DNA from: an uncultured Coriobacteriia bacterium
Lineage (GTDB): Bacteria > Actinomycetota > Coriobacteriia > Anaerosomatales > CAVYJL01
Direction of reading: 5' to 3'
NCBI GenBank assembly: GCA_963768865.1
Contig: CAVYJL010000002.1
Span: forward strand, 258,567 to 322,566
Length of the DNA stretch: 64,000 nt
How positions within the stretch are numbered: position 1 is the stretch's first letter; every line of letters begins with the position of its first letter. Positions 1-64,000 of the stretch are shown in pieces. The position numbers and the translations under genes were made by a program. The notes beneath the pieces are model-generated. The model saw nothing but the letters and a program-made list of their open reading frames with translations, was not told the DNA's origin and did no database searches.

Positions 1-521
1 CGACCAACGTCATCTCCATCACCGACGGCCAGATCTTCCTGCAGACCGACCTGTTCTATCAGGGCGTCCGCCCCGCCATCAACGTCGGCATCTCGGTATC
101 CCGAGTCGGTGGTGACGCGCAGATCAAGGCGATGAAGCAGGTCGCGGGCTCGCTGCGACTGGACTTGGCCAACTACCGCTCCTTGGCGGCGTTCGCCCAG
201 TTCGGCTCGGACTTGGACAAGGCCACGCAGGCCACCCTCGCCCGCGGCGCGCGCATGGTCGAGCTGCTCAAGCAGGGCCGCTACGTGCCCATGCCCGTCG
301 CCGATCAGGTCGTCGCGATCTTCGCCGGCACCAAGGGCTACCTCGACGGCATCGAGGTCGCCCAGGTCCAGCCGTTCCGCGATCAACTCATCGAGCTCGT
401 GAACAGCGCGTACCCGGACATCGCCAAAGCCATCGTCGAGGAAGGCAAGATCTCCGACGAGACCGAGGCCAAGCTCAAGGGTGTCCTCGACGACTTCACC
501 GCCCGGTTCTCCGCGGAGTAG
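1..521 (+). CDS. atpA: F-type ATP synthase subunit alpha, C-terminal ~173 aa (5' end outside window)
   Basis: Frame open from nt 3: [37 protein letters not shown]...[28 protein letters not shown]. Followed by gamma, beta and epsilon in canonical order. TAG stop. Confidence 0.95.
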
Positions 522-533
522 GGAAGAGCACGC

Positions 534-2874
<2,341 letters not shown>

Positions 2875-2898
2875 TCCCGGCACGGGAGCATCGCCCAC

Positions 2899-3330
2899 AT
2901 GGCCAGAACACTTGTCGTAGAGATAGTCACGCCGGAGAAGATCCTCTACTCCAACGAGGTGGAGTTCTTCGTCGCCCCCACTACGGGTGGCGAGGTGGGC
3001 ATCATGCCGCTGCATGCGCCGCTGGTTGCCACGTTGGAGCCTGGCGAGGTGCGCGTGCGACGCGGCGAGTCCGAGCATGACTGGGAGTGGTTCGCCGTGT
3101 CCGGCGGCTACCTGCAGGTGCACGAGGACAAGGTGATCGTGCTCGCCAGCGACGCGGTCATCTCGTCACAGATAGACCCCGACCGTGCCAAGAAGGCCGC
3201 GGACACCGTCCGTGAGCGTCTGGCGGCCCTCAAGGCCTCCGGCAAGGAGGACGAGACGCTCCAGGCCACGCTCGAGAGCGACCTTCACTGGTACGAGACC
3301 CAAGTGGAGTTGGCGGCCCGCAAGCGTTAG
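2899..3330 (+). CDS. atpC: F-type ATP synthase subunit epsilon
   Basis: 143 aa. Position after atpD. N-terminal beta-sandwich-like sequence (LVVEIVTPEKILYSNEVEFFVAPTTGGEVGIMPLHAPLV). Confidence 0.9.
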   Translation: MARTLVVEIVTPEKILYSNEVEFFVAPTTGGEVGIMPLHAPLVATLEPGEVRVRRGESEHDWEWFAVSGGYLQVHEDKVIVLASDAVISSQIDPDRAKKAADTVRERLAALKASGKEDETLQATLESDLHWYETQVELAARKR

Positions 3331-3353
3331 CGCTGGCGTGCCGTGATTCGCCG

Positions 3354-3381
3354 GGGGCGGCCGACGAGAGTCGGCCGCCCC
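3354..3381 (+). terminator. GC-rich hairpin closing the atp operon
   Basis: ggggcggccgac-gaga-gtcggccgcccc: perfect 12-bp stem with a 4-nt loop, 24 nt after the atpC stop. Weak U tail (tgctgcgtt). Confidence 0.6.
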
Positions 3382-3521
3382 TGCTGCGTTCATGGCTGCC
3401 GGCGAGCGCCGCTTCCGACCGTTCAGCCCGCCGGGCGCGCCTCGCACGCGGTCCGCGTGTCAGGCCGCCACGTATACTCATATGAGTCGCTTGGAGGGGG
3501 CTCACCGATCGGGGAGGAAGG

Positions 3522-4643
3522 GTGCCTGTGTCACGTCGCGCCAAACAGTGGGGCCGGCTCGCGCTCGGTCTCGTCGTCGCGCTCGCTGCGGGCGGGTCTC
3601 CAGCGGCGGCCGTGGCCCAGTCCGCGCAGACCACGACTGCCGTGGCCGCGGGCAGCACCGTGGCCACCACCGCGAGCGCCCTCATGCTGCCGCGTCCCGC
3701 CTCATCGGGCGCCACCGCGACCACGCTGCCTCCGGGGCCGGGGTTCAAGCCCCCGGGCCTTCCGTGGATCGTCTACAACGACGACCACATCGACGTGACC
3801 GGCTTCATGCGGGGAACCTCGCACAAGCCCGGCTTCGGTGACGCCCGCCTCGAGCTGTGGGTGGCGAGCAGGACGGCCAAGGGGGGCTGGTGGCTCGAGA
3901 AGTCGCTGCCCATGGATGCGTTCGCGGCCCCCGGCGGGCTGCAGCTCAAGATCCGCCTCGCCTCGTTGCCTCGCGGCAGATGGCGCGCCCGCACGGTGCA
4001 TTGGCGCGACGCCGGCGGCACGTTCACTGCGTCGGGCTGGACTTACACGCGCTCGGTCCCGCGCAACATCGTGGCGCTCACGTTCGACGACGGGCCCAGC
4101 CCGGGCAACACCGACGACGTGGTCGCGGCGCTGGCCCGCAACGGCGACGTGCGAGCGACGTTCTTCATGCTGGGCGGTATGGCCGAGTCCCACCCGTCCA
4201 CCGCCAAGACGGTGCTCGCGTACCACCACCAGCTCGGGAACCACAGTCAGGATCACGCGGCCTTGGGCGGGGCGTCGGCCGCGACCATCCGTTGGGAGAT
4301 CGAGACCGCGCAGTCGTGGATCGGCTGGGCCACCGGCGTGAGGCCCACATGGTTCCGTCCGCCGTACGGCTCCACGAGCTCCACGGTGCGCGCGGTGACC
4401 GCGGACGAGGGCCTCAAGCACGTCACGTGGGATGTGGACCCCCAGGACTGGAGGGGCGCCGGTGCGGCCACGACGGCGAGCCGCGTGCTGTCGGCGGTGC
4501 GGCCGCGCGCAATCGTGCTCATGCACGACGGGCCCGCGAGGCGCATAGGCACGGCCTCGGCGGTGGACAGGATCGTCCCGGCGCTGCGCGACCGCGGCTA
4601 CGACTTCGTGACGCTGGATGAGCTGGCCTACCTGCAACGATGA
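3522..4643 (+). CDS. Secreted polysaccharide deacetylase (NodB/CE4 domain) with an N-terminal extra domain
   Basis: GTG start after ggggaggaag. Signal-like N-terminus (RLALGLVVALAAGGSPAAAVAQS). NodB motifs VALTFDDGP, GNHSQDH, WFRPPYG, IVLMHD. Confidence 0.85.
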   Translation: MPVSRRAKQWGRLALGLVVALAAGGSPAAAVAQSAQTTTAVAAGSTVATTASALMLPRPASSGATATTLPPGPGFKPPGLPWIVYNDDHIDVTGFMRGTSHKPGFGDARLELWVASRTAKGGWWLEKSLPMDAFAAPGGLQLKIRLASLPRGRWRARTVHWRDAGGTFTASGWTYTRSVPRNIVALTFDDGPSPGNTDDVVAALARNGDVRATFFMLGGMAESHPSTAKTVLAYHHQLGNHSQDHAALGGASAATIRWEIETAQSWIGWATGVRPTWFRPPYGSTSSTVRAVTADEGLKHVTWDVDPQDWRGAGAATTASRVLSAVRPRAIVLMHDGPARRIGTASAVDRIVPALRDRGYDFVTLDELAYLQR

Positions 4644-4852
4644 CGGAAGCAGGGCATGCGGCCGAGACGCCCGCGTGCCCGGCCCGGCGGCCTCGCCGGC
4701 GGAAAGGCGGGCGGCGTAGCGGAGGCGCCGGGCAGCAACGCGGCGTTCACGGTGTGGCCTGTCGGCTTGCCGTGAGCCTGCGGGGACACTAACCTCGTCA
4801 GGCCCGCCGCCCGGCGGGTCGGGGGATTCGGCAAGGAGATCTCGTACTGGTT

Positions 4853-6107
<1,255 letters not shown>

Positions 6108-6160
6108 CACGCCGAGGCCCGCCCGGGCCGGCGGCGCGACCGACGCAAGGGGGAGGGCAC

Positions 6161-6583
6161 ATGCCCGACATCGACGAGATCATGGCGACTATCCCGCATC
6201 GCTACCCGTTCCTGCTCGTGGACCGGATCTTGGAGCACGAGCCCGGGGTGAGCGCGGTGGGCATCAAGAACGTCACCATGAACGAGTGGTTCTTCCAGGG
6301 GCACTTCCCCGAGTTCCCGGTCATGCCCGGAGTGCTCATCATCGAGGCGCTGGCTCAGGTGGGCGCGTTCGCGCTGCTCAGCCAGGAGGAATACGCCGGC
6401 AAGCTGGCGTTCTTCGGCGGATTGACAAGGTGCGCTTCAAGCGGCAGGTCCGGCCCGGTGACGACGCTCAGGCTCGAATGTGAGATCTCGCGCATGCGGG
6501 CGGGAGTGGGCTTCGGCAACGCGAAGGCCACCGTGGATGGCGAGCTCGTGTGCTCGGGCGAGCTCATGTTCGCCGTCCGCTGA
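6161..6583 (+). CDS. fabZ: 3-hydroxyacyl-ACP dehydratase FabZ, two compensating frame breaks (~6420 and ~6457)
   Basis: [66 protein letters not shown]. The stretch [14 protein letters not shown] is only readable in the neighbouring frame (ORF 6037-6483), then the sequence returns to [38 protein letters not shown]. Confidence 0.92.
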
Positions 6584-6938
6584 CGCTCGATGCGCATCCG
6601 ACCGGCCGCGTCGGACGATCTGGGAGGCTCGTCTACGAGACCCTCGGCTTCAGGTCCACGAGCGAGATGGCGCTCGTGCTGGACGACGAGCTCCTCCCCG
6701 CCGACGCGCCGCCCGCGTGCGACGCCCGATGGACTTCGCTCTCTTGCGGCCTGATCCCCCAGCTCACAGGCTCCGTGCCGAGGTGCCGTGAGCTTCACTT
6801 AACGGCTCTGCGACGCCCCTGCCGAGGGGCGGTCGTTACGGTACGATAGCTGGGTTCCCGGGGGGTCCTCGCAAAGCGGCGGGTCGTCCGGCTGCCGTTT
6901 CGCACGAGCCGGCCTCGAGCCGGTCCGAGGAGGATTCA

Positions 6939-8235
6939 ATGACACTAGTGGATCGCTTCGCCGACGGGTCGGCGGTGCTGTCCGTCGTGGGCCTGGGCTA
7001 CGTGGGCCTGCCGCTGGTCGTGGAGATGGCCAAGGCGGGCCATCGCGTGATCGGCGTCGACGTCTCGGCCGAGAAGGTGGATCTGTCAACAGCGGCGAGA
7101 GCTACATCCCCGACGTCCCGTCGCCGAGAGCTGGCCCCGCTGGTCAACGCGGGCCTGGTGATCGGCCACTACCGACTTCTCGGCCGTGAGCGAGGCCGAC
7201 GCCGTCGTGATCTGCGTGCCCACGCCGCTGGACGAGTACAAGCAGCCGGACACGAGTTTCATGGAGGCCGCGGCCTCGGCAGTGGCTCCGTACCTGCACG
7301 AGGGGATGCTCGTGACGCTCGAGTCCACGACGTACCCCGGCACCACCGAGGAGGTCGTCCAGCCCATCCTGGAGGCGGGCGGTCTCAAGGTGGGCTCCGA
7401 CGTGTACCTGGCGTTCTCGCCCGAGCGCGTGGACCCGGGCAACCCGGTCTTCCAGACGTTCAACACCCCCAAGGTCGTCGGCGGCGTCACGCCGGCTTGC
7501 ACGGAGGCGGCGGTGGCCATGTACGGCCGCTTCCTCGAGACCATCGTGCCGGTGTCGTCGACGCGCGCCGCCGAGATGACCAAGCTGCTCGAGAACATCT
7601 TCCGCTGCGTGAACATCGCGCTCATGAACGAGCTCGTGCAGGTGTCCGAGCGCATGGACATCAACCTGTGGGAGGTCATCGAGGCCGCCAAGACCAAGCC
7701 CTTCGGCTACATGCCGTTCTATCCGGGGCCGGGCCTGGGCGGGCACTGCATCCCCATCGACCCGTACTACCTGTCGTGGAAGGCGCGCGAGTTCGACTTC
7801 CACACCGAGTTCATCGAGCTGTCCGGCAAGGTCAACGAGCAGATGCCGTACTACGTGGTGAAGCGCCTGATGGAGGCGCTCAACACGCATCGCAAGTCGC
7901 TCGCGGGCAGCCGCGTGCTCATGCTGGGCGTGGCCTACAAGGCCGATATCGACGACATGCGCGAGTCCCCGGCGATCCGCATCGCCGAGCTGCTCGCGCG
8001 CGACGAGGCCGAGCTCTCGTACAGCGACCCGTACGTGCCGGAGTTCAAGGCGGACGGCGTCGATCTCAAGAGCGTCGAGCTCACCCCTGAGCTGCTCGAG
8101 AGCGTGGACGCGGTGCTCATCGTCACCGACCACCGCAGCGTCAACTACGACCTCGTCGTGCAGTACGCGCCGCTGATCCTGGACACGCGCAACGCGCTCC
8201 ATTCCTTTGACAGCAACAAGGTCGTGCGTCTCTAG
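6939..8235 (+). pseudogene. Nucleotide-sugar dehydrogenase (UDP-glucose/GDP-mannose dehydrogenase family, WbpA-type candidate), 3 frame breaks (~7086, ~7127, ~7160)
   Basis: VVGLGYVGLPLVVEMAKAGHRVIGVDVSAEKVDL / VNSGESYIPDVPSP / ELAPLVNAGL / SATTDFSAVSEADAVVICVPTPL...GGHCIPIDPYYLSWKA, read across three frames. Confidence 0.85.
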
Positions 8236-8288
8236 CGCACGCACAGGCCGCCTCGGCGGCGACCCGCATCGAATCCCGCTTTTCGGAG

Positions 8289-9318
8289 GTGCCCGTGAGC
8301 AAGCCCGTGAAGGTCGGCGTCGTAGGCTTCGGCTACTGGGGCCCCAACCTCGTCCGCAACCTGGATCGGGCGGCCGACGCCGAGATCGTGGCCGCCTGCG
8401 ACCTGTCGCAGGACAACCTGTCCAAGCTCAGTTCGCTGTATCCCTACGTGGAGACGTGCGCCGACATGGGCGGGTTCCTGAGCGACTACGACCTGGACGC
8501 CGTGGTCATCGCGACCTCGGCACCGAGTCACTTCGCGCTCGCGAAGGCCGCGCTCGAGGCCGGCAAGCACGTTTACGTGGAGAAGCCGCTCACGCTCACG
8601 AGCACCGACGCCGAGGAGCTCGTGCGCCTGGCCGACGCCAAGGGCCTCGTGCTCATGGTGGGCCACCTCATGGAGTACCACTCGGCGATCAACTGGATCC
8701 GCGACTACATCAAGTCCGGCGAGCTGGGCGACGTGCTGTACCTGTACGCGCAGCGCCTGAACCTGGGCAAGGTGCGCAAGGAGGAGAACTCCTTCTGGTC
8801 GCTCGCGCCTCACGACGTGTCCATCGTGCTCTACCTGATCGGCGAGACACCGGACCGGGTCAGCGCCAACGGAGCGGCCTATCTCAATGACGGCGTCCAG
8901 GACACCGTGTTCGCCAACCTGCACTTCCCGAGCGGCAAGATGGCCAACATCCACGTGAGCTGGCTGGACCCGCACAAGGTGCGCAAGTTCACCATCGTGG
9001 GCACCAAGAAGATGCTCGTGTTCGACGACATGGAACGCCACCGAGAAGATCTGGATCTACGACAAGGGCGTCGAGCCGGTCGAGGCCCTGGGCTACGGCG
9101 AGGACCTGCGCCTTCGCTTCGGCGACATCACGGTCCCGTTCATCAAGATGGCCGAGCCGCTCTCGCTGGAGGTCCAGCACTTCCTAGACTGCGTGGACAC
9201 CGGCACTACGCCGCGTTCCGATGGCCGCGACGGCTTGCGGGTGGTCCGTGTCCTGGAAGCCGTGGACGAGTCCATGGCCGACGGCGGGACGCCCGTCCCG
9301 ATCCGCATCGAGGTGTAG
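8289..9318 (+). CDS. Gfo/Idh/MocA-family NAD-dependent oxidoreductase (WbpB-type candidate), one frame break near 9040
   Basis: VKVGVVGFGYWGPNLVRNL...GKHVYVEKPL. After MLVFDDME it continues in the +1 frame as ATEKIWIYDKGVEPVEALGYGEDLRLRFGDITVPFIKMAEPLSLEVQHFLDCV...IRIEV to TAG 9316-9318. Alternative GTG start at 8295. Confidence 0.85.
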
Positions 9319-9631
9319 CCCTCCTGGGGCCCCACCTACCATGAAGGCAACGTATCATCGACGCCCCTCGGCACGAGTCGCCGGGGGGCGCCGGTGCGCT
9401 AGAATACCCCGAACGAACACGCACCCGACGGGGGCTCGGGCGTGGGCCCGCGAGCCCTCGGAGCCCGGATCGTGCCGCACCAACCCCCGCTGAACACCCT
9501 GGAGGTCTGACCATATGCCGCATGGAGACGGGACCGGACCGCTGGGCCAAGGCCCCGGCGTCGGCCGAGGTCACGACCACCCGGCCGGCGGCCACGAAGG
9601 TCACCACGAGGGTTGCGGGCAGGGCCGCCAC

Positions 9632-10379
9632 ATGCGCGGCCGCCACTTCGCCGAGGACGTCCAGATGGGCGAGGACCTGACCTGCGGCCGGTGGGTCGTC
9701 GTCGAATCCGGGGCGGTGCTCGGCGACGATGTCACGCTGGGCAACCATGTCACCATCTGCGCCGAGCGCCAAGCTCGGCGACGGCGTCGTGGTGGCCGAC
9801 TTCGCGATCGTGGGCAAGCGTCCCAAGCTGTCGCCGCGTTCCACGGCCAAGAAGACCGAGCTGCCGGGCGTGGTCGTGGGCTCAGGGACGAGCATCGGAA
9901 GCCACACGGTGCTCATGGCCGGTTCCACGCTCGGCGAGCGCTGCATCGTGGGCGACAACGCCGGCGTGCGCGAGCGCTGCACGATCGGCGACGACGTGGT
10001 CGTGGGCCGCGCGGTGACGGTGGAGAACGACACGACTATCGGCAGCGGCACCAAGATCCAGTCCGGCGCCTACGTCACCGCATACGTGACCATCGAGGAG
10101 GACGTCTTCATCGCCCCGATGGTCGTCACCACCAACGACAACTTCATGGGCCGCACCGAGAAGCGGTTCGGCGCTGATCAAGGGACCGACCATCCGCCGA
10201 GGCGCCCGAGTGGGCGGCGGCGTGCACATCCTGCCCGGCATCGAGATCGGCGAAGAGGCGTTCGTGGCCACGGGCGCGATCGTGACCAAGGACGTCCCGG
10301 CGCGGGCAAGCTCGTGATGGGTGCGCCGGCCAAGGTCGTTCGCGACGTGCCGGAAGACGAACTGCTCGACAACCAGTAG
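9632..10379 (+). pseudogene. Left-handed beta-helix (hexapeptide-repeat) N-acetyltransferase (WbpD-type candidate), 3 frame breaks (~9765, ~10170, ~10304)
   Basis: Hexapeptide periodicity: VVVESGAVLGDDVTLGNHVTICA / AKLGDGVVVADFAIVG...CIVGDNAGVRERCTIGDDVVVGRAVTVENDTTIGSGTKIQSGAYV / LIKGPTIRRGARVGGGVHILPGIEIGEEAFVATGAIVTKDVPAR / GKLVMGAPAKVVRDV. Confidence 0.8.
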
Positions 10380-10451
10380 CCACCCGGGCCGAGGCCCGGT
10401 TCACGCCCCGACCGCGCCACCAGGCACGAAAGACAAGGAGACCGCGCACAT

Positions 10452-11566
10452 ATGGGTATCCCGCTGCTCGACCTCAAGGCACAGTACCTCTCGCTCAAGG
10501 ACGAACTCGATGCGGTCTGGTTCGACACGATGAGCTCGGCCGGCGTTCATCGGCGGACCGCGGGTCAAGGCCCTCGAGGAAGCCGTGGCCGCGTACGTGG
10601 GCACCAAGCACTGCATCGCGTGCGCGAACGGGACCGACGCGCTGTTCCTCATCATGGACGCGCTGGGCATCCGCGAGGGTGACGAGGTCATCACGACGCC
10701 GTTCACCTTCTTCGCCACCGTCGAGTGCATCGCGCACCGCGGGCGCGACGCCGGTGTTCGTGGACATCGAGGACGGCACCTACAACATGGACGTCGCGCA
10801 GGTCGAGGCTGCGATCACCGGCAAGACCAAGGCGATCTTGCCGGTCCACATCTTCGGCCAGTGCGTGGACATGGACCCGCTCAACGAGATCGCGGCGCGT
10901 CACGGGATCCCCGTCATCGAGGACGCCTGCCAGGCGATCGGCGCCACGTACAAGGGCGCGATGGCCGGCTCGCTCGCCCAAGCGGCTGCGTTCAGCTTCT
11001 TCCCGAGCAAGAACCTCGGCGCGGCCGGCGACGGCGGCATGCATCACCACCGACGACGACGAGCTGGCCGCAGCCGTGCCGCAAGCTCGCGGCTCACGGC
11101 ACCACCAAGAAGTACTTCCACGACACCTTCGGCGCAGAACAGCCGGCTCGACTCGCTGCAGGCGGGCATCCTGTCGGTGAAGCTGCCGCACCTGGACACG
11201 TGGAACAACGAGCGCCGCGCGGCTGCGGCCGTCTACGGCGAGCTGCTCGCCGACACCCCCGATCTCGTGCTGCCCAAGGTCCGAGACTACGGCGACGCCG
11301 TGTACCACCTGTACATCGTGAAGTCGCCCAAGGCCGGAGGCCGTCATGGAGGCGCTCAAGCGTGGCGGGCATCGGCACGGCGCTCTACTACCCGCTGGCG
11401 CTGCACGAGCAGGAGGTCTTCACCAAGGACCCGGCGTACGTGGAGCCGTCGCTCCCCGTCGCCGAGTCTTGCGACGGCGCGCACGTTCGCGCTGCCCTGC
11501 TTCCCCGGCATCACGCGGGGACAGCAGGAGGAGGTCGTCCGGGTCGTCAAGGAGGCGTTGGCCTAG
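10452..11566 (+). pseudogene. DegT/DnrJ/EryC1-family PLP-dependent sugar aminotransferase (WbpE-type candidate), 8 frame breaks, all +1
   Basis: The homologous sequence is recoverable only by hopping through nine segments: MGIPLLDLKAQYLSLKDELD / FIGGPRVKALEEAVAAYVGTKHCIACANGTDAL / ATPVFVDIEDGTYNMD...FSFFPSKNLGAAGDGGM / ITTDDDELAAAV / KLAAHGTTKKYFHDTFG / QNSRLDSLQAGILSVKL / MEALKRGG / IGTALYYPLALHEQEVF / RTFALPCFPGITRGQQEEV. Confidence 0.85.
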
Positions 11567-11639
11567 GCGGGGACCGGCGCTGTCGGCCGCGCGGAGGCAC
11601 TCGCTCGACGCGGCCGCACCCGAACCCCACGGGCCGCTC

Positions 11640-12730
11640 ATGAAGGTCATCTCGGTCGTCGGGGCGCGACCCCAGTTCATCAAGGCGGCTCCCGTGTGCC
11701 GCGCCCTGCGCGAGCACCACGAGGAGATACTGGTCCACTCGGGTCAGCACTACGACTACGCGATGTCCGACGTCTTCTTCGCCGAGCTCGGCATCCCCAA
11801 GCCCGACTTCAACCTCGCGGTGGGCTCCGGCAGTCCACGGCAAGATGACCGGCGAGATGCTCGGCCTGCTCGAGGAGCTCTACCTCGAGCAGAAGCCGGA
11901 CTGCGTGCTCGTCTACGGCGACACCAACACCACGCTGGCGGGGGCGCTGGCCGCCGCCAAGCTCGCCATCCCGGTCGCGCACGTCGAGGCCGGCCTGCGG
12001 TCGTTCGTGCGCGACATGCCCGAGGAGATCAACCGGGTCGCTCACCGACCACGTGAGCACCGTCCTGTGCTGCCCCACCGACGCCGCCGTGGCGCAACCT
12101 CGCGGCCGAGGGCATCACCGCCGGCGTCGCGCTCGTGGGCGACTGCATGCTCGACACCGCGCGCTTCTTCGCCGAGCGCGAGGACCCCGCGCCGGTGCTG
12201 GCCAAGTACGAGGTCGAGCCGAGGGGCTACTTCCTGGCCACGCTGCACCGCGCCGCCAACAGCGACGACGCCGACCGCCTCGCGTGCGTCATCGCCGCGT
12301 TCGCTCGCCTCGACCGGCCGGTCGTGTGGCCCGTGCATCCGCGCACGAGGGCGAACCTGGAGAGGTTCGGGCTCGCCGGGCACGCTGCATCGCAGCCGCC
12401 AACATACGCGCGGTCGAGCCGTTGCCGTACATGGAGACCGTGGCGCTGCTGTCGCAGGCGTCGGGCCTGCTCACCGACTCGGGCGGCATGCAGAAGGAGG
12501 CGTACTTCTTCGAAGTGCCGTGCGTGACGCTGCGCGACGAGACCGAGTGGGTGGAGACGGTGGACCTGGGCTGGAACACGCTGGCGGGCACGGACGAGGA
12601 GGCGATCGTGGCCGCCGCGGTAGCCGCCGCCGGCACGGACCGCCCGCCCACTCACCCGGACGTCTACGGAGACGGCCACGCAGCCGAGCACATCGTCGCC
12701 GCGCTCGAGGCGCGCCTGGGGGACCGGTAG
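11640..12730 (+). pseudogene. UDP-N-acetylglucosamine 2-epimerase family, non-hydrolysing (WbpI/WecB-type candidate), ~5 frame breaks
   Basis: [23 protein letters not shown]...[15 protein letters not shown] / [56 protein letters not shown] / [13 protein letters not shown] / [20 protein letters not shown] / [45 protein letters not shown]. Confidence 0.85.
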
Positions 12731-12764
12731 CCCGTGGCCGGCGACCAAGCCCAGGAGGCTCTGG

Positions 12765-13766
12765 GTGGACATGACCAACTCGCCGCACGTTCTCGTGCTG
12801 CGGCCCATCATGGAGGAGTTCGAGCGCCGGGGCTGGGACGTCACGGTCACGGCGCGGGACTTCGCGCAGACGCTGCCGCTGCTCGAAGCGCACGGGATCC
12901 CGTACACGCTCATCGGCAAGCATCGCGGCAGGCGCCATGGCCGCCAAGGCCTGGGGCATGGCGTCGCGCACCTCGCAGATGATCGCCTTCGGGGCGGGCA
13001 AGGGCTTCAGCCTCGCACTCTCGCACGCGAGCAACGACCTGCCGGTCGCCGCCCGCGTGCTGGGAATCCCGCACGTCACGATGTTCGACTACGAGCACGC
13101 CAAGCTCAGCCACAGCATCAACGTGCGGTTCTCGACGCTCGGCGCTCGTGCCCGACGCCATCCCGGAGGAGGCGCTGTACCGCTACGGCGGCAAGGGCAA
13201 GACCGAGCGCTACCCGGGTCTGAAAGAGGAGTACTACCTGGCCGACTTCGAGCCCGACCCCACGGTGCTCGAGACAACTGGGATTGGACCAAGGCAAAGT
13301 CCTGGTAACCGTTCGGACCCCGCCGAGCATGGCCGCTTATCATCGTATGGAGAACCCGGTGTTCACCGAGTTGCTCGAGCGCATCGGCGGCGATCCGCAG
13401 GTCCAGGCAGTCGTGCTCCTGCGCACTCCCGACCAGAAAGCGCTGGTAGATGCGGTGGGAGCCGACAATCTGATCGTGCCGGCGACCGTGGTGGACGCCC
13501 CGAGCCTGGTCCACTACTCCGACGTCGTGATAACGGGTGGCGGTACCATGGTCCGTGAGGCCGTAGCGCTGGGGACCCCGGCTTGGACGGTCTTCCAGGG
13601 CACGATGGGAGCTGTGGACCGTAGATTGCTTGAAGAGGGTCGCCTGTTCAGGCTCGAGAAGGCCCAGGACGTAGTACTCGAGAAGAAGCATGCCGAGGCG
13701 GGACGTGTGCGCCGGGACGTGAGCGACCTGGTGGACCGCATCGAAGCCGTGGCGAAGCGAGGATAG
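12765..13766 (+). pseudogene. DUF354-like protein (GT-B/epimerase-like fold family, function unknown), 3 frame breaks (~12930, ~13140, ~13275)
   Basis: Four segments in successive +1 frames: SPHVLVLRPIMEEFERRGWDVTVTARDFAQTLPLLEAHGIPYTLIGKH / AKAWGMASRTSQMIAFGAGKGFSLALSHASNDLPVAARVLGIPHVTMFDYEHA / VPDAIPEEALYRYGGKGKTERYPGLKEEYYLADFEPD / VLVTVRTPPSMAAYH...VVITGGGTMVREAVALGTPA. The family call is from memory of DUF354 sequences. Confidence 0.6.
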
Positions 13767-13768
13767 GA

Positions 13769-15209
13769 ATGGCCCCTTACAAGGGAACGAGGCGTGCGAT
13801 GGGTCGCTCCGCGGGCAGAAGCCCGCAGAGCCTTCCCCCCATCCAGCCCCAGTCGTCGTTCAGTGAGACACCGCAGCAGGCGGCCAGCCGCCAGCGCGGC
13901 GTGTCGCTGACGCGGCAGGTCCAGGCATCGAGGCGCGCCGTCTTCTGGCGCAGGTTCGCCGTCATCGCCGCGGTCATCGTCGTGTTCGCCCTGGTGGGGA
14001 CCGCCTTGGGCGGCTTCCTGTACGTCCAGGGCGTGCAGAGCGCCATGACCAAGAAGCTTAAGGAGTGGGCTGGAACTCCACCGGGACCGCCGCACAGCAG
14101 GTCGCCCCGAGCCAGCCCTTCTGGCTCGTGCTCATGGGCGTGGACACACGGCCCAACGAGACGATCCGCGCGCTCGGACACCTTGGTCATGGCCTACGTG
14201 GACCCGCCGCATAAGAGGATGACACTGATATCCATCCCTCGTGACACGAGGGCGAAGATACCCTGGGCACGGGACCATGAAGATCAACTCGGCTGCTCAG
14301 CTTGGCGGACCCGAACTGGTGAAGCAGACCCTGCTAGACCTCACGGGTATCCAGGCCAACCACTTCGTCATGGTGGACTTCAACGGCTTCAAGGACATGG
14401 TCGACGCCATCGGCGGCGTCTACATCAACGTGCCCACGCGCATCTTCGACCCTGAAGCCGCGAACCACGACTACACCGCGGAGCTCATCCTGCCGGGCTA
14501 CAAGAAGCTCGACGGCAAGCACGCGCTCACGTTCGTCCGCGCGCGCAAGGGCTTCGCCCAGGGCGACTTCCAGCGGATCGAGAACCAGCAGGCGTTCATC
14601 AAGGCCTTGGCCAAGCAGACGCTGCAGATACAGAACCTGTTCCGGGCCAATGCCATCGTCGACGCGGTCGTGAAGAACGTGACGACCGACATGAAGCTCA
14701 ACGAGCTCATGGACCTCGCCACGCAGTTCAGGGGCAACGGGACTTCGATCGAGGCCACGACGATCCCCTCGTATCCCAAGTACATCGGCGGGGTGGCGTA
14801 CGTCATCACCGACAAGGCAAAGGTGCAAGCCCTGTTCGCCCGGGTCCAGAATGGCGAGTCCATCGAGTCCACGGCAGCAGCGGGCTCTTCGGCAACGAGC
14901 GGCGCCGTGGGCGCGACGGCTCCCGCAGGCGCCGCGGACACCACCGTCATCGTTCGCAACGGGACGACCACGACCGGAGTGGCCAAGACGGCGGCCGCCA
15001 AGTTGACGTCCAAGGGCTTCCAGATCAAAGAAGTGGGCAACGCGCAGCGCAAGGTCTACGACCAAACGCTCATCGTCTACAAGACCGACCCCACCAAGGC
15101 GCAGCTCGTGGCCGACGACCTCGGCTACGGGCGCCTCGTGCAGTCGCTGGGGCGCTATTCCTTCAACACGGACGTGCTCGTGGTGGTCGGAGCCGACTAC
15201 AAGAAGTAG
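13769..15209 (+). pseudogene. LytR-CpsA-Psr (LCP) family cell-wall glycopolymer ligase, 3 frame breaks (~14096, ~14171, ~14263)
   Basis: N-terminal TM (FAVIAAVIVVFALVGTALGGFLYV), then QVAPSQPFWLVLMGVDTRPNETIR / SDTLVMAYVDPPHKRMTLISIPRDTRAKIP / GHGTMKINSAAQLGGPELVKQTLLDLTGIQANHFVMVDFNGFKDMVDAIGGV...GDFQRIENQQAF. Confidence 0.85.
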
Positions 15210-15346
15210 CGCGTAGAGGTCGGAGTCCGTCGCTTCGCGGTGACGGAATGCGCACGGGGCACACGGCCGGGTTGTTGCCTCACGGGCCCCACCGCTAGAA
15301 TCCGGCCGGAACCGTATCCGAACACCCACTCGAGCCAGGGGAGCCG

Positions 15347-15817
15347 ATGACCGAGACCGGCCGTCGACCAGGACGACTTCAGCTTGCGATCCTCATCCTT
15401 CTCGTAGCCTGTGTGGCGCTGGGCGCGGGCCTGGTCTTCTTCGGCGTGGGAGCGCAGCTCTCCGCGCCCAAGACGGTGACCGTGCTCGTCCAGGCTGACG
15501 ACGTCCGCCCGGTGATAGCCGACCAGGTCAAGGCCGGCGATCCCATCTACACCGATTTCGCCGGGATGTATGTGGGCCGCGTGACCAAGGTCCAGCAGAC
15601 CCGTGACGAGAAGGCGGTGCCCGATGCCGCGGGCAACCTCCACGTCGCCACCGACCCGCTCCACGTCCAGCTCAACGTCACGGTCGAAGGCCCCGGCCGC
15701 GAGGGCGACGGCATCATCGCCATGAGCAGCCAGGTCCTGCAGGCGGGTTCGTCGTTCTCGATCATCTCGGACCGCTATTTCATCCGAGGGACGGTGCTCG
15801 AGATCCATGCCCGCTGA
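15347..15817 (+). CDS. Small membrane-anchored beta-rich protein (possibly DUF4330-like), paralogue of 17169-17630
   Basis: 156 aa. One N-terminal TM (LQLAILILLVACVALGAGLVFFGV). Alignable by eye to the 17169-17630 product. Overlaps the next gene by 11 nt. Confidence 0.6.
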   Translation: MTETGRRPGRLQLAILILLVACVALGAGLVFFGVGAQLSAPKTVTVLVQADDVRPVIADQVKAGDPIYTDFAGMYVGRVTKVQQTRDEKAVPDAAGNLHVATDPLHVQLNVTVEGPGREGDGIIAMSSQVLQAGSSFSIISDRYFIRGTVLEIHAR

Positions 15818-17132
15818 TCGAGTGACGACTCCCTCCGTGGAGATCGCTTCGCCCCCTGCCGAGGCCGCGCCCTGGTGGCGCGACCCGCGTTCGTGGCTCT
15901 CGCCCTTCGCGGTGCTCTTGTACTTCTACGTGGGGTACCTGGCGGTGGTCTACGCCGGGTTCGACAAGTACCTGTACTTCGAGCTCATGAACCTGGGCAC
16001 GAGGATCATCGGTTTCAAGCCCACCACGCTCACGCTGCTCGTCTATCTGTTCGGTGCGATGACGCTGGTGCTGGGCTTCCTGTTCGGGATCTGGGCGGGT
16101 CGCGGCGTGTCCTCGCGGCCGCGGTCGATGGCCAGTCGCGATGCCGAGATCTCCGTGGTGAGCACGTTGCCTCGGCGACGCTTCTACAAGCGTTGGAGCC
16201 CGCTGTTCACCGTCGGCGTGATCGGGTGGACGGTCGCGATCGCGGCCAACCTCTCCGTGATCGTCCTGTCCGGCGCCTCGATCGTGAGCATCGGGTCGCG
16301 GTGGGCCCAGAGCCCTGAACTCGTTCTGGCCGCCGCTTTCCAGGCGTTCTTCGTCCCGTGTCTGCTCGTGGGCGCGCGCAGCCGTTGGCAGCGCGTGTTC
16401 GCGGTGTTCGCGTTCGTCGCGGCGACCGTTGCGCTGGGTCTGCTCGGCGCGCGCAACCTGCCTGCCAAGCTCGTGATCGCGACGTTCCTGGCCTCGGTGT
16501 ACGTGGTCAAGCCGCGCAACCTCGGCAGGCTTGCGATCGTCTTCCTCATCGTGCTCGTGGCGGCGATGGGGATCATCGGCGCGGTGTCCAAGTCGGGCAT
16601 CTACGGGCCCACCGCCACCGTGGGGCTGGCGCTGGCCCTGACGCAGTCCGACTCCACGGGCAGCTTCTACAACCTGGACCGAGTCGTTCGAACGTCGCCG
16701 TGGTACGGGGTGTACGGCGGCAAACTGCTGGTGGACTCGTTCCTGTCCGCCGTCCCCAAGCAGAACGCGGACTACGCCAACTACCAGCTGGGCAAGTATC
16801 TGGCCGGCCGAAGCTACTTCGTGATCAACGGCGTGCGCATCGACCGTTCGGTGAGCCTGGCGCCCACGCTCGTGGGCGCGCCCTACGGCGACATGGGAGT
16901 GCCGGGGGTGGCCATGCAGATGCTCTTCCTGGGATTCGTCTTCGGGTATCTCCAGCGGCGCGCCAAGGAGTTCCGCTGGACCATACCGTTCTTGGTCCTG
17001 TTCGCCGCCTACGTCATCAACGGCGTCAACGCGGGTGTCCATAACCCGCACGCCATCATCGTGTCCTGCCTCATCTTGGTGTTCATCGTCGTGGACGTCG
17101 TGGTCGCGGTCCTACCGCGCCGCGGCGATTGA
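15807..17132 (+). CDS. Polytopic membrane protein, oligosaccharide repeat-unit (Wzy-type) polymerase candidate
   Basis: 441 aa with about 10-12 hydrophobic segments and one large loop. Located inside a glycan locus between an LCP gene and a GT4 gene. No soluble-domain motifs. Confidence 0.5.
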   Translation: MPADRVTTPSVEIASPPAEAAPWWRDPRSWLSPFAVLLYFYVGYLAVVYAGFDKYLYFELMNLGTRIIGFKPTTLTLLVYLFGAMTLVLGFLFGIWAGRGVSSRPRSMASRDAEISVVSTLPRRRFYKRWSPLFTVGVIGWTVAIAANLSVIVLSGASIVSIGSRWAQSPELVLAAAFQAFFVPCLLVGARSRWQRVFAVFAFVAATVALGLLGARNLPAKLVIATFLASVYVVKPRNLGRLAIVFLIVLVAAMGIIGAVSKSGIYGPTATVGLALALTQSDSTGSFYNLDRVVRTSPWYGVYGGKLLVDSFLSAVPKQNADYANYQLGKYLAGRSYFVINGVRIDRSVSLAPTLVGAPYGDMGVPGVAMQMLFLGFVFGYLQRRAKEFRWTIPFLVLFAAYVINGVNAGVHNPHAIIVSCLILVFIVVDVVVAVLPRRGD

Positions 17133-17168
17133 CCGGCGGCCGCCGTCCTAGCCTCAGGAGCCTGAACC

Positions 17169-17630
17169 ATGAAACGCGCACCCTTCCTGTTCGCCGTCGT
17201 CGCCCTGTGCGCGGTCGTCGTGCTCGCCGGCTGCTCCAAGGGCACCAAGAGCTCCGGACTGGCCGGAGGGTCACAGCACGTGACGACGATCATGGTCGCG
17301 CAGCAGGTCAACCCCGACGTGGTGGGCTCGTTCAAGGTGGGCGACCAGCTGCGCCACAAGGACAGCGGCGCGGTCATAGGCACCATCGAGTCCGTGACGA
17401 CATCGCCCACCGTCCAGGCGGTACCCACCGCCGGTGGCGACCTCAAGGCTTCGGCGTCGCCCGTGATCGTGGACGTGCGCATGAAGATCGCGGGTGACGC
17501 CAACGTCACAGACAAGGGCGTGTCGTTCTCCGGGACGTACCTGTACGCCAACGAGATCGACCGGTTCCTGACCAAGAACGTACAGTTCGACGGCCTGGTG
17601 GTGAGCATCACGCCCGGCGGGTCGCAGTAG
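17169..17630 (+). CDS. Lipoprotein, paralogue of 15347-15817 (possibly DUF4330-like)
   Basis: 153 aa. Lipobox VVLAGCSKG. Same length and same spacing of the V.P.V...K.GD...G..G.....V...AVP.A.G.L...P..V motifs as the upstream paralogue. Confidence 0.6.
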   Translation: MKRAPFLFAVVALCAVVVLAGCSKGTKSSGLAGGSQHVTTIMVAQQVNPDVVGSFKVGDQLRHKDSGAVIGTIESVTTSPTVQAVPTAGGDLKASASPVIVDVRMKIAGDANVTDKGVSFSGTYLYANEIDRFLTKNVQFDGLVVSITPGGSQ

Positions 17631-20940
<3,310 letters not shown>

Positions 20941-20943
20941 GCC

Positions 20944-22200
20944 ATGCCTATCGAGGACCGCATCCCGCGAACCATCTGGTGGGAGGAAGGCGAGGGCGAC
21001 GAGCCCGCCCGCGTCATGCTCGTGGACCAGACGCGTCTGCCGCTCCAAGGCGACATCCTGGTGTGCAACATCTATGACGGCCTGTGTCTCGCCATCAAGT
21101 CCATGGCCGTGCGCGGCGCGCCCGCGCTGGGCGTGGCGGCGGCCATGGGCATCGCCCTGTGGGTCCGCAACGAGTCCGACGGCTACGACACCATGGACAC
21201 GTTCCTGGCTGGCCTGGACGACGTGGCGCAGGACCTCTCCGAGGCCCGGCCCACGGCTGTGAACCTCTCGTGGGGAGCCGAGCGCATCCGCGCCTACGCC
21301 CACGCCAACGACGACAGGCCCCTCGAGGAGCTCAAGGAGCTCATAGTCGCCGAGGCGCTCGCCGTTGCGGCCGAGGACGAAGCCGGCAACCGTCGCATCG
21401 GCGAGCTCGGGGCGGCTTTGCTGTCGGAGAAGAGCCGCATCCTCACACATTGCAACGCCGGCTCGCTCGCCACGTCGTACTTCGGCACGGCCGTTGGAGT
21501 GATCTTCTCGGCACACGAGCAGGGCAAGATCGACCACGTGTGGGTGGACGAGACCCGTCCCGTCCTCCAGGGGGCACGTTTGACCGCCTGGGAGCTCATG
21601 CTCGCCGAGGTGCCGTGCGCGATCATCACCGACAACATGGCCGCGTCCGTCATGGGCCAGGGCCTCGTGGATGCCGTGATCGTGGGCGCGGACCGCATCG
21701 CCGCCAACGGCGACACCGCCAACAAGATAGGCACCTACGGCCTCGCTGTCCTGGCCAAGCATCATGGGATCCCCTTCTACGTCGCCGCGCCCACCTCCAC
21801 CCTGGACCTGACTCTGCCCGACGGGTCTGACATCCCGATCGAGGAGCGCGACCCCCGCGAGGTCGCTGGGTTCACCGTCTCGGGCACCTTCGAGCCCGAC
21901 ACTCCCGACGCCTCCAAGGCGTTCGACAAGCTCACCGAGGACGGCGCCTACTTCTTCGAGATGGCCAAGGGCCACCAGTTCGGCATAGAGCGCAAGGGCG
22001 GCGCGTACCGCTTCGACGGCTGGTTCCGGGTGACCCCGCCCGGGGTCCCGGTGTACAACCCGGCCTTCGACGTGACGCCGGCGTCGCTGATCACGGCGAT
22101 CATCACGGAGCGCGGGGTCGCCCGTCCGTCCGCCGAGGGGGACTTCACGGCCACCCTGTCGGATATCGGGAACGCCTCGGCAGACCCGGCCGAGTCCTAG
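20944..22200 (+). CDS. mtnA: S-methyl-5-thioribose-1-phosphate isomerase (eIF-2B alpha/beta/delta-like family) with ~45-aa internal insertion
   Basis: 418 aa. AVRGAPALGVAAAMG, THCNAGSLAT, VIVGADRIAANGDTANKIGTY, VYNPAFDVTPASLITAIITERGV. Confidence 0.88.
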   Translation: MPIEDRIPRTIWWEEGEGDEPARVMLVDQTRLPLQGDILVCNIYDGLCLAIKSMAVRGAPALGVAAAMGIALWVRNESDGYDTMDTFLAGLDDVAQDLSEARPTAVNLSWGAERIRAYAHANDDRPLEELKELIVAEALAVAAEDEAGNRRIGELGAALLSEKSRILTHCNAGSLATSYFGTAVGVIFSAHEQGKIDHVWVDETRPVLQGARLTAWELMLAEVPCAIITDNMAASVMGQGLVDAVIVGADRIAANGDTANKIGTYGLAVLAKHHGIPFYVAAPTSTLDLTLPDGSDIPIEERDPREVAGFTVSGTFEPDTPDASKAFDKLTEDGAYFFEMAKGHQFGIERKGGAYRFDGWFRVTPPGVPVYNPAFDVTPASLITAIITERGVARPSAEGDFTATLSDIGNASADPAES

Positions 22201-22224
22201 GGGCTCGCGCCCGGCAGCGTCGCC

Positions 22225-23142
22225 ATGAGCGCGAGCCTCATCTCACTCGCCGAGGTAGTCGCCCGAATCCTGCTGCTCGTGGGCGTGGGCGTGGTGCTGC
22301 GCGCGACCGGGCTGCTCCCGCGCCGGGCGTCCGAGACCCTCAACACCGTCCTCCTCTACGTCGCGATCCCGGCGCTCGTCTTCGACGCGATCTACCCGGC
22401 GAAGATCGACTACACGTTCCTGGGCGAGGTGGGGATCGCGTGGGCCGTGGGTCTCGCCGGGCTGCTCCTCGCCTGGGTGGCCGGGCGCGCCATGCGCCTG
22501 CCGCGGCCGGCCCTGGGTGCGTTCATGCTGGTCGCCGCGTTGGGCAACACGGGCTATCTGGGCTATCCCATCGTGAGCCAGCTGTTCGGCGAACCCGGGC
22601 TCGTGCGCGCGGTGTTCTACGACGTCTTCGGGACCGTGCTCATCCTGCTCACGCTGGGGCTTTTCGTCGCCGCCCGGATGGGGGAGCGTGCCGAGCGGGT
22701 CAACCTGCTCAGGGAGATCGTGACCTTCCCGGTCGTGATCGCCGTGGTGGCGGCGCTGCTGCTCAAGCCGGTCCCGATTCCGACTCTGGTAACCGGCTGG
22801 TTGGACGCGCTCGCCAAAATGACCGTGCCACTCATCATGATCTCGCTGGGGCTCACCCTCGACTGGGGCAAGCTGCGCGGCCACATGGCATGGAGCGGCG
22901 CCGCGGCGGCGATCAAGCTCGCCATCGTGCCGTTGCTGGCCTGGGGTCTCGCGATGCTGTTCATCCGCGAGCCCCTGCTGGTGCGAGTGTCGGTCCTAGA
23001 GGCGGGCATGCCGAGCATGATGCTGTCGCTGGTGGTCGCGGCGCGCTTTGGCCTGGACCTCGAATTCACCGCGTCGGCGATCATGCTCACGACGGTCGCG
23101 TCCGCCGTGACGCTGCCGCTGCTCATGCTGGTGATGCGCTAG
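22225..23142 (+). CDS. AEC (auxin efflux carrier) family transporter
   Basis: 305 aa with ~10 TM segments and N/C-half repeat organisation typical of the AEC/membrane transport protein family. Confidence 0.75.
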   Translation: MSASLISLAEVVARILLLVGVGVVLRATGLLPRRASETLNTVLLYVAIPALVFDAIYPAKIDYTFLGEVGIAWAVGLAGLLLAWVAGRAMRLPRPALGAFMLVAALGNTGYLGYPIVSQLFGEPGLVRAVFYDVFGTVLILLTLGLFVAARMGERAERVNLLREIVTFPVVIAVVAALLLKPVPIPTLVTGWLDALAKMTVPLIMISLGLTLDWGKLRGHMAWSGAAAAIKLAIVPLLAWGLAMLFIREPLLVRVSVLEAGMPSMMLSLVVAARFGLDLEFTASAIMLTTVASAVTLPLLMLVMR

Positions 23143-23261
23143 CGGGAGCGGACCGCCGGCGCGCCGCACGCGCCCGACCGCGTGTGCCATGCCGGCGTGC
23201 CGTCGCGATCCGCGGGGAGTGGCGCGTCGCCGCGCGCCCCGCGGCCCGTGAAGGAGGCCGT

Positions 23262-24005
23262 GTGATCGCCGTGACGCTCGAGACGCTGCGCGACGGGCTG
23301 CTCGACCTCGTTGCACCCACCCGCTGCGCCGGCTGCGAGTACCCTGGCGTGCTGTTGTGCCCCGGGTGCTCGGCGAGGCTCGAGACAATAGTCGCGGAGC
23401 GCGCCTGCCCTAGGTGTGGCGCGCCTGAATGCCGACGCCGGTGTCATGAGTGCCGGGAGCGCGACTTCTCGTTCGCCGCCGCCCGGAGCGCGGTCGTGTT
23501 CGACGGCCCGGCTCCCCGCATCGTGGTTTTGCACAAGGACGCCTCGGAACGCCGGCTGTCGAGGGTGATGGCCCGGTCCATGGCCGTCGCGGCCGGCGAA
23601 TGGGCCCGATGGGCGGACGCGGTGGTCGGAGTCCCGGCCTCACCCGCGGCCGTGGTCAGGCGTGGATACGATCACGGGGCCGACCTCGCCGCCGCGGTGG
23701 CCGCCGAGCTCGGACTGCCCGTGGCCGCGCCCATCCGCTGTGACACCGCCCGCGACCAGCGCGACCTCACTCGAGCCGGCCGCGCGCGAAACGCCCGGTT
23801 CACCGCGGATCCGCCGCCTCCCCGTCGCACGTTCCTGAGCGCCCCCGCCCCCGAGCGTGCCGAGGTCCTCGCTCCGGCCAAGGTGCTGCTCGTAGACGAC
23901 GTGTTCACGACGGGCGCGACCTGTGACGCGGCGGCCGCGACGCTCATCGGCGCGGGCACCGGCGAGGTACGCGTGCTGTCGTTCGCGCGCGTCCTGAGAG
24001 CGTAG
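23262..24005 (+). CDS. ComF-family phosphoribosyltransferase-domain protein
   Basis: GTG after aaggagg. N-terminal Cys clusters (CAGCEYPGVLLCPGC...CPRCG...CHEC). C-terminal PRPP-binding loop VLLVDDVFTTGAT. The part of ORF 22440-24005 upstream of 23262 is out-of-frame overlap with the AEC gene. Confidence 0.85.
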   Translation: MIAVTLETLRDGLLDLVAPTRCAGCEYPGVLLCPGCSARLETIVAERACPRCGAPECRRRCHECRERDFSFAAARSAVVFDGPAPRIVVLHKDASERRLSRVMARSMAVAAGEWARWADAVVGVPASPAAVVRRGYDHGADLAAAVAAELGLPVAAPIRCDTARDQRDLTRAGRARNARFTADPPPPRRTFLSAPAPERAEVLAPAKVLLVDDVFTTGATCDAAAATLIGAGTGEVRVLSFARVLRA

Positions 24006-24126
24006 TCGTGGCTCGGTGTGTCTTTATCTTTGCAGGCCAGGGGCACCCGAACAACGTATCCGTTTCCCTCGGCGGGATTGGGACGAGCGGAGTGCCGGGA
24101 AGGAACTGCGCATCGTGGACCCGACC

Positions 24127-25464
24127 ATGGAGGTGGATCGCATGGGCACGCATGCGCTCACAGCCCAAGACGAAGAGATCGCCGGTTCCCAGCGCGAGGG
24201 CGGTCGTCCCTCGGCCGTGAGGCTGCTCGACGAGATGCTCGAGGGCGCGGGAGGGCGGGACTTCGCCGTCCGCCTGTGGGACGGCGCGGCGGTGCCGGCG
24301 GCCGATGGAGGGCGCGGAGCGTTCACCCTGCTCTTGAACACCCCCGGTGCGCTGCGGAGCATGTTCGTCCCGCCCAGCGACCTGTCTCTCGGCGAGGCCT
24401 ACATCTACGGCGACTTCGACGTCGAGGGTGACCTCGAGCGGGTCTTCGACGTGTTCGACCGGCTGCGCACCGCGAGGTGGGATCCGCAACGCGTGCTGCG
24501 GCTGGCGGCGGGCCTGGTCACGCAGACCGGGGGGTCGGCGCGCGAATCGGGCCGCGCGGCCCGGGTGCAGGGAGCTGCCCACAGTCGCGAGCGGGACAAG
24601 CAGGCTATCGGCTATCACTACGACGTGGGCAACGACTTCTACCGGCTGTGGCTCGACGACCGCATGGTCTACTCGTGCGCCTACTTCCCCGAACCGGAGA
24701 CTCCGCTCGACGACGCCCAGACCGCGAAGCTCGACCTCATCTGCCGCAAGCTGGACCTGCATCCCGGCGACACCCTGCTCGACATAGGTTGCGGCTGGGG
24801 CGGCCTCGTGACGCACGCCGCCGAGAACTACGGCGTCCAGGCCACAGGGGTCACGCTGTCCGAGGAGCAGGCCGCCTATGCCGAGGAGCGGGTCGCGCGG
24901 TTGGGCCTGGGCGATTCGTGCCGGATCGAGGTGCGCGACTATCGTGACCTCGACGGCACGTTCGACAAGGTCGCGAGCGTGGGGATGTTCGAGCATGTAG
25001 GCGAGGGGAAGCTCCCCGACTACTTCGGCAAGGTGTGCGACGTTCTGGCCCCGGACGGCCTGTTCCTCAACCACGGGATCGCCACGGAAGAACGCCGGCC
25101 CAAGCACAACCGGGAGACCTTCATCCAGCGATACGTCTTCCCCGACGGCGAACTGCTCCCCCTCGCGTCCGCGCTGTCCACGGCGTGGGAGGCCGGGTTC
25201 GAAGTGCGTGACGTCGAGAGCCTGCGCGAGCACTACGCCGCTACCCTGCGGCATTGGGTGTCGCGCCTGGAGCGCCAAGAACGCCGCGCGTGCGACGTGA
25301 CGTGCGACGTGACGTACCGGATCTGGAAGCTCTACATGACGGGGGCGGCTCACGCCTTCTCAGAGGGCACGATCAGCGTGTACCAGACGCTCCTCGCCAA
25401 GCGCGATGGCGCGTCGCGGCGGCCGCCCGTGACCCGGAAGCACTGGTACGCAGCCGAGTCCTAG
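24127..25464 (+). CDS. cfa: Cyclopropane-fatty-acyl-phospholipid synthase family SAM methyltransferase
   Basis: HYDVGNDFYRLWLDDRMVYSCAYF, LLDIGCGWGG, VASVGMFEHVG, IQRYVFPDGELLP, WKLYMTGAAHAF. Start is ATG 24127 or 24142. Confidence 0.9.
   Translation: MEVDRMGTHALTAQDEEIAGSQREGGRPSAVRLLDEMLEGAGGRDFAVRLWDGAAVPAADGGRGAFTLLLNTPGALRSMFVPPSDLSLGEAYIYGDFDVEGDLERVFDVFDRLRTARWDPQRVLRLAAGLVTQTGGSARESGRAARVQGAAHSRERDKQAIGYHYDVGNDFYRLWLDDRMVYSCAYFPEPETPLDDAQTAKLDLICRKLDLHPGDTLLDIGCGWGGLVTHAAENYGVQATGVTLSEEQAAYAEERVARLGLGDSCRIEVRDYRDLDGTFDKVASVGMFEHVGEGKLPDYFGKVCDVLAPDGLFLNHGIATEERRPKHNRETFIQRYVFPDGELLPLASALSTAWEAGFEVRDVESLREHYAATLRHWVSRLERQERRACDVTCDVTYRIWKLYMTGAAHAFSEGTISVYQTLLAKRDGASRRPPVTRKHWYAAES
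25291..25314 (+). repeat. Perfect 12-bp tandem duplication inside cfa
   Basis: tgcgacgtgacg occurs twice in a row, encoding CDVT-CDVT in frame. Confidence 0.9.
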
Positions 25465-25806
25465 GGTCGCGCCCTCTTCGCAGACCTCCACCACGGAACG
25501 CGCGCGGGCGTGTCGGCGCAGCGTGCTAGACTCGTCTGGCTCCTACCCGGGTCTGTGGTTGCGGAGCCGCTCTCGGGCGGCTCCTAGTCCATGGTAGATG
25601 CGGCCGAAAGGATCCACGTAAACGAGGCTCTAGGGCTTCGTGAGCATGGCGCGTCTTAGGGGTAAGTCGTACCGTCCGCTAAGGGTCGCATCCCGCGGCC
25701 CCGGGCGAGAGGGCCGGTAGTGAGATCACATCAAGCGGAAGCCCCAGTGCGCGAGTGTGGGGTCAAAGACCAGGTCAGCCGGGTAGGAGCACCCCCGATC
25801 CTGCGC

Positions 25807-26727
25807 ATGTTCGCCCTCATGGCGGCACTGCTCGCCGCCACTCTCGCCGGCTGCTCGCCTGCGCAGGCGCCGCAACAGCCCTCAGTCACGACGATCCCTG
25901 TCGCGGCGGGGGCCACGATCGAGCCCGGTGTGCTCACCGTGGCTGTGGATCCCAGCTTCCCGCCTTTCGCCGGCAAGGTCCGTGGCGGCGGACTAGCCGG
26001 GCTCGACATCGATGTCGCATCGGCACTGGCCGACAGGCTCGGGCTCAAGGTGCGCTTCATCGAAGTCCCGCGCGGCAAGATGGGTTCGCGGGCGACGGGG
26101 AAGGCCGACATCGGGCTCGGCGGGCTGTCCACGCGCGACATCATCCGCCAAGGGGCTCTGCCCGGTGGCGTGTACGCCTTCGACGGGCCGGCCCTGTTCT
26201 CGTCCAAGGCGGCCACGCTCACGCCGGCCGGGCTGGCCGGCAAGCGCCTGGGCGCCCAGCGCGATTCGGAAGCTTGGTGGCGCCTCCGGGACCGGTACGG
26301 CTCCCACGTCGCGCCCTTCGGCGACCTGCGCGAGGCGATGGATGCCGCCAAGTCCGGCACGATCGAGGTGTTGGGCGCGGACGCCCTGGTGGGCGGCTAC
26401 ATCGCGCGCGACTTCCCGTCGGTGCGGCCCGTGGGCGTGATAGGTGTCCATCCGGTCGAGGTCGCGCTCCTTCGCACGGACCTGGGCCTCGCCGATCCGG
26501 TGCGCACCGCGCTCCAGTCGATGGAGACCGGCGGCGTGCTCGCCGTGCTCAGGGCCAAATGGGCAGGCCCCGCGGCCGCATACGTGTTCGCCGCCGGCGC
26601 TCGGTCCGCGACCGCGGCCCCCGTGTCCAACCCGGCGACTTCGGTAACCGCTCCTTCTGCGACGGCGAGCGCCGCGCCCGCCGGCTCGGCCGCTTCCGAC
26701 ACCGCGCCCGCCACCTCAGCGCCCTAG
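25807..26727 (+). CDS. Family-3 solute-binding lipoprotein (polar amino-acid ABC type) with Ala/Ser/Pro-rich C-terminal tail
   Basis: Lipobox LAATLAGCSP. LTVAVDPSFPPFA, GLDIDVASALADRLGLKVRFIEV. Low-complexity tail ATAAPVSNPATSVTAPSATASAAPAGSAASDTAPATSAP. ATG 25807 chosen inside ORF 25720-26727. Confidence 0.75.
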   Translation: MFALMAALLAATLAGCSPAQAPQQPSVTTIPVAAGATIEPGVLTVAVDPSFPPFAGKVRGGGLAGLDIDVASALADRLGLKVRFIEVPRGKMGSRATGKADIGLGGLSTRDIIRQGALPGGVYAFDGPALFSSKAATLTPAGLAGKRLGAQRDSEAWWRLRDRYGSHVAPFGDLREAMDAAKSGTIEVLGADALVGGYIARDFPSVRPVGVIGVHPVEVALLRTDLGLADPVRTALQSMETGGVLAVLRAKWAGPAAAYVFAAGARSATAAPVSNPATSVTAPSATASAAPAGSAASDTAPATSAP

Positions 26728-26932
26728 CCCGGGCCTGCGCGACAGTGCGGGAACCCGAGCACGAAGATGCACGGGAGCACGCGAGGCGCGCCGCACACGA
26801 CCCGGCGAGCCGCCGCTGCGCCAGCCGCCGCTAGCCACCCCTGACCACGGCCGTTTGTTATACAGTTAGCGTACTGTTCAGAACCGGCGGGGGCTCGGGG
26901 GGCGCCGGCCGGTCACCGACGAAGGAGGGGTC

Positions 26933-27799
26933 ATGCGCAAAGCCAGTAAATGGCTGGCCGTCCTCGTTGCGGCCGTGCTCGTTCTCGCCATCATGGCGAT
27001 CGCAGGCTGCAGCTCGGGGACGACCACCACGGGCACCGGAACCACCGGTACGACCAGCACCGCCACTACGGCACCGAAGACGATCAAGGCCGGCACGATC
27101 CTCGTCGGTTCGGACACGGCGTTCCCGCCGTTCGAGACCCTCAAGGGCACCGTCGCCGAGGGCTTCGACGTCGACCTCATGGCGGCCATCGCCAAGGAGA
27201 TGGGCCTCAAGTCCGAGTTCATCTCGCAGAAGTTCGACACGCTCATCCCCACGCTCAAGGCCGGCGGCAAGTTCGACGTCATCATGTCGGGCATGACCAT
27301 CACCGACGAGCGCAAGAAGGAAGTGGACTTCTCGAGCCCCTACATCGACTCCAACCAGTCGATCGCCGTCGTCAAGGGCAAGGGCTTCACCAAGATCGCG
27401 ACGGGTGACACCGCCGCGATCCAGAAGGCTATGACCGGCAAGATCATCGGCGTGCAGTCCGGCACCACCGGTGAGGCTTGGGCCAAGGAGAACCTCAAGG
27501 GCGCCAAGCAGGTCACGCCGTTCGACGACACCCTGTCCGCGTTCTCGGCTCTCAATGCCGGCAAGGTGGACGCCGTCGTCAACGACCTGCCCGTCTCCGC
27601 GTATCTCGTGAAGACGTCGTACACCACCGACGAGCTCATCGCCGAGATCCCCACGGGCGAGCAGTACGGCATCGCGATCGCCAAGACCACGCCCGAGCTC
27701 ACCGCCGCGATCGACGCTGCTCTGGCCAAGGTCAAGGCATCCGGAGAGTACGCACAGATCTATCAGAAGTGGTTCGGCATCGCGCCTCCCACCCAGTAG
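26933..27799 (+). CDS. Polar amino-acid ABC transporter substrate-binding lipoprotein
   Basis: Lipobox AIAGCSSG, Thr/Gly linker, ILVGSDTAFPPFE, GFDVDLMAAIAKEMGL, FDVIMSGMTITDERKKEVDFSSPY. Confidence 0.9.
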   Translation: MRKASKWLAVLVAAVLVLAIMAIAGCSSGTTTTGTGTTGTTSTATTAPKTIKAGTILVGSDTAFPPFETLKGTVAEGFDVDLMAAIAKEMGLKSEFISQKFDTLIPTLKAGGKFDVIMSGMTITDERKKEVDFSSPYIDSNQSIAVVKGKGFTKIATGDTAAIQKAMTGKIIGVQSGTTGEAWAKENLKGAKQVTPFDDTLSAFSALNAGKVDAVVNDLPVSAYLVKTSYTTDELIAEIPTGEQYGIAIAKTTPELTAAIDAALAKVKASGEYAQIYQKWFGIAPPTQ

Positions 27800-27902
27800 A
27801 TCGATGGTCGGCGTCCTCATCCCTCGTGACGCCGTGATGAGAATGCAAGGAGGGCCCCTGGCCGCGGTGGCCGGGGGCCCTTCCTCTGAAAGGCCCTGAT
27901 AC

Positions 27903-29258
27903 ATGCGCATAGCTAGACGCAAAACCGCCGTCCGCCTGGGAGCCGTTCTCGTCACCGTCGTGCTGTTCTTGACGACGCTGGGAGCGGTGGTCCCGGCGTT
28001 CGCCGCGGACACCCAGTTCACGACGGACAGTCAGGTCTCCACCGCGCCCAACCAGGGAGACCCCAGCGTCACGTACGGCGGCCAGCCCACGCGGTTCACG
28101 TTCACCCTGGTGACGGGCTCAAAGGCCGCCACGATGACGTCGGTGACGCTCGTCTTCCCCAAGGGCACGAGCCTCGCCAAAGCCACGGCGGACGTGGTCA
28201 CACTCGTTGGCCTCAATCGCAAGACGGTGAAGGCGAACATCATCAAGTCGGGCGAGTCGCTCACTCTGGCGCCGCTCGAGCCGCCGATAGGCAAGCTGTC
28301 CAACACGCGGATCCGCGTTTACGACGTGGTGCCTCCGGTCCCGGGCGGCACTCTCGTCGTCTCTGGGACGTGGAAGGGCGAAGGGGGCACCTCGGGCGAT
28401 CTGCCCGCCCTGCAGTACACACAGGCGTCACCCACGGTGTGGGTCATCGCCGAGAACTGGGTGGACAAGCAGCCGGCGGTGACGGCGTGGACCTCGGTCC
28501 CGATCCTGAACATGTTCTTCAAACCGCAACTGCTCATCAGGGCCATCCCGTTCCTGTTCGTGGGCTGGCTGCTCTCGATCGCGCTGGTCGCGGTCTCGTA
28601 TCCCGCGGCAATGCCCATCGGCTTGGCGCTCGCGTTCATGAAGATGAGCAAGATCGGGATCATACGCTGGGTTGCCAGCGCGTACATCAACGTGATCCGC
28701 GGCACGCCGCTCTTCCTGCAGATATACATCGCGTTCTTCGCGCTGCCGCTGGCGGGTGTCCAGGCCGATCCATTCATCCTGGGCGTCATCGTGCTGTCGC
28801 TGAACTCCTCGGCATACATGGCGGAGATCTTCAGGGCCGGTATACAGTCCATCAACAAGGGCCAGTTCGAGGCGGCAAGCTCGCTGGGCATGACGTATCC
28901 GCAGGCCATGGGGTACGTCATCATCCCTCAGACCGTGCGCCGGGTCCTGCCCACAATGACCTCGGAATTCATCTTGCTGTTCAAGGACACGGCGTTGCTG
29001 TCCGCGGTGGGCGTGTTCGAACTGATGAAGTTCGCCCAGGGCATCGCGGCCAACACGGGGAACGTCACCCCCTACCTCGAGGCGGCCGCGTTCTACCTGA
29101 TCCTGACGATCCCGCTGATCAACTACGTCGGGAAGCTCGAAGCGCGGCTCGCTCTCTCCGAAGGCGGTTCCGGCTCGAGCCCACGCAAGAAGAACCGGGG
29201 CGCATTGCCGCCGGACGAAGAAGCCGTCAAGCCGGCGAGCATCACTCCCGGCGCCTAG
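27903..29258 (+). CDS. Polar amino-acid ABC permease (HisM/GlnP type) fused to a ~200-aa N-terminal extracytoplasmic domain of unknown function
   Basis: 451 aa. Signal/TM then a beta-rich domain (aa ~35-195). The permease core carries the EAA-type loop (SINKGQFEAASSLGMTYPQAMGYVIIPQ). Confidence 0.85.
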   Translation: MRIARRKTAVRLGAVLVTVVLFLTTLGAVVPAFAADTQFTTDSQVSTAPNQGDPSVTYGGQPTRFTFTLVTGSKAATMTSVTLVFPKGTSLAKATADVVTLVGLNRKTVKANIIKSGESLTLAPLEPPIGKLSNTRIRVYDVVPPVPGGTLVVSGTWKGEGGTSGDLPALQYTQASPTVWVIAENWVDKQPAVTAWTSVPILNMFFKPQLLIRAIPFLFVGWLLSIALVAVSYPAAMPIGLALAFMKMSKIGIIRWVASAYINVIRGTPLFLQIYIAFFALPLAGVQADPFILGVIVLSLNSSAYMAEIFRAGIQSINKGQFEAASSLGMTYPQAMGYVIIPQTVRRVLPTMTSEFILLFKDTALLSAVGVFELMKFAQGIAANTGNVTPYLEAAAFYLILTIPLINYVGKLEARLALSEGGSGSSPRKKNRGALPPDEEAVKPASITPGA

Positions 29259-29294
29259 CCCCCGCGGACCACGATCGACGAGCGAGGCACACAC

Positions 29295-30125
29295 ATGGCT
29301 GACGAGCCCAAGACCCCAGACGGTTTCGATCTGCCGCCCGAGAGCCCCGTGGGCACGATCCCTGAGGTCGCCACGCCCACGACCTGGCCCGCGGGCAAAC
29401 CGATCATCCGCATCCAGAACCTCAAGAAGGCGTTCGGCGACAACGTCGTTCTGCGCGATGTGGATATGGAGGTCCAGCGCGGCGAGGTGGTCGTGATCCT
29501 GGGCCCGTCCGGTTCGGGCAAGTCCACCATGCTTCGGTGCGTCAACCGGCTCGAGGAGCCCACCGGCGGCGAGATCTGGTTCGAAGACATCCATGTCAAC
29601 GACCCCAAGACGGACATCAACAAGGTCCGCGAGAAGGTGGGCATGGTGTTCCAGAGCTTCAACCTCTTCCCGCACCTCACCGCCAAGGGCAACGTCATGC
29701 TCGCTCAGCAGCGGGTCCTCAAGCGCCACAAGGCCGAGGCCTCCAAGATCGCGGAACAGCGCCTTGGCGAGGTCGGGCTCGGAGACCGGATGGACTTCTT
29801 CCCGGCCCAACTCTCCGGCGGTCAGCAGCAGCGCGTCGCGATCGCGCGGGCGCTCGCGATGGATCCACACGTCATGCTCTTCGACGAGGTGACCTCGGCC
29901 CTGGACCCGGAACTCGTGCGCGGCGTCCTCGATGTCATGAAGAACCTGGCCAAGGGCGGCATGACCATGCTCGTGGTCACCCACGAGATGGGTTTCGCGC
30001 GCGACGTCGCGGACCGCGTCGTGTTCATGGACGGCGGCGTGATCGTGGAACAGGGCCGGCCCGACGAGGTCTTCGACAACCCGCAATCGGACCGGACCAA
30101 GGACTTCCTGGGCCACATCCGCTGA
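29295..30125 (+). CDS. Polar amino-acid ABC transporter ATP-binding protein
   Basis: Walker [10 protein letters not shown], signature [15 protein letters not shown], Walker [13 protein letters not shown]. Confidence 0.93.
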
Positions 30126-30241
30126 GCAGCGCTGTTGCGCTTGAGTGACGAAATCGTGTCTCTTGCGGCCGACCCGCTGGCGTTGGAACGGGAAGCGCAT
30201 GTAGGCTGTTCGCCAACCGTCCGTCTTCCCGGAGGCGCCGA

Positions 30242-31087
30242 ATGCCCGCTTCCCGCCGCCAGCTTGCGCTGGTCCTCGGCTGCGCGACCCTGACCTGCCT
30301 GCTAGGGGCAGCACTTGTGCTGGCCGGATGTGCGGGCAGGCCTTTCGGCCGCGGTGCCACTCGAACCGACACCACGGTCGCCGGGACCGGGACTGCGGCC
30401 ACCGTGAGCGCACCGGTGACCCCAGCCGTGAACCCCGACCTGCCGAGGGGCATGGGCTACGTCTACGCGCCCACGCAGGCCACCCATCCCGAAGAGCGGG
30501 CGGCGATCCTGGGCAAGGCACATGCGTATCTAGGGGAGCGCAACCTGCTCCTAGTCAACGAGATGCTCATCCAAGAGCCGTATGCTCTCTCGTCGGTCGT
30601 CGTCAAAGGCACCAAACGGACCTGGGTGTTCGCCATGAAGCACGAGGGTGACGGCTGGTTCGGCGTCTGGAAGTCGCCGGGAGCCACAGCGTCGAGGCAG
30701 GCCCTCGAGGCCTCCGGCGTCGTGAACGCGCCCGAGCTCTTGGCCGAGTTCGACTGGCGGGCCGCGCGATACGGCGGGCAGCTGTCCAAGGCCGCGGCAG
30801 CGGTGGGCGTCAGGGACGCGCTGAACAAGGACATCAGCGATCCGTCAGCGGTCGTGCACACCGTGCGCGTCACGCTGCTGATCCGCGACATCGACGGCAG
30901 CTGGTGGGCCGGCGGATTCGTTGACGAGAAGACTTCGGGCGGCATGGTGTTCGCGCACAAGCTCCCCGGCGACAACTGGCGCATCATCGACTTCGGCACC
31001 GGCATAGACGGCACCGATCTCCGAGGCAAGGCCCCCGTCAACGTGACCAGGGCTTTCGTCAAGGCTTTCAAGCCGCTGGTCCAGTAG
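30242..31087 (+). CDS. Lipoprotein of unknown function
   Basis: 281 aa. Lipobox LVLAGCAG. I recognise no motif. Confidence 0.55.
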   Translation: MPASRRQLALVLGCATLTCLLGAALVLAGCAGRPFGRGATRTDTTVAGTGTAATVSAPVTPAVNPDLPRGMGYVYAPTQATHPEERAAILGKAHAYLGERNLLLVNEMLIQEPYALSSVVVKGTKRTWVFAMKHEGDGWFGVWKSPGATASRQALEASGVVNAPELLAEFDWRAARYGGQLSKAAAAVGVRDALNKDISDPSAVVHTVRVTLLIRDIDGSWWAGGFVDEKTSGGMVFAHKLPGDNWRIIDFGTGIDGTDLRGKAPVNVTRAFVKAFKPLVQ

Positions 31088-31238
31088 GGCCCGGCCGCGC
31101 GGTCCAGGCGGGGAAGGCGCCGGTAGCCCGCCCGCCCTCCACTCACCGATTCCCCACCCCGCATGGCCGCCGCAGGCTCGCTGCGCGCGCCGCGGCGGGG
31201 GTACGTTCAAGATGTAGGGACCGGAAAGGAGAGCGACG

Positions 31239-31805
31239 ATGAACCTCATCGTGAAGAGCCGCAACGGCGACGTTCCGTCCGATGTCCGTGACTATGCCGA
31301 GGAGAAGGTCGGCAAGGTCGGGAAGATCCTGAACTCGTTCCTGATGGAGGCTGAGGTCGAGCTTTTCGCGCAGCGTAATCCCGCGATCGAGAACGGGAAG
31401 GTCGCCGAGGTCACGATACGTACCAAGGGCCCGGTGATCCGTGCCCGCGAATCGGCCTCGACGTACCCCGCGGCGATAGACCTGGCGGCGGCCAAGATCG
31501 AGCGCCAGGTGCGCAAGGTCCACGACAAGTTCGTCACTCAGCGCAAGCATGCTCCCTCCATGGACCAGTTCGCCGAGGCGCCGCCGGTGCCCGACGAGCA
31601 CGTTGAGCCTGAAGAGGAGCCCGGCGCCGTGGTGAAGGTGAAGCCCATCGAGGTCAAGCCCATGACCTCCGAGGAGGCCATCCTGCAGCTGGAGCTGCTG
31701 GGACACGACTTCTTCGTGTTCCAGAGCTCTGAGACCGACGACCTGGCCGTGCTCTACCGCCGTAAGGACGGGGACTACGGAGTCATCGAGCCGCGCCTGG
31801 GATAG
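31239..31805 (+). CDS. hpf: Ribosome hibernation promoting factor, long form
   Basis: 188 aa. N-terminal S30AE/RaiA domain (DVRDYAEEKVGKVGKIL...) and C-terminal dimerisation domain (VKVKPIEVKPMTSEEAILQLELLGHDFFVFQSSETDDLAVLYRRKDGDYGVIEP). Confidence 0.93.
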   Translation: MNLIVKSRNGDVPSDVRDYAEEKVGKVGKILNSFLMEAEVELFAQRNPAIENGKVAEVTIRTKGPVIRARESASTYPAAIDLAAAKIERQVRKVHDKFVTQRKHAPSMDQFAEAPPVPDEHVEPEEEPGAVVKVKPIEVKPMTSEEAILQLELLGHDFFVFQSSETDDLAVLYRRKDGDYGVIEPRLG

Positions 31806-31828
31806 GTACGCCCTGATCGCAGCAAGAA

Positions 31829-31864
31829 CGAAGGCGGGTGCCGCGGATGCGGCGCCCGCCTTCG
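31829..31864 (+). terminator. Intrinsic terminator after hpf
   Basis: cgaaggcgggtgccgc-ggat-gcggcgcccgccttcg stem-loop followed by tgtgtcg, 24 nt after the hpf stop. Confidence 0.7.
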
Positions 31865-32043
31865 TGTGTCGCCCCGTCTTGGCGGTTGCGCCGTGCGCCC
31901 CCCGGGCTTCGGCTCCTACCTCGGCCCAACGTAGTGTTATCGGCAGGAATCGTGAGGACCTGAAGGGCCTATCTCCAGATTTCCGGTACTCTTGAGTCGC
32001 GGCATCGCCGTGAAGTCGGACATGGGAACTGGCAGGAGGGTCC

Positions 32044-32830
32044 ATGGAGGGGCTTGGCGTCGCGCGCGAGGGGGTCGAGTCCGCCCGCGCCTGGGACCTG
32101 TACAGCAGGTATTACGATGCCACGTGCCACCTCATGTCGTACCGGAAGATGCTGTGGGACGCCTACGAGGCGCTGGACCTCGGGCCCGGCATGACGGTCC
32201 TGGACGCGGGATGCGGCACCGGCAACCTGGAGTGCTTCCTCGTGGAGAAGGATCCGCCTCCGGTCACGATCGAGGCGGTGGATCTTCTCCGTGGGCATGT
32301 TGGGCCGGGCTCAGGCCAAGTGCCGGGGCATGGCCAACGTGACCTTTCGCCAGGTCGACATCTCCGACGGCCTTCCCTTCGCCGACGCGACTTTCGATCG
32401 GGTCGTGAGCATCAACGTGCTTTACGCTGTAGACGATTGGGACGGGACCACCCGGGAGCTCCTGCGCGTGCTCAAACCGGACGGCAAGCTAGTCATCACC
32501 AGCTCGTCTCCCGACTTCAGGTTCGGGCGCGTCTTCGGCGATCACGTGGCCCGGATCAAGAACATCTGGGGCTTCTCGCGGCGCGCCCTGATGGTGCTCA
32601 ACACGGCCAGGGTCATGTTCACGAGCGGGCTCGCGTCGTTCGTGTTCAACCTGCTCGTCATCGATCGCCGCGAGGCCGAGGGCCGCTACCGGTCACTGGA
32701 CCCGGCCGGAGTGCGGGAATTCCTTTGCGGGTACAGCGATGACGGTGTCGGAGACGTGAGCGTGGGGCTCACCTTCGCCGACCAGAACTTCCTCGCGACC
32801 GCGACGAAAGTCGCCGCGCAACCGGCCTAG
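32044..32830 (+). CDS. Class I SAM-dependent methyltransferase, one frame break near 32285
   Basis: VLDAGCGTGNLECFL (motif I), then EAVD / SVGMLGRAQAKCRGMANVTFRQVDISDGLPFADATFDRVVSINVLYAVDDW...LKPDGKLVI in the +1 frame. Confidence 0.8.
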
Positions 32831-32832
32831 GA

Positions 32833-33414
32833 GTGACCAGCGTGCCCGTCCAAAGCGGCCAAGCCGACGGGCCCGGGGAAGTACCCTCCGGCGCTGGGGG
32901 CACTCCAGGTGCGCCGCGGCCCTCGGGCCGAGGATGGTCGCCGGGCCGCGTCGTTGCCCTGGTCTCGGCCGCGATCGCCGGCATCGTCGGGGTCCTCCTC
33001 AGCGAAGGCTGGATCGTAGGCTCGGTCGCCCTGCTGGGCCCCGTCTGGGCCTTCTTGCTCGTGTCCACCGTGTGCTCGGCCATCAGCGTGGTCATCGCAT
33101 ACGCCTACGACGCCCAGGAAGGCCGCCATGGCCCCGGCGTCACGATCGCGCGGCTCCGCGCGTGGATCGCGAGCAAGGAGGAGTATGTGAACCGACGGGT
33201 CGCGGCGCTGGCGCGGTTCTCCGAGTGGGTCGCATTCGTCATCATGTCGGTGACCATAGGGCCGTTCCTCACCGCTGTAGCGGTGAAGGTCAGGGGTGGC
33301 GGCCGAGGTTTCGCGTACGCTCTGTGTGTCGCGAGCAGCGTTCTGTTCTCCGCGGTCTGGGTGGCCGTCTACTCGGGCGGTATCGCGGTCGTGCGCAAGG
33401 TGTTCTTCGGCTAG
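32833..33414 (+). CDS. Integral membrane protein, unknown function
   Basis: 193 aa with about 4 TM segments. The start is 2 nt after the methyltransferase stop. Confidence 0.5.
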   Translation: MTSVPVQSGQADGPGEVPSGAGGTPGAPRPSGRGWSPGRVVALVSAAIAGIVGVLLSEGWIVGSVALLGPVWAFLLVSTVCSAISVVIAYAYDAQEGRHGPGVTIARLRAWIASKEEYVNRRVAALARFSEWVAFVIMSVTIGPFLTAVAVKVRGGGRGFAYALCVASSVLFSAVWVAVYSGGIAVVRKVFFG

Positions 33415-33441
33415 CCGGCCTAGCTCCATAGGAGGTCCTGG

Positions 33442-34988
33442 ATGGGTCTGCTCGGCGATGTGATGTCGGACTTCATGACGCGCGATCCCAGGCGCAGCGC
33501 CTGGTTCTCGGCGAAGGCGCCAGCGTCGTTCTGGGCTGGGAAAGGGCGCCGGCGCGATGGACACGTTCAAGCTGGCCAGCCGGGACGTGCCAGGCGTACC
33601 GCGACTTCCTCGCAGCGCAGGCGGTGGACCCGGCGTCCATCCGCACCTACGAGGACTTCCGGGATCTGCCGCTCATAGACAAGCGCAGCTACTTGCTCGC
33701 GAACCAGGACGACCTCGAGCGCCTATGCGTGGGCGGGACCCTGGAGGCCAGCCACACCATCGCCCGCAGCTCCGGGTTCACCGGCGATCCGCTCTACTGG
33801 CCCCGCGCGCAGCGTCAAGACGAGATGGCCAAACGCAGTGCCGAGGTCATGTACGTGGACTTCTGGGACATGGACCGGGTCCCAAGCTTGCTGGTCATCT
33901 GCTTCGACCTGGGCATGTGGATAGCTGGCGAGCTCTCTGCGCACGCGTCGCGCGAGATCGCCATGAAGGGCTATCCCATCACGGTCACCACCCCGGGATC
34001 CAACCTGGTGGACGCCTTGGGGGTCGTGCAGCGTCTGGGCCACCGCTTCGGCCAGGTCGCGCTCATGGGCTATCCGCCGTTCCTCAAACAGCTGATGGAC
34101 CTCGGCGATCGTGAGGGCGTGGACTGGAAGTCGCTCAACGTCGTCCTGCTGCCCTCGGGGGAGGGGTTCAGCGAGAGCTGGCGCACCCACATGCTCGACC
34201 GCATAGGCAAGCCGGACGACCTGCGGGCCGTGGTGGGCATGTTCGGCATGTCCGAGGGAGCGGTGGTGGGCTACGAGACGCCGCTGTCGGTGTTCACGCG
34301 CCGGCGTGCCGAGGCCGACGCCGAACTGCGCCGCGACCTCCTAGGCACCGATTCCAACTGCTACGCGATGGTCCAGTACAACCCGATGGGGTCGTTCCTG
34401 GAGGCGATCGAGGGGGAGATGGTGCTCACCACGGGGGGCAAACTGCCCCTCGTTCGGTACAACTCCCGGGAGCAGGGAGGGCTGCTCGAAGCGCCGCGGG
34501 TCCTCGAGATCCTCGCGTCCCACGGCTACGGCCCTGAACAGATGCGGGAGGCGGGCGTCGACACGGGTGCCATGTGGTCCATACCGTTCTTCTTCTCGTT
34601 CGGACGCCAGGACTGCGTATCCGTGGACGGCGCGAACATCTACGTCGAGGGACTGGAGCCCGCGCTCCTCAAGTCGGGCATGGACGGGATCCGGGATTGG
34701 CGCATCGCGGTCCGGGAGTCGGGCGACCACGGCCTCAAGTTCGTGGTCCTCGTCGAGATGGGCCCCGAGCTGGCCGGCGCCGGGCCGGGCGCGATCGAGT
34801 CCAAGAGGCTCCACTACCAGGAGACTTTCCGCGACGAGCTGATCGCGGGGAACCCTGACTACGCCAGCGCCCACCGGAACAACCCCGAGTCGATGGAGCC
34901 CGAGATCGTGCTGTACGGGCCCGGCGAGGGACCGTTCTCGGGCGCGGCCACGATCAAGAAGCGTCACGTTCACAAAGGTGCGCTCTAG
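33442..34988 (+). CDS. Adenylate-forming enzyme of the phenylacetate-CoA ligase / coenzyme F390 synthetase-like (PaaK, COG1541) family, two frame breaks (~33545, ~33595)
   Basis: DTFKLASRDVP / YRDFLAAQAVDPASIRTYEDFRDLPLIDKRSYL, then ARSSGFTGDPLYWP (SSGTTG-like AMP motif) and LLPSGEGFSE. Frames 33442 to 33557 to 33624. Confidence 0.7.
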
Positions 34989-35089
34989 CAGCGCCAGGTC
35001 CGCCGGGCCTTTGGCAGGCTAACGGACTCCCTCCCTCCTGACGATACATGTCCAGGAGGTTGGTTCGAGGCTGAACCTGGTGGCCCCTG

Positions 35090-37591
35090 ATGAATCTGAC
35101 GCAACTGACGGTCGTGGTGCTCGCGGCGACGTTCAACGCCGTGTTGGCGTTCGTCGTCTATCTCCGGAACCGGAAGAGCGCCTCCAACAACGCGTTCGCC
35201 GTGTCGGCCACGCTCATGAGCGTCTGGCTGGTCCTCAACTTCATGTGCGACCAGCCCGCCTTCTACGGGTACGCACTCACGCTGAACAGGCTCGCGGCCG
35301 CGTCCGGGCTGCTCATGGGCATGGCCCTCGTGTACTTCGGCCTGGTCTTCCCGTCCACCCGGGCGCAGATCGGCCGAGCATGGATGTGGGTGCTCGGAGG
35401 CGGCGTGTTGATCACCGGGCTCACGGTGCTCACACCCGCCGTTGTGCAGGGGGTCGAGCTCGAGAGCTGGGGGACCAACGTGGTCCAGGGACCGCTCTTC
35501 CCGTTGTTCGCCGCCTATCCGGCGGGAATCCTCATCGGGCTCGGCGTGGAGCTCGTGCGCAAGTACCGCCACGCGACCGGCAGGGACAAGAGCCAGCTGG
35601 CCTACCTCTTCGTGGGAACCGGTCTGTTCGCCCTCATCAGCATCGCTTTCGGCGTTGTCGCTCCGCTGCTCACCGGCGGCAATCAGCTCGCTTGGCTCAA
35701 CACGTTCGCGACCCCTGTGTTCATCGGCTTCATCGCCTACGCGATCGTCAGGCATCGCGTGATGGACGTGCGCTTGGTGGTCCTGCGCGGCGCCGCGTAT
35801 GCGGTGCTCGTGCTCTGCGTCGCGGCGGTGTTCGTCGCCGCCGCGATCCTGGTGCGCGCCGACATCGCCGCGCGCGTCGGGTGGGACTCCGATCTGCTCT
35901 TCATCGTGGCCGGTCTCGCGACGGCGCTGGGCTTCCAGCCTCTCAGGCGCGGCCTCGAGCGCATGACCGACCGAGTCTTCTACCAGCGCGCCTACAACCC
36001 GAACAAGCTCCTCCGAGAGCTAGGCGCGGTGACCACGCGCACGCTGGACCCCGACGAGCTAGCTGCGCAGCTCGGCGCCGGGCTGCGTGACGGAATGCGT
36101 TTGGACTTCGCGGCGACCGCTTATTGCCAGGCCGAGAACATCGAGTGCGCGAGCACGAGCGAAGACTTCACAACCGCTGACGCCCGGCTGCTCACGGAGG
36201 CCCTCGAGGACAACACCCGCATCGTCTTCGCCGACGACCCGGGCACCGACGCGGCGATCGCGGCCCTCATGACCCGCCGCGCGACGCGTGTCCTCGTGCC
36301 GCTGGAAGTGGACGGAGCGCTGAGCGGCGCGCTCTTCCTGGGCGCCAAGCGCTCGGGCGGCATGTACTCCTCCGAGGATTGGCGCTTCCTGAGCGTCCTT
36401 CGTGCCGAGGCATCCATCGCGATCAAGAACGCCCAGCTCTTCGGCGAGAAGACCCAGCGGGTGCGGGAGCTCATGGCGCTCAACGACCTGGCCTATTCAC
36501 TCGGGGCCAGCGTGGACCTCGAAGCGCTGCTGAACGGCGCGCTCGAGCAGGCCGTATCGGTGACGGGCGCGGATCGCGGCTCGATCATGCTGCTGGACGA
36601 TGAGGACGGCACCCTGCACATCGAGGCAGGCCGAGGCATCCCTCGGGAGATCGTCGAAACGGCCCGGGTGCCCGTGGGAACCGGTGTGGCCGGCTGGGTC
36701 GCCGCGACCCGCGAGCCTCTGATCCTCGTGGACGACACCGACCCGCGGTTCCACGGCGAGCTCAAGCGCGACGAGATCATCTCCGCGATCGCGGCTCCTA
36801 TCGTGCGCAAGGACAAGGTCATCGGTGTCCTCAACGTGGCTCGCACGAGCTGCGCCGAGCTCTTCACCGCGGAGAATCTGCACGTAGTGACCTCGTTCGC
36901 CGGTCAGCTTGCTGTGGCGATCGAGAACGCACGGCTCTATGAGAACCTCGAGGAGACGTTCCTCGGGACCATCGAGGCGCTCGCCGCGACCGTGGATGCC
37001 AAGGACCCGTACACGTTCGGCCACTCCAAGGAAGTCACGCGCTACGCCGTCGCCATCGCCGAGGCCTTGGGGATGCCCGAGGAGGAGATCCGTGACGTTC
37101 GCGTGGCGGCGACGCTCCACGACATCGGCAAGGTGGCGGTGGACGGCGCGATATTGCAGAAGCCCGGCAAGCTGACGGCCGAGGAACGCGAGCTGATGAA
37201 CCGTCACCCCGCCACAGGGGCGGACATCCTGTCGTCGCTCGAGTTCCTCAAGGACACCGTGCCGCTGATCCTGTTCCATCACGAGCGCTACGGCGGTGGC
37301 GGATACCCGTCGGGGATCTCCGGCGAGACTATCCCGCTCGGGGCCCGGATCATCTCTGTCGCCGACTCGTACAACGCGATGGTCTCCGACAGGCCGTACC
37401 GCAAGGCACTCTCCGTGGAGTCCGCGGTCAAGGAGCTCAAGGACTGCTCGGCCACGCAGTTCGATCCCGCAGTCGTGGACGCCTTCCTGGACGTCCTGGC
37501 GCAGGAATCACTCGTGGGCCCCGTGCGGCTTGCTCGCAGCGAGCCCGCCGGATCCGAGGTCCGACACCTCAGGGCTGTGAATGCTCGCTAA
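35090..37591 (+). CDS. Membrane sensor: N-terminal 7TM domain, two GAF domains, C-terminal HD-GYP c-di-GMP phosphodiesterase domain
   Basis: 833 aa. HD-GYP motifs HSKEVTRYA, LHDIGK, HHERYGGGGYPSG. GAF-like blocks (GALFLGAKRSG..., VAGWVAATREPLILVD...VIGVLNVAR). Confidence 0.88.
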   Translation: MNLTQLTVVVLAATFNAVLAFVVYLRNRKSASNNAFAVSATLMSVWLVLNFMCDQPAFYGYALTLNRLAAASGLLMGMALVYFGLVFPSTRAQIGRAWMWVLGGGVLITGLTVLTPAVVQGVELESWGTNVVQGPLFPLFAAYPAGILIGLGVELVRKYRHATGRDKSQLAYLFVGTGLFALISIAFGVVAPLLTGGNQLAWLNTFATPVFIGFIAYAIVRHRVMDVRLVVLRGAAYAVLVLCVAAVFVAAAILVRADIAARVGWDSDLLFIVAGLATALGFQPLRRGLERMTDRVFYQRAYNPNKLLRELGAVTTRTLDPDELAAQLGAGLRDGMRLDFAATAYCQAENIECASTSEDFTTADARLLTEALEDNTRIVFADDPGTDAAIAALMTRRATRVLVPLEVDGALSGALFLGAKRSGGMYSSEDWRFLSVLRAEASIAIKNAQLFGEKTQRVRELMALNDLAYSLGASVDLEALLNGALEQAVSVTGADRGSIMLLDDEDGTLHIEAGRGIPREIVETARVPVGTGVAGWVAATREPLILVDDTDPRFHGELKRDEIISAIAAPIVRKDKVIGVLNVARTSCAELFTAENLHVVTSFAGQLAVAIENARLYENLEETFLGTIEALAATVDAKDPYTFGHSKEVTRYAVAIAEALGMPEEEIRDVRVAATLHDIGKVAVDGAILQKPGKLTAEERELMNRHPATGADILSSLEFLKDTVPLILFHHERYGGGGYPSGISGETIPLGARIISVADSYNAMVSDRPYRKALSVESAVKELKDCSATQFDPAVVDAFLDVLAQESLVGPVRLARSEPAGSEVRHLRAVNAR

Positions 37592-37797
37592 CTACAAGTG
37601 TTCGGCCGCTCGCATAATCTCTGCTTCACAGCCGCCAGAAACCGGAACCGAACGTGCCCAAGGCGGGCGCTGATGGTGCATAATGAACTTGTCGTTGAGC
37701 CCCCGCTCATTCGGCAAGATCGCTACGAGAAACAGCATAGCCGCAGCACCGCGCGCAGCCGATTTGGCGCCCGCGCGACGTAGCAGGAGGGGATTCC

Positions 37798-38511
37798 GTG
37801 GAGCCCGGGTCGACCCCCGCCGTGACCATCAGTGAGCTCGAGGCCGCCATCGCCGAGATAGGCGAGGTGCGCGCCGCTCGCATCGTCGCTTCTCCCGACG
37901 GCGTGATCGAGGAGATCCATGTCCTAGGCCTGCCTGGAAAGGCGCCCAAGCAGCTGGTCAGAGACGTGGAGGCCGTCCTGATGGCGGGCTACGGGATCTC
38001 GGTGGATCGGCGCAAGATCTCCGTCGCGCAGCTGGGTATCGCCGGCGAGCGCGTGCCGCTGGCACCCGTGGCGCCCTTCCCGGCCCCACACGACGCCGAG
38101 CCTGAGCCCGAACCCGAGCTCGTTTCCGTCGCGAACCAGCGCGTCAGGCTCGCCGATCTCGAGATGGACATGGACGCCATCAAGATGACCGTGCGGGTGT
38201 GTCTGGAGTCCGAGGGGGTTACCTACCTGGGCGAAGCGAGCGGCCCCGCGGGCTCGAAGACGCGTCATCGCATGGTGGCCGAGGCCACGGTGCGCGCGGT
38301 GGAGCAGCTGCCCGGGGTGGATGAACACTACGCCGTTGAAGATGTCCAGATCGTTCTGCTAGGTGGCAGGCAGGTCGCCCTGTGCAGTATCGTTACCGTT
38401 GCCGCCTTGAGCGAAGAAGCGCTCTCGGGCTCGGCGCTCGTGCGGCACACCGCAGAAAGCGCAACAGTCAGGGCTACACTCGACGCCCTGAATCGCCGAA
38501 TAGGTCTTTGA
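37798..38511 (+). CDS. Hypothetical two-domain cytoplasmic protein
   Basis: 237 aa. GTG start after aggagggg. N-domain ISELEAAIAEIGEVRAARIVASPDGVIEEIHVLGLPGKAPKQLVRDVEAVLMAGYGISVDRRKISVAQL, acidic/Pro linker, second ~110-aa domain. I recognise no family. Confidence 0.6.
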   Translation: MEPGSTPAVTISELEAAIAEIGEVRAARIVASPDGVIEEIHVLGLPGKAPKQLVRDVEAVLMAGYGISVDRRKISVAQLGIAGERVPLAPVAPFPAPHDAEPEPEPELVSVANQRVRLADLEMDMDAIKMTVRVCLESEGVTYLGEASGPAGSKTRHRMVAEATVRAVEQLPGVDEHYAVEDVQIVLLGGRQVALCSIVTVAALSEEALSGSALVRHTAESATVRATLDALNRRIGL

Positions 38512-38639
38512 TACGCGACAAAGAGGCGCTTGGACTGGCGCTGCACTTACTAGCCTGAGGATGCACATGAGCGGAGCGGACCTTCCTCTCCCGTCGCTAG
38601 CGGGAACGGGAGAAGACCACTTGTATGGGGGGTCTTCTC

Positions 38640-38732
38640 ATGAAGAACCGCATCCTGGCGAGCCTCTACACGGCCGCCTTCGGGATTACCATGGCTTTGT
38701 TTGTACTGCCGAACAGGGCGTACTGGCACTAG
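38640..38732 (+). CDS. Candidate 30-aa hydrophobic micro-ORF (MKNRILASLYTAAFGITMALFVLPNRAYWH)
   Basis: ATG immediately after a 9-bp hairpin (gagaagacc/ggtcttctc). One predicted TM. Below the ORF-track size cut-off. No homology evidence. Confidence 0.25.
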   Translation: MKNRILASLYTAAFGITMALFVLPNRAYWH

Positions 38733-38765
38733 AGACTGATTGGTGCAGAGTCGGTCCTTTGACTG

Positions 38766-38808
38766 GCGGGATGTGGCCGAGTGGTTAGCACGCGGCCACA
38801 TCCCGCCC
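38766..38808 (+). terminator. Perfect 15-bp stem hairpin with pyrimidine/T-rich tail (terminator or attenuator candidate)
   Basis: ggcgggatgtggccg-agtggttagcacg-cggccacatcccgcc followed by cttccgttcttcgtgt. Lies between the micro-ORF and the body of the HD-GYP gene. Confidence 0.45.
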
Positions 38809-40361
38809 TTCCGTTCTTCGTGTGGGGCCTCGCAGCGACTGCTGCGGTTGCGCTCGCCGCATCTTGGATCGCGATTCCAATCAAGTTCGATGCGACACTG
38901 GTCGTCCTGGCGGCACTCGCCCTGGTCGCTGAGTGGGCGACGTTCACCTCCTTCAAAGGAGGTGACATTGCGATCAGCTACCCTATCACTGTCGCGACGT
39001 TCGTGATCTACGGGCCGACCGCCGCGGCAGTGGTTGCCGTGTTGACGTCGTTGTTGGCAACTGCGCAGCTGAGGCAGGCACCGATTAAGGTTGCCTTCAA
39101 CGTCAGTGCCTCTGTGGCGGTGGAGCTTGCGGCCGCATGGAGCTATGTCTTTTCGTTGACCTTGCTGGCGCCCAACCAGCCGATCACGCTCACATCCACG
39201 ACGGAGTTCGCCCAGTGGCCAACCCTAGTCGGGCCGATTCTCCTCGCGTCGATTGTGACGGTCTTGCTGAACACGCTCCTTGTCGTCGTCGTGCTGTGGC
39301 TGGCCGAACGCACCAGTCCGGCGGCCTCGTTTCGGCATGCGGGGCTTGGCGTCTTCTCAGTCTTGCATCTGGTAATGGGGCTTGTGGGGCTGGCTGTTGC
39401 TCTGGTCACCGTGCAATTCAACTGGGTGGGCCTAGTTGTCTTCGTATTTCCGCTGTTGGCGGCCCGGCAGATATTCCAGACCTCCGCGCGACTTCAGCAG
39501 GACTATCCTGCCACGGTCCGGATCCTGGTCCGATCAATTGAAGCGAAGGATGAGTACACGCGAGGACACTCTGAGCGGGTGGCCGACTATGCCGCTCGGT
39601 TTGGCACCTTTCTCAGCGTGAAGGAGCGCGAGGCGGAGAGGATCCAGTTTGCCGCAATGCTTCATGACCTTGGGAAGATGGGAGTTCGCGCGGAGGTCCT
39701 GAACAAGCCTGCACAACTTACCGCCGAAGAGTACTCCGAGATGAAACGCCATCCCGTCGCAGGTCTCGAGATAGTGTCGCGAATCCCGGGCACGGAAGAC
39801 CTGCTCCCGGTAATCAGGCACCATCACGAGCGAATAGATGGGCACGGGTATCCGGATGGAATCTGTGGGGACTCCATACCCTACGGATCGCGCCTGCTTG
39901 CGGTATGCGACACCTACGATGCCATGACCTCGTCGCGCCCATATCGACCGGCAATGAGCGTGGAGGAGGCGACGGCTGAGCTTGAGGCAGTGGCCGGAAC
40001 CCAACTGGACTCATCACTGGCTCGTGCATTTGTCGCGATGATCGAGGGCGGGGAGGATCGGCGAGTCATGAGCCTAACGTTGCGCCGAGTCGTCGCTAGT
40101 CCTCCTACTCCTGGCGTCCGCGATGGCCCTCGTGGCAATCGCGCGGATACAGACTGGTCAGCAGGTGCCGTCGGCCGAGGTGGCCCTTCTCTTTGCCGTG
40201 CCTTCCGTGATTCTTCTGGGCTTGGATTGGGTTACTGGGGGCTTTCTGGACAACGACTTCGCGATCGGGGCGGACATTATCCTCATTGTGGCGAGCGCTG
40301 GCGTCTATTCTGTGTTCTTGGTGATGGTTCGGCGCATGGCGTCGCTCCTGACAAGAGGTGA
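38781..40361 (+). CDS. Polytopic membrane HD-GYP domain protein. The last ~80 codons look like out-of-frame read-through, so this is probably fused to or followed by 40123-41199.
   Basis: About 7 TM segments, then YTRGHSERVADYA, MLHDLGK, RHHHERIDGHGYPDG. GTG 38781 lies inside the hairpin; GTG 38820 is an alternative start. The Arg/Gly-rich tail after ...MIEGGEDRR overlaps the next ORF by 239 nt. Confidence 0.8.
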   Translation: MVSTRPHPALPFFVWGLAATAAVALAASWIAIPIKFDATLVVLAALALVAEWATFTSFKGGDIAISYPITVATFVIYGPTAAAVVAVLTSLLATAQLRQAPIKVAFNVSASVAVELAAAWSYVFSLTLLAPNQPITLTSTTEFAQWPTLVGPILLASIVTVLLNTLLVVVVLWLAERTSPAASFRHAGLGVFSVLHLVMGLVGLAVALVTVQFNWVGLVVFVFPLLAARQIFQTSARLQQDYPATVRILVRSIEAKDEYTRGHSERVADYAARFGTFLSVKEREAERIQFAAMLHDLGKMGVRAEVLNKPAQLTAEEYSEMKRHPVAGLEIVSRIPGTEDLLPVIRHHHERIDGHGYPDGICGDSIPYGSRLLAVCDTYDAMTSSRPYRPAMSVEEATAELEAVAGTQLDSSLARAFVAMIEGGEDRRVMSLTLRRVVASPPTPGVRDGPRGNRADTDWSAGAVGRGGPSLCRAFRDSSGLGLGYWGLSGQRLRDRGGHYPHCGERWRLFCVLGDGSAHGVAPDKR

Positions 40362-41199
40362 GCGAGCACGGTCGGCTACGTTGACCTCTGCGCTCTATGT
40401 AGTTGCGCCTCCCGCATTCGTCGGTCTCGCGCTCGCCGTCGCATATCGATTCCAGTTGCCAGGTCGCGAGCCCGGCATACTGGCAACGGTCGCCGTGGCC
40501 TTTCTATATGTTGCGGTCGATGCGTGCTTCGGCCTGCTCGCGCGCGCACGCAGGCCATATTGGCCATGGGCAACGCGAGCGAACCTCGGTGCGTACGGGC
40601 TCCTCTGGATATCTCAGGTGTCTCTCGCGGCGATGGTCGCCTTGACCCTTGGGTCCCTGGGGCTGCTGACTGTCGGGCTGTTCACGCTGCTTGCGGTGCT
40701 TCTTCGGGTTGCCTATGCATTTCTCAGGCGGCTGCTGAATCTCTACACGGCTACTGCGGAAGCGCTCGCCGTTGCCCTCGAGGCGACCATGCCGAACGAA
40801 GTACGCGACACGTCACGCATAGCGGTGCTGGTGCACGATTCCGCGCTCGAGTTGGGCCTCCCGGAGGAGGATGCGTCCATAGCAGCGTCAGCTGCCTGGC
40901 TTCGCTCCATCGTTGCTGGGGGCCTCCATCCTTCGGCTCCCGAACGGTTTCTCGAGGAGGACGGCGCCGCGCTCGCGTACCCGATGCGCGTGGTCGAGGC
41001 GACCACCGACGCTTCTCTCGCTGTCGAAGAGCGCTTCCGGCGCCTGGCGGTGTTGCTCTCCGAGGCTACTCGCTTCATTGACGGTTGCAGCGATGCTGCC
41101 AACAACGGTCTCACGACGTATGCGCTAGATGACCGATATCGTCGCGCGCAGCGAGCAACAATAGCTGCAATCGAACTGACCGATAGCGGCGGGCGATGA
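40123..41199 (+). CDS. Polytopic membrane protein with a degenerate (catalytic residues lost) HD-GYP-like C-terminal domain
   Basis: LYTATAEALAVALEATMPNEVRDTSRIAVLVHDSALELGLPEEDASIAASAAWLRSI aligns by eye with DYPATVRILVRSIEAKDEYTRGHSERVADYAARFGTFLSVKEREAERIQFAAMLHDLGK of the upstream protein. GHS is replaced by DTS and HD by RS, and there is no HHE..GYP. The frame is open upstream to 40078 (SSLVLLLLASA) without a start codon. Confidence 0.6.
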   Translation: MALVAIARIQTGQQVPSAEVALLFAVPSVILLGLDWVTGGFLDNDFAIGADIILIVASAGVYSVFLVMVRRMASLLTRGERARSATLTSALYVVAPPAFVGLALAVAYRFQLPGREPGILATVAVAFLYVAVDACFGLLARARRPYWPWATRANLGAYGLLWISQVSLAAMVALTLGSLGLLTVGLFTLLAVLLRVAYAFLRRLLNLYTATAEALAVALEATMPNEVRDTSRIAVLVHDSALELGLPEEDASIAASAAWLRSIVAGGLHPSAPERFLEEDGAALAYPMRVVEATTDASLAVEERFRRLAVLLSEATRFIDGCSDAANNGLTTYALDDRYRRAQRATIAAIELTDSGGR

Positions 41200-41221
41200 G
41201 TACCGTTCAAGCGAAATGCGC

Positions 41222-41249
41222 TTTACCGTATACTTCTGCGGAGTATAAT
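41222..41249 (+). promoter_or_regulatory. Sigma-70-like promoter candidate for the STAND-SARP regulator
   Basis: tttacc (-35), 16-nt spacer, perfect tataat (-10), 45 nt upstream of ATG 41294. The spacer holds a tatact/agtata inverted repeat. Confidence 0.4.
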
Positions 41250-41293
41250 CTCGGGACTCCTGCCCCTTGGAGTGTGCCCGGGAAGGCGAATAG

Positions 41294-44200
41294 ATGGACG
41301 TTGACTGCAGTCTCCGACAAGACGATGGAGGAGCAAGTAGCGCCACTCGTGCGCCCTTGCAGCGCCAGAGGCTCCTTGAGTTGGTCGCATCGGCTGCCGA
41401 GCCGGTGGTGTTGCTCTCTGCTCCCAGCGGATACGGGAAGTCCGTACTGGCTAGACAGATTGCCCACTCAAAGCTACACGAGAGCGTAGTCTGGCTCGAT
41501 CTGCCCGAAGAGGAACTAGGCGAACGTCTCCTGCTATCTCGCCTGCTGGCTGCCCTCGACGGTGGACCCGGCGCGGCCCTCAGCGATTCGTGGGCACTTC
41601 GCCGCTACGCTGAAGTCGACCACGAGTCGCTCGTCGCGGAGAGGCTACATACGCTTCAGGGACAGCGCGTGGCTCTCGTGCTGGACAATGTCTTCGCGGA
41701 AGCAGATGTGACTCCGCTCCGCAGTCTCGTAAGGGCGTTCGGGCGAGCGGCCGGCGAGGGCAGCACCGCCATCGTGACCACTAGAATGCCGCCTGACACC
41801 CTTTCGCTGGGCGAGCCGATGCTGGTCGCGACCGCCGAAGAGCTGCGACTTCGCCAAGAAGAGGCGCAGGCCTTGGCGGACTCCTTGTCGGGCGGTTCGA
41901 TCTCAGTATCCGACGTGGTCGAGCTGCTCGATCTCGCCGCGGGGCATCTGGCAAGCTTCCTGGTCCTTTGTAGGTCCGCGTCGCTCAACGGCATGGACTC
42001 GGTGAGGGGAGTCCTTGCAGCCCTCATTGAGCGCGCGGTTGCGGGTCGTCGCCGCGGCGCAGTTGGCCCCACAGGACCGGGAACTGCTCTTCGCTTGTAG
42101 CCTCTTGGGCAAGGGAACCGAGATCGACCTCCAGACGGTGCTCGGTTCGAGGGCGAATCTGATCAACTTGGCCGAGGCTATTCCCCTGGTGAGTTGCCGC
42201 GCCCTTCCGCGGAACGGGTTCGAGTTTCGCTGTCACGACCTCGCGACCTCCGCGTTCCTCAGCCGGCAGCTGGGCCAAAGAGCAGGTGCCTAGCTGGCGC
42301 CGCCTCGTGGACAGCACTGTAGCCGTGCTCGAGGAGAGGCGAGACCTGGAGCGCGCGATCAGGGCGCTCTCGGAGTTCTGCGCCGAAGAACTCCCCGACG
42401 CGCTTGTTCATCATGGCCAGGAGATGTTGGATCGGGGTCTCACCGGCCTACTGGGCAGCGCAATTGCCCGCATCCCCGTCAGCGTACTCCTTGCCAGCCC
42501 ACGTCTTCTCGTGCTCGATGCGAATGTCCGTCTGTTGCAGGGGGACCATGTGGAGGCGGAAAGGCGGGCTTCCGTGGCGCGCGAGCTTGCTCGGCACGCA
42601 GACGATTCTGAGGCAGAGATTGAGGCGCTCACAGTCGTCGATGCTGTTGCGTATTTGCGCGGAGACATCGGGGCCTCGCAGAAGGTCCTGCAGGAGGTTC
42701 TTGGAGTTGGCGTAGGACATCTTGGACCGAGGTCTGAGCTTCTGATCCGGTCCAGCATGGCTGTCGGCTACGGGTTCGTCGGCGACATCGAACAGTGCGC
42801 TGCAGAAGTCGAGGGCGTTCAGTCGCTCCTTGACCTTGTCGACCCCAACGATGGAGCGCGGATTCGCGCTGAACTGCGTGTCGCTGGGATACAAGGAGCA
42901 CTTCGTGGAGACATGAGGGCCGCCTGCACGAGCTTGGCGTCCATTGCGGCCCGTCCTGATCTGCAGGCGGCCGTTAGGTTCGAGATCTGTCATACGCTTG
43001 CTGGGGCGCTGGTAGAAGTCGGCAGACTCGATCGGGCCAAGGCGGTACTCGCCGAAGGCTGTGCAGGCATATCTGACTATGGCTTGACCAGCCTGGAGGC
43101 GGTGGCCGATTCGGTCCGAAGCACCATTGAGGTTGGCAAGGGGGATCTTCTCGGAGGCCTGCGCCTGGTAGAGCGATGCGTTGAAGGCATGACCCGCAAC
43201 GGAGAATTGGTCAACGCCAACTACCAGCGCATCCCATACGCCCAATTGCTGGCGGCGACCGGTGACCATGAGGCCGCCCTTTCGTGTGCAGAGGAGGCAT
43301 TGGAGTTCTTTGCGGCACACCAGATTACGGTCTTCACGTACGAGGTAACCGTCTGTGTCGCACTTTGTCTCGTGGCACTGGGAGATTCTCGAGCGGCTCG
43401 ATCCCAGGCACAAGGGGTCCGGGACGCGCTCGGGGATAGCGGATACCAGTACCACGAGCTCATAGCCGATCTCGTCCTCGCTGAGGCAGATCGTCTTGAA
43501 AGGGGCGCTGATGCTGGCACCGCTCGCCTGTCTTCGCAGCGCGACTACCTGCTCTCCGAGAATGGGAACTGGGCGGTTGCGGTCTTCACCCGAGTTCTTC
43601 CAGGCCTGCTTGGAATGCTGGCCGAGGCGGTTGCGCCGGACCGGCTCCCGTTGCACATGCTTCGAATGATCGGAGACGAGAAGCTCGACGAGGCGCTGAC
43701 GATCGCGGCGACATGGATGGAGCAAGAGCAGCTTGAGGAGCTTCAGAGGCACTCGGATCGCATCCGTGTGAAGCCGCGACGGTGGGTTCGCGCCTTCAAG
43801 GGATGCTACGTCCGGATGTTCGGCGGGCTGGACGTCGCGACGCCGGAGGCCGGACGCGTGACGGACCGCGATTGGAAGAAGCGGAAGGGCCGCATGCTCT
43901 TCGCGATGCTCGTCGCCAGGCGCGGTCACGATGTCCCGCGCGACGTGCTCTTCGATCGCCTGTGGCCCGACATGGACGGAGACCGGGCGCGCAACAACTA
44001 CTATGTCGTCCTCAGCTCAGTGAAGCGTGCGCTGTGCGGCGGGACGAGCAAAGGCCGCCAGCCATACATCGTCGTCAACGGCTCGATGTGCTCCATCGAC
44101 ACGACCACCGTTCGAAGCGACTTGGACGACTTCGACGAGCTGCTCGCGCTCGCGAATCGGGCCGAGGCCGACGGCGACCCGGACGAGGCCATCCGCGCCT

Positions 44201-44604
44201 ACACCGACCTCGCCGAGATCTACTGCGGGGACATGCTCCCGGGCGACATCTACGACGACTGGTTCTCGCAGCAGCGCGATACCTACAGGCAGGAGTTCAG
44301 CGACGCGATGCAACGCGGGGCTGCGCTCCTGGAGGCCAAAGGCGACCTCGGCTCGGCTATTCATCTCGTGAGGGCGGCTCTGGGCGTGGACGGTTTGCGC
44401 GAAGATCTCCACCAGGCCGCGATGCGGTTCCAGATCGCGGCCGGCCAGCGCAGCGCGGCTGTCGAGACATACTTGGCGTGCAAGGCGCGCCTTGCCGAGG
44501 ACCTGGGGCTCGACCCATCGGCGGAAACGCGCAGGCTCTACGAGACGATCTTGGCCATGGAGGGCGACAGCGACCCGATCCCCGAGGTCCCGGCCGACGA
44601 ATAG
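41294..44604 (+). CDS. Large STAND (MalT-like) ATPase - TPR-like helical repeats - C-terminal OmpR-type winged helix plus BTAD (SARP-type) transcriptional regulator, two frame breaks (~42035 and ~42282)
   Basis: Walker A LLSAPSGYGKS, Walker B RVALVLDNV. Middle piece only in ORF 42015-42293 (LAPQDRELLFACSLLGKG...FRCHDLATSAFL). The third frame continues VPSWRRLVDSTVAVLEE... and ends with YVRMFGGLDV...RKGRMLFAMLVARRGHDVPRDVLFDRLWP (wHTH) and DLDDFDELLA...AIRAYTDLAEIYCGDMLPGDIYDDWF...LGLDPSAETRRLYETIL (BTAD). Confidence 0.8.
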
Positions 44605-44818
44605 ACCTTGGTAAGGTCTGGGTAAGGTCCTTCCCTCACCATCTGAATCCCCCATACAGGGGATCGTCCGGGCACCGCCTAGCCAGTGCAGCGAAGCGGG
44701 GTCGGCCGCTGGTCATGCCGGTCGTGTGGTGAATAGAGGGCATGCTCTCGAGGGGCACCGGGGCGGCGTGCGAATGCCGACCGATGTTAGCTGGGAGGGG
44801 TGACTCGGGGCGATCACG

Positions 44819-44852
44819 GGGCGGGCGCGTGCGACTAGGCGCACGCGCCCGC
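44819..44852 (+). terminator. GC-rich hairpin between the SARP regulator and secA
   Basis: ggcgggcgcgtgc-gactaggc-gcacgcgcccgcc: perfect 13-bp stem, no U tail. Confidence 0.4.
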
Positions 44853-44971
44853 CGCCTCTCGCGCTCAGGCGGGAAACGGCACGCCAAGTGCTAGAATCCG
44901 TGCGTACGCCCGGCGGCACAGAGATGCCCCGGGCGGCCGTACGTAACCGACCGCCGACAGGGGTCATCTTC

Positions 44972-47743
<2,772 letters not shown>

Positions 47744-47819
47744 GCCGGCGGCCGACCACAGAAGTGTGTCAGCGCCGTGCGGTACCCTGAACGGGTCAAG
47801 AACCGTACGGGGGAAGCGC

Positions 47820-48965
47820 ATGATCACGGACCGCACCACCGACGTAGCCGCCCTGCGCGCGCGCCTCGGCCGCATCGAAGAGTACCTGCACTTGGACGCC
47901 AAGCGAGCGGAGATCGCCGCGTTGGAGACCAAGGCCTCAGCACCTGACCTTTGGGACGATACCTCGGCGGCTCAAGCGCTCATGGGGCAGCTCTCGGGGC
48001 TCAAGGACGAGGTGGCGGGCTACGAATCCATCTCTGCGGGGGTAGACGACCTCGAGGTCGCCAACGAGCTCGCGGTGGCCGAGGACGACGAGTCCATGGC
48101 GGCGGAGGTGAAGGCCGGCCTGAAGAGCCTGGCCAAGAAGGTCGACGACCTCGAAGTCTCCACCTGGTTCACGGGCGAATTCGACCACGGCGACGCGATC
48201 GTGACCATCATGCCGGGCCAGGGCGGGCTCGAAGCCCAGGACTGGACCGAGATGCTCTTTCGCATGTACACGAAGTACGCGGAGCGCAAGAAGTGGAAGA
48301 TCGACGTCCACGACCTGCCGCCCGGCGAGGAGCTCGGCATCGATCGCGCGGTGTTCACGGTGCATGGCCGGGAAGCGTACGGGATGCTCAGCAGCGAAGT
48401 GGGCGTACATCGGCTCGTGCGCATCAGCCCCACCGACGAGAAGAAGCGTCGGCAGACCACGTTCGCCGGAGTCGAGATCCTCCCCGTGCTCCCCAGCGAC
48501 ATAGAGGTGGACCTCAAGGACGAGGACCTGCGCATCGACGTGTACCGCTCCAGCGGCCCCGGCGGCCAGTCGGTGAACACGACGGATTCCGCGGTCCGCA
48601 TCACGCACATCCCCACCGGCCTGGTCGTCACGTGTCAGAACGAGAAGAGCCAGCTCAAGAACAAGGACAGCGCGCTCAAGATCCTCAAAGCGCGCCTGTA
48701 CGAGATCGAGAAGGCCAAGCGCGATGCCGAGCTGGCCGAGCTGCGTGGCGAGAAGAAGGACATCACCTTCGGCAGCCAGATCCGCAACTACGTGCTGTAC
48801 CCGTACCAGATGGTCAAGGACCTGCGCTCCGGGGTGGAGACAGGCAACGTGGACGCAGTGCTGGACGGCGATATCGAGCAGTTCGTCCTCGGGTACCACC
48901 GTTGGCGGGTGGGCGAGGAGCAGGGGGCCACGACAGGCGCGGTCCAGGCTCCGCCCGCGGAGTAG
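47820..48965 (+). CDS. prfB: Peptide chain release factor 2, uninterrupted (no programmed +1 frameshift site), with SPT in place of the SPF tripeptide
   Basis: RF2-type flanks VHRLVRISPTDEKKRRQTTFAGVEILP. GGQ motif SGPGGQSVNTT. ATG 47820 after ggggga. The N-terminus reads RIEEYLHLDAKRAEI without an internal stop. Confidence 0.93.
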   Translation: MITDRTTDVAALRARLGRIEEYLHLDAKRAEIAALETKASAPDLWDDTSAAQALMGQLSGLKDEVAGYESISAGVDDLEVANELAVAEDDESMAAEVKAGLKSLAKKVDDLEVSTWFTGEFDHGDAIVTIMPGQGGLEAQDWTEMLFRMYTKYAERKKWKIDVHDLPPGEELGIDRAVFTVHGREAYGMLSSEVGVHRLVRISPTDEKKRRQTTFAGVEILPVLPSDIEVDLKDEDLRIDVYRSSGPGGQSVNTTDSAVRITHIPTGLVVTCQNEKSQLKNKDSALKILKARLYEIEKAKRDAELAELRGEKKDITFGSQIRNYVLYPYQMVKDLRSGVETGNVDAVLDGDIEQFVLGYHRWRVGEEQGATTGAVQAPPAE

Positions 48966-48985
48966 GTTCTCGGCCCGAGTCCGCG

Positions 48986-49975
48986 ATGTGCCCGCGCGGA
49001 CGCGGATTCCTTTTCCATCGACACCTGCCAGGAGCGCGCGCGAACGCACAGGGGGAGTGCAAGTCGATCCGTCCGAACCTCTCCAAGCTCGGCACCCGGG
49101 TCCTTCGGTGGCGCCCGGTTCGCACCTACGGGCTCATCACCATCGGCGTGATCATCACGGCGTTCGGGCTGGACGCGTTCCTCATCCCCAACAAGCTCGC
49201 CGCCGGCGGCGTCTCGGGCCTCGCCACGATCCTGCACTACGTGCTGCAGCCTTACGGCATCGCCTTGCCCGTGGGTACCGCGATGCTCGTGATGAACATC
49301 GCCTTGCTGGCCGCGGCCATGTGGCGCAGAGGCTGGCGCTACGCCGCCCGCTCCGTGTACGGGACCGTGGCGCTGTCGCTCGCTATCGACGGGATCGCGC
49401 TGCTGTGGCCGCAGCTCCACCTCGCGTCGGGCGATCCGCTGCTGGCGTCCCTCTACGGCGGTGTCATCGTGGGCCTGGGCCTGGGCCTCGTCTTCAAAGC
49501 GGGCGGCAACACCGGGGGCACCGACATCGTCGCCCAGTTGCTCGTGCGCCGCACCGGCCTCGGCGTGGGCCAGCTAATCCTCATCGCGGACGGTTTCGTC
49601 ACGCTGGCCGCGGCCGTCGCTTTCGGGCCCACGCTGGCCCTCTACGGCCTCGTCGCCGTGTTCATCCAGGGCTTTGTGATCGATGTCGTGCAAGAAGGCC
49701 TCTCCGTCGAGAAGGCCTGCTTCATCATGTCGGAGGAGTGGGTCCGCATCGGCGACGCCGTCATGAACGAGCTGGGCCGAGGGGCGACGCTGCTCCACGG
49801 TGTGGGCATGTGGACCGACTCCGAGCGTCCGGTGATCCTCACCGTGATCTCACGCCGCGAGATCGATGCTCTCAAGAGCATCGTCAAGACCCTCGACCCG
49901 ACCGCCTTCGTGATCGTCTCCGACGTGCGCGAGGTGCTGGGCGAGGGGTTCAAGGAGTTCGAGACGGGCGCGTGA
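48986..49975 (+). CDS. YitT-family membrane protein (DUF161 repeats plus C-terminal DUF2179 domain)
   Basis: TAFGLDAFLIPNKLAAGGVSGLATIL, GGNTGGTDIVAQLL, C-terminal GATLLHGVGMWTDSERPVILTVISRREIDALKSIVKTLDPTAFVIVSDVREVLGEGF. The start is uncertain (ATG 48986). Confidence 0.8.
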   Translation: MCPRGRGFLFHRHLPGARANAQGECKSIRPNLSKLGTRVLRWRPVRTYGLITIGVIITAFGLDAFLIPNKLAAGGVSGLATILHYVLQPYGIALPVGTAMLVMNIALLAAAMWRRGWRYAARSVYGTVALSLAIDGIALLWPQLHLASGDPLLASLYGGVIVGLGLGLVFKAGGNTGGTDIVAQLLVRRTGLGVGQLILIADGFVTLAAAVAFGPTLALYGLVAVFIQGFVIDVVQEGLSVEKACFIMSEEWVRIGDAVMNELGRGATLLHGVGMWTDSERPVILTVISRREIDALKSIVKTLDPTAFVIVSDVREVLGEGFKEFETGA

Positions 49976-50087
49976 ATTCGCTCGCCGCCACCCGGCGAGC
50001 CGTTCCTCGGAGCCCTTGGGGAGCAGGCCGTTTCGGCCGATGTTCACCTAGGTCCGTTGAACCGGCGTTGCCGTCGCGAAGCGGCGG

Positions 50088-51764
50088 GTGGATGGCATGG
50101 CATACGAGGTATCCGTCTATAGCGTGATGTACGCGATGGCCGCGGTCGTTACCGCGGTCGTGGCTTCGTTCGTCTGGCGCCGGCGCGACACCCCCGGTGC
50201 GATGTGGCTGTTCTTGATGATGATGGCCATGGTCTGGCGGACGACCTGCGATGCCATGGATGTCTCGGCCGTGGCGGTGAGCACAAAGGTCTTCTGGGGG
50301 CAGATGTCCTACGTGGGATCGATGGCCGTGCCGGTGTTCCTGCTGATGTTCACCTTCGCGTACACAGGCCGCCGCCGCTGGATCACCCCGCGAAACGTCG
50401 CGCTACTCTTCGTCGTGCCGGTGCTCAGCCTCGTCGCCGTGTCGTCCAACTCGGTGCACCACCTCGTCTGGAGCGGATTCTCAGCCGCCGCACTGGATCC
50501 CCGCATACTCATCTACCATCACGGGCCGCTCTTCTGGGTGATCATGGGCTACGTGCATGTCCTGGTCCTGACCGCGGCGATCATGCTCGTCGCGCGATCG
50601 CTGGAGACCGCGGACGCCTACGGTTACCAGGCCCTGGCGCTGATCGCGGCGATGTTCATCCCCTGGGTGGCCGAGCTCGTGTACGACTTCGTGCCGGACT
50701 TCTTGCCCGGCCTAGACGTGGTCGCGCTCGTGTTCCCCGTCAGTGCGGTGATCCTCGCCGTGAGCATCTGGCGAGGGGGATTGCTGGATCTTGTGCCTAT
50801 CGCCCGGCAAACGCTCGTCGAGACCATGGACGACGGGTTGCTCGTGATGGACCCCGGCGGCCGCATCGTGGACATCAACCCGGCGGCTGCCAGGACGTTC
50901 CACGCGGACCACCGGGTCATAGGGCGGATGGTGGACGAGGCTCTGGCCGCATGGCCCTCGGTCGCCACGTCTCTCAAGGGCGCGGCGGCGGACGGGGGCA
51001 ACGAGCGCATGGATCTGACCATCGTGGCCTCGGATGGTCGCCACCTCGCGCTGAAAAGCACCCCCATCATGGACGAGTCGGGCAGGCCCACGGGGACCCT
51101 CACGGTCATGCGCGACGTGACCGACCACGTCATGATCGAGGGGGCGCTGCATGAGGCCAATGAGGAACTGAGGGCCCGTCTCGAGGAGATCGAGCATCTC
51201 CACACCGCCCTGCGCCAGCAGGCATTGCACGACCCGCTGACGGGGCTCTACAACAGGCGCTACCTGGACGAGACGCTGGAGCGCGAGTTCGCGCGGGCGA
51301 CCCGGGACGGCCATCCCATCAGCGTGATCATGATGGACATCGATCACTTCAAAGAAGTGAACGACAACTATGGCCATGCCGCCGGCGACCTGGTCCTCGA
51401 GCTGATCGGGCGCGAGCTCAGGGAGCGCACGCGCAGCGGCGACGTCGCATGCCGGTACGGAGGCGAGGAGTTCGTGATCGTCCTGCCCGACACGTCTGTC
51501 GTGGCGGCCTACAAGCGTGCCGAGGAGCTGCGCGCGGCTCTCGAGCGGGCAGAGGCCACGTGGATGGAGGACCGCCTCGCGCCCACCTTCTCGCTGGGAG
51601 TCGCGGCCTTCCCCGTTCACGGTGCGAGCCCAGAGGCCGTGCTCGCGGCGGCCGACGCCGCCCTCTACCAGGCCAAGAGCGAAGGCCGCAACAGGAGCGC
51701 CGTCTTCAGGCCCCGGATCGCGGGAGTGAGCGCCCCCAAAGACCGCGCGGGCACCGGGACGTAG
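50088..51764 (+). CDS. Membrane diguanylate cyclase: N-terminal 7TM sensor domain, PAS, GGDEF (GGEEF active site)
   Basis: 558 aa. PAS-like LLVMDPGGRIVDINPAAARTF. DPLTGLYNRRYL, MMDIDHFKEVNDNYGHAAGD, RYGGEEFVIVL. Confidence 0.9.
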   Translation: MDGMAYEVSVYSVMYAMAAVVTAVVASFVWRRRDTPGAMWLFLMMMAMVWRTTCDAMDVSAVAVSTKVFWGQMSYVGSMAVPVFLLMFTFAYTGRRRWITPRNVALLFVVPVLSLVAVSSNSVHHLVWSGFSAAALDPRILIYHHGPLFWVIMGYVHVLVLTAAIMLVARSLETADAYGYQALALIAAMFIPWVAELVYDFVPDFLPGLDVVALVFPVSAVILAVSIWRGGLLDLVPIARQTLVETMDDGLLVMDPGGRIVDINPAAARTFHADHRVIGRMVDEALAAWPSVATSLKGAAADGGNERMDLTIVASDGRHLALKSTPIMDESGRPTGTLTVMRDVTDHVMIEGALHEANEELRARLEEIEHLHTALRQQALHDPLTGLYNRRYLDETLEREFARATRDGHPISVIMMDIDHFKEVNDNYGHAAGDLVLELIGRELRERTRSGDVACRYGGEEFVIVLPDTSVVAAYKRAEELRAALERAEATWMEDRLAPTFSLGVAAFPVHGASPEAVLAAADAALYQAKSEGRNRSAVFRPRIAGVSAPKDRAGTGT

Positions 51765-51922
51765 TCGCCGCCGAGCCCCACGCGCGAACGGGGAGCGGAA
51801 CGGTACCCGCGAGGGCTCCCTCGCCGGCCTCGGCATCGACACTACGCCGTTACCTTCGGCTCGTTGACCCGACCCTTCGGGGGGCGTACTATTAGCCCAC
51901 CTAATCATTAGGAGGGCTAGGG

Positions 51923-52385
51923 TTGACGACCCGCGACGCTAGGACGACCGCACGCCTCATGCTGGAGACGCTGCCGATGCTCATGCAGAGCTTCTCGGCG
52001 GAGTTGCGCGCCATGGACCACCCGGTCCCGATGCCGCACTTCCGCGTGCTCAAAGTGCTGCAGCACGGCACGCTCACCACGAGTGAGCTGGCCCATCGCT
52101 GCAAAGTGAGCCTGCCCACCATGTCCAACACGGTCACGGTGCTGGCGAACAACGGGTGGGTCGAGCGCACCGCCGATCCCAGTGATCGCCGGAAGGCGGA
52201 TCTCGAGATCGACCGACGCCGGCCGCGACCTGCTCAAGCGCATGGAGGGGCACCTCGTGGACCTCCTGGCTATCCGCTTCCAAGGACTCTCGCAAGCCGA
52301 GCTGGACACCCTGCATCGGGGTGTCGAGGTGCTACGCGGCCTAGCCGTGCCGGCTGAAGAGAGCGGCGAGGCGGGACCGGAATGA
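51923..52385 (+). CDS. MarR-family transcriptional regulator, one frame break near 52208
   Basis: HFRVLKVLQHGTLTTSELAHRCKVSLPTMSNTVTVLANNGWVERTADPSDRRKA, then TDAGRDLLKRMEGHLVDLLA in the +1 frame. TTG start after ggaggg. The stop overlaps the next start (ATGA). Confidence 0.85.
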
Positions 52386-53719
52386 AGCGTCGCACGACCC
52401 TTCTGGCCGTGCTCAGCCTGTTCGTCGCCGGCACGCTGGCGATATCGGGCTGTGCGTCGGCGGCAGCGAGCGGATCGTCCTCGGCCGGCGACATCACAGT
52501 CGCGGGCACGACGCGCGTGGATCTGGTAGAGGTGGCGGCCCCCGCGCCGTCCGTCTCTCCCATCGATGTGACCGTGGGGATCGCGAGTCTTCAAACGCCG
52601 CAGGCCATCGCCGCCCGGCGCCGCGCCGCCTCGGCCAAGACCCCGGCGCGCGGGCAGGCGCCTGCGGGGATGCTGACCGCTGTGAACGTGCGCCCGGGCG
52701 ACACCGTGAAGAAGGGCCAGATCCTGGCCCAGCTCGACGACCGCCTGCTGAGAGTGGCGCTGGACAACGCCGAGGCCGCGAGCCGTAGGGCAGTGGCCGG
52801 CGCGGACACGCTCAAGGCGAACGCCTCCACGCTGCGCGACCAGCGCGCGACCGTGCGCGATGCGCGCTCACAGCTGCTCACGCAGCAGTCCCTGCTCAAC
52901 AGCCAGAGTGGGCAGGTGTCGGCGAAGCTGGACCAGGTCAACGGCCAGATCGCCGCGGCCAACGGGCAGCTCGGCCAGGACAACGCCCGCCGGGCGTACC
53001 TTGTGGCCCAGCTCGCGGCGGCGCAGCGGCAGGCCGCCTCGCCCAAGCCGCCCGCTGATATCAAGGACACGATCGCGAGCCTCAACAGCCAGCTCGCCGA
53101 CGTGGGCAAGGACATCGGCAAGACCCAGGCGATGCTGGGGATGCTCAACGCGGCGCTGCCGCAGCTCGAGGCCGCGATGGCCAAGATGGGCCAGGGCGCG
53201 GCGCAGATGTCGGCCGCGAAGGCCAAGATCGCCACCGCGCTGTCCAAGATGAGTGACGGGATCGATCAGCTCGATCAAGCCTCGAGCACCGCCAAGATCG
53301 CTTCCGCGGCGCAGGCGGCGGCCATCGAGTCGGCCAAGGCCGCGCTCGACGCCGCCACGCTGCGCTCTCCTGCCGACGGCGTCGTTGTGAGCGCCCTGCC
53401 GGCGGGCCAGGTGGCGATGGTGGGCGCCCCGGTGGTCGTGATCCGCCCCAAGACCGACGTGCTGGTGGACGTGTACCTCGCGCCCGACCAGGCGACGCGC
53501 GTTCGCGCGGGCGATCCGGCCGAGGTCACGCTGGATTCGCTGCCCGCACCAGTCAAGGGCTCGGTCAATACCGTGTGGCCCGGCGTCCAGTTCCCGCCCA
53601 ACAACTACCCGACCCCGATCGTGCACCTGGCAGACGCGGTGCGCGTGACCGTGTCGGTCCCGCAGCAGAACCTGCCCCTCGGCGTGCCGGTCGACGTGGT
53701 CATACACCCCACGCGCTAG
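52382..53719 (+). CDS. HlyD-family membrane-fusion lipoprotein with long coiled coil
   Basis: Lipobox LAISGCAS. Lipoyl-like hairpin VNVRPGDTVKKGQILAQLDD. Long Ala/Gln-rich coiled coil. TLRSPADGVV. Confidence 0.8.
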   Translation: MKRRTTLLAVLSLFVAGTLAISGCASAAASGSSSAGDITVAGTTRVDLVEVAAPAPSVSPIDVTVGIASLQTPQAIAARRRAASAKTPARGQAPAGMLTAVNVRPGDTVKKGQILAQLDDRLLRVALDNAEAASRRAVAGADTLKANASTLRDQRATVRDARSQLLTQQSLLNSQSGQVSAKLDQVNGQIAAANGQLGQDNARRAYLVAQLAAAQRQAASPKPPADIKDTIASLNSQLADVGKDIGKTQAMLGMLNAALPQLEAAMAKMGQGAAQMSAAKAKIATALSKMSDGIDQLDQASSTAKIASAAQAAAIESAKAALDAATLRSPADGVVVSALPAGQVAMVGAPVVVIRPKTDVLVDVYLAPDQATRVRAGDPAEVTLDSLPAPVKGSVNTVWPGVQFPPNNYPTPIVHLADAVRVTVSVPQQNLPLGVPVDVVIHPTR

Positions 53720-53771
53720 CGCCACGAGTAGTGCCAGATCCGTCGCAGACGAGGACGAGGAGACGAAACCG

Positions 53772-54542
53772 ATGAAGAGGATCCTGATGATCTTGGTCGC
53801 CCTGGCGGCCGTCGCCGGCATCGCGTACGCCGTGTGGTTCTACACGGACGGCACGAGCTCGGCCGCCGACAACGCACTGGGCGGCACCGGCACCATCGAG
53901 GCCACCAACGTGACGGTGTCCGCGCAAACGAGCGGCCGTATCCTGTCCGCCAACGTCAAGGCGGGCGACGCGGTCAAGAAGGGCGCCGTGCTCTTCAAGC
54001 TCGACGACACGATGCTCGGCGTGCAGGAGGCCCAGGCGCAGGCGGGAGTCAACGCCGCGCAGGCGACCCTGCAGTACGCCAAGGACAACGACAAGTCCGA
54101 CGCCGAGGTCGCCCAGGATGCCGCACAGGTGGACCAGGCCGTGGACGCGCTCAAGATGGCGCAGATCCAGCGTGGATACGCGACGATCACCGCGCCCATC
54201 GACGGCGTCGCGCTCACCGTCGCCGCCAATGCCGGCGAGAATGCGAGCCCCGGCTCGGCGCTCGCCACCCTGGGTGACACGAAGCACCTGACGGTGTCCA
54301 TCTACGTGCCGGAGAACCGCATAGGCCAGATCAAGGTAGGCCAGAAGGGGACGCTCACCACCGACTCTTCGGACAAGACCTTCGCCTGCAAGGTCACGTC
54401 GGTCGCTTCCCAGGCCGAGTTCACGCCGTCGTCCATCGAGACCAAGGACCAGCGCGTCAAGCTCGTGTATCAGGTGCAGCTCGACGTGTCGGACCCGACC
54501 GGTACGCTCAAGCCCGGCATGCCGGCGGACGTGAAGCTGTAG
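53772..54542 (+). CDS. HlyD/YbhG-like membrane-fusion protein
   Basis: N-terminal TM. GTIEATNVTVSAQTSGRILSANVKAGDAVKKGAVLFKLDD, ATITAPIDGV, FTPSSIETKDQRVKLVYQVQLDV...LKPGMPADVKL. Confidence 0.85.
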   Translation: MKRILMILVALAAVAGIAYAVWFYTDGTSSAADNALGGTGTIEATNVTVSAQTSGRILSANVKAGDAVKKGAVLFKLDDTMLGVQEAQAQAGVNAAQATLQYAKDNDKSDAEVAQDAAQVDQAVDALKMAQIQRGYATITAPIDGVALTVAANAGENASPGSALATLGDTKHLTVSIYVPENRIGQIKVGQKGTLTTDSSDKTFACKVTSVASQAEFTPSSIETKDQRVKLVYQVQLDVSDPTGTLKPGMPADVKL

Positions 54543-54544
54543 GC

Positions 54545-55544
54545 ATGCCTGAGAACAACGGCAACAACGCGCTAGACGTGCGCGGGCTCACGCGCACCTT
54601 CCACGACGTCGTGGCGGTGGACGGCGTGGACCTGACGGTAGCCCGCGGCGAGCTCTTCGGCCTGCTGGGCCCTGACGGGGCAGGCAAGTCCACGCTCATC
54701 CGCATGCTCGCCACGGTCATCGAGCCCACGAGCGGAGACGCTTTCGTCCTGGGCGATTCCGTGGTGAGCAACCCCGACGCGTGCAAGCCCGGCAGCGGCT
54801 ACATGTCGCAGCGCTTCAGCCTCTACCCCGACCTGACCGTGGCCGAGAACCTGGACTTCTTCGCGGAACTGCGCGGCGTGCCTCGCGCCGAGAAAGCGCA
54901 GCGCGCCAAGGACCTGCTGCGGTTCGCCGGACTCGAAGGCTTCGAGGACCGGCAGGCCCAGTTCCTCTCGGGCGGCATGAAGCAGAAGCTCGCGCTCGCC
55001 GCGACGCTCATCCACGAGCCCGACATGATCTTCCTCGACGAGCCCACCACGGGAGTGGACCCGGTGTCGCGCCGGGAGTTCTGGCGGATCCTCGCAGGCC
55101 TGCACCGCCGCGGCATCACCATCCTCGTCGCCACGCCGTACATGGACGAGGCCGAGCGCTGCACGCACGTGGCCTTCATGGACGCGGGCAAGATCGTCCT
55201 GACCGATACCACCGAGGGCATCAAGGCGCGGGTCCCCGGCCGCCTCGTCGAAGCGGGTGTGGACGACTACCACCGCGCCATGCCGGTGGCGCGCGCGCTG
55301 CCCTTCGTCTCCTCCGTGGACCTCTACGGGGAGTCGCTGCAGATCATCGTGCCCACCGACGACGCGGGTGCCGAGGACCGCATCCGCATCGCTCTCACCG
55401 ACGCCGGGGTGGGCGTGCGATCACGTGCTCCCGGCGCCCATGAGCATGGAGGTCGCCTTCGCGCGCATCATGGCCGAGGCCGAGGGCCATGGCGCGGAAT
55501 CGATCGAGATCGCCGAGTCGGTCGGCGCGGGCGCCGAGGCCTGA
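54545..55544 (+). CDS. ABC-2-type transporter ATP-binding protein, one frame break near 55415
   Basis: Walker A GPDGAGKST, LSGGMKQKLALAATL, IFLDEPTTGVDP. The C-terminus continues in ORF 55257-55544 (HVLPAPMSMEVAFARIMAEAEG...). Confidence 0.88.
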
Positions 55545-55545
55545 T

Positions 55546-56673
55546 ATGCGCCGCATCCTCGCCATAGCTCGCAAAGAGTTCATCCACATCCGGCGCGATC
55601 CCCGCATCGTCGCCACCGTGCTCATCATGCCGCTGCTCCAGCTGCTGTTGTTCAGCTACGCCCTGTCCACCGACGTGACCAACATCCCGATGGCCGTGCT
55701 GGACCAGGACGGGACCGCCGCTTCACGGCAGCTCGTGAACGCGTTCCAGCAGTCCAACTTCTTCCAGGTCACGCAGAACCTCGCCTCGATGAACCAGGTG
55801 GACCCGGTGTTCAACCAGGGTCAGGACAAGGCCGTCCTCGTGATCAAGCCCGGCTTCGCCCAGGCTCTCGACGGAGGGCGCCAAGGACAGGTCGCGGTCC
55901 TGATCGACGGCTCCGACCCCAACGCGGCGCAGCGCGCCCAGGGCTACGCCACCGGCATCACGCAGGTGTACGGAGCCAAGGTGCTCACCAGCTACATGCA
56001 GGTCAGGGGCGTGAACCTGAGCTCGATGGGCGGAATCGATATCCACGGCATGACCTGGTACAACCCCGAGGGCAAGCAGAGCTACTTCTTGATCCCGGGC
56101 CTCATCGTGATCCTCATCATGGGCGTGTCCATCCAGCAAACGGCCATCGCGCTCGTGAAGGAGAAGGAACTCGGCACGATGGAGCAGCTGGTGGCGTCAC
56201 CGCTCAAACGGCTCGAGCTCATGATAGGCAAGGTCCTTCCGTGGGCGATCTTGGCGGTGGTGGACATCGTCGTGATCTCGCTGTTCGGCATCCTCGTCTT
56301 CCAGGTCCCGTTCCGGGGGAGCCTCGAGCTGTTCGCGCTGGCGAGCTTCCTGTTCGTGCTGGGCAATCTGGGGCTGGGCCTGCTCATCTCGAGCATCGCC
56401 TCGTCCATCAACACGGCCAATCAGATCTCCGCCCTGCTCTCGATGCTGCCCGGCTTCATGCTCTCGGGCTTCATCTTCTCGATCCGCAACATGCCGGGCT
56501 GGCTGCAGACGTTCACGTACGCGTTCCCGGCCCGGTACTACATGACGATCAACAGGACCCTGTTCCTCAAGGGGACCGGCATCGAGGTCCTGTGGCCGCA
56601 GATCGCGTTCCTCGCGGTCTATGCGGTCGTCGCGATAACCCTGTCCGCACTGCTGTTCAAGAAGCGGGTGTAG
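55546..56673 (+). CDS. ABC-2 family permease (YbhS/YbhR-like)
   Basis: MRRILAIARKEFIHIRRDPRIVATVLIMPLLQLLLFSYAL, large extracytoplasmic loop, five C-terminal TM segments. Confidence 0.88.
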   Translation: MRRILAIARKEFIHIRRDPRIVATVLIMPLLQLLLFSYALSTDVTNIPMAVLDQDGTAASRQLVNAFQQSNFFQVTQNLASMNQVDPVFNQGQDKAVLVIKPGFAQALDGGRQGQVAVLIDGSDPNAAQRAQGYATGITQVYGAKVLTSYMQVRGVNLSSMGGIDIHGMTWYNPEGKQSYFLIPGLIVILIMGVSIQQTAIALVKEKELGTMEQLVASPLKRLELMIGKVLPWAILAVVDIVVISLFGILVFQVPFRGSLELFALASFLFVLGNLGLGLLISSIASSINTANQISALLSMLPGFMLSGFIFSIRNMPGWLQTFTYAFPARYYMTINRTLFLKGTGIEVLWPQIAFLAVYAVVAITLSALLFKKRV

Positions 56674-56675
56674 CC

Positions 56676-57811
56676 ATGTTCTGGCGAAGGACCTGGCTGG
56701 TCATGTGGAAGGAGTTCATCGAGCTCTTCCGCGACCGCGCGCTGCTCCCCACCGTGTTCATAATGCCGGTCGTGCAGCTCGTGCTGTTCGGCTACGTCGT
56801 CTCTGCCGATGTCCGCAACCTGTCCACCGCGGTGGTGGACCAGGACCACACCGTCGCCTCGCAGAAGGTGAGCGACGCGCTGCTCAACAGCGGCTACTTC
56901 GTGCTCGCGGCCGGCCCACTGACGAGGCCGGCGCGCGCAAGATGATGGATTCCAACGACGCCCAGGTGGCGGTGATGATCCCGCAGGGGTTCGCCGCCGA
57001 CATCCAGCAGGGCAAGAAGGCCCCGGTCCAAGTGATCGTGGACGGCACCGAGTCCAACACGGGCCAGGTCGCGAGCGCCTACGCCTCCAACATCCTGCGA
57101 AACCTGAGCGCCAAGCTCACCAACGGCGCCGGCGGCAGCGCCTCCGGCGGCATGAACCAGGGGCCGGGAGTCGACGCGCAGGTGCGCGTCTGGTTCAACC
57201 CCACGATGCGGTCCGTGAACACGATGGTTCCCGGCCTCCTCGCGTTCATCCTGCTCATGTCCGTGACCACGCTCGTGGCGCAGTCGGTGGTCAAAGAACG
57301 AGAGCGCGGCACGCTGGAGCAGATCTTCGTGACTCCGGTCTCCAAGTCCCAGTACCTCACGGGCAAGATGCTGCCGTACACGCTGGTGGCCACGGTCGAG
57401 GTCACCGTCATCTTCGTCGTGGGCGTGCTGTGGTTCCGCGTGCCGTTCGTGGGCAACATGTTCTTCCTTGCGGCGGCGATGCTCCTGTTCATGCTCACGT
57501 CGGTGGGCCAGGGGCTGCTCGTCTCCACCATGGCGCACACGCGGATGCAGGCGCAGATGGTGGCCATGTTCATCTCGCTGCCGTCCATGATGCTGTCGGG
57601 CTTCATGTTCCCGGTGGACGATATGCCGGCCCTCATCAAGCCCATCACCTACCTGATCCCGCTGCGCTACTTCCTCGTCGTGATCCGGTCCATCTTCCTC
57701 AAGGGCGTGGGGCCCCTGGACGTGTGGCCCCAGCTGCTGGCGATGGCCGTGTTCTCGGTGGCGATCTTCGCGTTCGCTCTCGCACGTTTCCAGAAGAAGT
57801 TCGCGGACTAA
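56676..57811 (+). CDS. ABC-2 family permease (second copy), one frame break near 56915
   Basis: MFWRRTWLVMWKEFIELFRDRALLPTVFIMPVVQLVLFGYVV, then DEAGARKMMDSNDAQVAVMIPQGF... in ORF 56705-57811. Confidence 0.88.
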
Positions 57812-57821
57812 GGGGCTCCTC

Positions 57822-58827
57822 TTGTTCTCGCTGTTCTCAGCTCTCGCAACGAAGCCCAAGAGCGCGCCGCCGGCACCGGACTACACCGACGCCGTGGTCG
57901 TGAAGGGCCTCGCCAAGCACTTCGGCGACTTCCACGCCGTGGACGGCATCGACTTCTCGGTCCACAAAGGCGAGATCTTCGGCTTCCTGGGCCCCAACGG
58001 CTCCGGCAAGACCACGACTATCCGCATGCTGTGCGGCGTCATCGATCCCACCGGTGGAGACGTCGAGGTCCTCGGCTACGACGTCGCCACGCAGGCCGAG
58101 ACCGTCAAGGAGCGCATCGGCTACATGAGCCAGAAGTTCTCCCTGTTCGAAGAGCTCACCGTGGACCAGAACCTCAAGTTCTACGCCGGCATCTACGGAC
58201 TGGACGAGGCTCAAGTTCGCCGAGCGCAGGGCCTACGTCCTGCGCATGGCCGACCTCGAGGGCCGCGAGGACGAGCTCACCAAGAACCTGTCCGTGGGCT
58301 GGAAGCAGCGCCTCGCGCTCGGTTGCGCGACGATCCACGAGCCTGAGCTGCTCTTCCTCGACGAGCCCACGAGCGGCGTCGACCCCATCGCCCGGCGTCA
58401 GTTCTGGGAGCTGCTCTACGAGCTGTCCGCGAACGGCGTCACGCTCTTCGTGACCACCCACTACATGGATGAGGCCGCCCACTGCAACCGGCTGGCGTTC
58501 ATGTACCGCGGCCGTCTCATCGCCGAAGGCAGCCCCCAGGTCGTTCGCGAGCTCATGACCGACACGGTGCTCGCGATGTCCGTGGACGTTCCGGACGACG
58601 CGCTCGAAGTCCTAGAAGGCATGGAGGACGTCAAGGAGGCGTACCTCCACGGCCCGCTCGTGCACTTCAACATCGGGCAGCTCGATCCCGAAGACATCGA
58701 TGTCCGCCGCCGGCTCGAGGAGCGAGGCCTTCACGTGGGCGAGATGGCGCCGGTGCTGCCCAGCCTGGAGGACGTCTTCGTGCACCTCGTGAGCGCGCAG
58801 CAGGCACAGGCCGCCCAGGACTCCTAG
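57822..58827 (+). CDS. ABC-2-type transporter ATP-binding protein (second copy), one frame break near 58215
   Basis: Walker A GPNGSGKTT. After YGLDE it continues in the +1 frame: MADLEGREDELTKNLSVGWKQRLALGCATIHEPELLFLDEPTSGVDP. Confidence 0.88.
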
Positions 58828-58955
58828 GCGGGGCACGGACCGGCGCGACGCAGGGGCGACGCCCACGGGGGCCTCAGGCTGCGGGGCACGCCACCTCGGG
58901 TATGCTCTGACCGCCAGGCACGTGAGGCACGCGATCCGGCCGAGGAGGGGAGCCC

Positions 58956-59669
58956 GTGGCTGACCAAGGCGCCGACTCGAACAGCACGCAGGTCGCCGGC
59001 GCAGTCTTCCGCCCGTGGTGCGTGCCCACCGCCGAGGAATCCCGTTGGTGGGCGTACGCCGCGATGGCAGTGGTGGTCGCGGGCCAGTGGTGGGTCTCGA
59101 ACACCCTTCGGTTGCAGTTCGTGCCCGTATGGCTGCTGCCCGGGGTCGCCGCGCTCCTGCTCATCATCTCGGTGGGCATCTATTTGCCCACGAAGATCAA
59201 CCCGACCCGCACGCTTCGCTACTTGGCGCTATCCCTGGTCACAGTGGTCGTAATCGCCAACGCGGCCAGTCTCGTGCTGCTCGTGCGCGACGTGTTCTTC
59301 GGCTCGGCACTGGGTCCCGTGGACCTGCTTCTCGTCGGCCTCGTCCTGTGGCTCGTGAACATGACCAACTTCTCCATCCTGTACTGGGAGCTGGACTCGG
59401 GAGGCCCTGCCGCCCGCGCCGACGGGTTCGAGGGCTATCCCGACTTCCTGTTCATGCAGCAGCAGCAGCGTGGCTGGGCGGCGGACGACTGGAAGCCGAG
59501 GTTCGCGGACTACGTCTACGTCTCCCTCACCTGCGCCATCGCGTTCTCTCCCACGGACACCATGCCGCTGTCCCGGCCCGCCAAGCTGGCGATGGGTGCC
59601 GAAAGCGTGCTGTCCTTCGCGATCCTCGCCGTCCTGGTCGCGCGGGCGGTGAACATCGCCCGAGGCTAG
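58956..59669 (+). CDS. Integral membrane protein, DUF1345-like
   Basis: 237 aa with ~6 TM segments. C-terminal FADYVYVSLTCAIAFSPTDTMPLSRPAKLAMGAESVLSFAILAVLVARAVN resembles the DUF1345 signature as I remember it. Confidence 0.55.
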   Translation: MADQGADSNSTQVAGAVFRPWCVPTAEESRWWAYAAMAVVVAGQWWVSNTLRLQFVPVWLLPGVAALLLIISVGIYLPTKINPTRTLRYLALSLVTVVVIANAASLVLLVRDVFFGSALGPVDLLLVGLVLWLVNMTNFSILYWELDSGGPAARADGFEGYPDFLFMQQQQRGWAADDWKPRFADYVYVSLTCAIAFSPTDTMPLSRPAKLAMGAESVLSFAILAVLVARAVNIARG

Positions 59670-59725
59670 GGGCGGGCGGGCCTGGGAGTGTCATGACGGC
59701 AAAGCATCAGTCGGAAGGAGCCGTC

Positions 59726-60100
59726 ATGGCCGACAACGTCGTGGTCTGGGCAGACATCCCCGCCACCGACCTGCAGCGCGCCGTCGAGTTCTACGCCCAC
59801 GTCACGGGACGGTCGGTGGACCAGTTCCCGGGCATGGAGGGGGTCGCAGTGATCACCGGCGATCCGGACGTCATGGTAGTGAGCGCCGACATCTACGAGG
59901 GCGGCAAGCCCAGCATCGACGGCGCGACCATCTACTTGGGGACCGGGGGCGATATCGCCGGCATGCTCGAGCGCGTCTCGGAGGCAGGTGGCGAGATCGT
60001 CCAGGAGCCTCAGTTCATGGGGGACATGGTGGGGACGGTCGCGTTCTTCAAGGACTCGGAAGGTAATCGCGTCGGTCTACAGCAGCCAGGCCGGCTCTGA
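59726..60100 (+). CDS. VOC (glyoxalase/bleomycin-resistance fold) family protein
   Basis: 124 aa. WADIPATDLQRAVEFYAHVTG...VAFFKDSEGNRVGLQQ. ATG after ggaaggag. Confidence 0.75.
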   Translation: MADNVVVWADIPATDLQRAVEFYAHVTGRSVDQFPGMEGVAVITGDPDVMVVSADIYEGGKPSIDGATIYLGTGGDIAGMLERVSEAGGEIVQEPQFMGDMVGTVAFFKDSEGNRVGLQQPGRL

Positions 60101-60163
60101 ACCTAGCGTTCATCGCGCGACCCCGCCGCTCACCCAGCGGCGAACCGTTCGCACCCCCATAAG

Positions 60164-60221
60164 CGACCGTCGGTCGTCTTCGCGCACTTCGAAGGCCACA
60201 CTGGCCACCGACCGACGGTCG
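60164..60221 (+). other. 13-bp perfect inverted repeat (cgaccgtcggtcg ... cgaccgacggtcg) separated by 32 nt, upstream of the hydrogenase operon
   Basis: Arms at 60164-60176 and 60209-60221. The spacer contains a smaller ggcc-acact-ggcc hairpin. Confidence 0.6.
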
Positions 60222-60314
60222 TGAATCGGTCTGAACCACTGTCATCGCGGGCATTTTCTTCCTAATTGTGTCTAGACGTGCGCCGTTGCGCGCGTCCGGG
60301 GAGGAGGTGGGTGC

Positions 60315-61489
60315 ATGCTTGAAGTGCAGTCCACGGATCGGGAGGAGAGCGTCTTCAAGGGGCTATCGCGCAGGGACTTCCTGAAGTACTGCACGTACCT
60401 GACCGCTCTCATCGGGCTTGATGCGACGGCTGTGCCTCAAGTGGCCGAGGCTCTAGAGAACGCCGCCAAGCTGCCCATCGTGGTGTGGAGCCAGTTCCAG
60501 GAGTGCACGGGTTGCGCCGTCGCGCTCTTGCAGAACACCGCACCCGACCCCGGTCAACTCATCCTGCAACAGATCTCACTCGCATATCTGGAGACCGCCA
60601 TGGCCACGGCTGGGGCCTACAACGCCGCGGGCCAGAACTACACCGAGCTGAATTTCAATGAGGCGTTCAAGCAAGGCGCGGTGTGGATCATCGAGGGATC
60701 GGTGGCCACGAAGATCCCGAACGCTATGACCGTCGCCGGCAAGGCTTCGACGGACATCGTCAAGGAGAACTACGCCAAGGCCAAGGCCGTCATCGCCATC
60801 GGCCAGTGCGCCTGCTACGGCAACGTGCAGGCCGCCACCCCGAACCCCACCGGGGCCATGGGGATCGGCGACTATCTGCGCAAGGAGGGGGGCGTCCCGG
60901 ACGCGAAGGTCGTGAACATCGCGCGGTGTCCGGGCAACGGCGAGGACCTGCTCGCCGCCATCACCTACATCCTCGTGCAGGGTGCGCTGCCGCCGCTGGA
61001 CGACCTGGGCAGGCCGCTGTTCCTCTATGGCCAGACGATCCACGACAACTGCGAGCGTCGCGGCCACTTCGATGCCGGCGAGTTCGTGGAGCAGTACGGC
61101 GACGCCAACAGCGCCAAGGGCTACTGCCTCTACAAGGTCGGGTGCAAGGGCCCGGTGACCAACGCTCCATGCGGAGTGAACCGCTGGAACGGACGGGTCT
61201 CGTGGTGCAACGCATCCGGCGGGCCGTGCACCGGCTGCGCCGAGCCCAACTTCTGGGACGACTTCACGCCGTTCGGACAAGAGTCCCCGGCTGGTCGTTC
61301 CCGGGCCTCGCCGGAGTCCCTCCGGCAACCGTGGGCTGGGCCCTCGCCGGCGCGACCGTCGTGGGCTTGGGAGCGCACCTCATCGGCCAGGTGGCGACGG
61401 GGCGCGCCTTCAAGGGCGGCCAGGTGGTCACCACCGACGTCCCCGATGACGCGGACAAGAGCGGCACGACGAAGGGCGGTGGTGCGTAA
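60315..61489 (+). CDS. [NiFe(Se)] hydrogenase small subunit, Tat-exported, C-terminal membrane anchor, one frame break near 61270
   Basis: Twin-arginine signal SRRDFLKY. Proximal cluster CTGC. GYCLYKVGCKGPVTNAPCGVNRWNGRVSWCNASGGPCTGCAEPNFWD. The tail VPGWSFPGLAGVPPATVGWALAGATVVGLGAHLIG is in ORF 60683-61489. Confidence 0.9.
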
Positions 61490-63139
61490 TGGCCAAGCAG
61501 AAGGTCGTGATCGATCCTCTGACTAGGATCGAGGGACATCTCCGCATCACCTGCGCCGTCGAGAACGGCAAGGTCACGGACGCGTGGAACACGTGCACGA
61601 TGTTCCGCGGCTTCGAGATGGTCATGAAGAACCGCAAGCCGGCCGACTGCTGGCACTTCGCGATGCGGATCTGCGGGGTGTGTCCTACGCCCCACGGAGT
61701 GGTCGCCGCCGGTGCCGCCGAGGCCGCAATGGGCCTCACCAAGATCCCGGAGAATGCGGTCCTGCTGCGCAACATGCTGCTTGCGGCGATGCTCGGCTAC
61801 GACCACATCTTGTGGTTCTACCAGCTCAACGCGTTCGACTACGTCAACGTACCGGACACGCTCAACGCCAAGACCACCGATCCGCAGCTCAAGGCGCTGC
61901 AGGATGTGGTCAAGGCCAACGCAACGTCGGGCCAGCCGGGGCTCTTCAGCAACATGTGGTGGAACAACCCGGGCTACAAGCTCACGCCGGAACAGAACCT
62001 GACCTTGACCGCTCACTACCTGGCCTCGATCGAGGCCCAGCAGTGGGCCAACCAAGCGTCTGCGATGTTGGCCGGCAAGTTCCCGCACGTCATGACGCTG
62101 GCTGCCGGCGGGATGACCACCCAGCCCACCATCGAGCAGATCATGTACTACCAGGACTACATGATGAAGGTGAAGGAGTTCGTGGACGTCACGCTCTGGA
62201 ACGACCTTCTCGCTGTGGCTCCTGCGTACCTGGATCTGGCGACGTACGGGCAGGGCGTGGGCAACTTCCTCACGTGGGGCAACTTCGACGACCCCAAGAC
62301 CCAGACCATGGACACGAGGCTCTTCCCGCCCGGCATCATCTTCAACAAGGACTTCACGGCACCGGCCAAGGCCGACCCGACCAAGGTCAAGATGTACACG
62401 GACAGCTCCTGGTATCCCACGGATCTCGGCGCCGGAAAGCCCCCGATCCAGGTGGGTCAGGATCCGCAGCAGTTCACGCAGCTTCCGTCCATCACGGGGC
62501 CCGACTTCCCCAGCGGCAAGTACGACTGGACGCAGACGGCCAACTATCCCGATCCTCGGGCAAGCCGGTGCCCATGGAAGTGGGTCCGCTCGCCGAGGTG
62601 CTGGTCGCCTACGTCAAGAAGGAGCCGCAAACGGTCACGCTCGTGGACCAGGTGCTGGCCGCGGTAGGCCAGAAGGGCAATCCCGCGGTGCTCGTGAGCA
62701 ACCTGGGCAGGATCGCAGCGCGCGTCATCCACGCTCGCGCGAACGCCGCCTACGCGCTCAAGTGGTCAGACGAGCTTCTGGCCAACGTCAAGGCCGGCAA
62801 CACGACCGTCTACGAGCCTCCGCCCAATACGAGCGGAGACGGGCCGGCTTCGCAACGCAGGACGCCCCTCGGGGCGCGCTTGCGCACTACTGCGAGATGA
62901 AGGGCGGCATGACCTCGGCATGGTCCGCGGTACCCCCGTCCAACTGGAACCTCGCGCCGCGCAACGCGTCGGGCGCTAGGGGCCCCGTGGAGCAGGCACT
63001 CGTAGGGACGCCGGTCGCCAACGTGAACGAACCGCTGGAGATCGTGCGGACCGTCCATACCTTCGATCCTTGAATGGGCTGCGCGGTTCACGTGATTGAA
63101 CCAGAGCACAACCGCATCCTAGAGTTCAAGGTCCGCTAG
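61489..63139 (+). CDS. [NiFeSe] hydrogenase large subunit. In-frame TGA (63071-63073) read as selenocysteine. Two frame breaks (~62550, ~62842).
   Basis: N-terminal Ni motif RICGVCPTPH. APRGALAHY. C-terminal ...EIVRTVHTFDP-TGA-MGCAVH-VIEPEHNRILEFKVR-TAG matches DP(C/U)xxCxxH plus the cleavable extension. The ATG overlaps the small-subunit TAA. Confidence 0.88.
63085..63102 (+). promoter_or_regulatory. Candidate bacterial SECIS hairpin
   Basis: ggttca-cgtgat-tgaacc: 6-bp stem with a 6-nt loop containing GU, starting 11 nt after the TGA. An alternative outer pairing is gcggtt (63083-63088) with aaccgc (63110-63115). Confidence 0.5.
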
Positions 63140-63155
63140 AAGGGGGTGTTCGTAG

Positions 63156-63836
63156 ATGGCTGAAGCGTTCACCGTCGAAGAGCATCCACTGACAGCGGTG
63201 GTCCTGCATTGGGTGCACCTCGTCAGCTTCCTGTCGCTCGCGGTGACCGGTCTGCTCATCTGGGCGGCGCCGGTGGGATGGAACATCGCGGCTGCTCGCA
63301 ACTTCCACTTCGTGATGATGTTCGTCTTCGTCCTCACGACCATAGTGAGGATCTACTGGGCGTTCCTGGGCCGAGGCTCGGCGGACACCGGCAAGACGAC
63401 CCTCGTGCGCGACTACAAGCATTTCGCGCCGGAGGCAGCCAACAAGGGGCTGTTCATCGAGTGGATCAAGTACTACTTGTTCGTCCGGAAGTCCAAGCCG
63501 CCGGTGCCCAAGTACGGCACGCTGCAGAAGATGACCTACGGCATCCTGTTCCCCGTGAGCATCTTGCTCATGGCGCTCACAGGCTTCGCGATGTGGTCCA
63601 ACACCGCCGCCGCGATGATGTGGTTCACCAACCTGCTGGGCGGTCTTGACACCGTGCGCATGTGGCACCTGTTCCTGTGCTGGATCATGCTCATCTTCGT
63701 GGCGATCCACGTCTACTTGGTGGTCTTCGAAGAGCCGGTCCAGCTGTACTCGATGCTCTTCCATGTGATGCCGGAGAAGTACCGGCCGCGCTCCATGCGT
63801 GGAGTGAAGGGTGCTGCGGAGGCAGCCAAGGACTGA
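63156..63836 (+). CDS. Ni/Fe-hydrogenase b-type cytochrome subunit
   Basis: 226 aa with 4 TM segments and conserved His positions (HWVHLVSF, HFVMMF, IHVYLV). Position directly after the large subunit. Confidence 0.85.
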   Translation: MAEAFTVEEHPLTAVVLHWVHLVSFLSLAVTGLLIWAAPVGWNIAAARNFHFVMMFVFVLTTIVRIYWAFLGRGSADTGKTTLVRDYKHFAPEAANKGLFIEWIKYYLFVRKSKPPVPKYGTLQKMTYGILFPVSILLMALTGFAMWSNTAAAMMWFTNLLGGLDTVRMWHLFLCWIMLIFVAIHVYLVVFEEPVQLYSMLFHVMPEKYRPRSMRGVKGAAEAAKD

Positions 63837-64000
63837 TGCCGAGGATCAGCATCATCGGCATAGGCAACACGCTCAGAGCCGACGACGGCGTCGGCGTCCG
63901 GGTGGCGGAGGAGCTCTCCTCCCGCGACCTGGGCGCCGGCGTCGACGTCGTGAGCGGTGAGCTCGCAGGCATGTTGCTCGCGCCGTACTTCATCAACAGC
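63836..64000 (+). CDS. Hydrogenase maturation endopeptidase (HyaD/HybD family), N-terminal 55 aa (3' end outside window)
   Basis: MPRISIIGIGNTLRADDGVGVRVAEEL. The ATG overlaps the cytochrome b TGA. Confidence 0.8.
   Translation, partial: MPRISIIGIGNTLRADDGVGVRVAEELSSRDLGAGVDVVSGELAGMLLAPYFINS

Follow-up and report, generated by a model that had tools for sequence, protein, structure and literature searches.

[NiFeSe] hydrogenases are valued for their high H2-production activity and their fast recovery from O2, and work on them has so far, to our knowledge, dealt with enzymes of sulfate reducers and methanogens. The Hys enzymes, which belong to group 1, are soluble or lipoproteins and reduce cytochrome c3. 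In the group-1 [NiFe] hydrogenases, cleavage of the large subunit after the C-terminal His is established. A review states that [NiFeSe] hydrogenases are found only in sulfate reducers and methanogens (PMC13188914), and HydDB lists such variants for groups 1a, 3a and 3c only, while describing group 1i as [NiFe] (PMC5037454). The group 3 [NiFeSe] enzymes carry a C-terminal UxxC motif, whereas group 4 variants have Sec in the N-terminal motif (PMC13582414). Within the class Coriobacteriia, cultured Anaerosomatales that carry an operon of small subunit, large subunit, cytochrome b and protease have been reported to grow on H2 (PMC9686372).

The same four genes, in this order, are found at the end of the 64-kb stretch of DNA analysed here (the window), whose host is an uncultured actinobacterium of the class Coriobacteriia (Table 1). 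Judging from sequence, this operon very probably encodes a membrane-bound, outward-facing, H2-oxidising group-1 [NiFeSe] hydrogenase. A sequence-only reading of the window had already proposed a group-1 uptake layout in a Gram-positive-type context, and both proposals hold: the small subunit has a Tat signal (its N-terminus reads SRRDFLK) and a C-terminal anchor, cytochrome b and a maturation protease are encoded downstream, and the best named SecA matches are Coriobacteriia MAGs. Once three frameshifts are bridged (see below), the joined small subunit scores 313.7 bits against the NCBIfam model TIGR00391 (hydA; cut-off 179.5), and the alignment of the joined large subunit with that of Desulfovibrio gigas (PDB 2frv; E 5e-111), as well as with E. 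coli Hyd-2, runs end to end. The columns of its N-terminal nickel motif show no variation across 44 homologues. The cytochrome b matches TIGR02125 (E 2e-29) with 102.6 bits, which is under the equivalog cut-off of 121.5. The protease gene, placed after cytochrome b by the sequence-only reading, indeed starts there; its full protein, taken from contig L204 (1534 bp, from a separate public assembly of run ERR12035932), matches TIGR00072 with 120.3 bits, over the cut-off of 47.45.

Table 1. Coordinates of the hydrogenase operon and its predicted functional elements in the window
Feature	Position	Strand	Basis or remark
Hydrogenase small subunit gene	60315..61489	+	NCBIfam TIGR00391 hydA
Tat export motif RRDFLK in small-subunit signal peptide	60369..60386	+	Translation reading
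Cys codon in small subunit (VSW-C)	61206..61208	+	Replaces Pro beside medial [3Fe-4S] cluster of standard [NiFe] enzymes
Hydrogenase large subunit gene, read through TGA	61489..63139	+	Joined protein 550 residues
N-terminal nickel-binding motif RICGVCPTPH, two Cys ligands	61666..61695	+	Direct reading
In-frame TGA, read as selenocysteine, first Cys of DP-U-MGC-AVH	63071..63073	+	Aligns with D. gigas Cys530
Second C-terminal Cys ligand and His preceding protease cut (C-A-V-H)	63080..63091	+	Direct reading
Predicted SECIS hairpin, stem GGUUCA/UGAACC, loop CGUGAU	63085..63102	+	Starts 11 nt after UGA
15-residue C-terminal tail VIEPEHNRILEFKVR and TAG	63092..63139	+	Length and sequence conserved in clade relatives
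Cytochrome b membrane subunit, b-type	63156..63836	+	PF01292 Ni_hydr_CYTB on record for exact product
Hydrogenase maturation endopeptidase, gene start	63836..64000	+	163 residues, complete in contig L204

The distinctive feature of the locus is the TGA within the large-subunit gene. As the sequence-only reading had it, this codon (63071-63073) lies in the reading frame of ...LEIVRTVHTFDP, and the same frame continues through MGCAVH and the tail VIEPEHNRILEFKVR (63092-63136) to a TAG at 63137-63139. Aligned with the D. gigas enzyme, the TGA occupies exactly the column of Cys530, where DPCIACGVH has its first Cys. In 118 out of 118 complete homologues, whose identity to the window enzyme is 53-83%, the public protein ends with ...FDP or FDA, and not one of the 118 has a Cys at this position. 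Wherever the relatives were read at the DNA level (among them L001, L003, L004, L005, L010, L011 and L019), the stop is a TGA that is followed in frame by [MI][GA]CxVH, a tail and a stop codon. Relatives with as little as 55% protein identity retain the TGA, M[GA]C[AS]VH, a 15-residue tail and a stop, along with the same four-gene operon. More generally, the in-frame CxxH is kept in 45 of 45 unique Sec-type relatives.

A 6-bp hairpin 11 nt past the TGA, also noticed in the letters alone, was found where it had been placed, with the stem halves GGTTCA (63085-63090) and TGAACC (63097-63102) enclosing the loop CGTGAT (63091-63096). The loop has a G at its second position, and the bacterial SECIS consensus requires a G within the first two loop positions (PMC13582414). 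In terms of stability the hairpin is not unusual when compared with shuffled sequence (z = -0.39), and an Rfam search returned no model matching it. As stability alone is ordinary, its significance derives from the comparison with relatives and from codon usage. The same hairpin, with 6-8 bp and a start 10-12 nt past the UGA, recurs in the 45 unique Sec-type C-termini, which were drawn from genomes and metagenomes, and its CGUG(A/G/U)U loop is conserved; the stem in the window is one pair shorter than in most relatives. In Cys-type relatives the best stem averages 4.5 bp. The covariation score of the hairpin is 0.165 as against 0.034 in shuffles, none of 500 shuffles reaching the observed value, and compensatory swaps in the stem include C-G/G-C, G-C/C-G and U-A/G-C. 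Furthermore, 86% of the stem cells are paired, while at most 58% are paired when the partners are slid. The stem also uses codons that are otherwise rare in the window: GTT, ATT and GAA account for 3.4%, 0.3% and 15% of their codon families (ATT for 1 of 350 Ile codons), giving a joint expectation of 1.6e-5. The third positions of these three codons are unchanging in 17 of 17 clade members, whereas the neighbouring codons vary. The hairpin is thus predicted to be a SECIS element bound by the SelB of the host. Taken together, the clade-wide conserved stop, the in-frame CxxH and the covarying hairpin support the selenocysteine reading that had been proposed earlier, and, as far as sequence comparison can tell, the TGA is almost certainly a real selenocysteine codon.

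The small subunit provides a further indication. The Cys of its VSW-C segment aligns on the Pro of the E. coli Hyd-1 (Pro242) and D. desulfuricans small subunits. Among the related loci, W-C is present in 8 of 9 small subunits of the Sec clade and Pro in 40 of 43 Cys-type loci. Given this extra Cys, the medial iron-sulfur cluster is predicted to be a [4Fe-4S] cluster, as in known [NiFeSe] enzymes.

With respect to the decoding machinery, none of selA, selB, selC (tRNA-Sec) and selD is present within the window, and no tRNA-Sec was detected in any of the relatives' loci examined. A tblastn search with E. coli SelA, SelB and SelD gave as its sole match a SelB homologue on an unrelated contig. 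Sec-decoding organisms occur among the Actinobacteria (PMC5322559), and the host would be expected to encode these four genes elsewhere in its genome. TGA serves as the stop codon of the next gene, cytochrome b (63834-63836), and of two other genes in the window, which also contains prfB, the gene for release factor RF2. UGA is therefore a normal stop here and is not reassigned genome-wide.

While the sequence-only reading had the coordinates and the gene order of the operon right, it overlooked three 1-nt frameshifts that break the structural genes. Relative to L001, the closest relative, whose operon is intact, a base is missing at ~61282, in a C run of the small-subunit gene, which puts the C-terminal membrane anchor in another frame, and at ~62558 and ~62842 in the large-subunit gene. 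In tblastn searches the matches to the small subunit of L001 are spread over two frames and those to its large subunit over three, the last of which runs through the TGA to 63136; as two bases are missing, the TGA-bearing frame is only the last of the three. Splits of this kind also affect atpG and the genes for a UDP-glucose dehydrogenase and an ABC ATPase in the window, whose frame plot displays many more switches. Since atpG is broken in the same way, the three frameshifts are probably assembly errors. If they were real, this copy of the operon might be a decaying pseudogene in whose host the ancestral TGA no longer matters, and a density of three 1-nt deletions in 2.8 kb of structural genes does look higher than in intact neighbours such as secA. 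We consider this unlikely: each of the shifts comes down to one missing base, in two cases within a run of C or G; atpG, which is split likewise, is essential; the shifts aside there is no further stop or disruption; the coding GC3 signal and 83% identity to the intact L001 enzyme are retained; and the cytochrome b and protease genes are intact. As the assembly clearly holds errors, the TGA might itself stand for a TGC or TGT. However, the errors seen are single-base indels rather than substitutions, and a stop occurs at the same codon in more than 100 relatives from unrelated samples. In addition, contig L204, though it may derive from the same reads as the window, is identical to it over 63045-64000, TGA included, which argues against a base-calling error. 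An erroneous TGA is hence scarcely credible.

The remaining alternatives accept the TGA and concern how it is decoded. Gene callers and the NCBI annotation end the protein here, and as an ATG follows the TGA in the window's clade, the codon could be a true stop, with the large subunit ending at Pro528 and the CxxH part either absent or translated from this ATG as a separate 21-residue peptide. Such a protein would have only two of its four nickel ligands left and no site for the protease, whose gene is nevertheless kept; moreover, no ribosome-binding site is seen ahead of the ATG, and a Met is also common at this position in Cys-type enzymes (DPCMAC). A second Sec clade has an Ile codon (ATC, ATT or ATA), which is no start codon, directly after the TGA, and in the relatives the parts before and after the TGA always share a frame. 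Thus, the situation that the sequence-only reading had weighed against its own proposal, relatives terminating here with the CxxH on a separate protein, was not encountered, and a true stop is highly improbable. Alternatively, the UGA might be recoded to another amino acid, either to Cys via a SelB-dependent tRNA of the tRNA-ReC type or, through near-cognate read-through, to Trp or Cys. Insertion of Cys at a SECIS-directed UGA has been reported for some tRNAs (discussed in PMC13582414), and sequence alone cannot tell Sec from Cys insertion. Nevertheless, the canonical position, the G at loop position 2 of the hairpin and the [NiFeSe]-type small subunit all match known selenoenzymes, and a plain Cys codon, which would be the simpler means of placing Cys, is used by none of the 118 clade members. 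This makes recoding to an amino acid other than Sec quite improbable, although less so than a true stop.

On the preferred selenocysteine reading, SelB carrying Sec-tRNA would bind the hairpin during translation of the large subunit, and the UGA would be decoded as Sec, so that selenium becomes a terminal nickel ligand. Metal insertion would come first, after which the protease would cut behind the His and remove the 15-residue tail. The small and large subunits are likely to be exported together via the Tat system, with the C-terminal helix of the small subunit anchoring the complex in the membrane. Electrons from H2 would then run through three iron-sulfur clusters, including the predicted medial [4Fe-4S] cluster, to the cytochrome b subunit and from there to the quinone pool, quinone being the presumed acceptor.

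No paper that we found treats this lineage as [NiFeSe]. The conserved stop and hairpin suggest that a large set of membrane-bound hydrogenases from actinobacteria, which now carry the annotation of truncated nickel-iron enzymes, probably contain selenium. Public proteins of the clade stop at Pro528 and therefore lack two nickel ligands, so that they could be taken for truncated or non-functional enzymes; the clade thus exposes a systematic annotation error. A broader scenario, which we offer tentatively, is that the respiratory hydrogenases which environmental Coriobacteriia, Thermoleophilia and related anaerobic Actinobacteria link to cytochrome b are selenoenzymes as a group, that they share one ancient SECIS with the Desulfovibrio-type enzymes, and that Sec is ancestral to the entire 1a/1i-like branch, the Cys-type enzymes of gut Eggerthellaceae and Nitrospirota being secondary reversions. 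If true, this group-wide reading would contradict the restriction to sulfate reducers and methanogens stated in PMC13188914. A large actinobacterial clade whose [NiFeSe] enzymes are membrane-bound and quinone-linked would add to the natural diversity available for study, and it would alter how the metabolism of many MAGs from the subsurface and from sediments is read, because their H2 uptake would depend on selenium. Since several clades have the hairpin in common, it also offers a concrete case on which evolution from Sec to Cys, and from Cys to Sec, can be tested.

Among known systems, the Hys [NiFeSe] enzymes (Desulfovibrio vulgaris, Desulfomicrobium baculatum; PDB 2wpn, 5jsh, 1cc1; HydDB group 1a) share with the window enzyme the replacement of the first Cys of the C-terminal DPCxxCxxH by Sec, the extra small-subunit Cys with its predicted medial [4Fe-4S] cluster, a dedicated maturation protease, and a hairpin formed by V-H-V codons with a CGUG loop, which also occurs in the HysA-like metagenome sequences L099 and L114. 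However, the window large subunit scores 258 bits against 5jsu but 375 against the D. gigas [NiFe] enzyme, and the small subunit 161 bits against 2wpn_A but 248 against 1h2a_S. Likewise, the large subunit is under the NCBI NiFeSe cut-offs (NF033181 NiFeSe_hydrog, 436.1 against 600; NF045518 HysA, 329.7 against 780). The relative L003 scores 468.7 in the NiFeSe family, while the classical-type metagenome sequences L149, L085 and L099 exceed the NF033181 cut-off. The window operon further differs in encoding a cytochrome b subunit as well as a membrane anchor on the small subunit, and its host is an actinobacterium rather than a sulfate reducer.

For both subunits the closest solved structures are instead the [NiFe] enzymes of D. 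gigas and D. vulgaris Miyazaki (group 1b) and E. coli hydrogenase-2 (group 1c), with an end-to-end alignment that includes the 15-residue tail of Hyd-2. These have Cys at the nickel, where the window enzyme has Sec, and a Pro at the medial position, giving a [3Fe-4S] cluster, where it has Cys. The upper stem-loop of the minimal SECIS of E. coli fdhF lies 11 nt after the UGA, as in the window. Both elements are stem-loops just past the UGA, inside the coding sequence, with G-U in the apical loop, but the window stem is without the bulged U and its loop is a 6-nt CGUGAU and not GGUC. Sec is likewise a ligand of the Ni-Fe site in the group 3 (Methanococcus Vhu/Fru) and group 4 [NiFeSe] enzymes, which form cytoplasmic or energy-converting complexes with subunits that differ from those of the window enzyme. 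The HydDB group 1i Coriobacteria-type enzymes (Eggerthellaceae, Anaerosoma tenue, Parvivirga hydrogeniphila) resemble it in host class and in the four-gene layout, which is that described in PMC9686372. The isolate-derived Eggerthellaceae enzymes L044, L052, L065 and L071 have TGC or TGT at the Sec position, and those of Eggerthellaceae are only 36-39% identical to the window enzyme. Group 1i falls in the same half of an approximate tree as the window enzyme, and the role proposed for both is alike, namely quinone-linked H2 uptake for anaerobic respiration.

The C-terminal nickel motif of the hydrogenase large subunit contains an in-frame TGA, and the position of the predicted selenocysteine (Sec) residue is already fixed by alignment to solved enzymes, in which the codon corresponds to Cys530 of DPCIACGVH in the D. 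gigas structure 2frv. Reading the frames of each subunit side by side and then joining them yielded a large subunit of 550 residues, which aligns end-to-end with D. gigas 2frv (E 5e-111) and E. coli Hyd-2 (E 5e-110) as best matches, and a small subunit of 391 residues with a twin-arginine motif (SRRDFLK) at its N-terminus and a hydrophobic anchor at its C-terminus, past the frameshift. The cytochrome b product scores below the family cut-off of TIGR02125. As predicted from these genes, the layout is that of a membrane-bound, outward-facing uptake hydrogenase. The sequence-only reading had given the gene order (small subunit, large subunit, cytochrome b, protease), a TGA followed in frame by MGCAVH, a 15-residue tail and TAG, and a hairpin separated from the TGA by eleven bases, all of which are present where it placed them. 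It missed the frame breaks in the two structural genes, which the ORF list spreads over two frames (small subunit) and three frames (large subunit).

Features of the hydrogenase operon and other window features discussed in the text
Feature	Position	Strand	Basis
Hydrogenase small subunit	60315-61489	+	TIGR00391 hydA, 313.7 bits (cut-off 179.5)
Hydrogenase large subunit	61489-63139	+	alignment with solved group-1 [NiFe] hydrogenases
In-frame TGA at nickel-motif Cys	63071-63073	+	preceded by ...LEIVRTVHTFDP, then MGCAVH
Hairpin	stem GGTTCA 63085-63090, loop CGTGAT 63091-63096, stem TGAACC 63097-63102	+	direct reading
15-residue tail VIEPEHNRILEFKVR	after MGCAVH, then TAG 63137-63139	+	direct reading
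Cytochrome b	63156-63836	+	PF01292 on record for product; TIGR02125 E 2e-29, 102.6 bits (cut-off 121.5)
Maturation protease	start 63836	+	TIGR00072, 120.3 bits (cut-off 47.45), full protein taken from contig L204
prfB (RF2)	47553-48962	+	TIGR00020, 480 bits
raiA RNA motif	25542-25787	+	Rfam RF03072, 162.6 bits; upstream of ORF ~25720-26830
EPSP_synthase (MurA-like) domain, then FabA-like dehydratase domain	4793-6583	+	single ORF

A tblastn search with the proteins of L001, the closest relative with an intact operon, confirmed the frame changes, with the last large-subunit frame passing the TGA to 63136. In a nucleotide alignment with the same locus, the window has exactly three gaps of one base each (~61282, ~62558 and ~62842); every break is a single missing base, and two of them lie within C or G runs. 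Such breaks might be genuine and reflect real decay of this operon copy, which we consider quite improbable. The essential gene atpG is split likewise (522-1202 and 1112-1432), as are those for UDP-glucose dehydrogenase and an ABC ATPase, the broken stretches including 6939-8235 and 57822-58827. In 10400-14200 and 38400-44700 the frame favoured in a GC3 plot changes at intervals of a few hundred bases. Because of these further broken genes and the many GC3 frame switches, we treat the hydrogenase frameshifts as assembly errors; across the window the breaks resemble the indel errors typical of assembly from long reads. The ORF that joins a MurA-like and a FabA-like domain may itself be either a fusion or a frameshift artefact.

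The TGA itself was weighed against three other explanations. A sequencing error was rejected, since L204, a separately assembled public contig of run ERR12035932 (possibly from the same underlying reads), is identical to the window over 63045-64000 and thus over the codon. A split large subunit was rejected because relatives keep the CxxH part in frame past the TGA. Genome-wide reassignment of UGA is ruled out by the presence of prfB and by the use of UGA as the stop of the adjoining cytochrome b gene; two other confident window genes also end in UGA. Stop codons in 13 confident window genes are TAG in nine, TGA in three and TAA in one, a TAG share that is unusually high for a genome of 67% G+C. 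The prfB gene lies directly after secA, and profile positions 3 to 351 are matched in one frame, so that nothing points to the programmed +1 frameshift that many bacteria have.

Use of the read-through large subunit as a protein query recovered, as the best 120 matches, homologues of 53-83% identity. Once the truncated ORF of the window itself and a partial protein are set aside, each of the remaining 118 ends in ...FDP (FDA in one), and none has Cys at the next position; these ends are gene-caller stops at one and the same codon. The exception, P0066, ends in ...HTFDA, with Ala where all the others have Pro ahead of the Sec codon. Names on the 118 are Coriobacteriia, Thermoleophilia, 'Candidatus Aquicultor' and Actinobacteria MAGs. 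In the DNA of each of four relatives, namely L001 (metagenome contig, 83% identity to the window enzyme), L004 (MAG, 76%), L005 (Thermoleophilia MAG, 57%) and L003 (2.8-Mb contig of a Coriobacteriia MAG, 55%), the frame stays open past the TGA through M[GA]C[AS]VH and a tail of 15 residues to a stop. The four-gene operon also recurs in L001 and L003, the two loci with gene calls that were inspected. A scan of a genome collection with a single protein query gave no matches. A second scan with an alignment as query gave, among the matches listed, mostly distant enzymes with a Cys codon at this site (Cys-type), and the 74 group-1 enzymes among them, all with TGC or TGT, served as controls. A second clade of Sec type came out of the same alignment scan; L010, L011 and L019 (the last from a Slackia MAG) read U-IGC-[AG]VH there and differ in the tail.

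To the pool of C-termini we added the results of a metagenome scan with the pattern TTYGAYCCNTGAATNGSNTGY, which constrains the TGA together with the three codons after it and leaves the hairpin free. Of its 120 hits, about 70 matched by chance and were set aside, and the true large-subunit C-termini from metagenomes, genome loci and the window came to 46, of which 45 are unique. In nearly all 45, a perfect stem of 6-8 bp begins 10-12 nt past the UGA and carries a loop that opens with CGUG, the most frequent form being CGGUUCA-CGUGAU-UGAACCG. The best stem at this site has a mean length of 7.0 bp in the Sec-type sequences and of 4.5 bp in the 74 of Cys type (Mann-Whitney p = 2e-16, a value uncorrected for relatedness). 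With 42 distinct sequences aligned without gaps, 86% of the cells of a 7-pair helix are paired, against at most 58% once the partners are shifted; the cells that do not pair come from six sequences in which a hairpin of the same kind is offset by one base. In three pairs both partners change (C-G/G-C, G-C/C-G and U-A/G-C; 18 cells), and the covariation score of 0.165, against 0.034 in shuffles, was reached by 0/500 shuffles. Codon usage provides an argument independent of the pairing evidence: in 15 confident window genes GTT makes up 3.4% of Val, ATT 0.3% of Ile (1/350) and GAA 15% of Glu codons, giving a joint expectation of 1.6e-5 for the three in the stem, and every third position of GTT-CAC-GTG-ATT-GAA is invariant in 17 unique clade members while flanking codons vary. 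The G at loop position 2 of the window hairpin matches the bacterial SECIS rule on a loop G (PMC13582414). As the stability of 63071-63125 folded alone is not above that of shuffles (z = -0.39), and Rfam gave no SECIS match in the window at the gathering threshold or on 63000-63200 at a permissive E-value, the support for the hairpin is comparative rather than thermodynamic.

The small subunit carries a Cys (VSW-C, 61206-61208) that aligns with the Pro beside the medial [3Fe-4S] cluster in E. coli Hyd-1 and the D. desulfuricans enzyme. A Pro-to-Cys change at this site turns the medial cluster into [4Fe-4S], and natural [NiFeSe] enzymes carry Cys; the P238C variant of D. fructosovorans reportedly undergoes this conversion, and the Dm. 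baculatum structure is said to have Cys at this position in a natural [NiFeSe] enzyme. W-C is found in 8/9 small subunits of the window's Sec clade and in all three Nitrospirota Cys-type sisters, and Pro in 40/43 Cys-type loci. The sole exception among the nine is L198, a Sec-type locus with Pro. Taken together, the canonical Sec position, the canonical-type SECIS and the [NiFeSe]-type small subunit support the prediction that the window enzyme is a [NiFeSe] hydrogenase.

The best named matches of SecA (70-73% identity) come almost entirely from Coriobacteriia MAGs, and one of them sits on the 2.8-Mb contig that also carries L003. The raiA motif, an LCP-family protein and the HPF-SecA-RF2 neighbourhood are in keeping with the Gram-positive background proposed earlier. 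Several signalling proteins lie close together in 35090-37591, 38781-40361 and 50088-51764: a 7TM-PAS-GGDEF cyclase and two proteins of HD-GYP type (HD_5), of which one also has a GAF domain and a 7TM region. No sel genes or tRNA-Sec were found within the 64-kb window, nor tRNA-Sec in any of the other loci retrieved (both tRNA searches by ARAGORN). A tblastn search of the window and the retrieved loci with E. coli SelA, SelB and SelD recovered only a SelB homologue on L137, an unrelated chance-match contig; it is full-length (4666-6564; 30% identity to E. coli SelB over 608 residues) and without a linked hydrogenase. Actinobacteria are among the Sec-decoding phyla (PMC5322559; PMC1794560).

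The best NCBIfam family for the window large subunit is NF033181 'NiFeSe_hydrog', with a score of 436, below the cut-off of 600; against HysA NF045518 it scores 330, below the cut-off of 780. The NF033181 scores are likewise below 600 in L003 of the window's clade (469), L011 of the second Sec clade (505) and the Cys-type Eggerthellaceae L044 (485), and above it in the classical type (L149, L085 and L099; 721, 752 and 651) and the Cys-type Nitrospirota L006 (607). An approximate tree (neighbour-joining, midpoint-rooted) has five groups on one side and every remaining Cys-type group-1 enzyme on the other. The five are the window's clade, the second Sec clade and the Cys-type Eggerthellaceae that are its sisters, the classical type and the Nitrospirota group. 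The hairpin sequence is nearly identical in all three Sec groups. Two Cys-type Eggerthellaceae have a weakened hairpin after TGT at the SECIS position (GUUCA-UGUGUC-UGAAC in L071 and CGGUU-CAUGU-GACCG in L065), remnants that suggest reversion from Sec to Cys. On the evidence of a weak tree, this near-identity and these remnants appear to favour an old shared Sec with later reversions to Cys.

HydDB places [NiFeSe] variants in groups 1a, 3a and 3c only, and lists group 1i, split from 1a, as 'Coriobacteria-type (putative)' (PMC5037454). In the description of the first cultured Anaerosomatales, strains of which grow on H2, the same four-gene operon is given as a group 1i [NiFe] hydrogenase and selenium is unmentioned (PMC9686372). 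We found no literature report of the clade as [NiFeSe], though an earlier mention of Coriobacteriia enzymes is possible (the 2011 survey of [NiFeSe] hydrogenases by Baltazar et al. lay outside the literature searched). A short study is warranted by how large the unrecognised clade is and by its disagreement with current reviews, in one of which [NiFeSe] hydrogenases are confined to sulfate reducers and methanogens (PMC13188914). Mechanistically the enzyme brings nothing new; its lineage is actinobacterial, cytochrome-b-linked, outside the curated NiFeSe families and truncated in public annotation.
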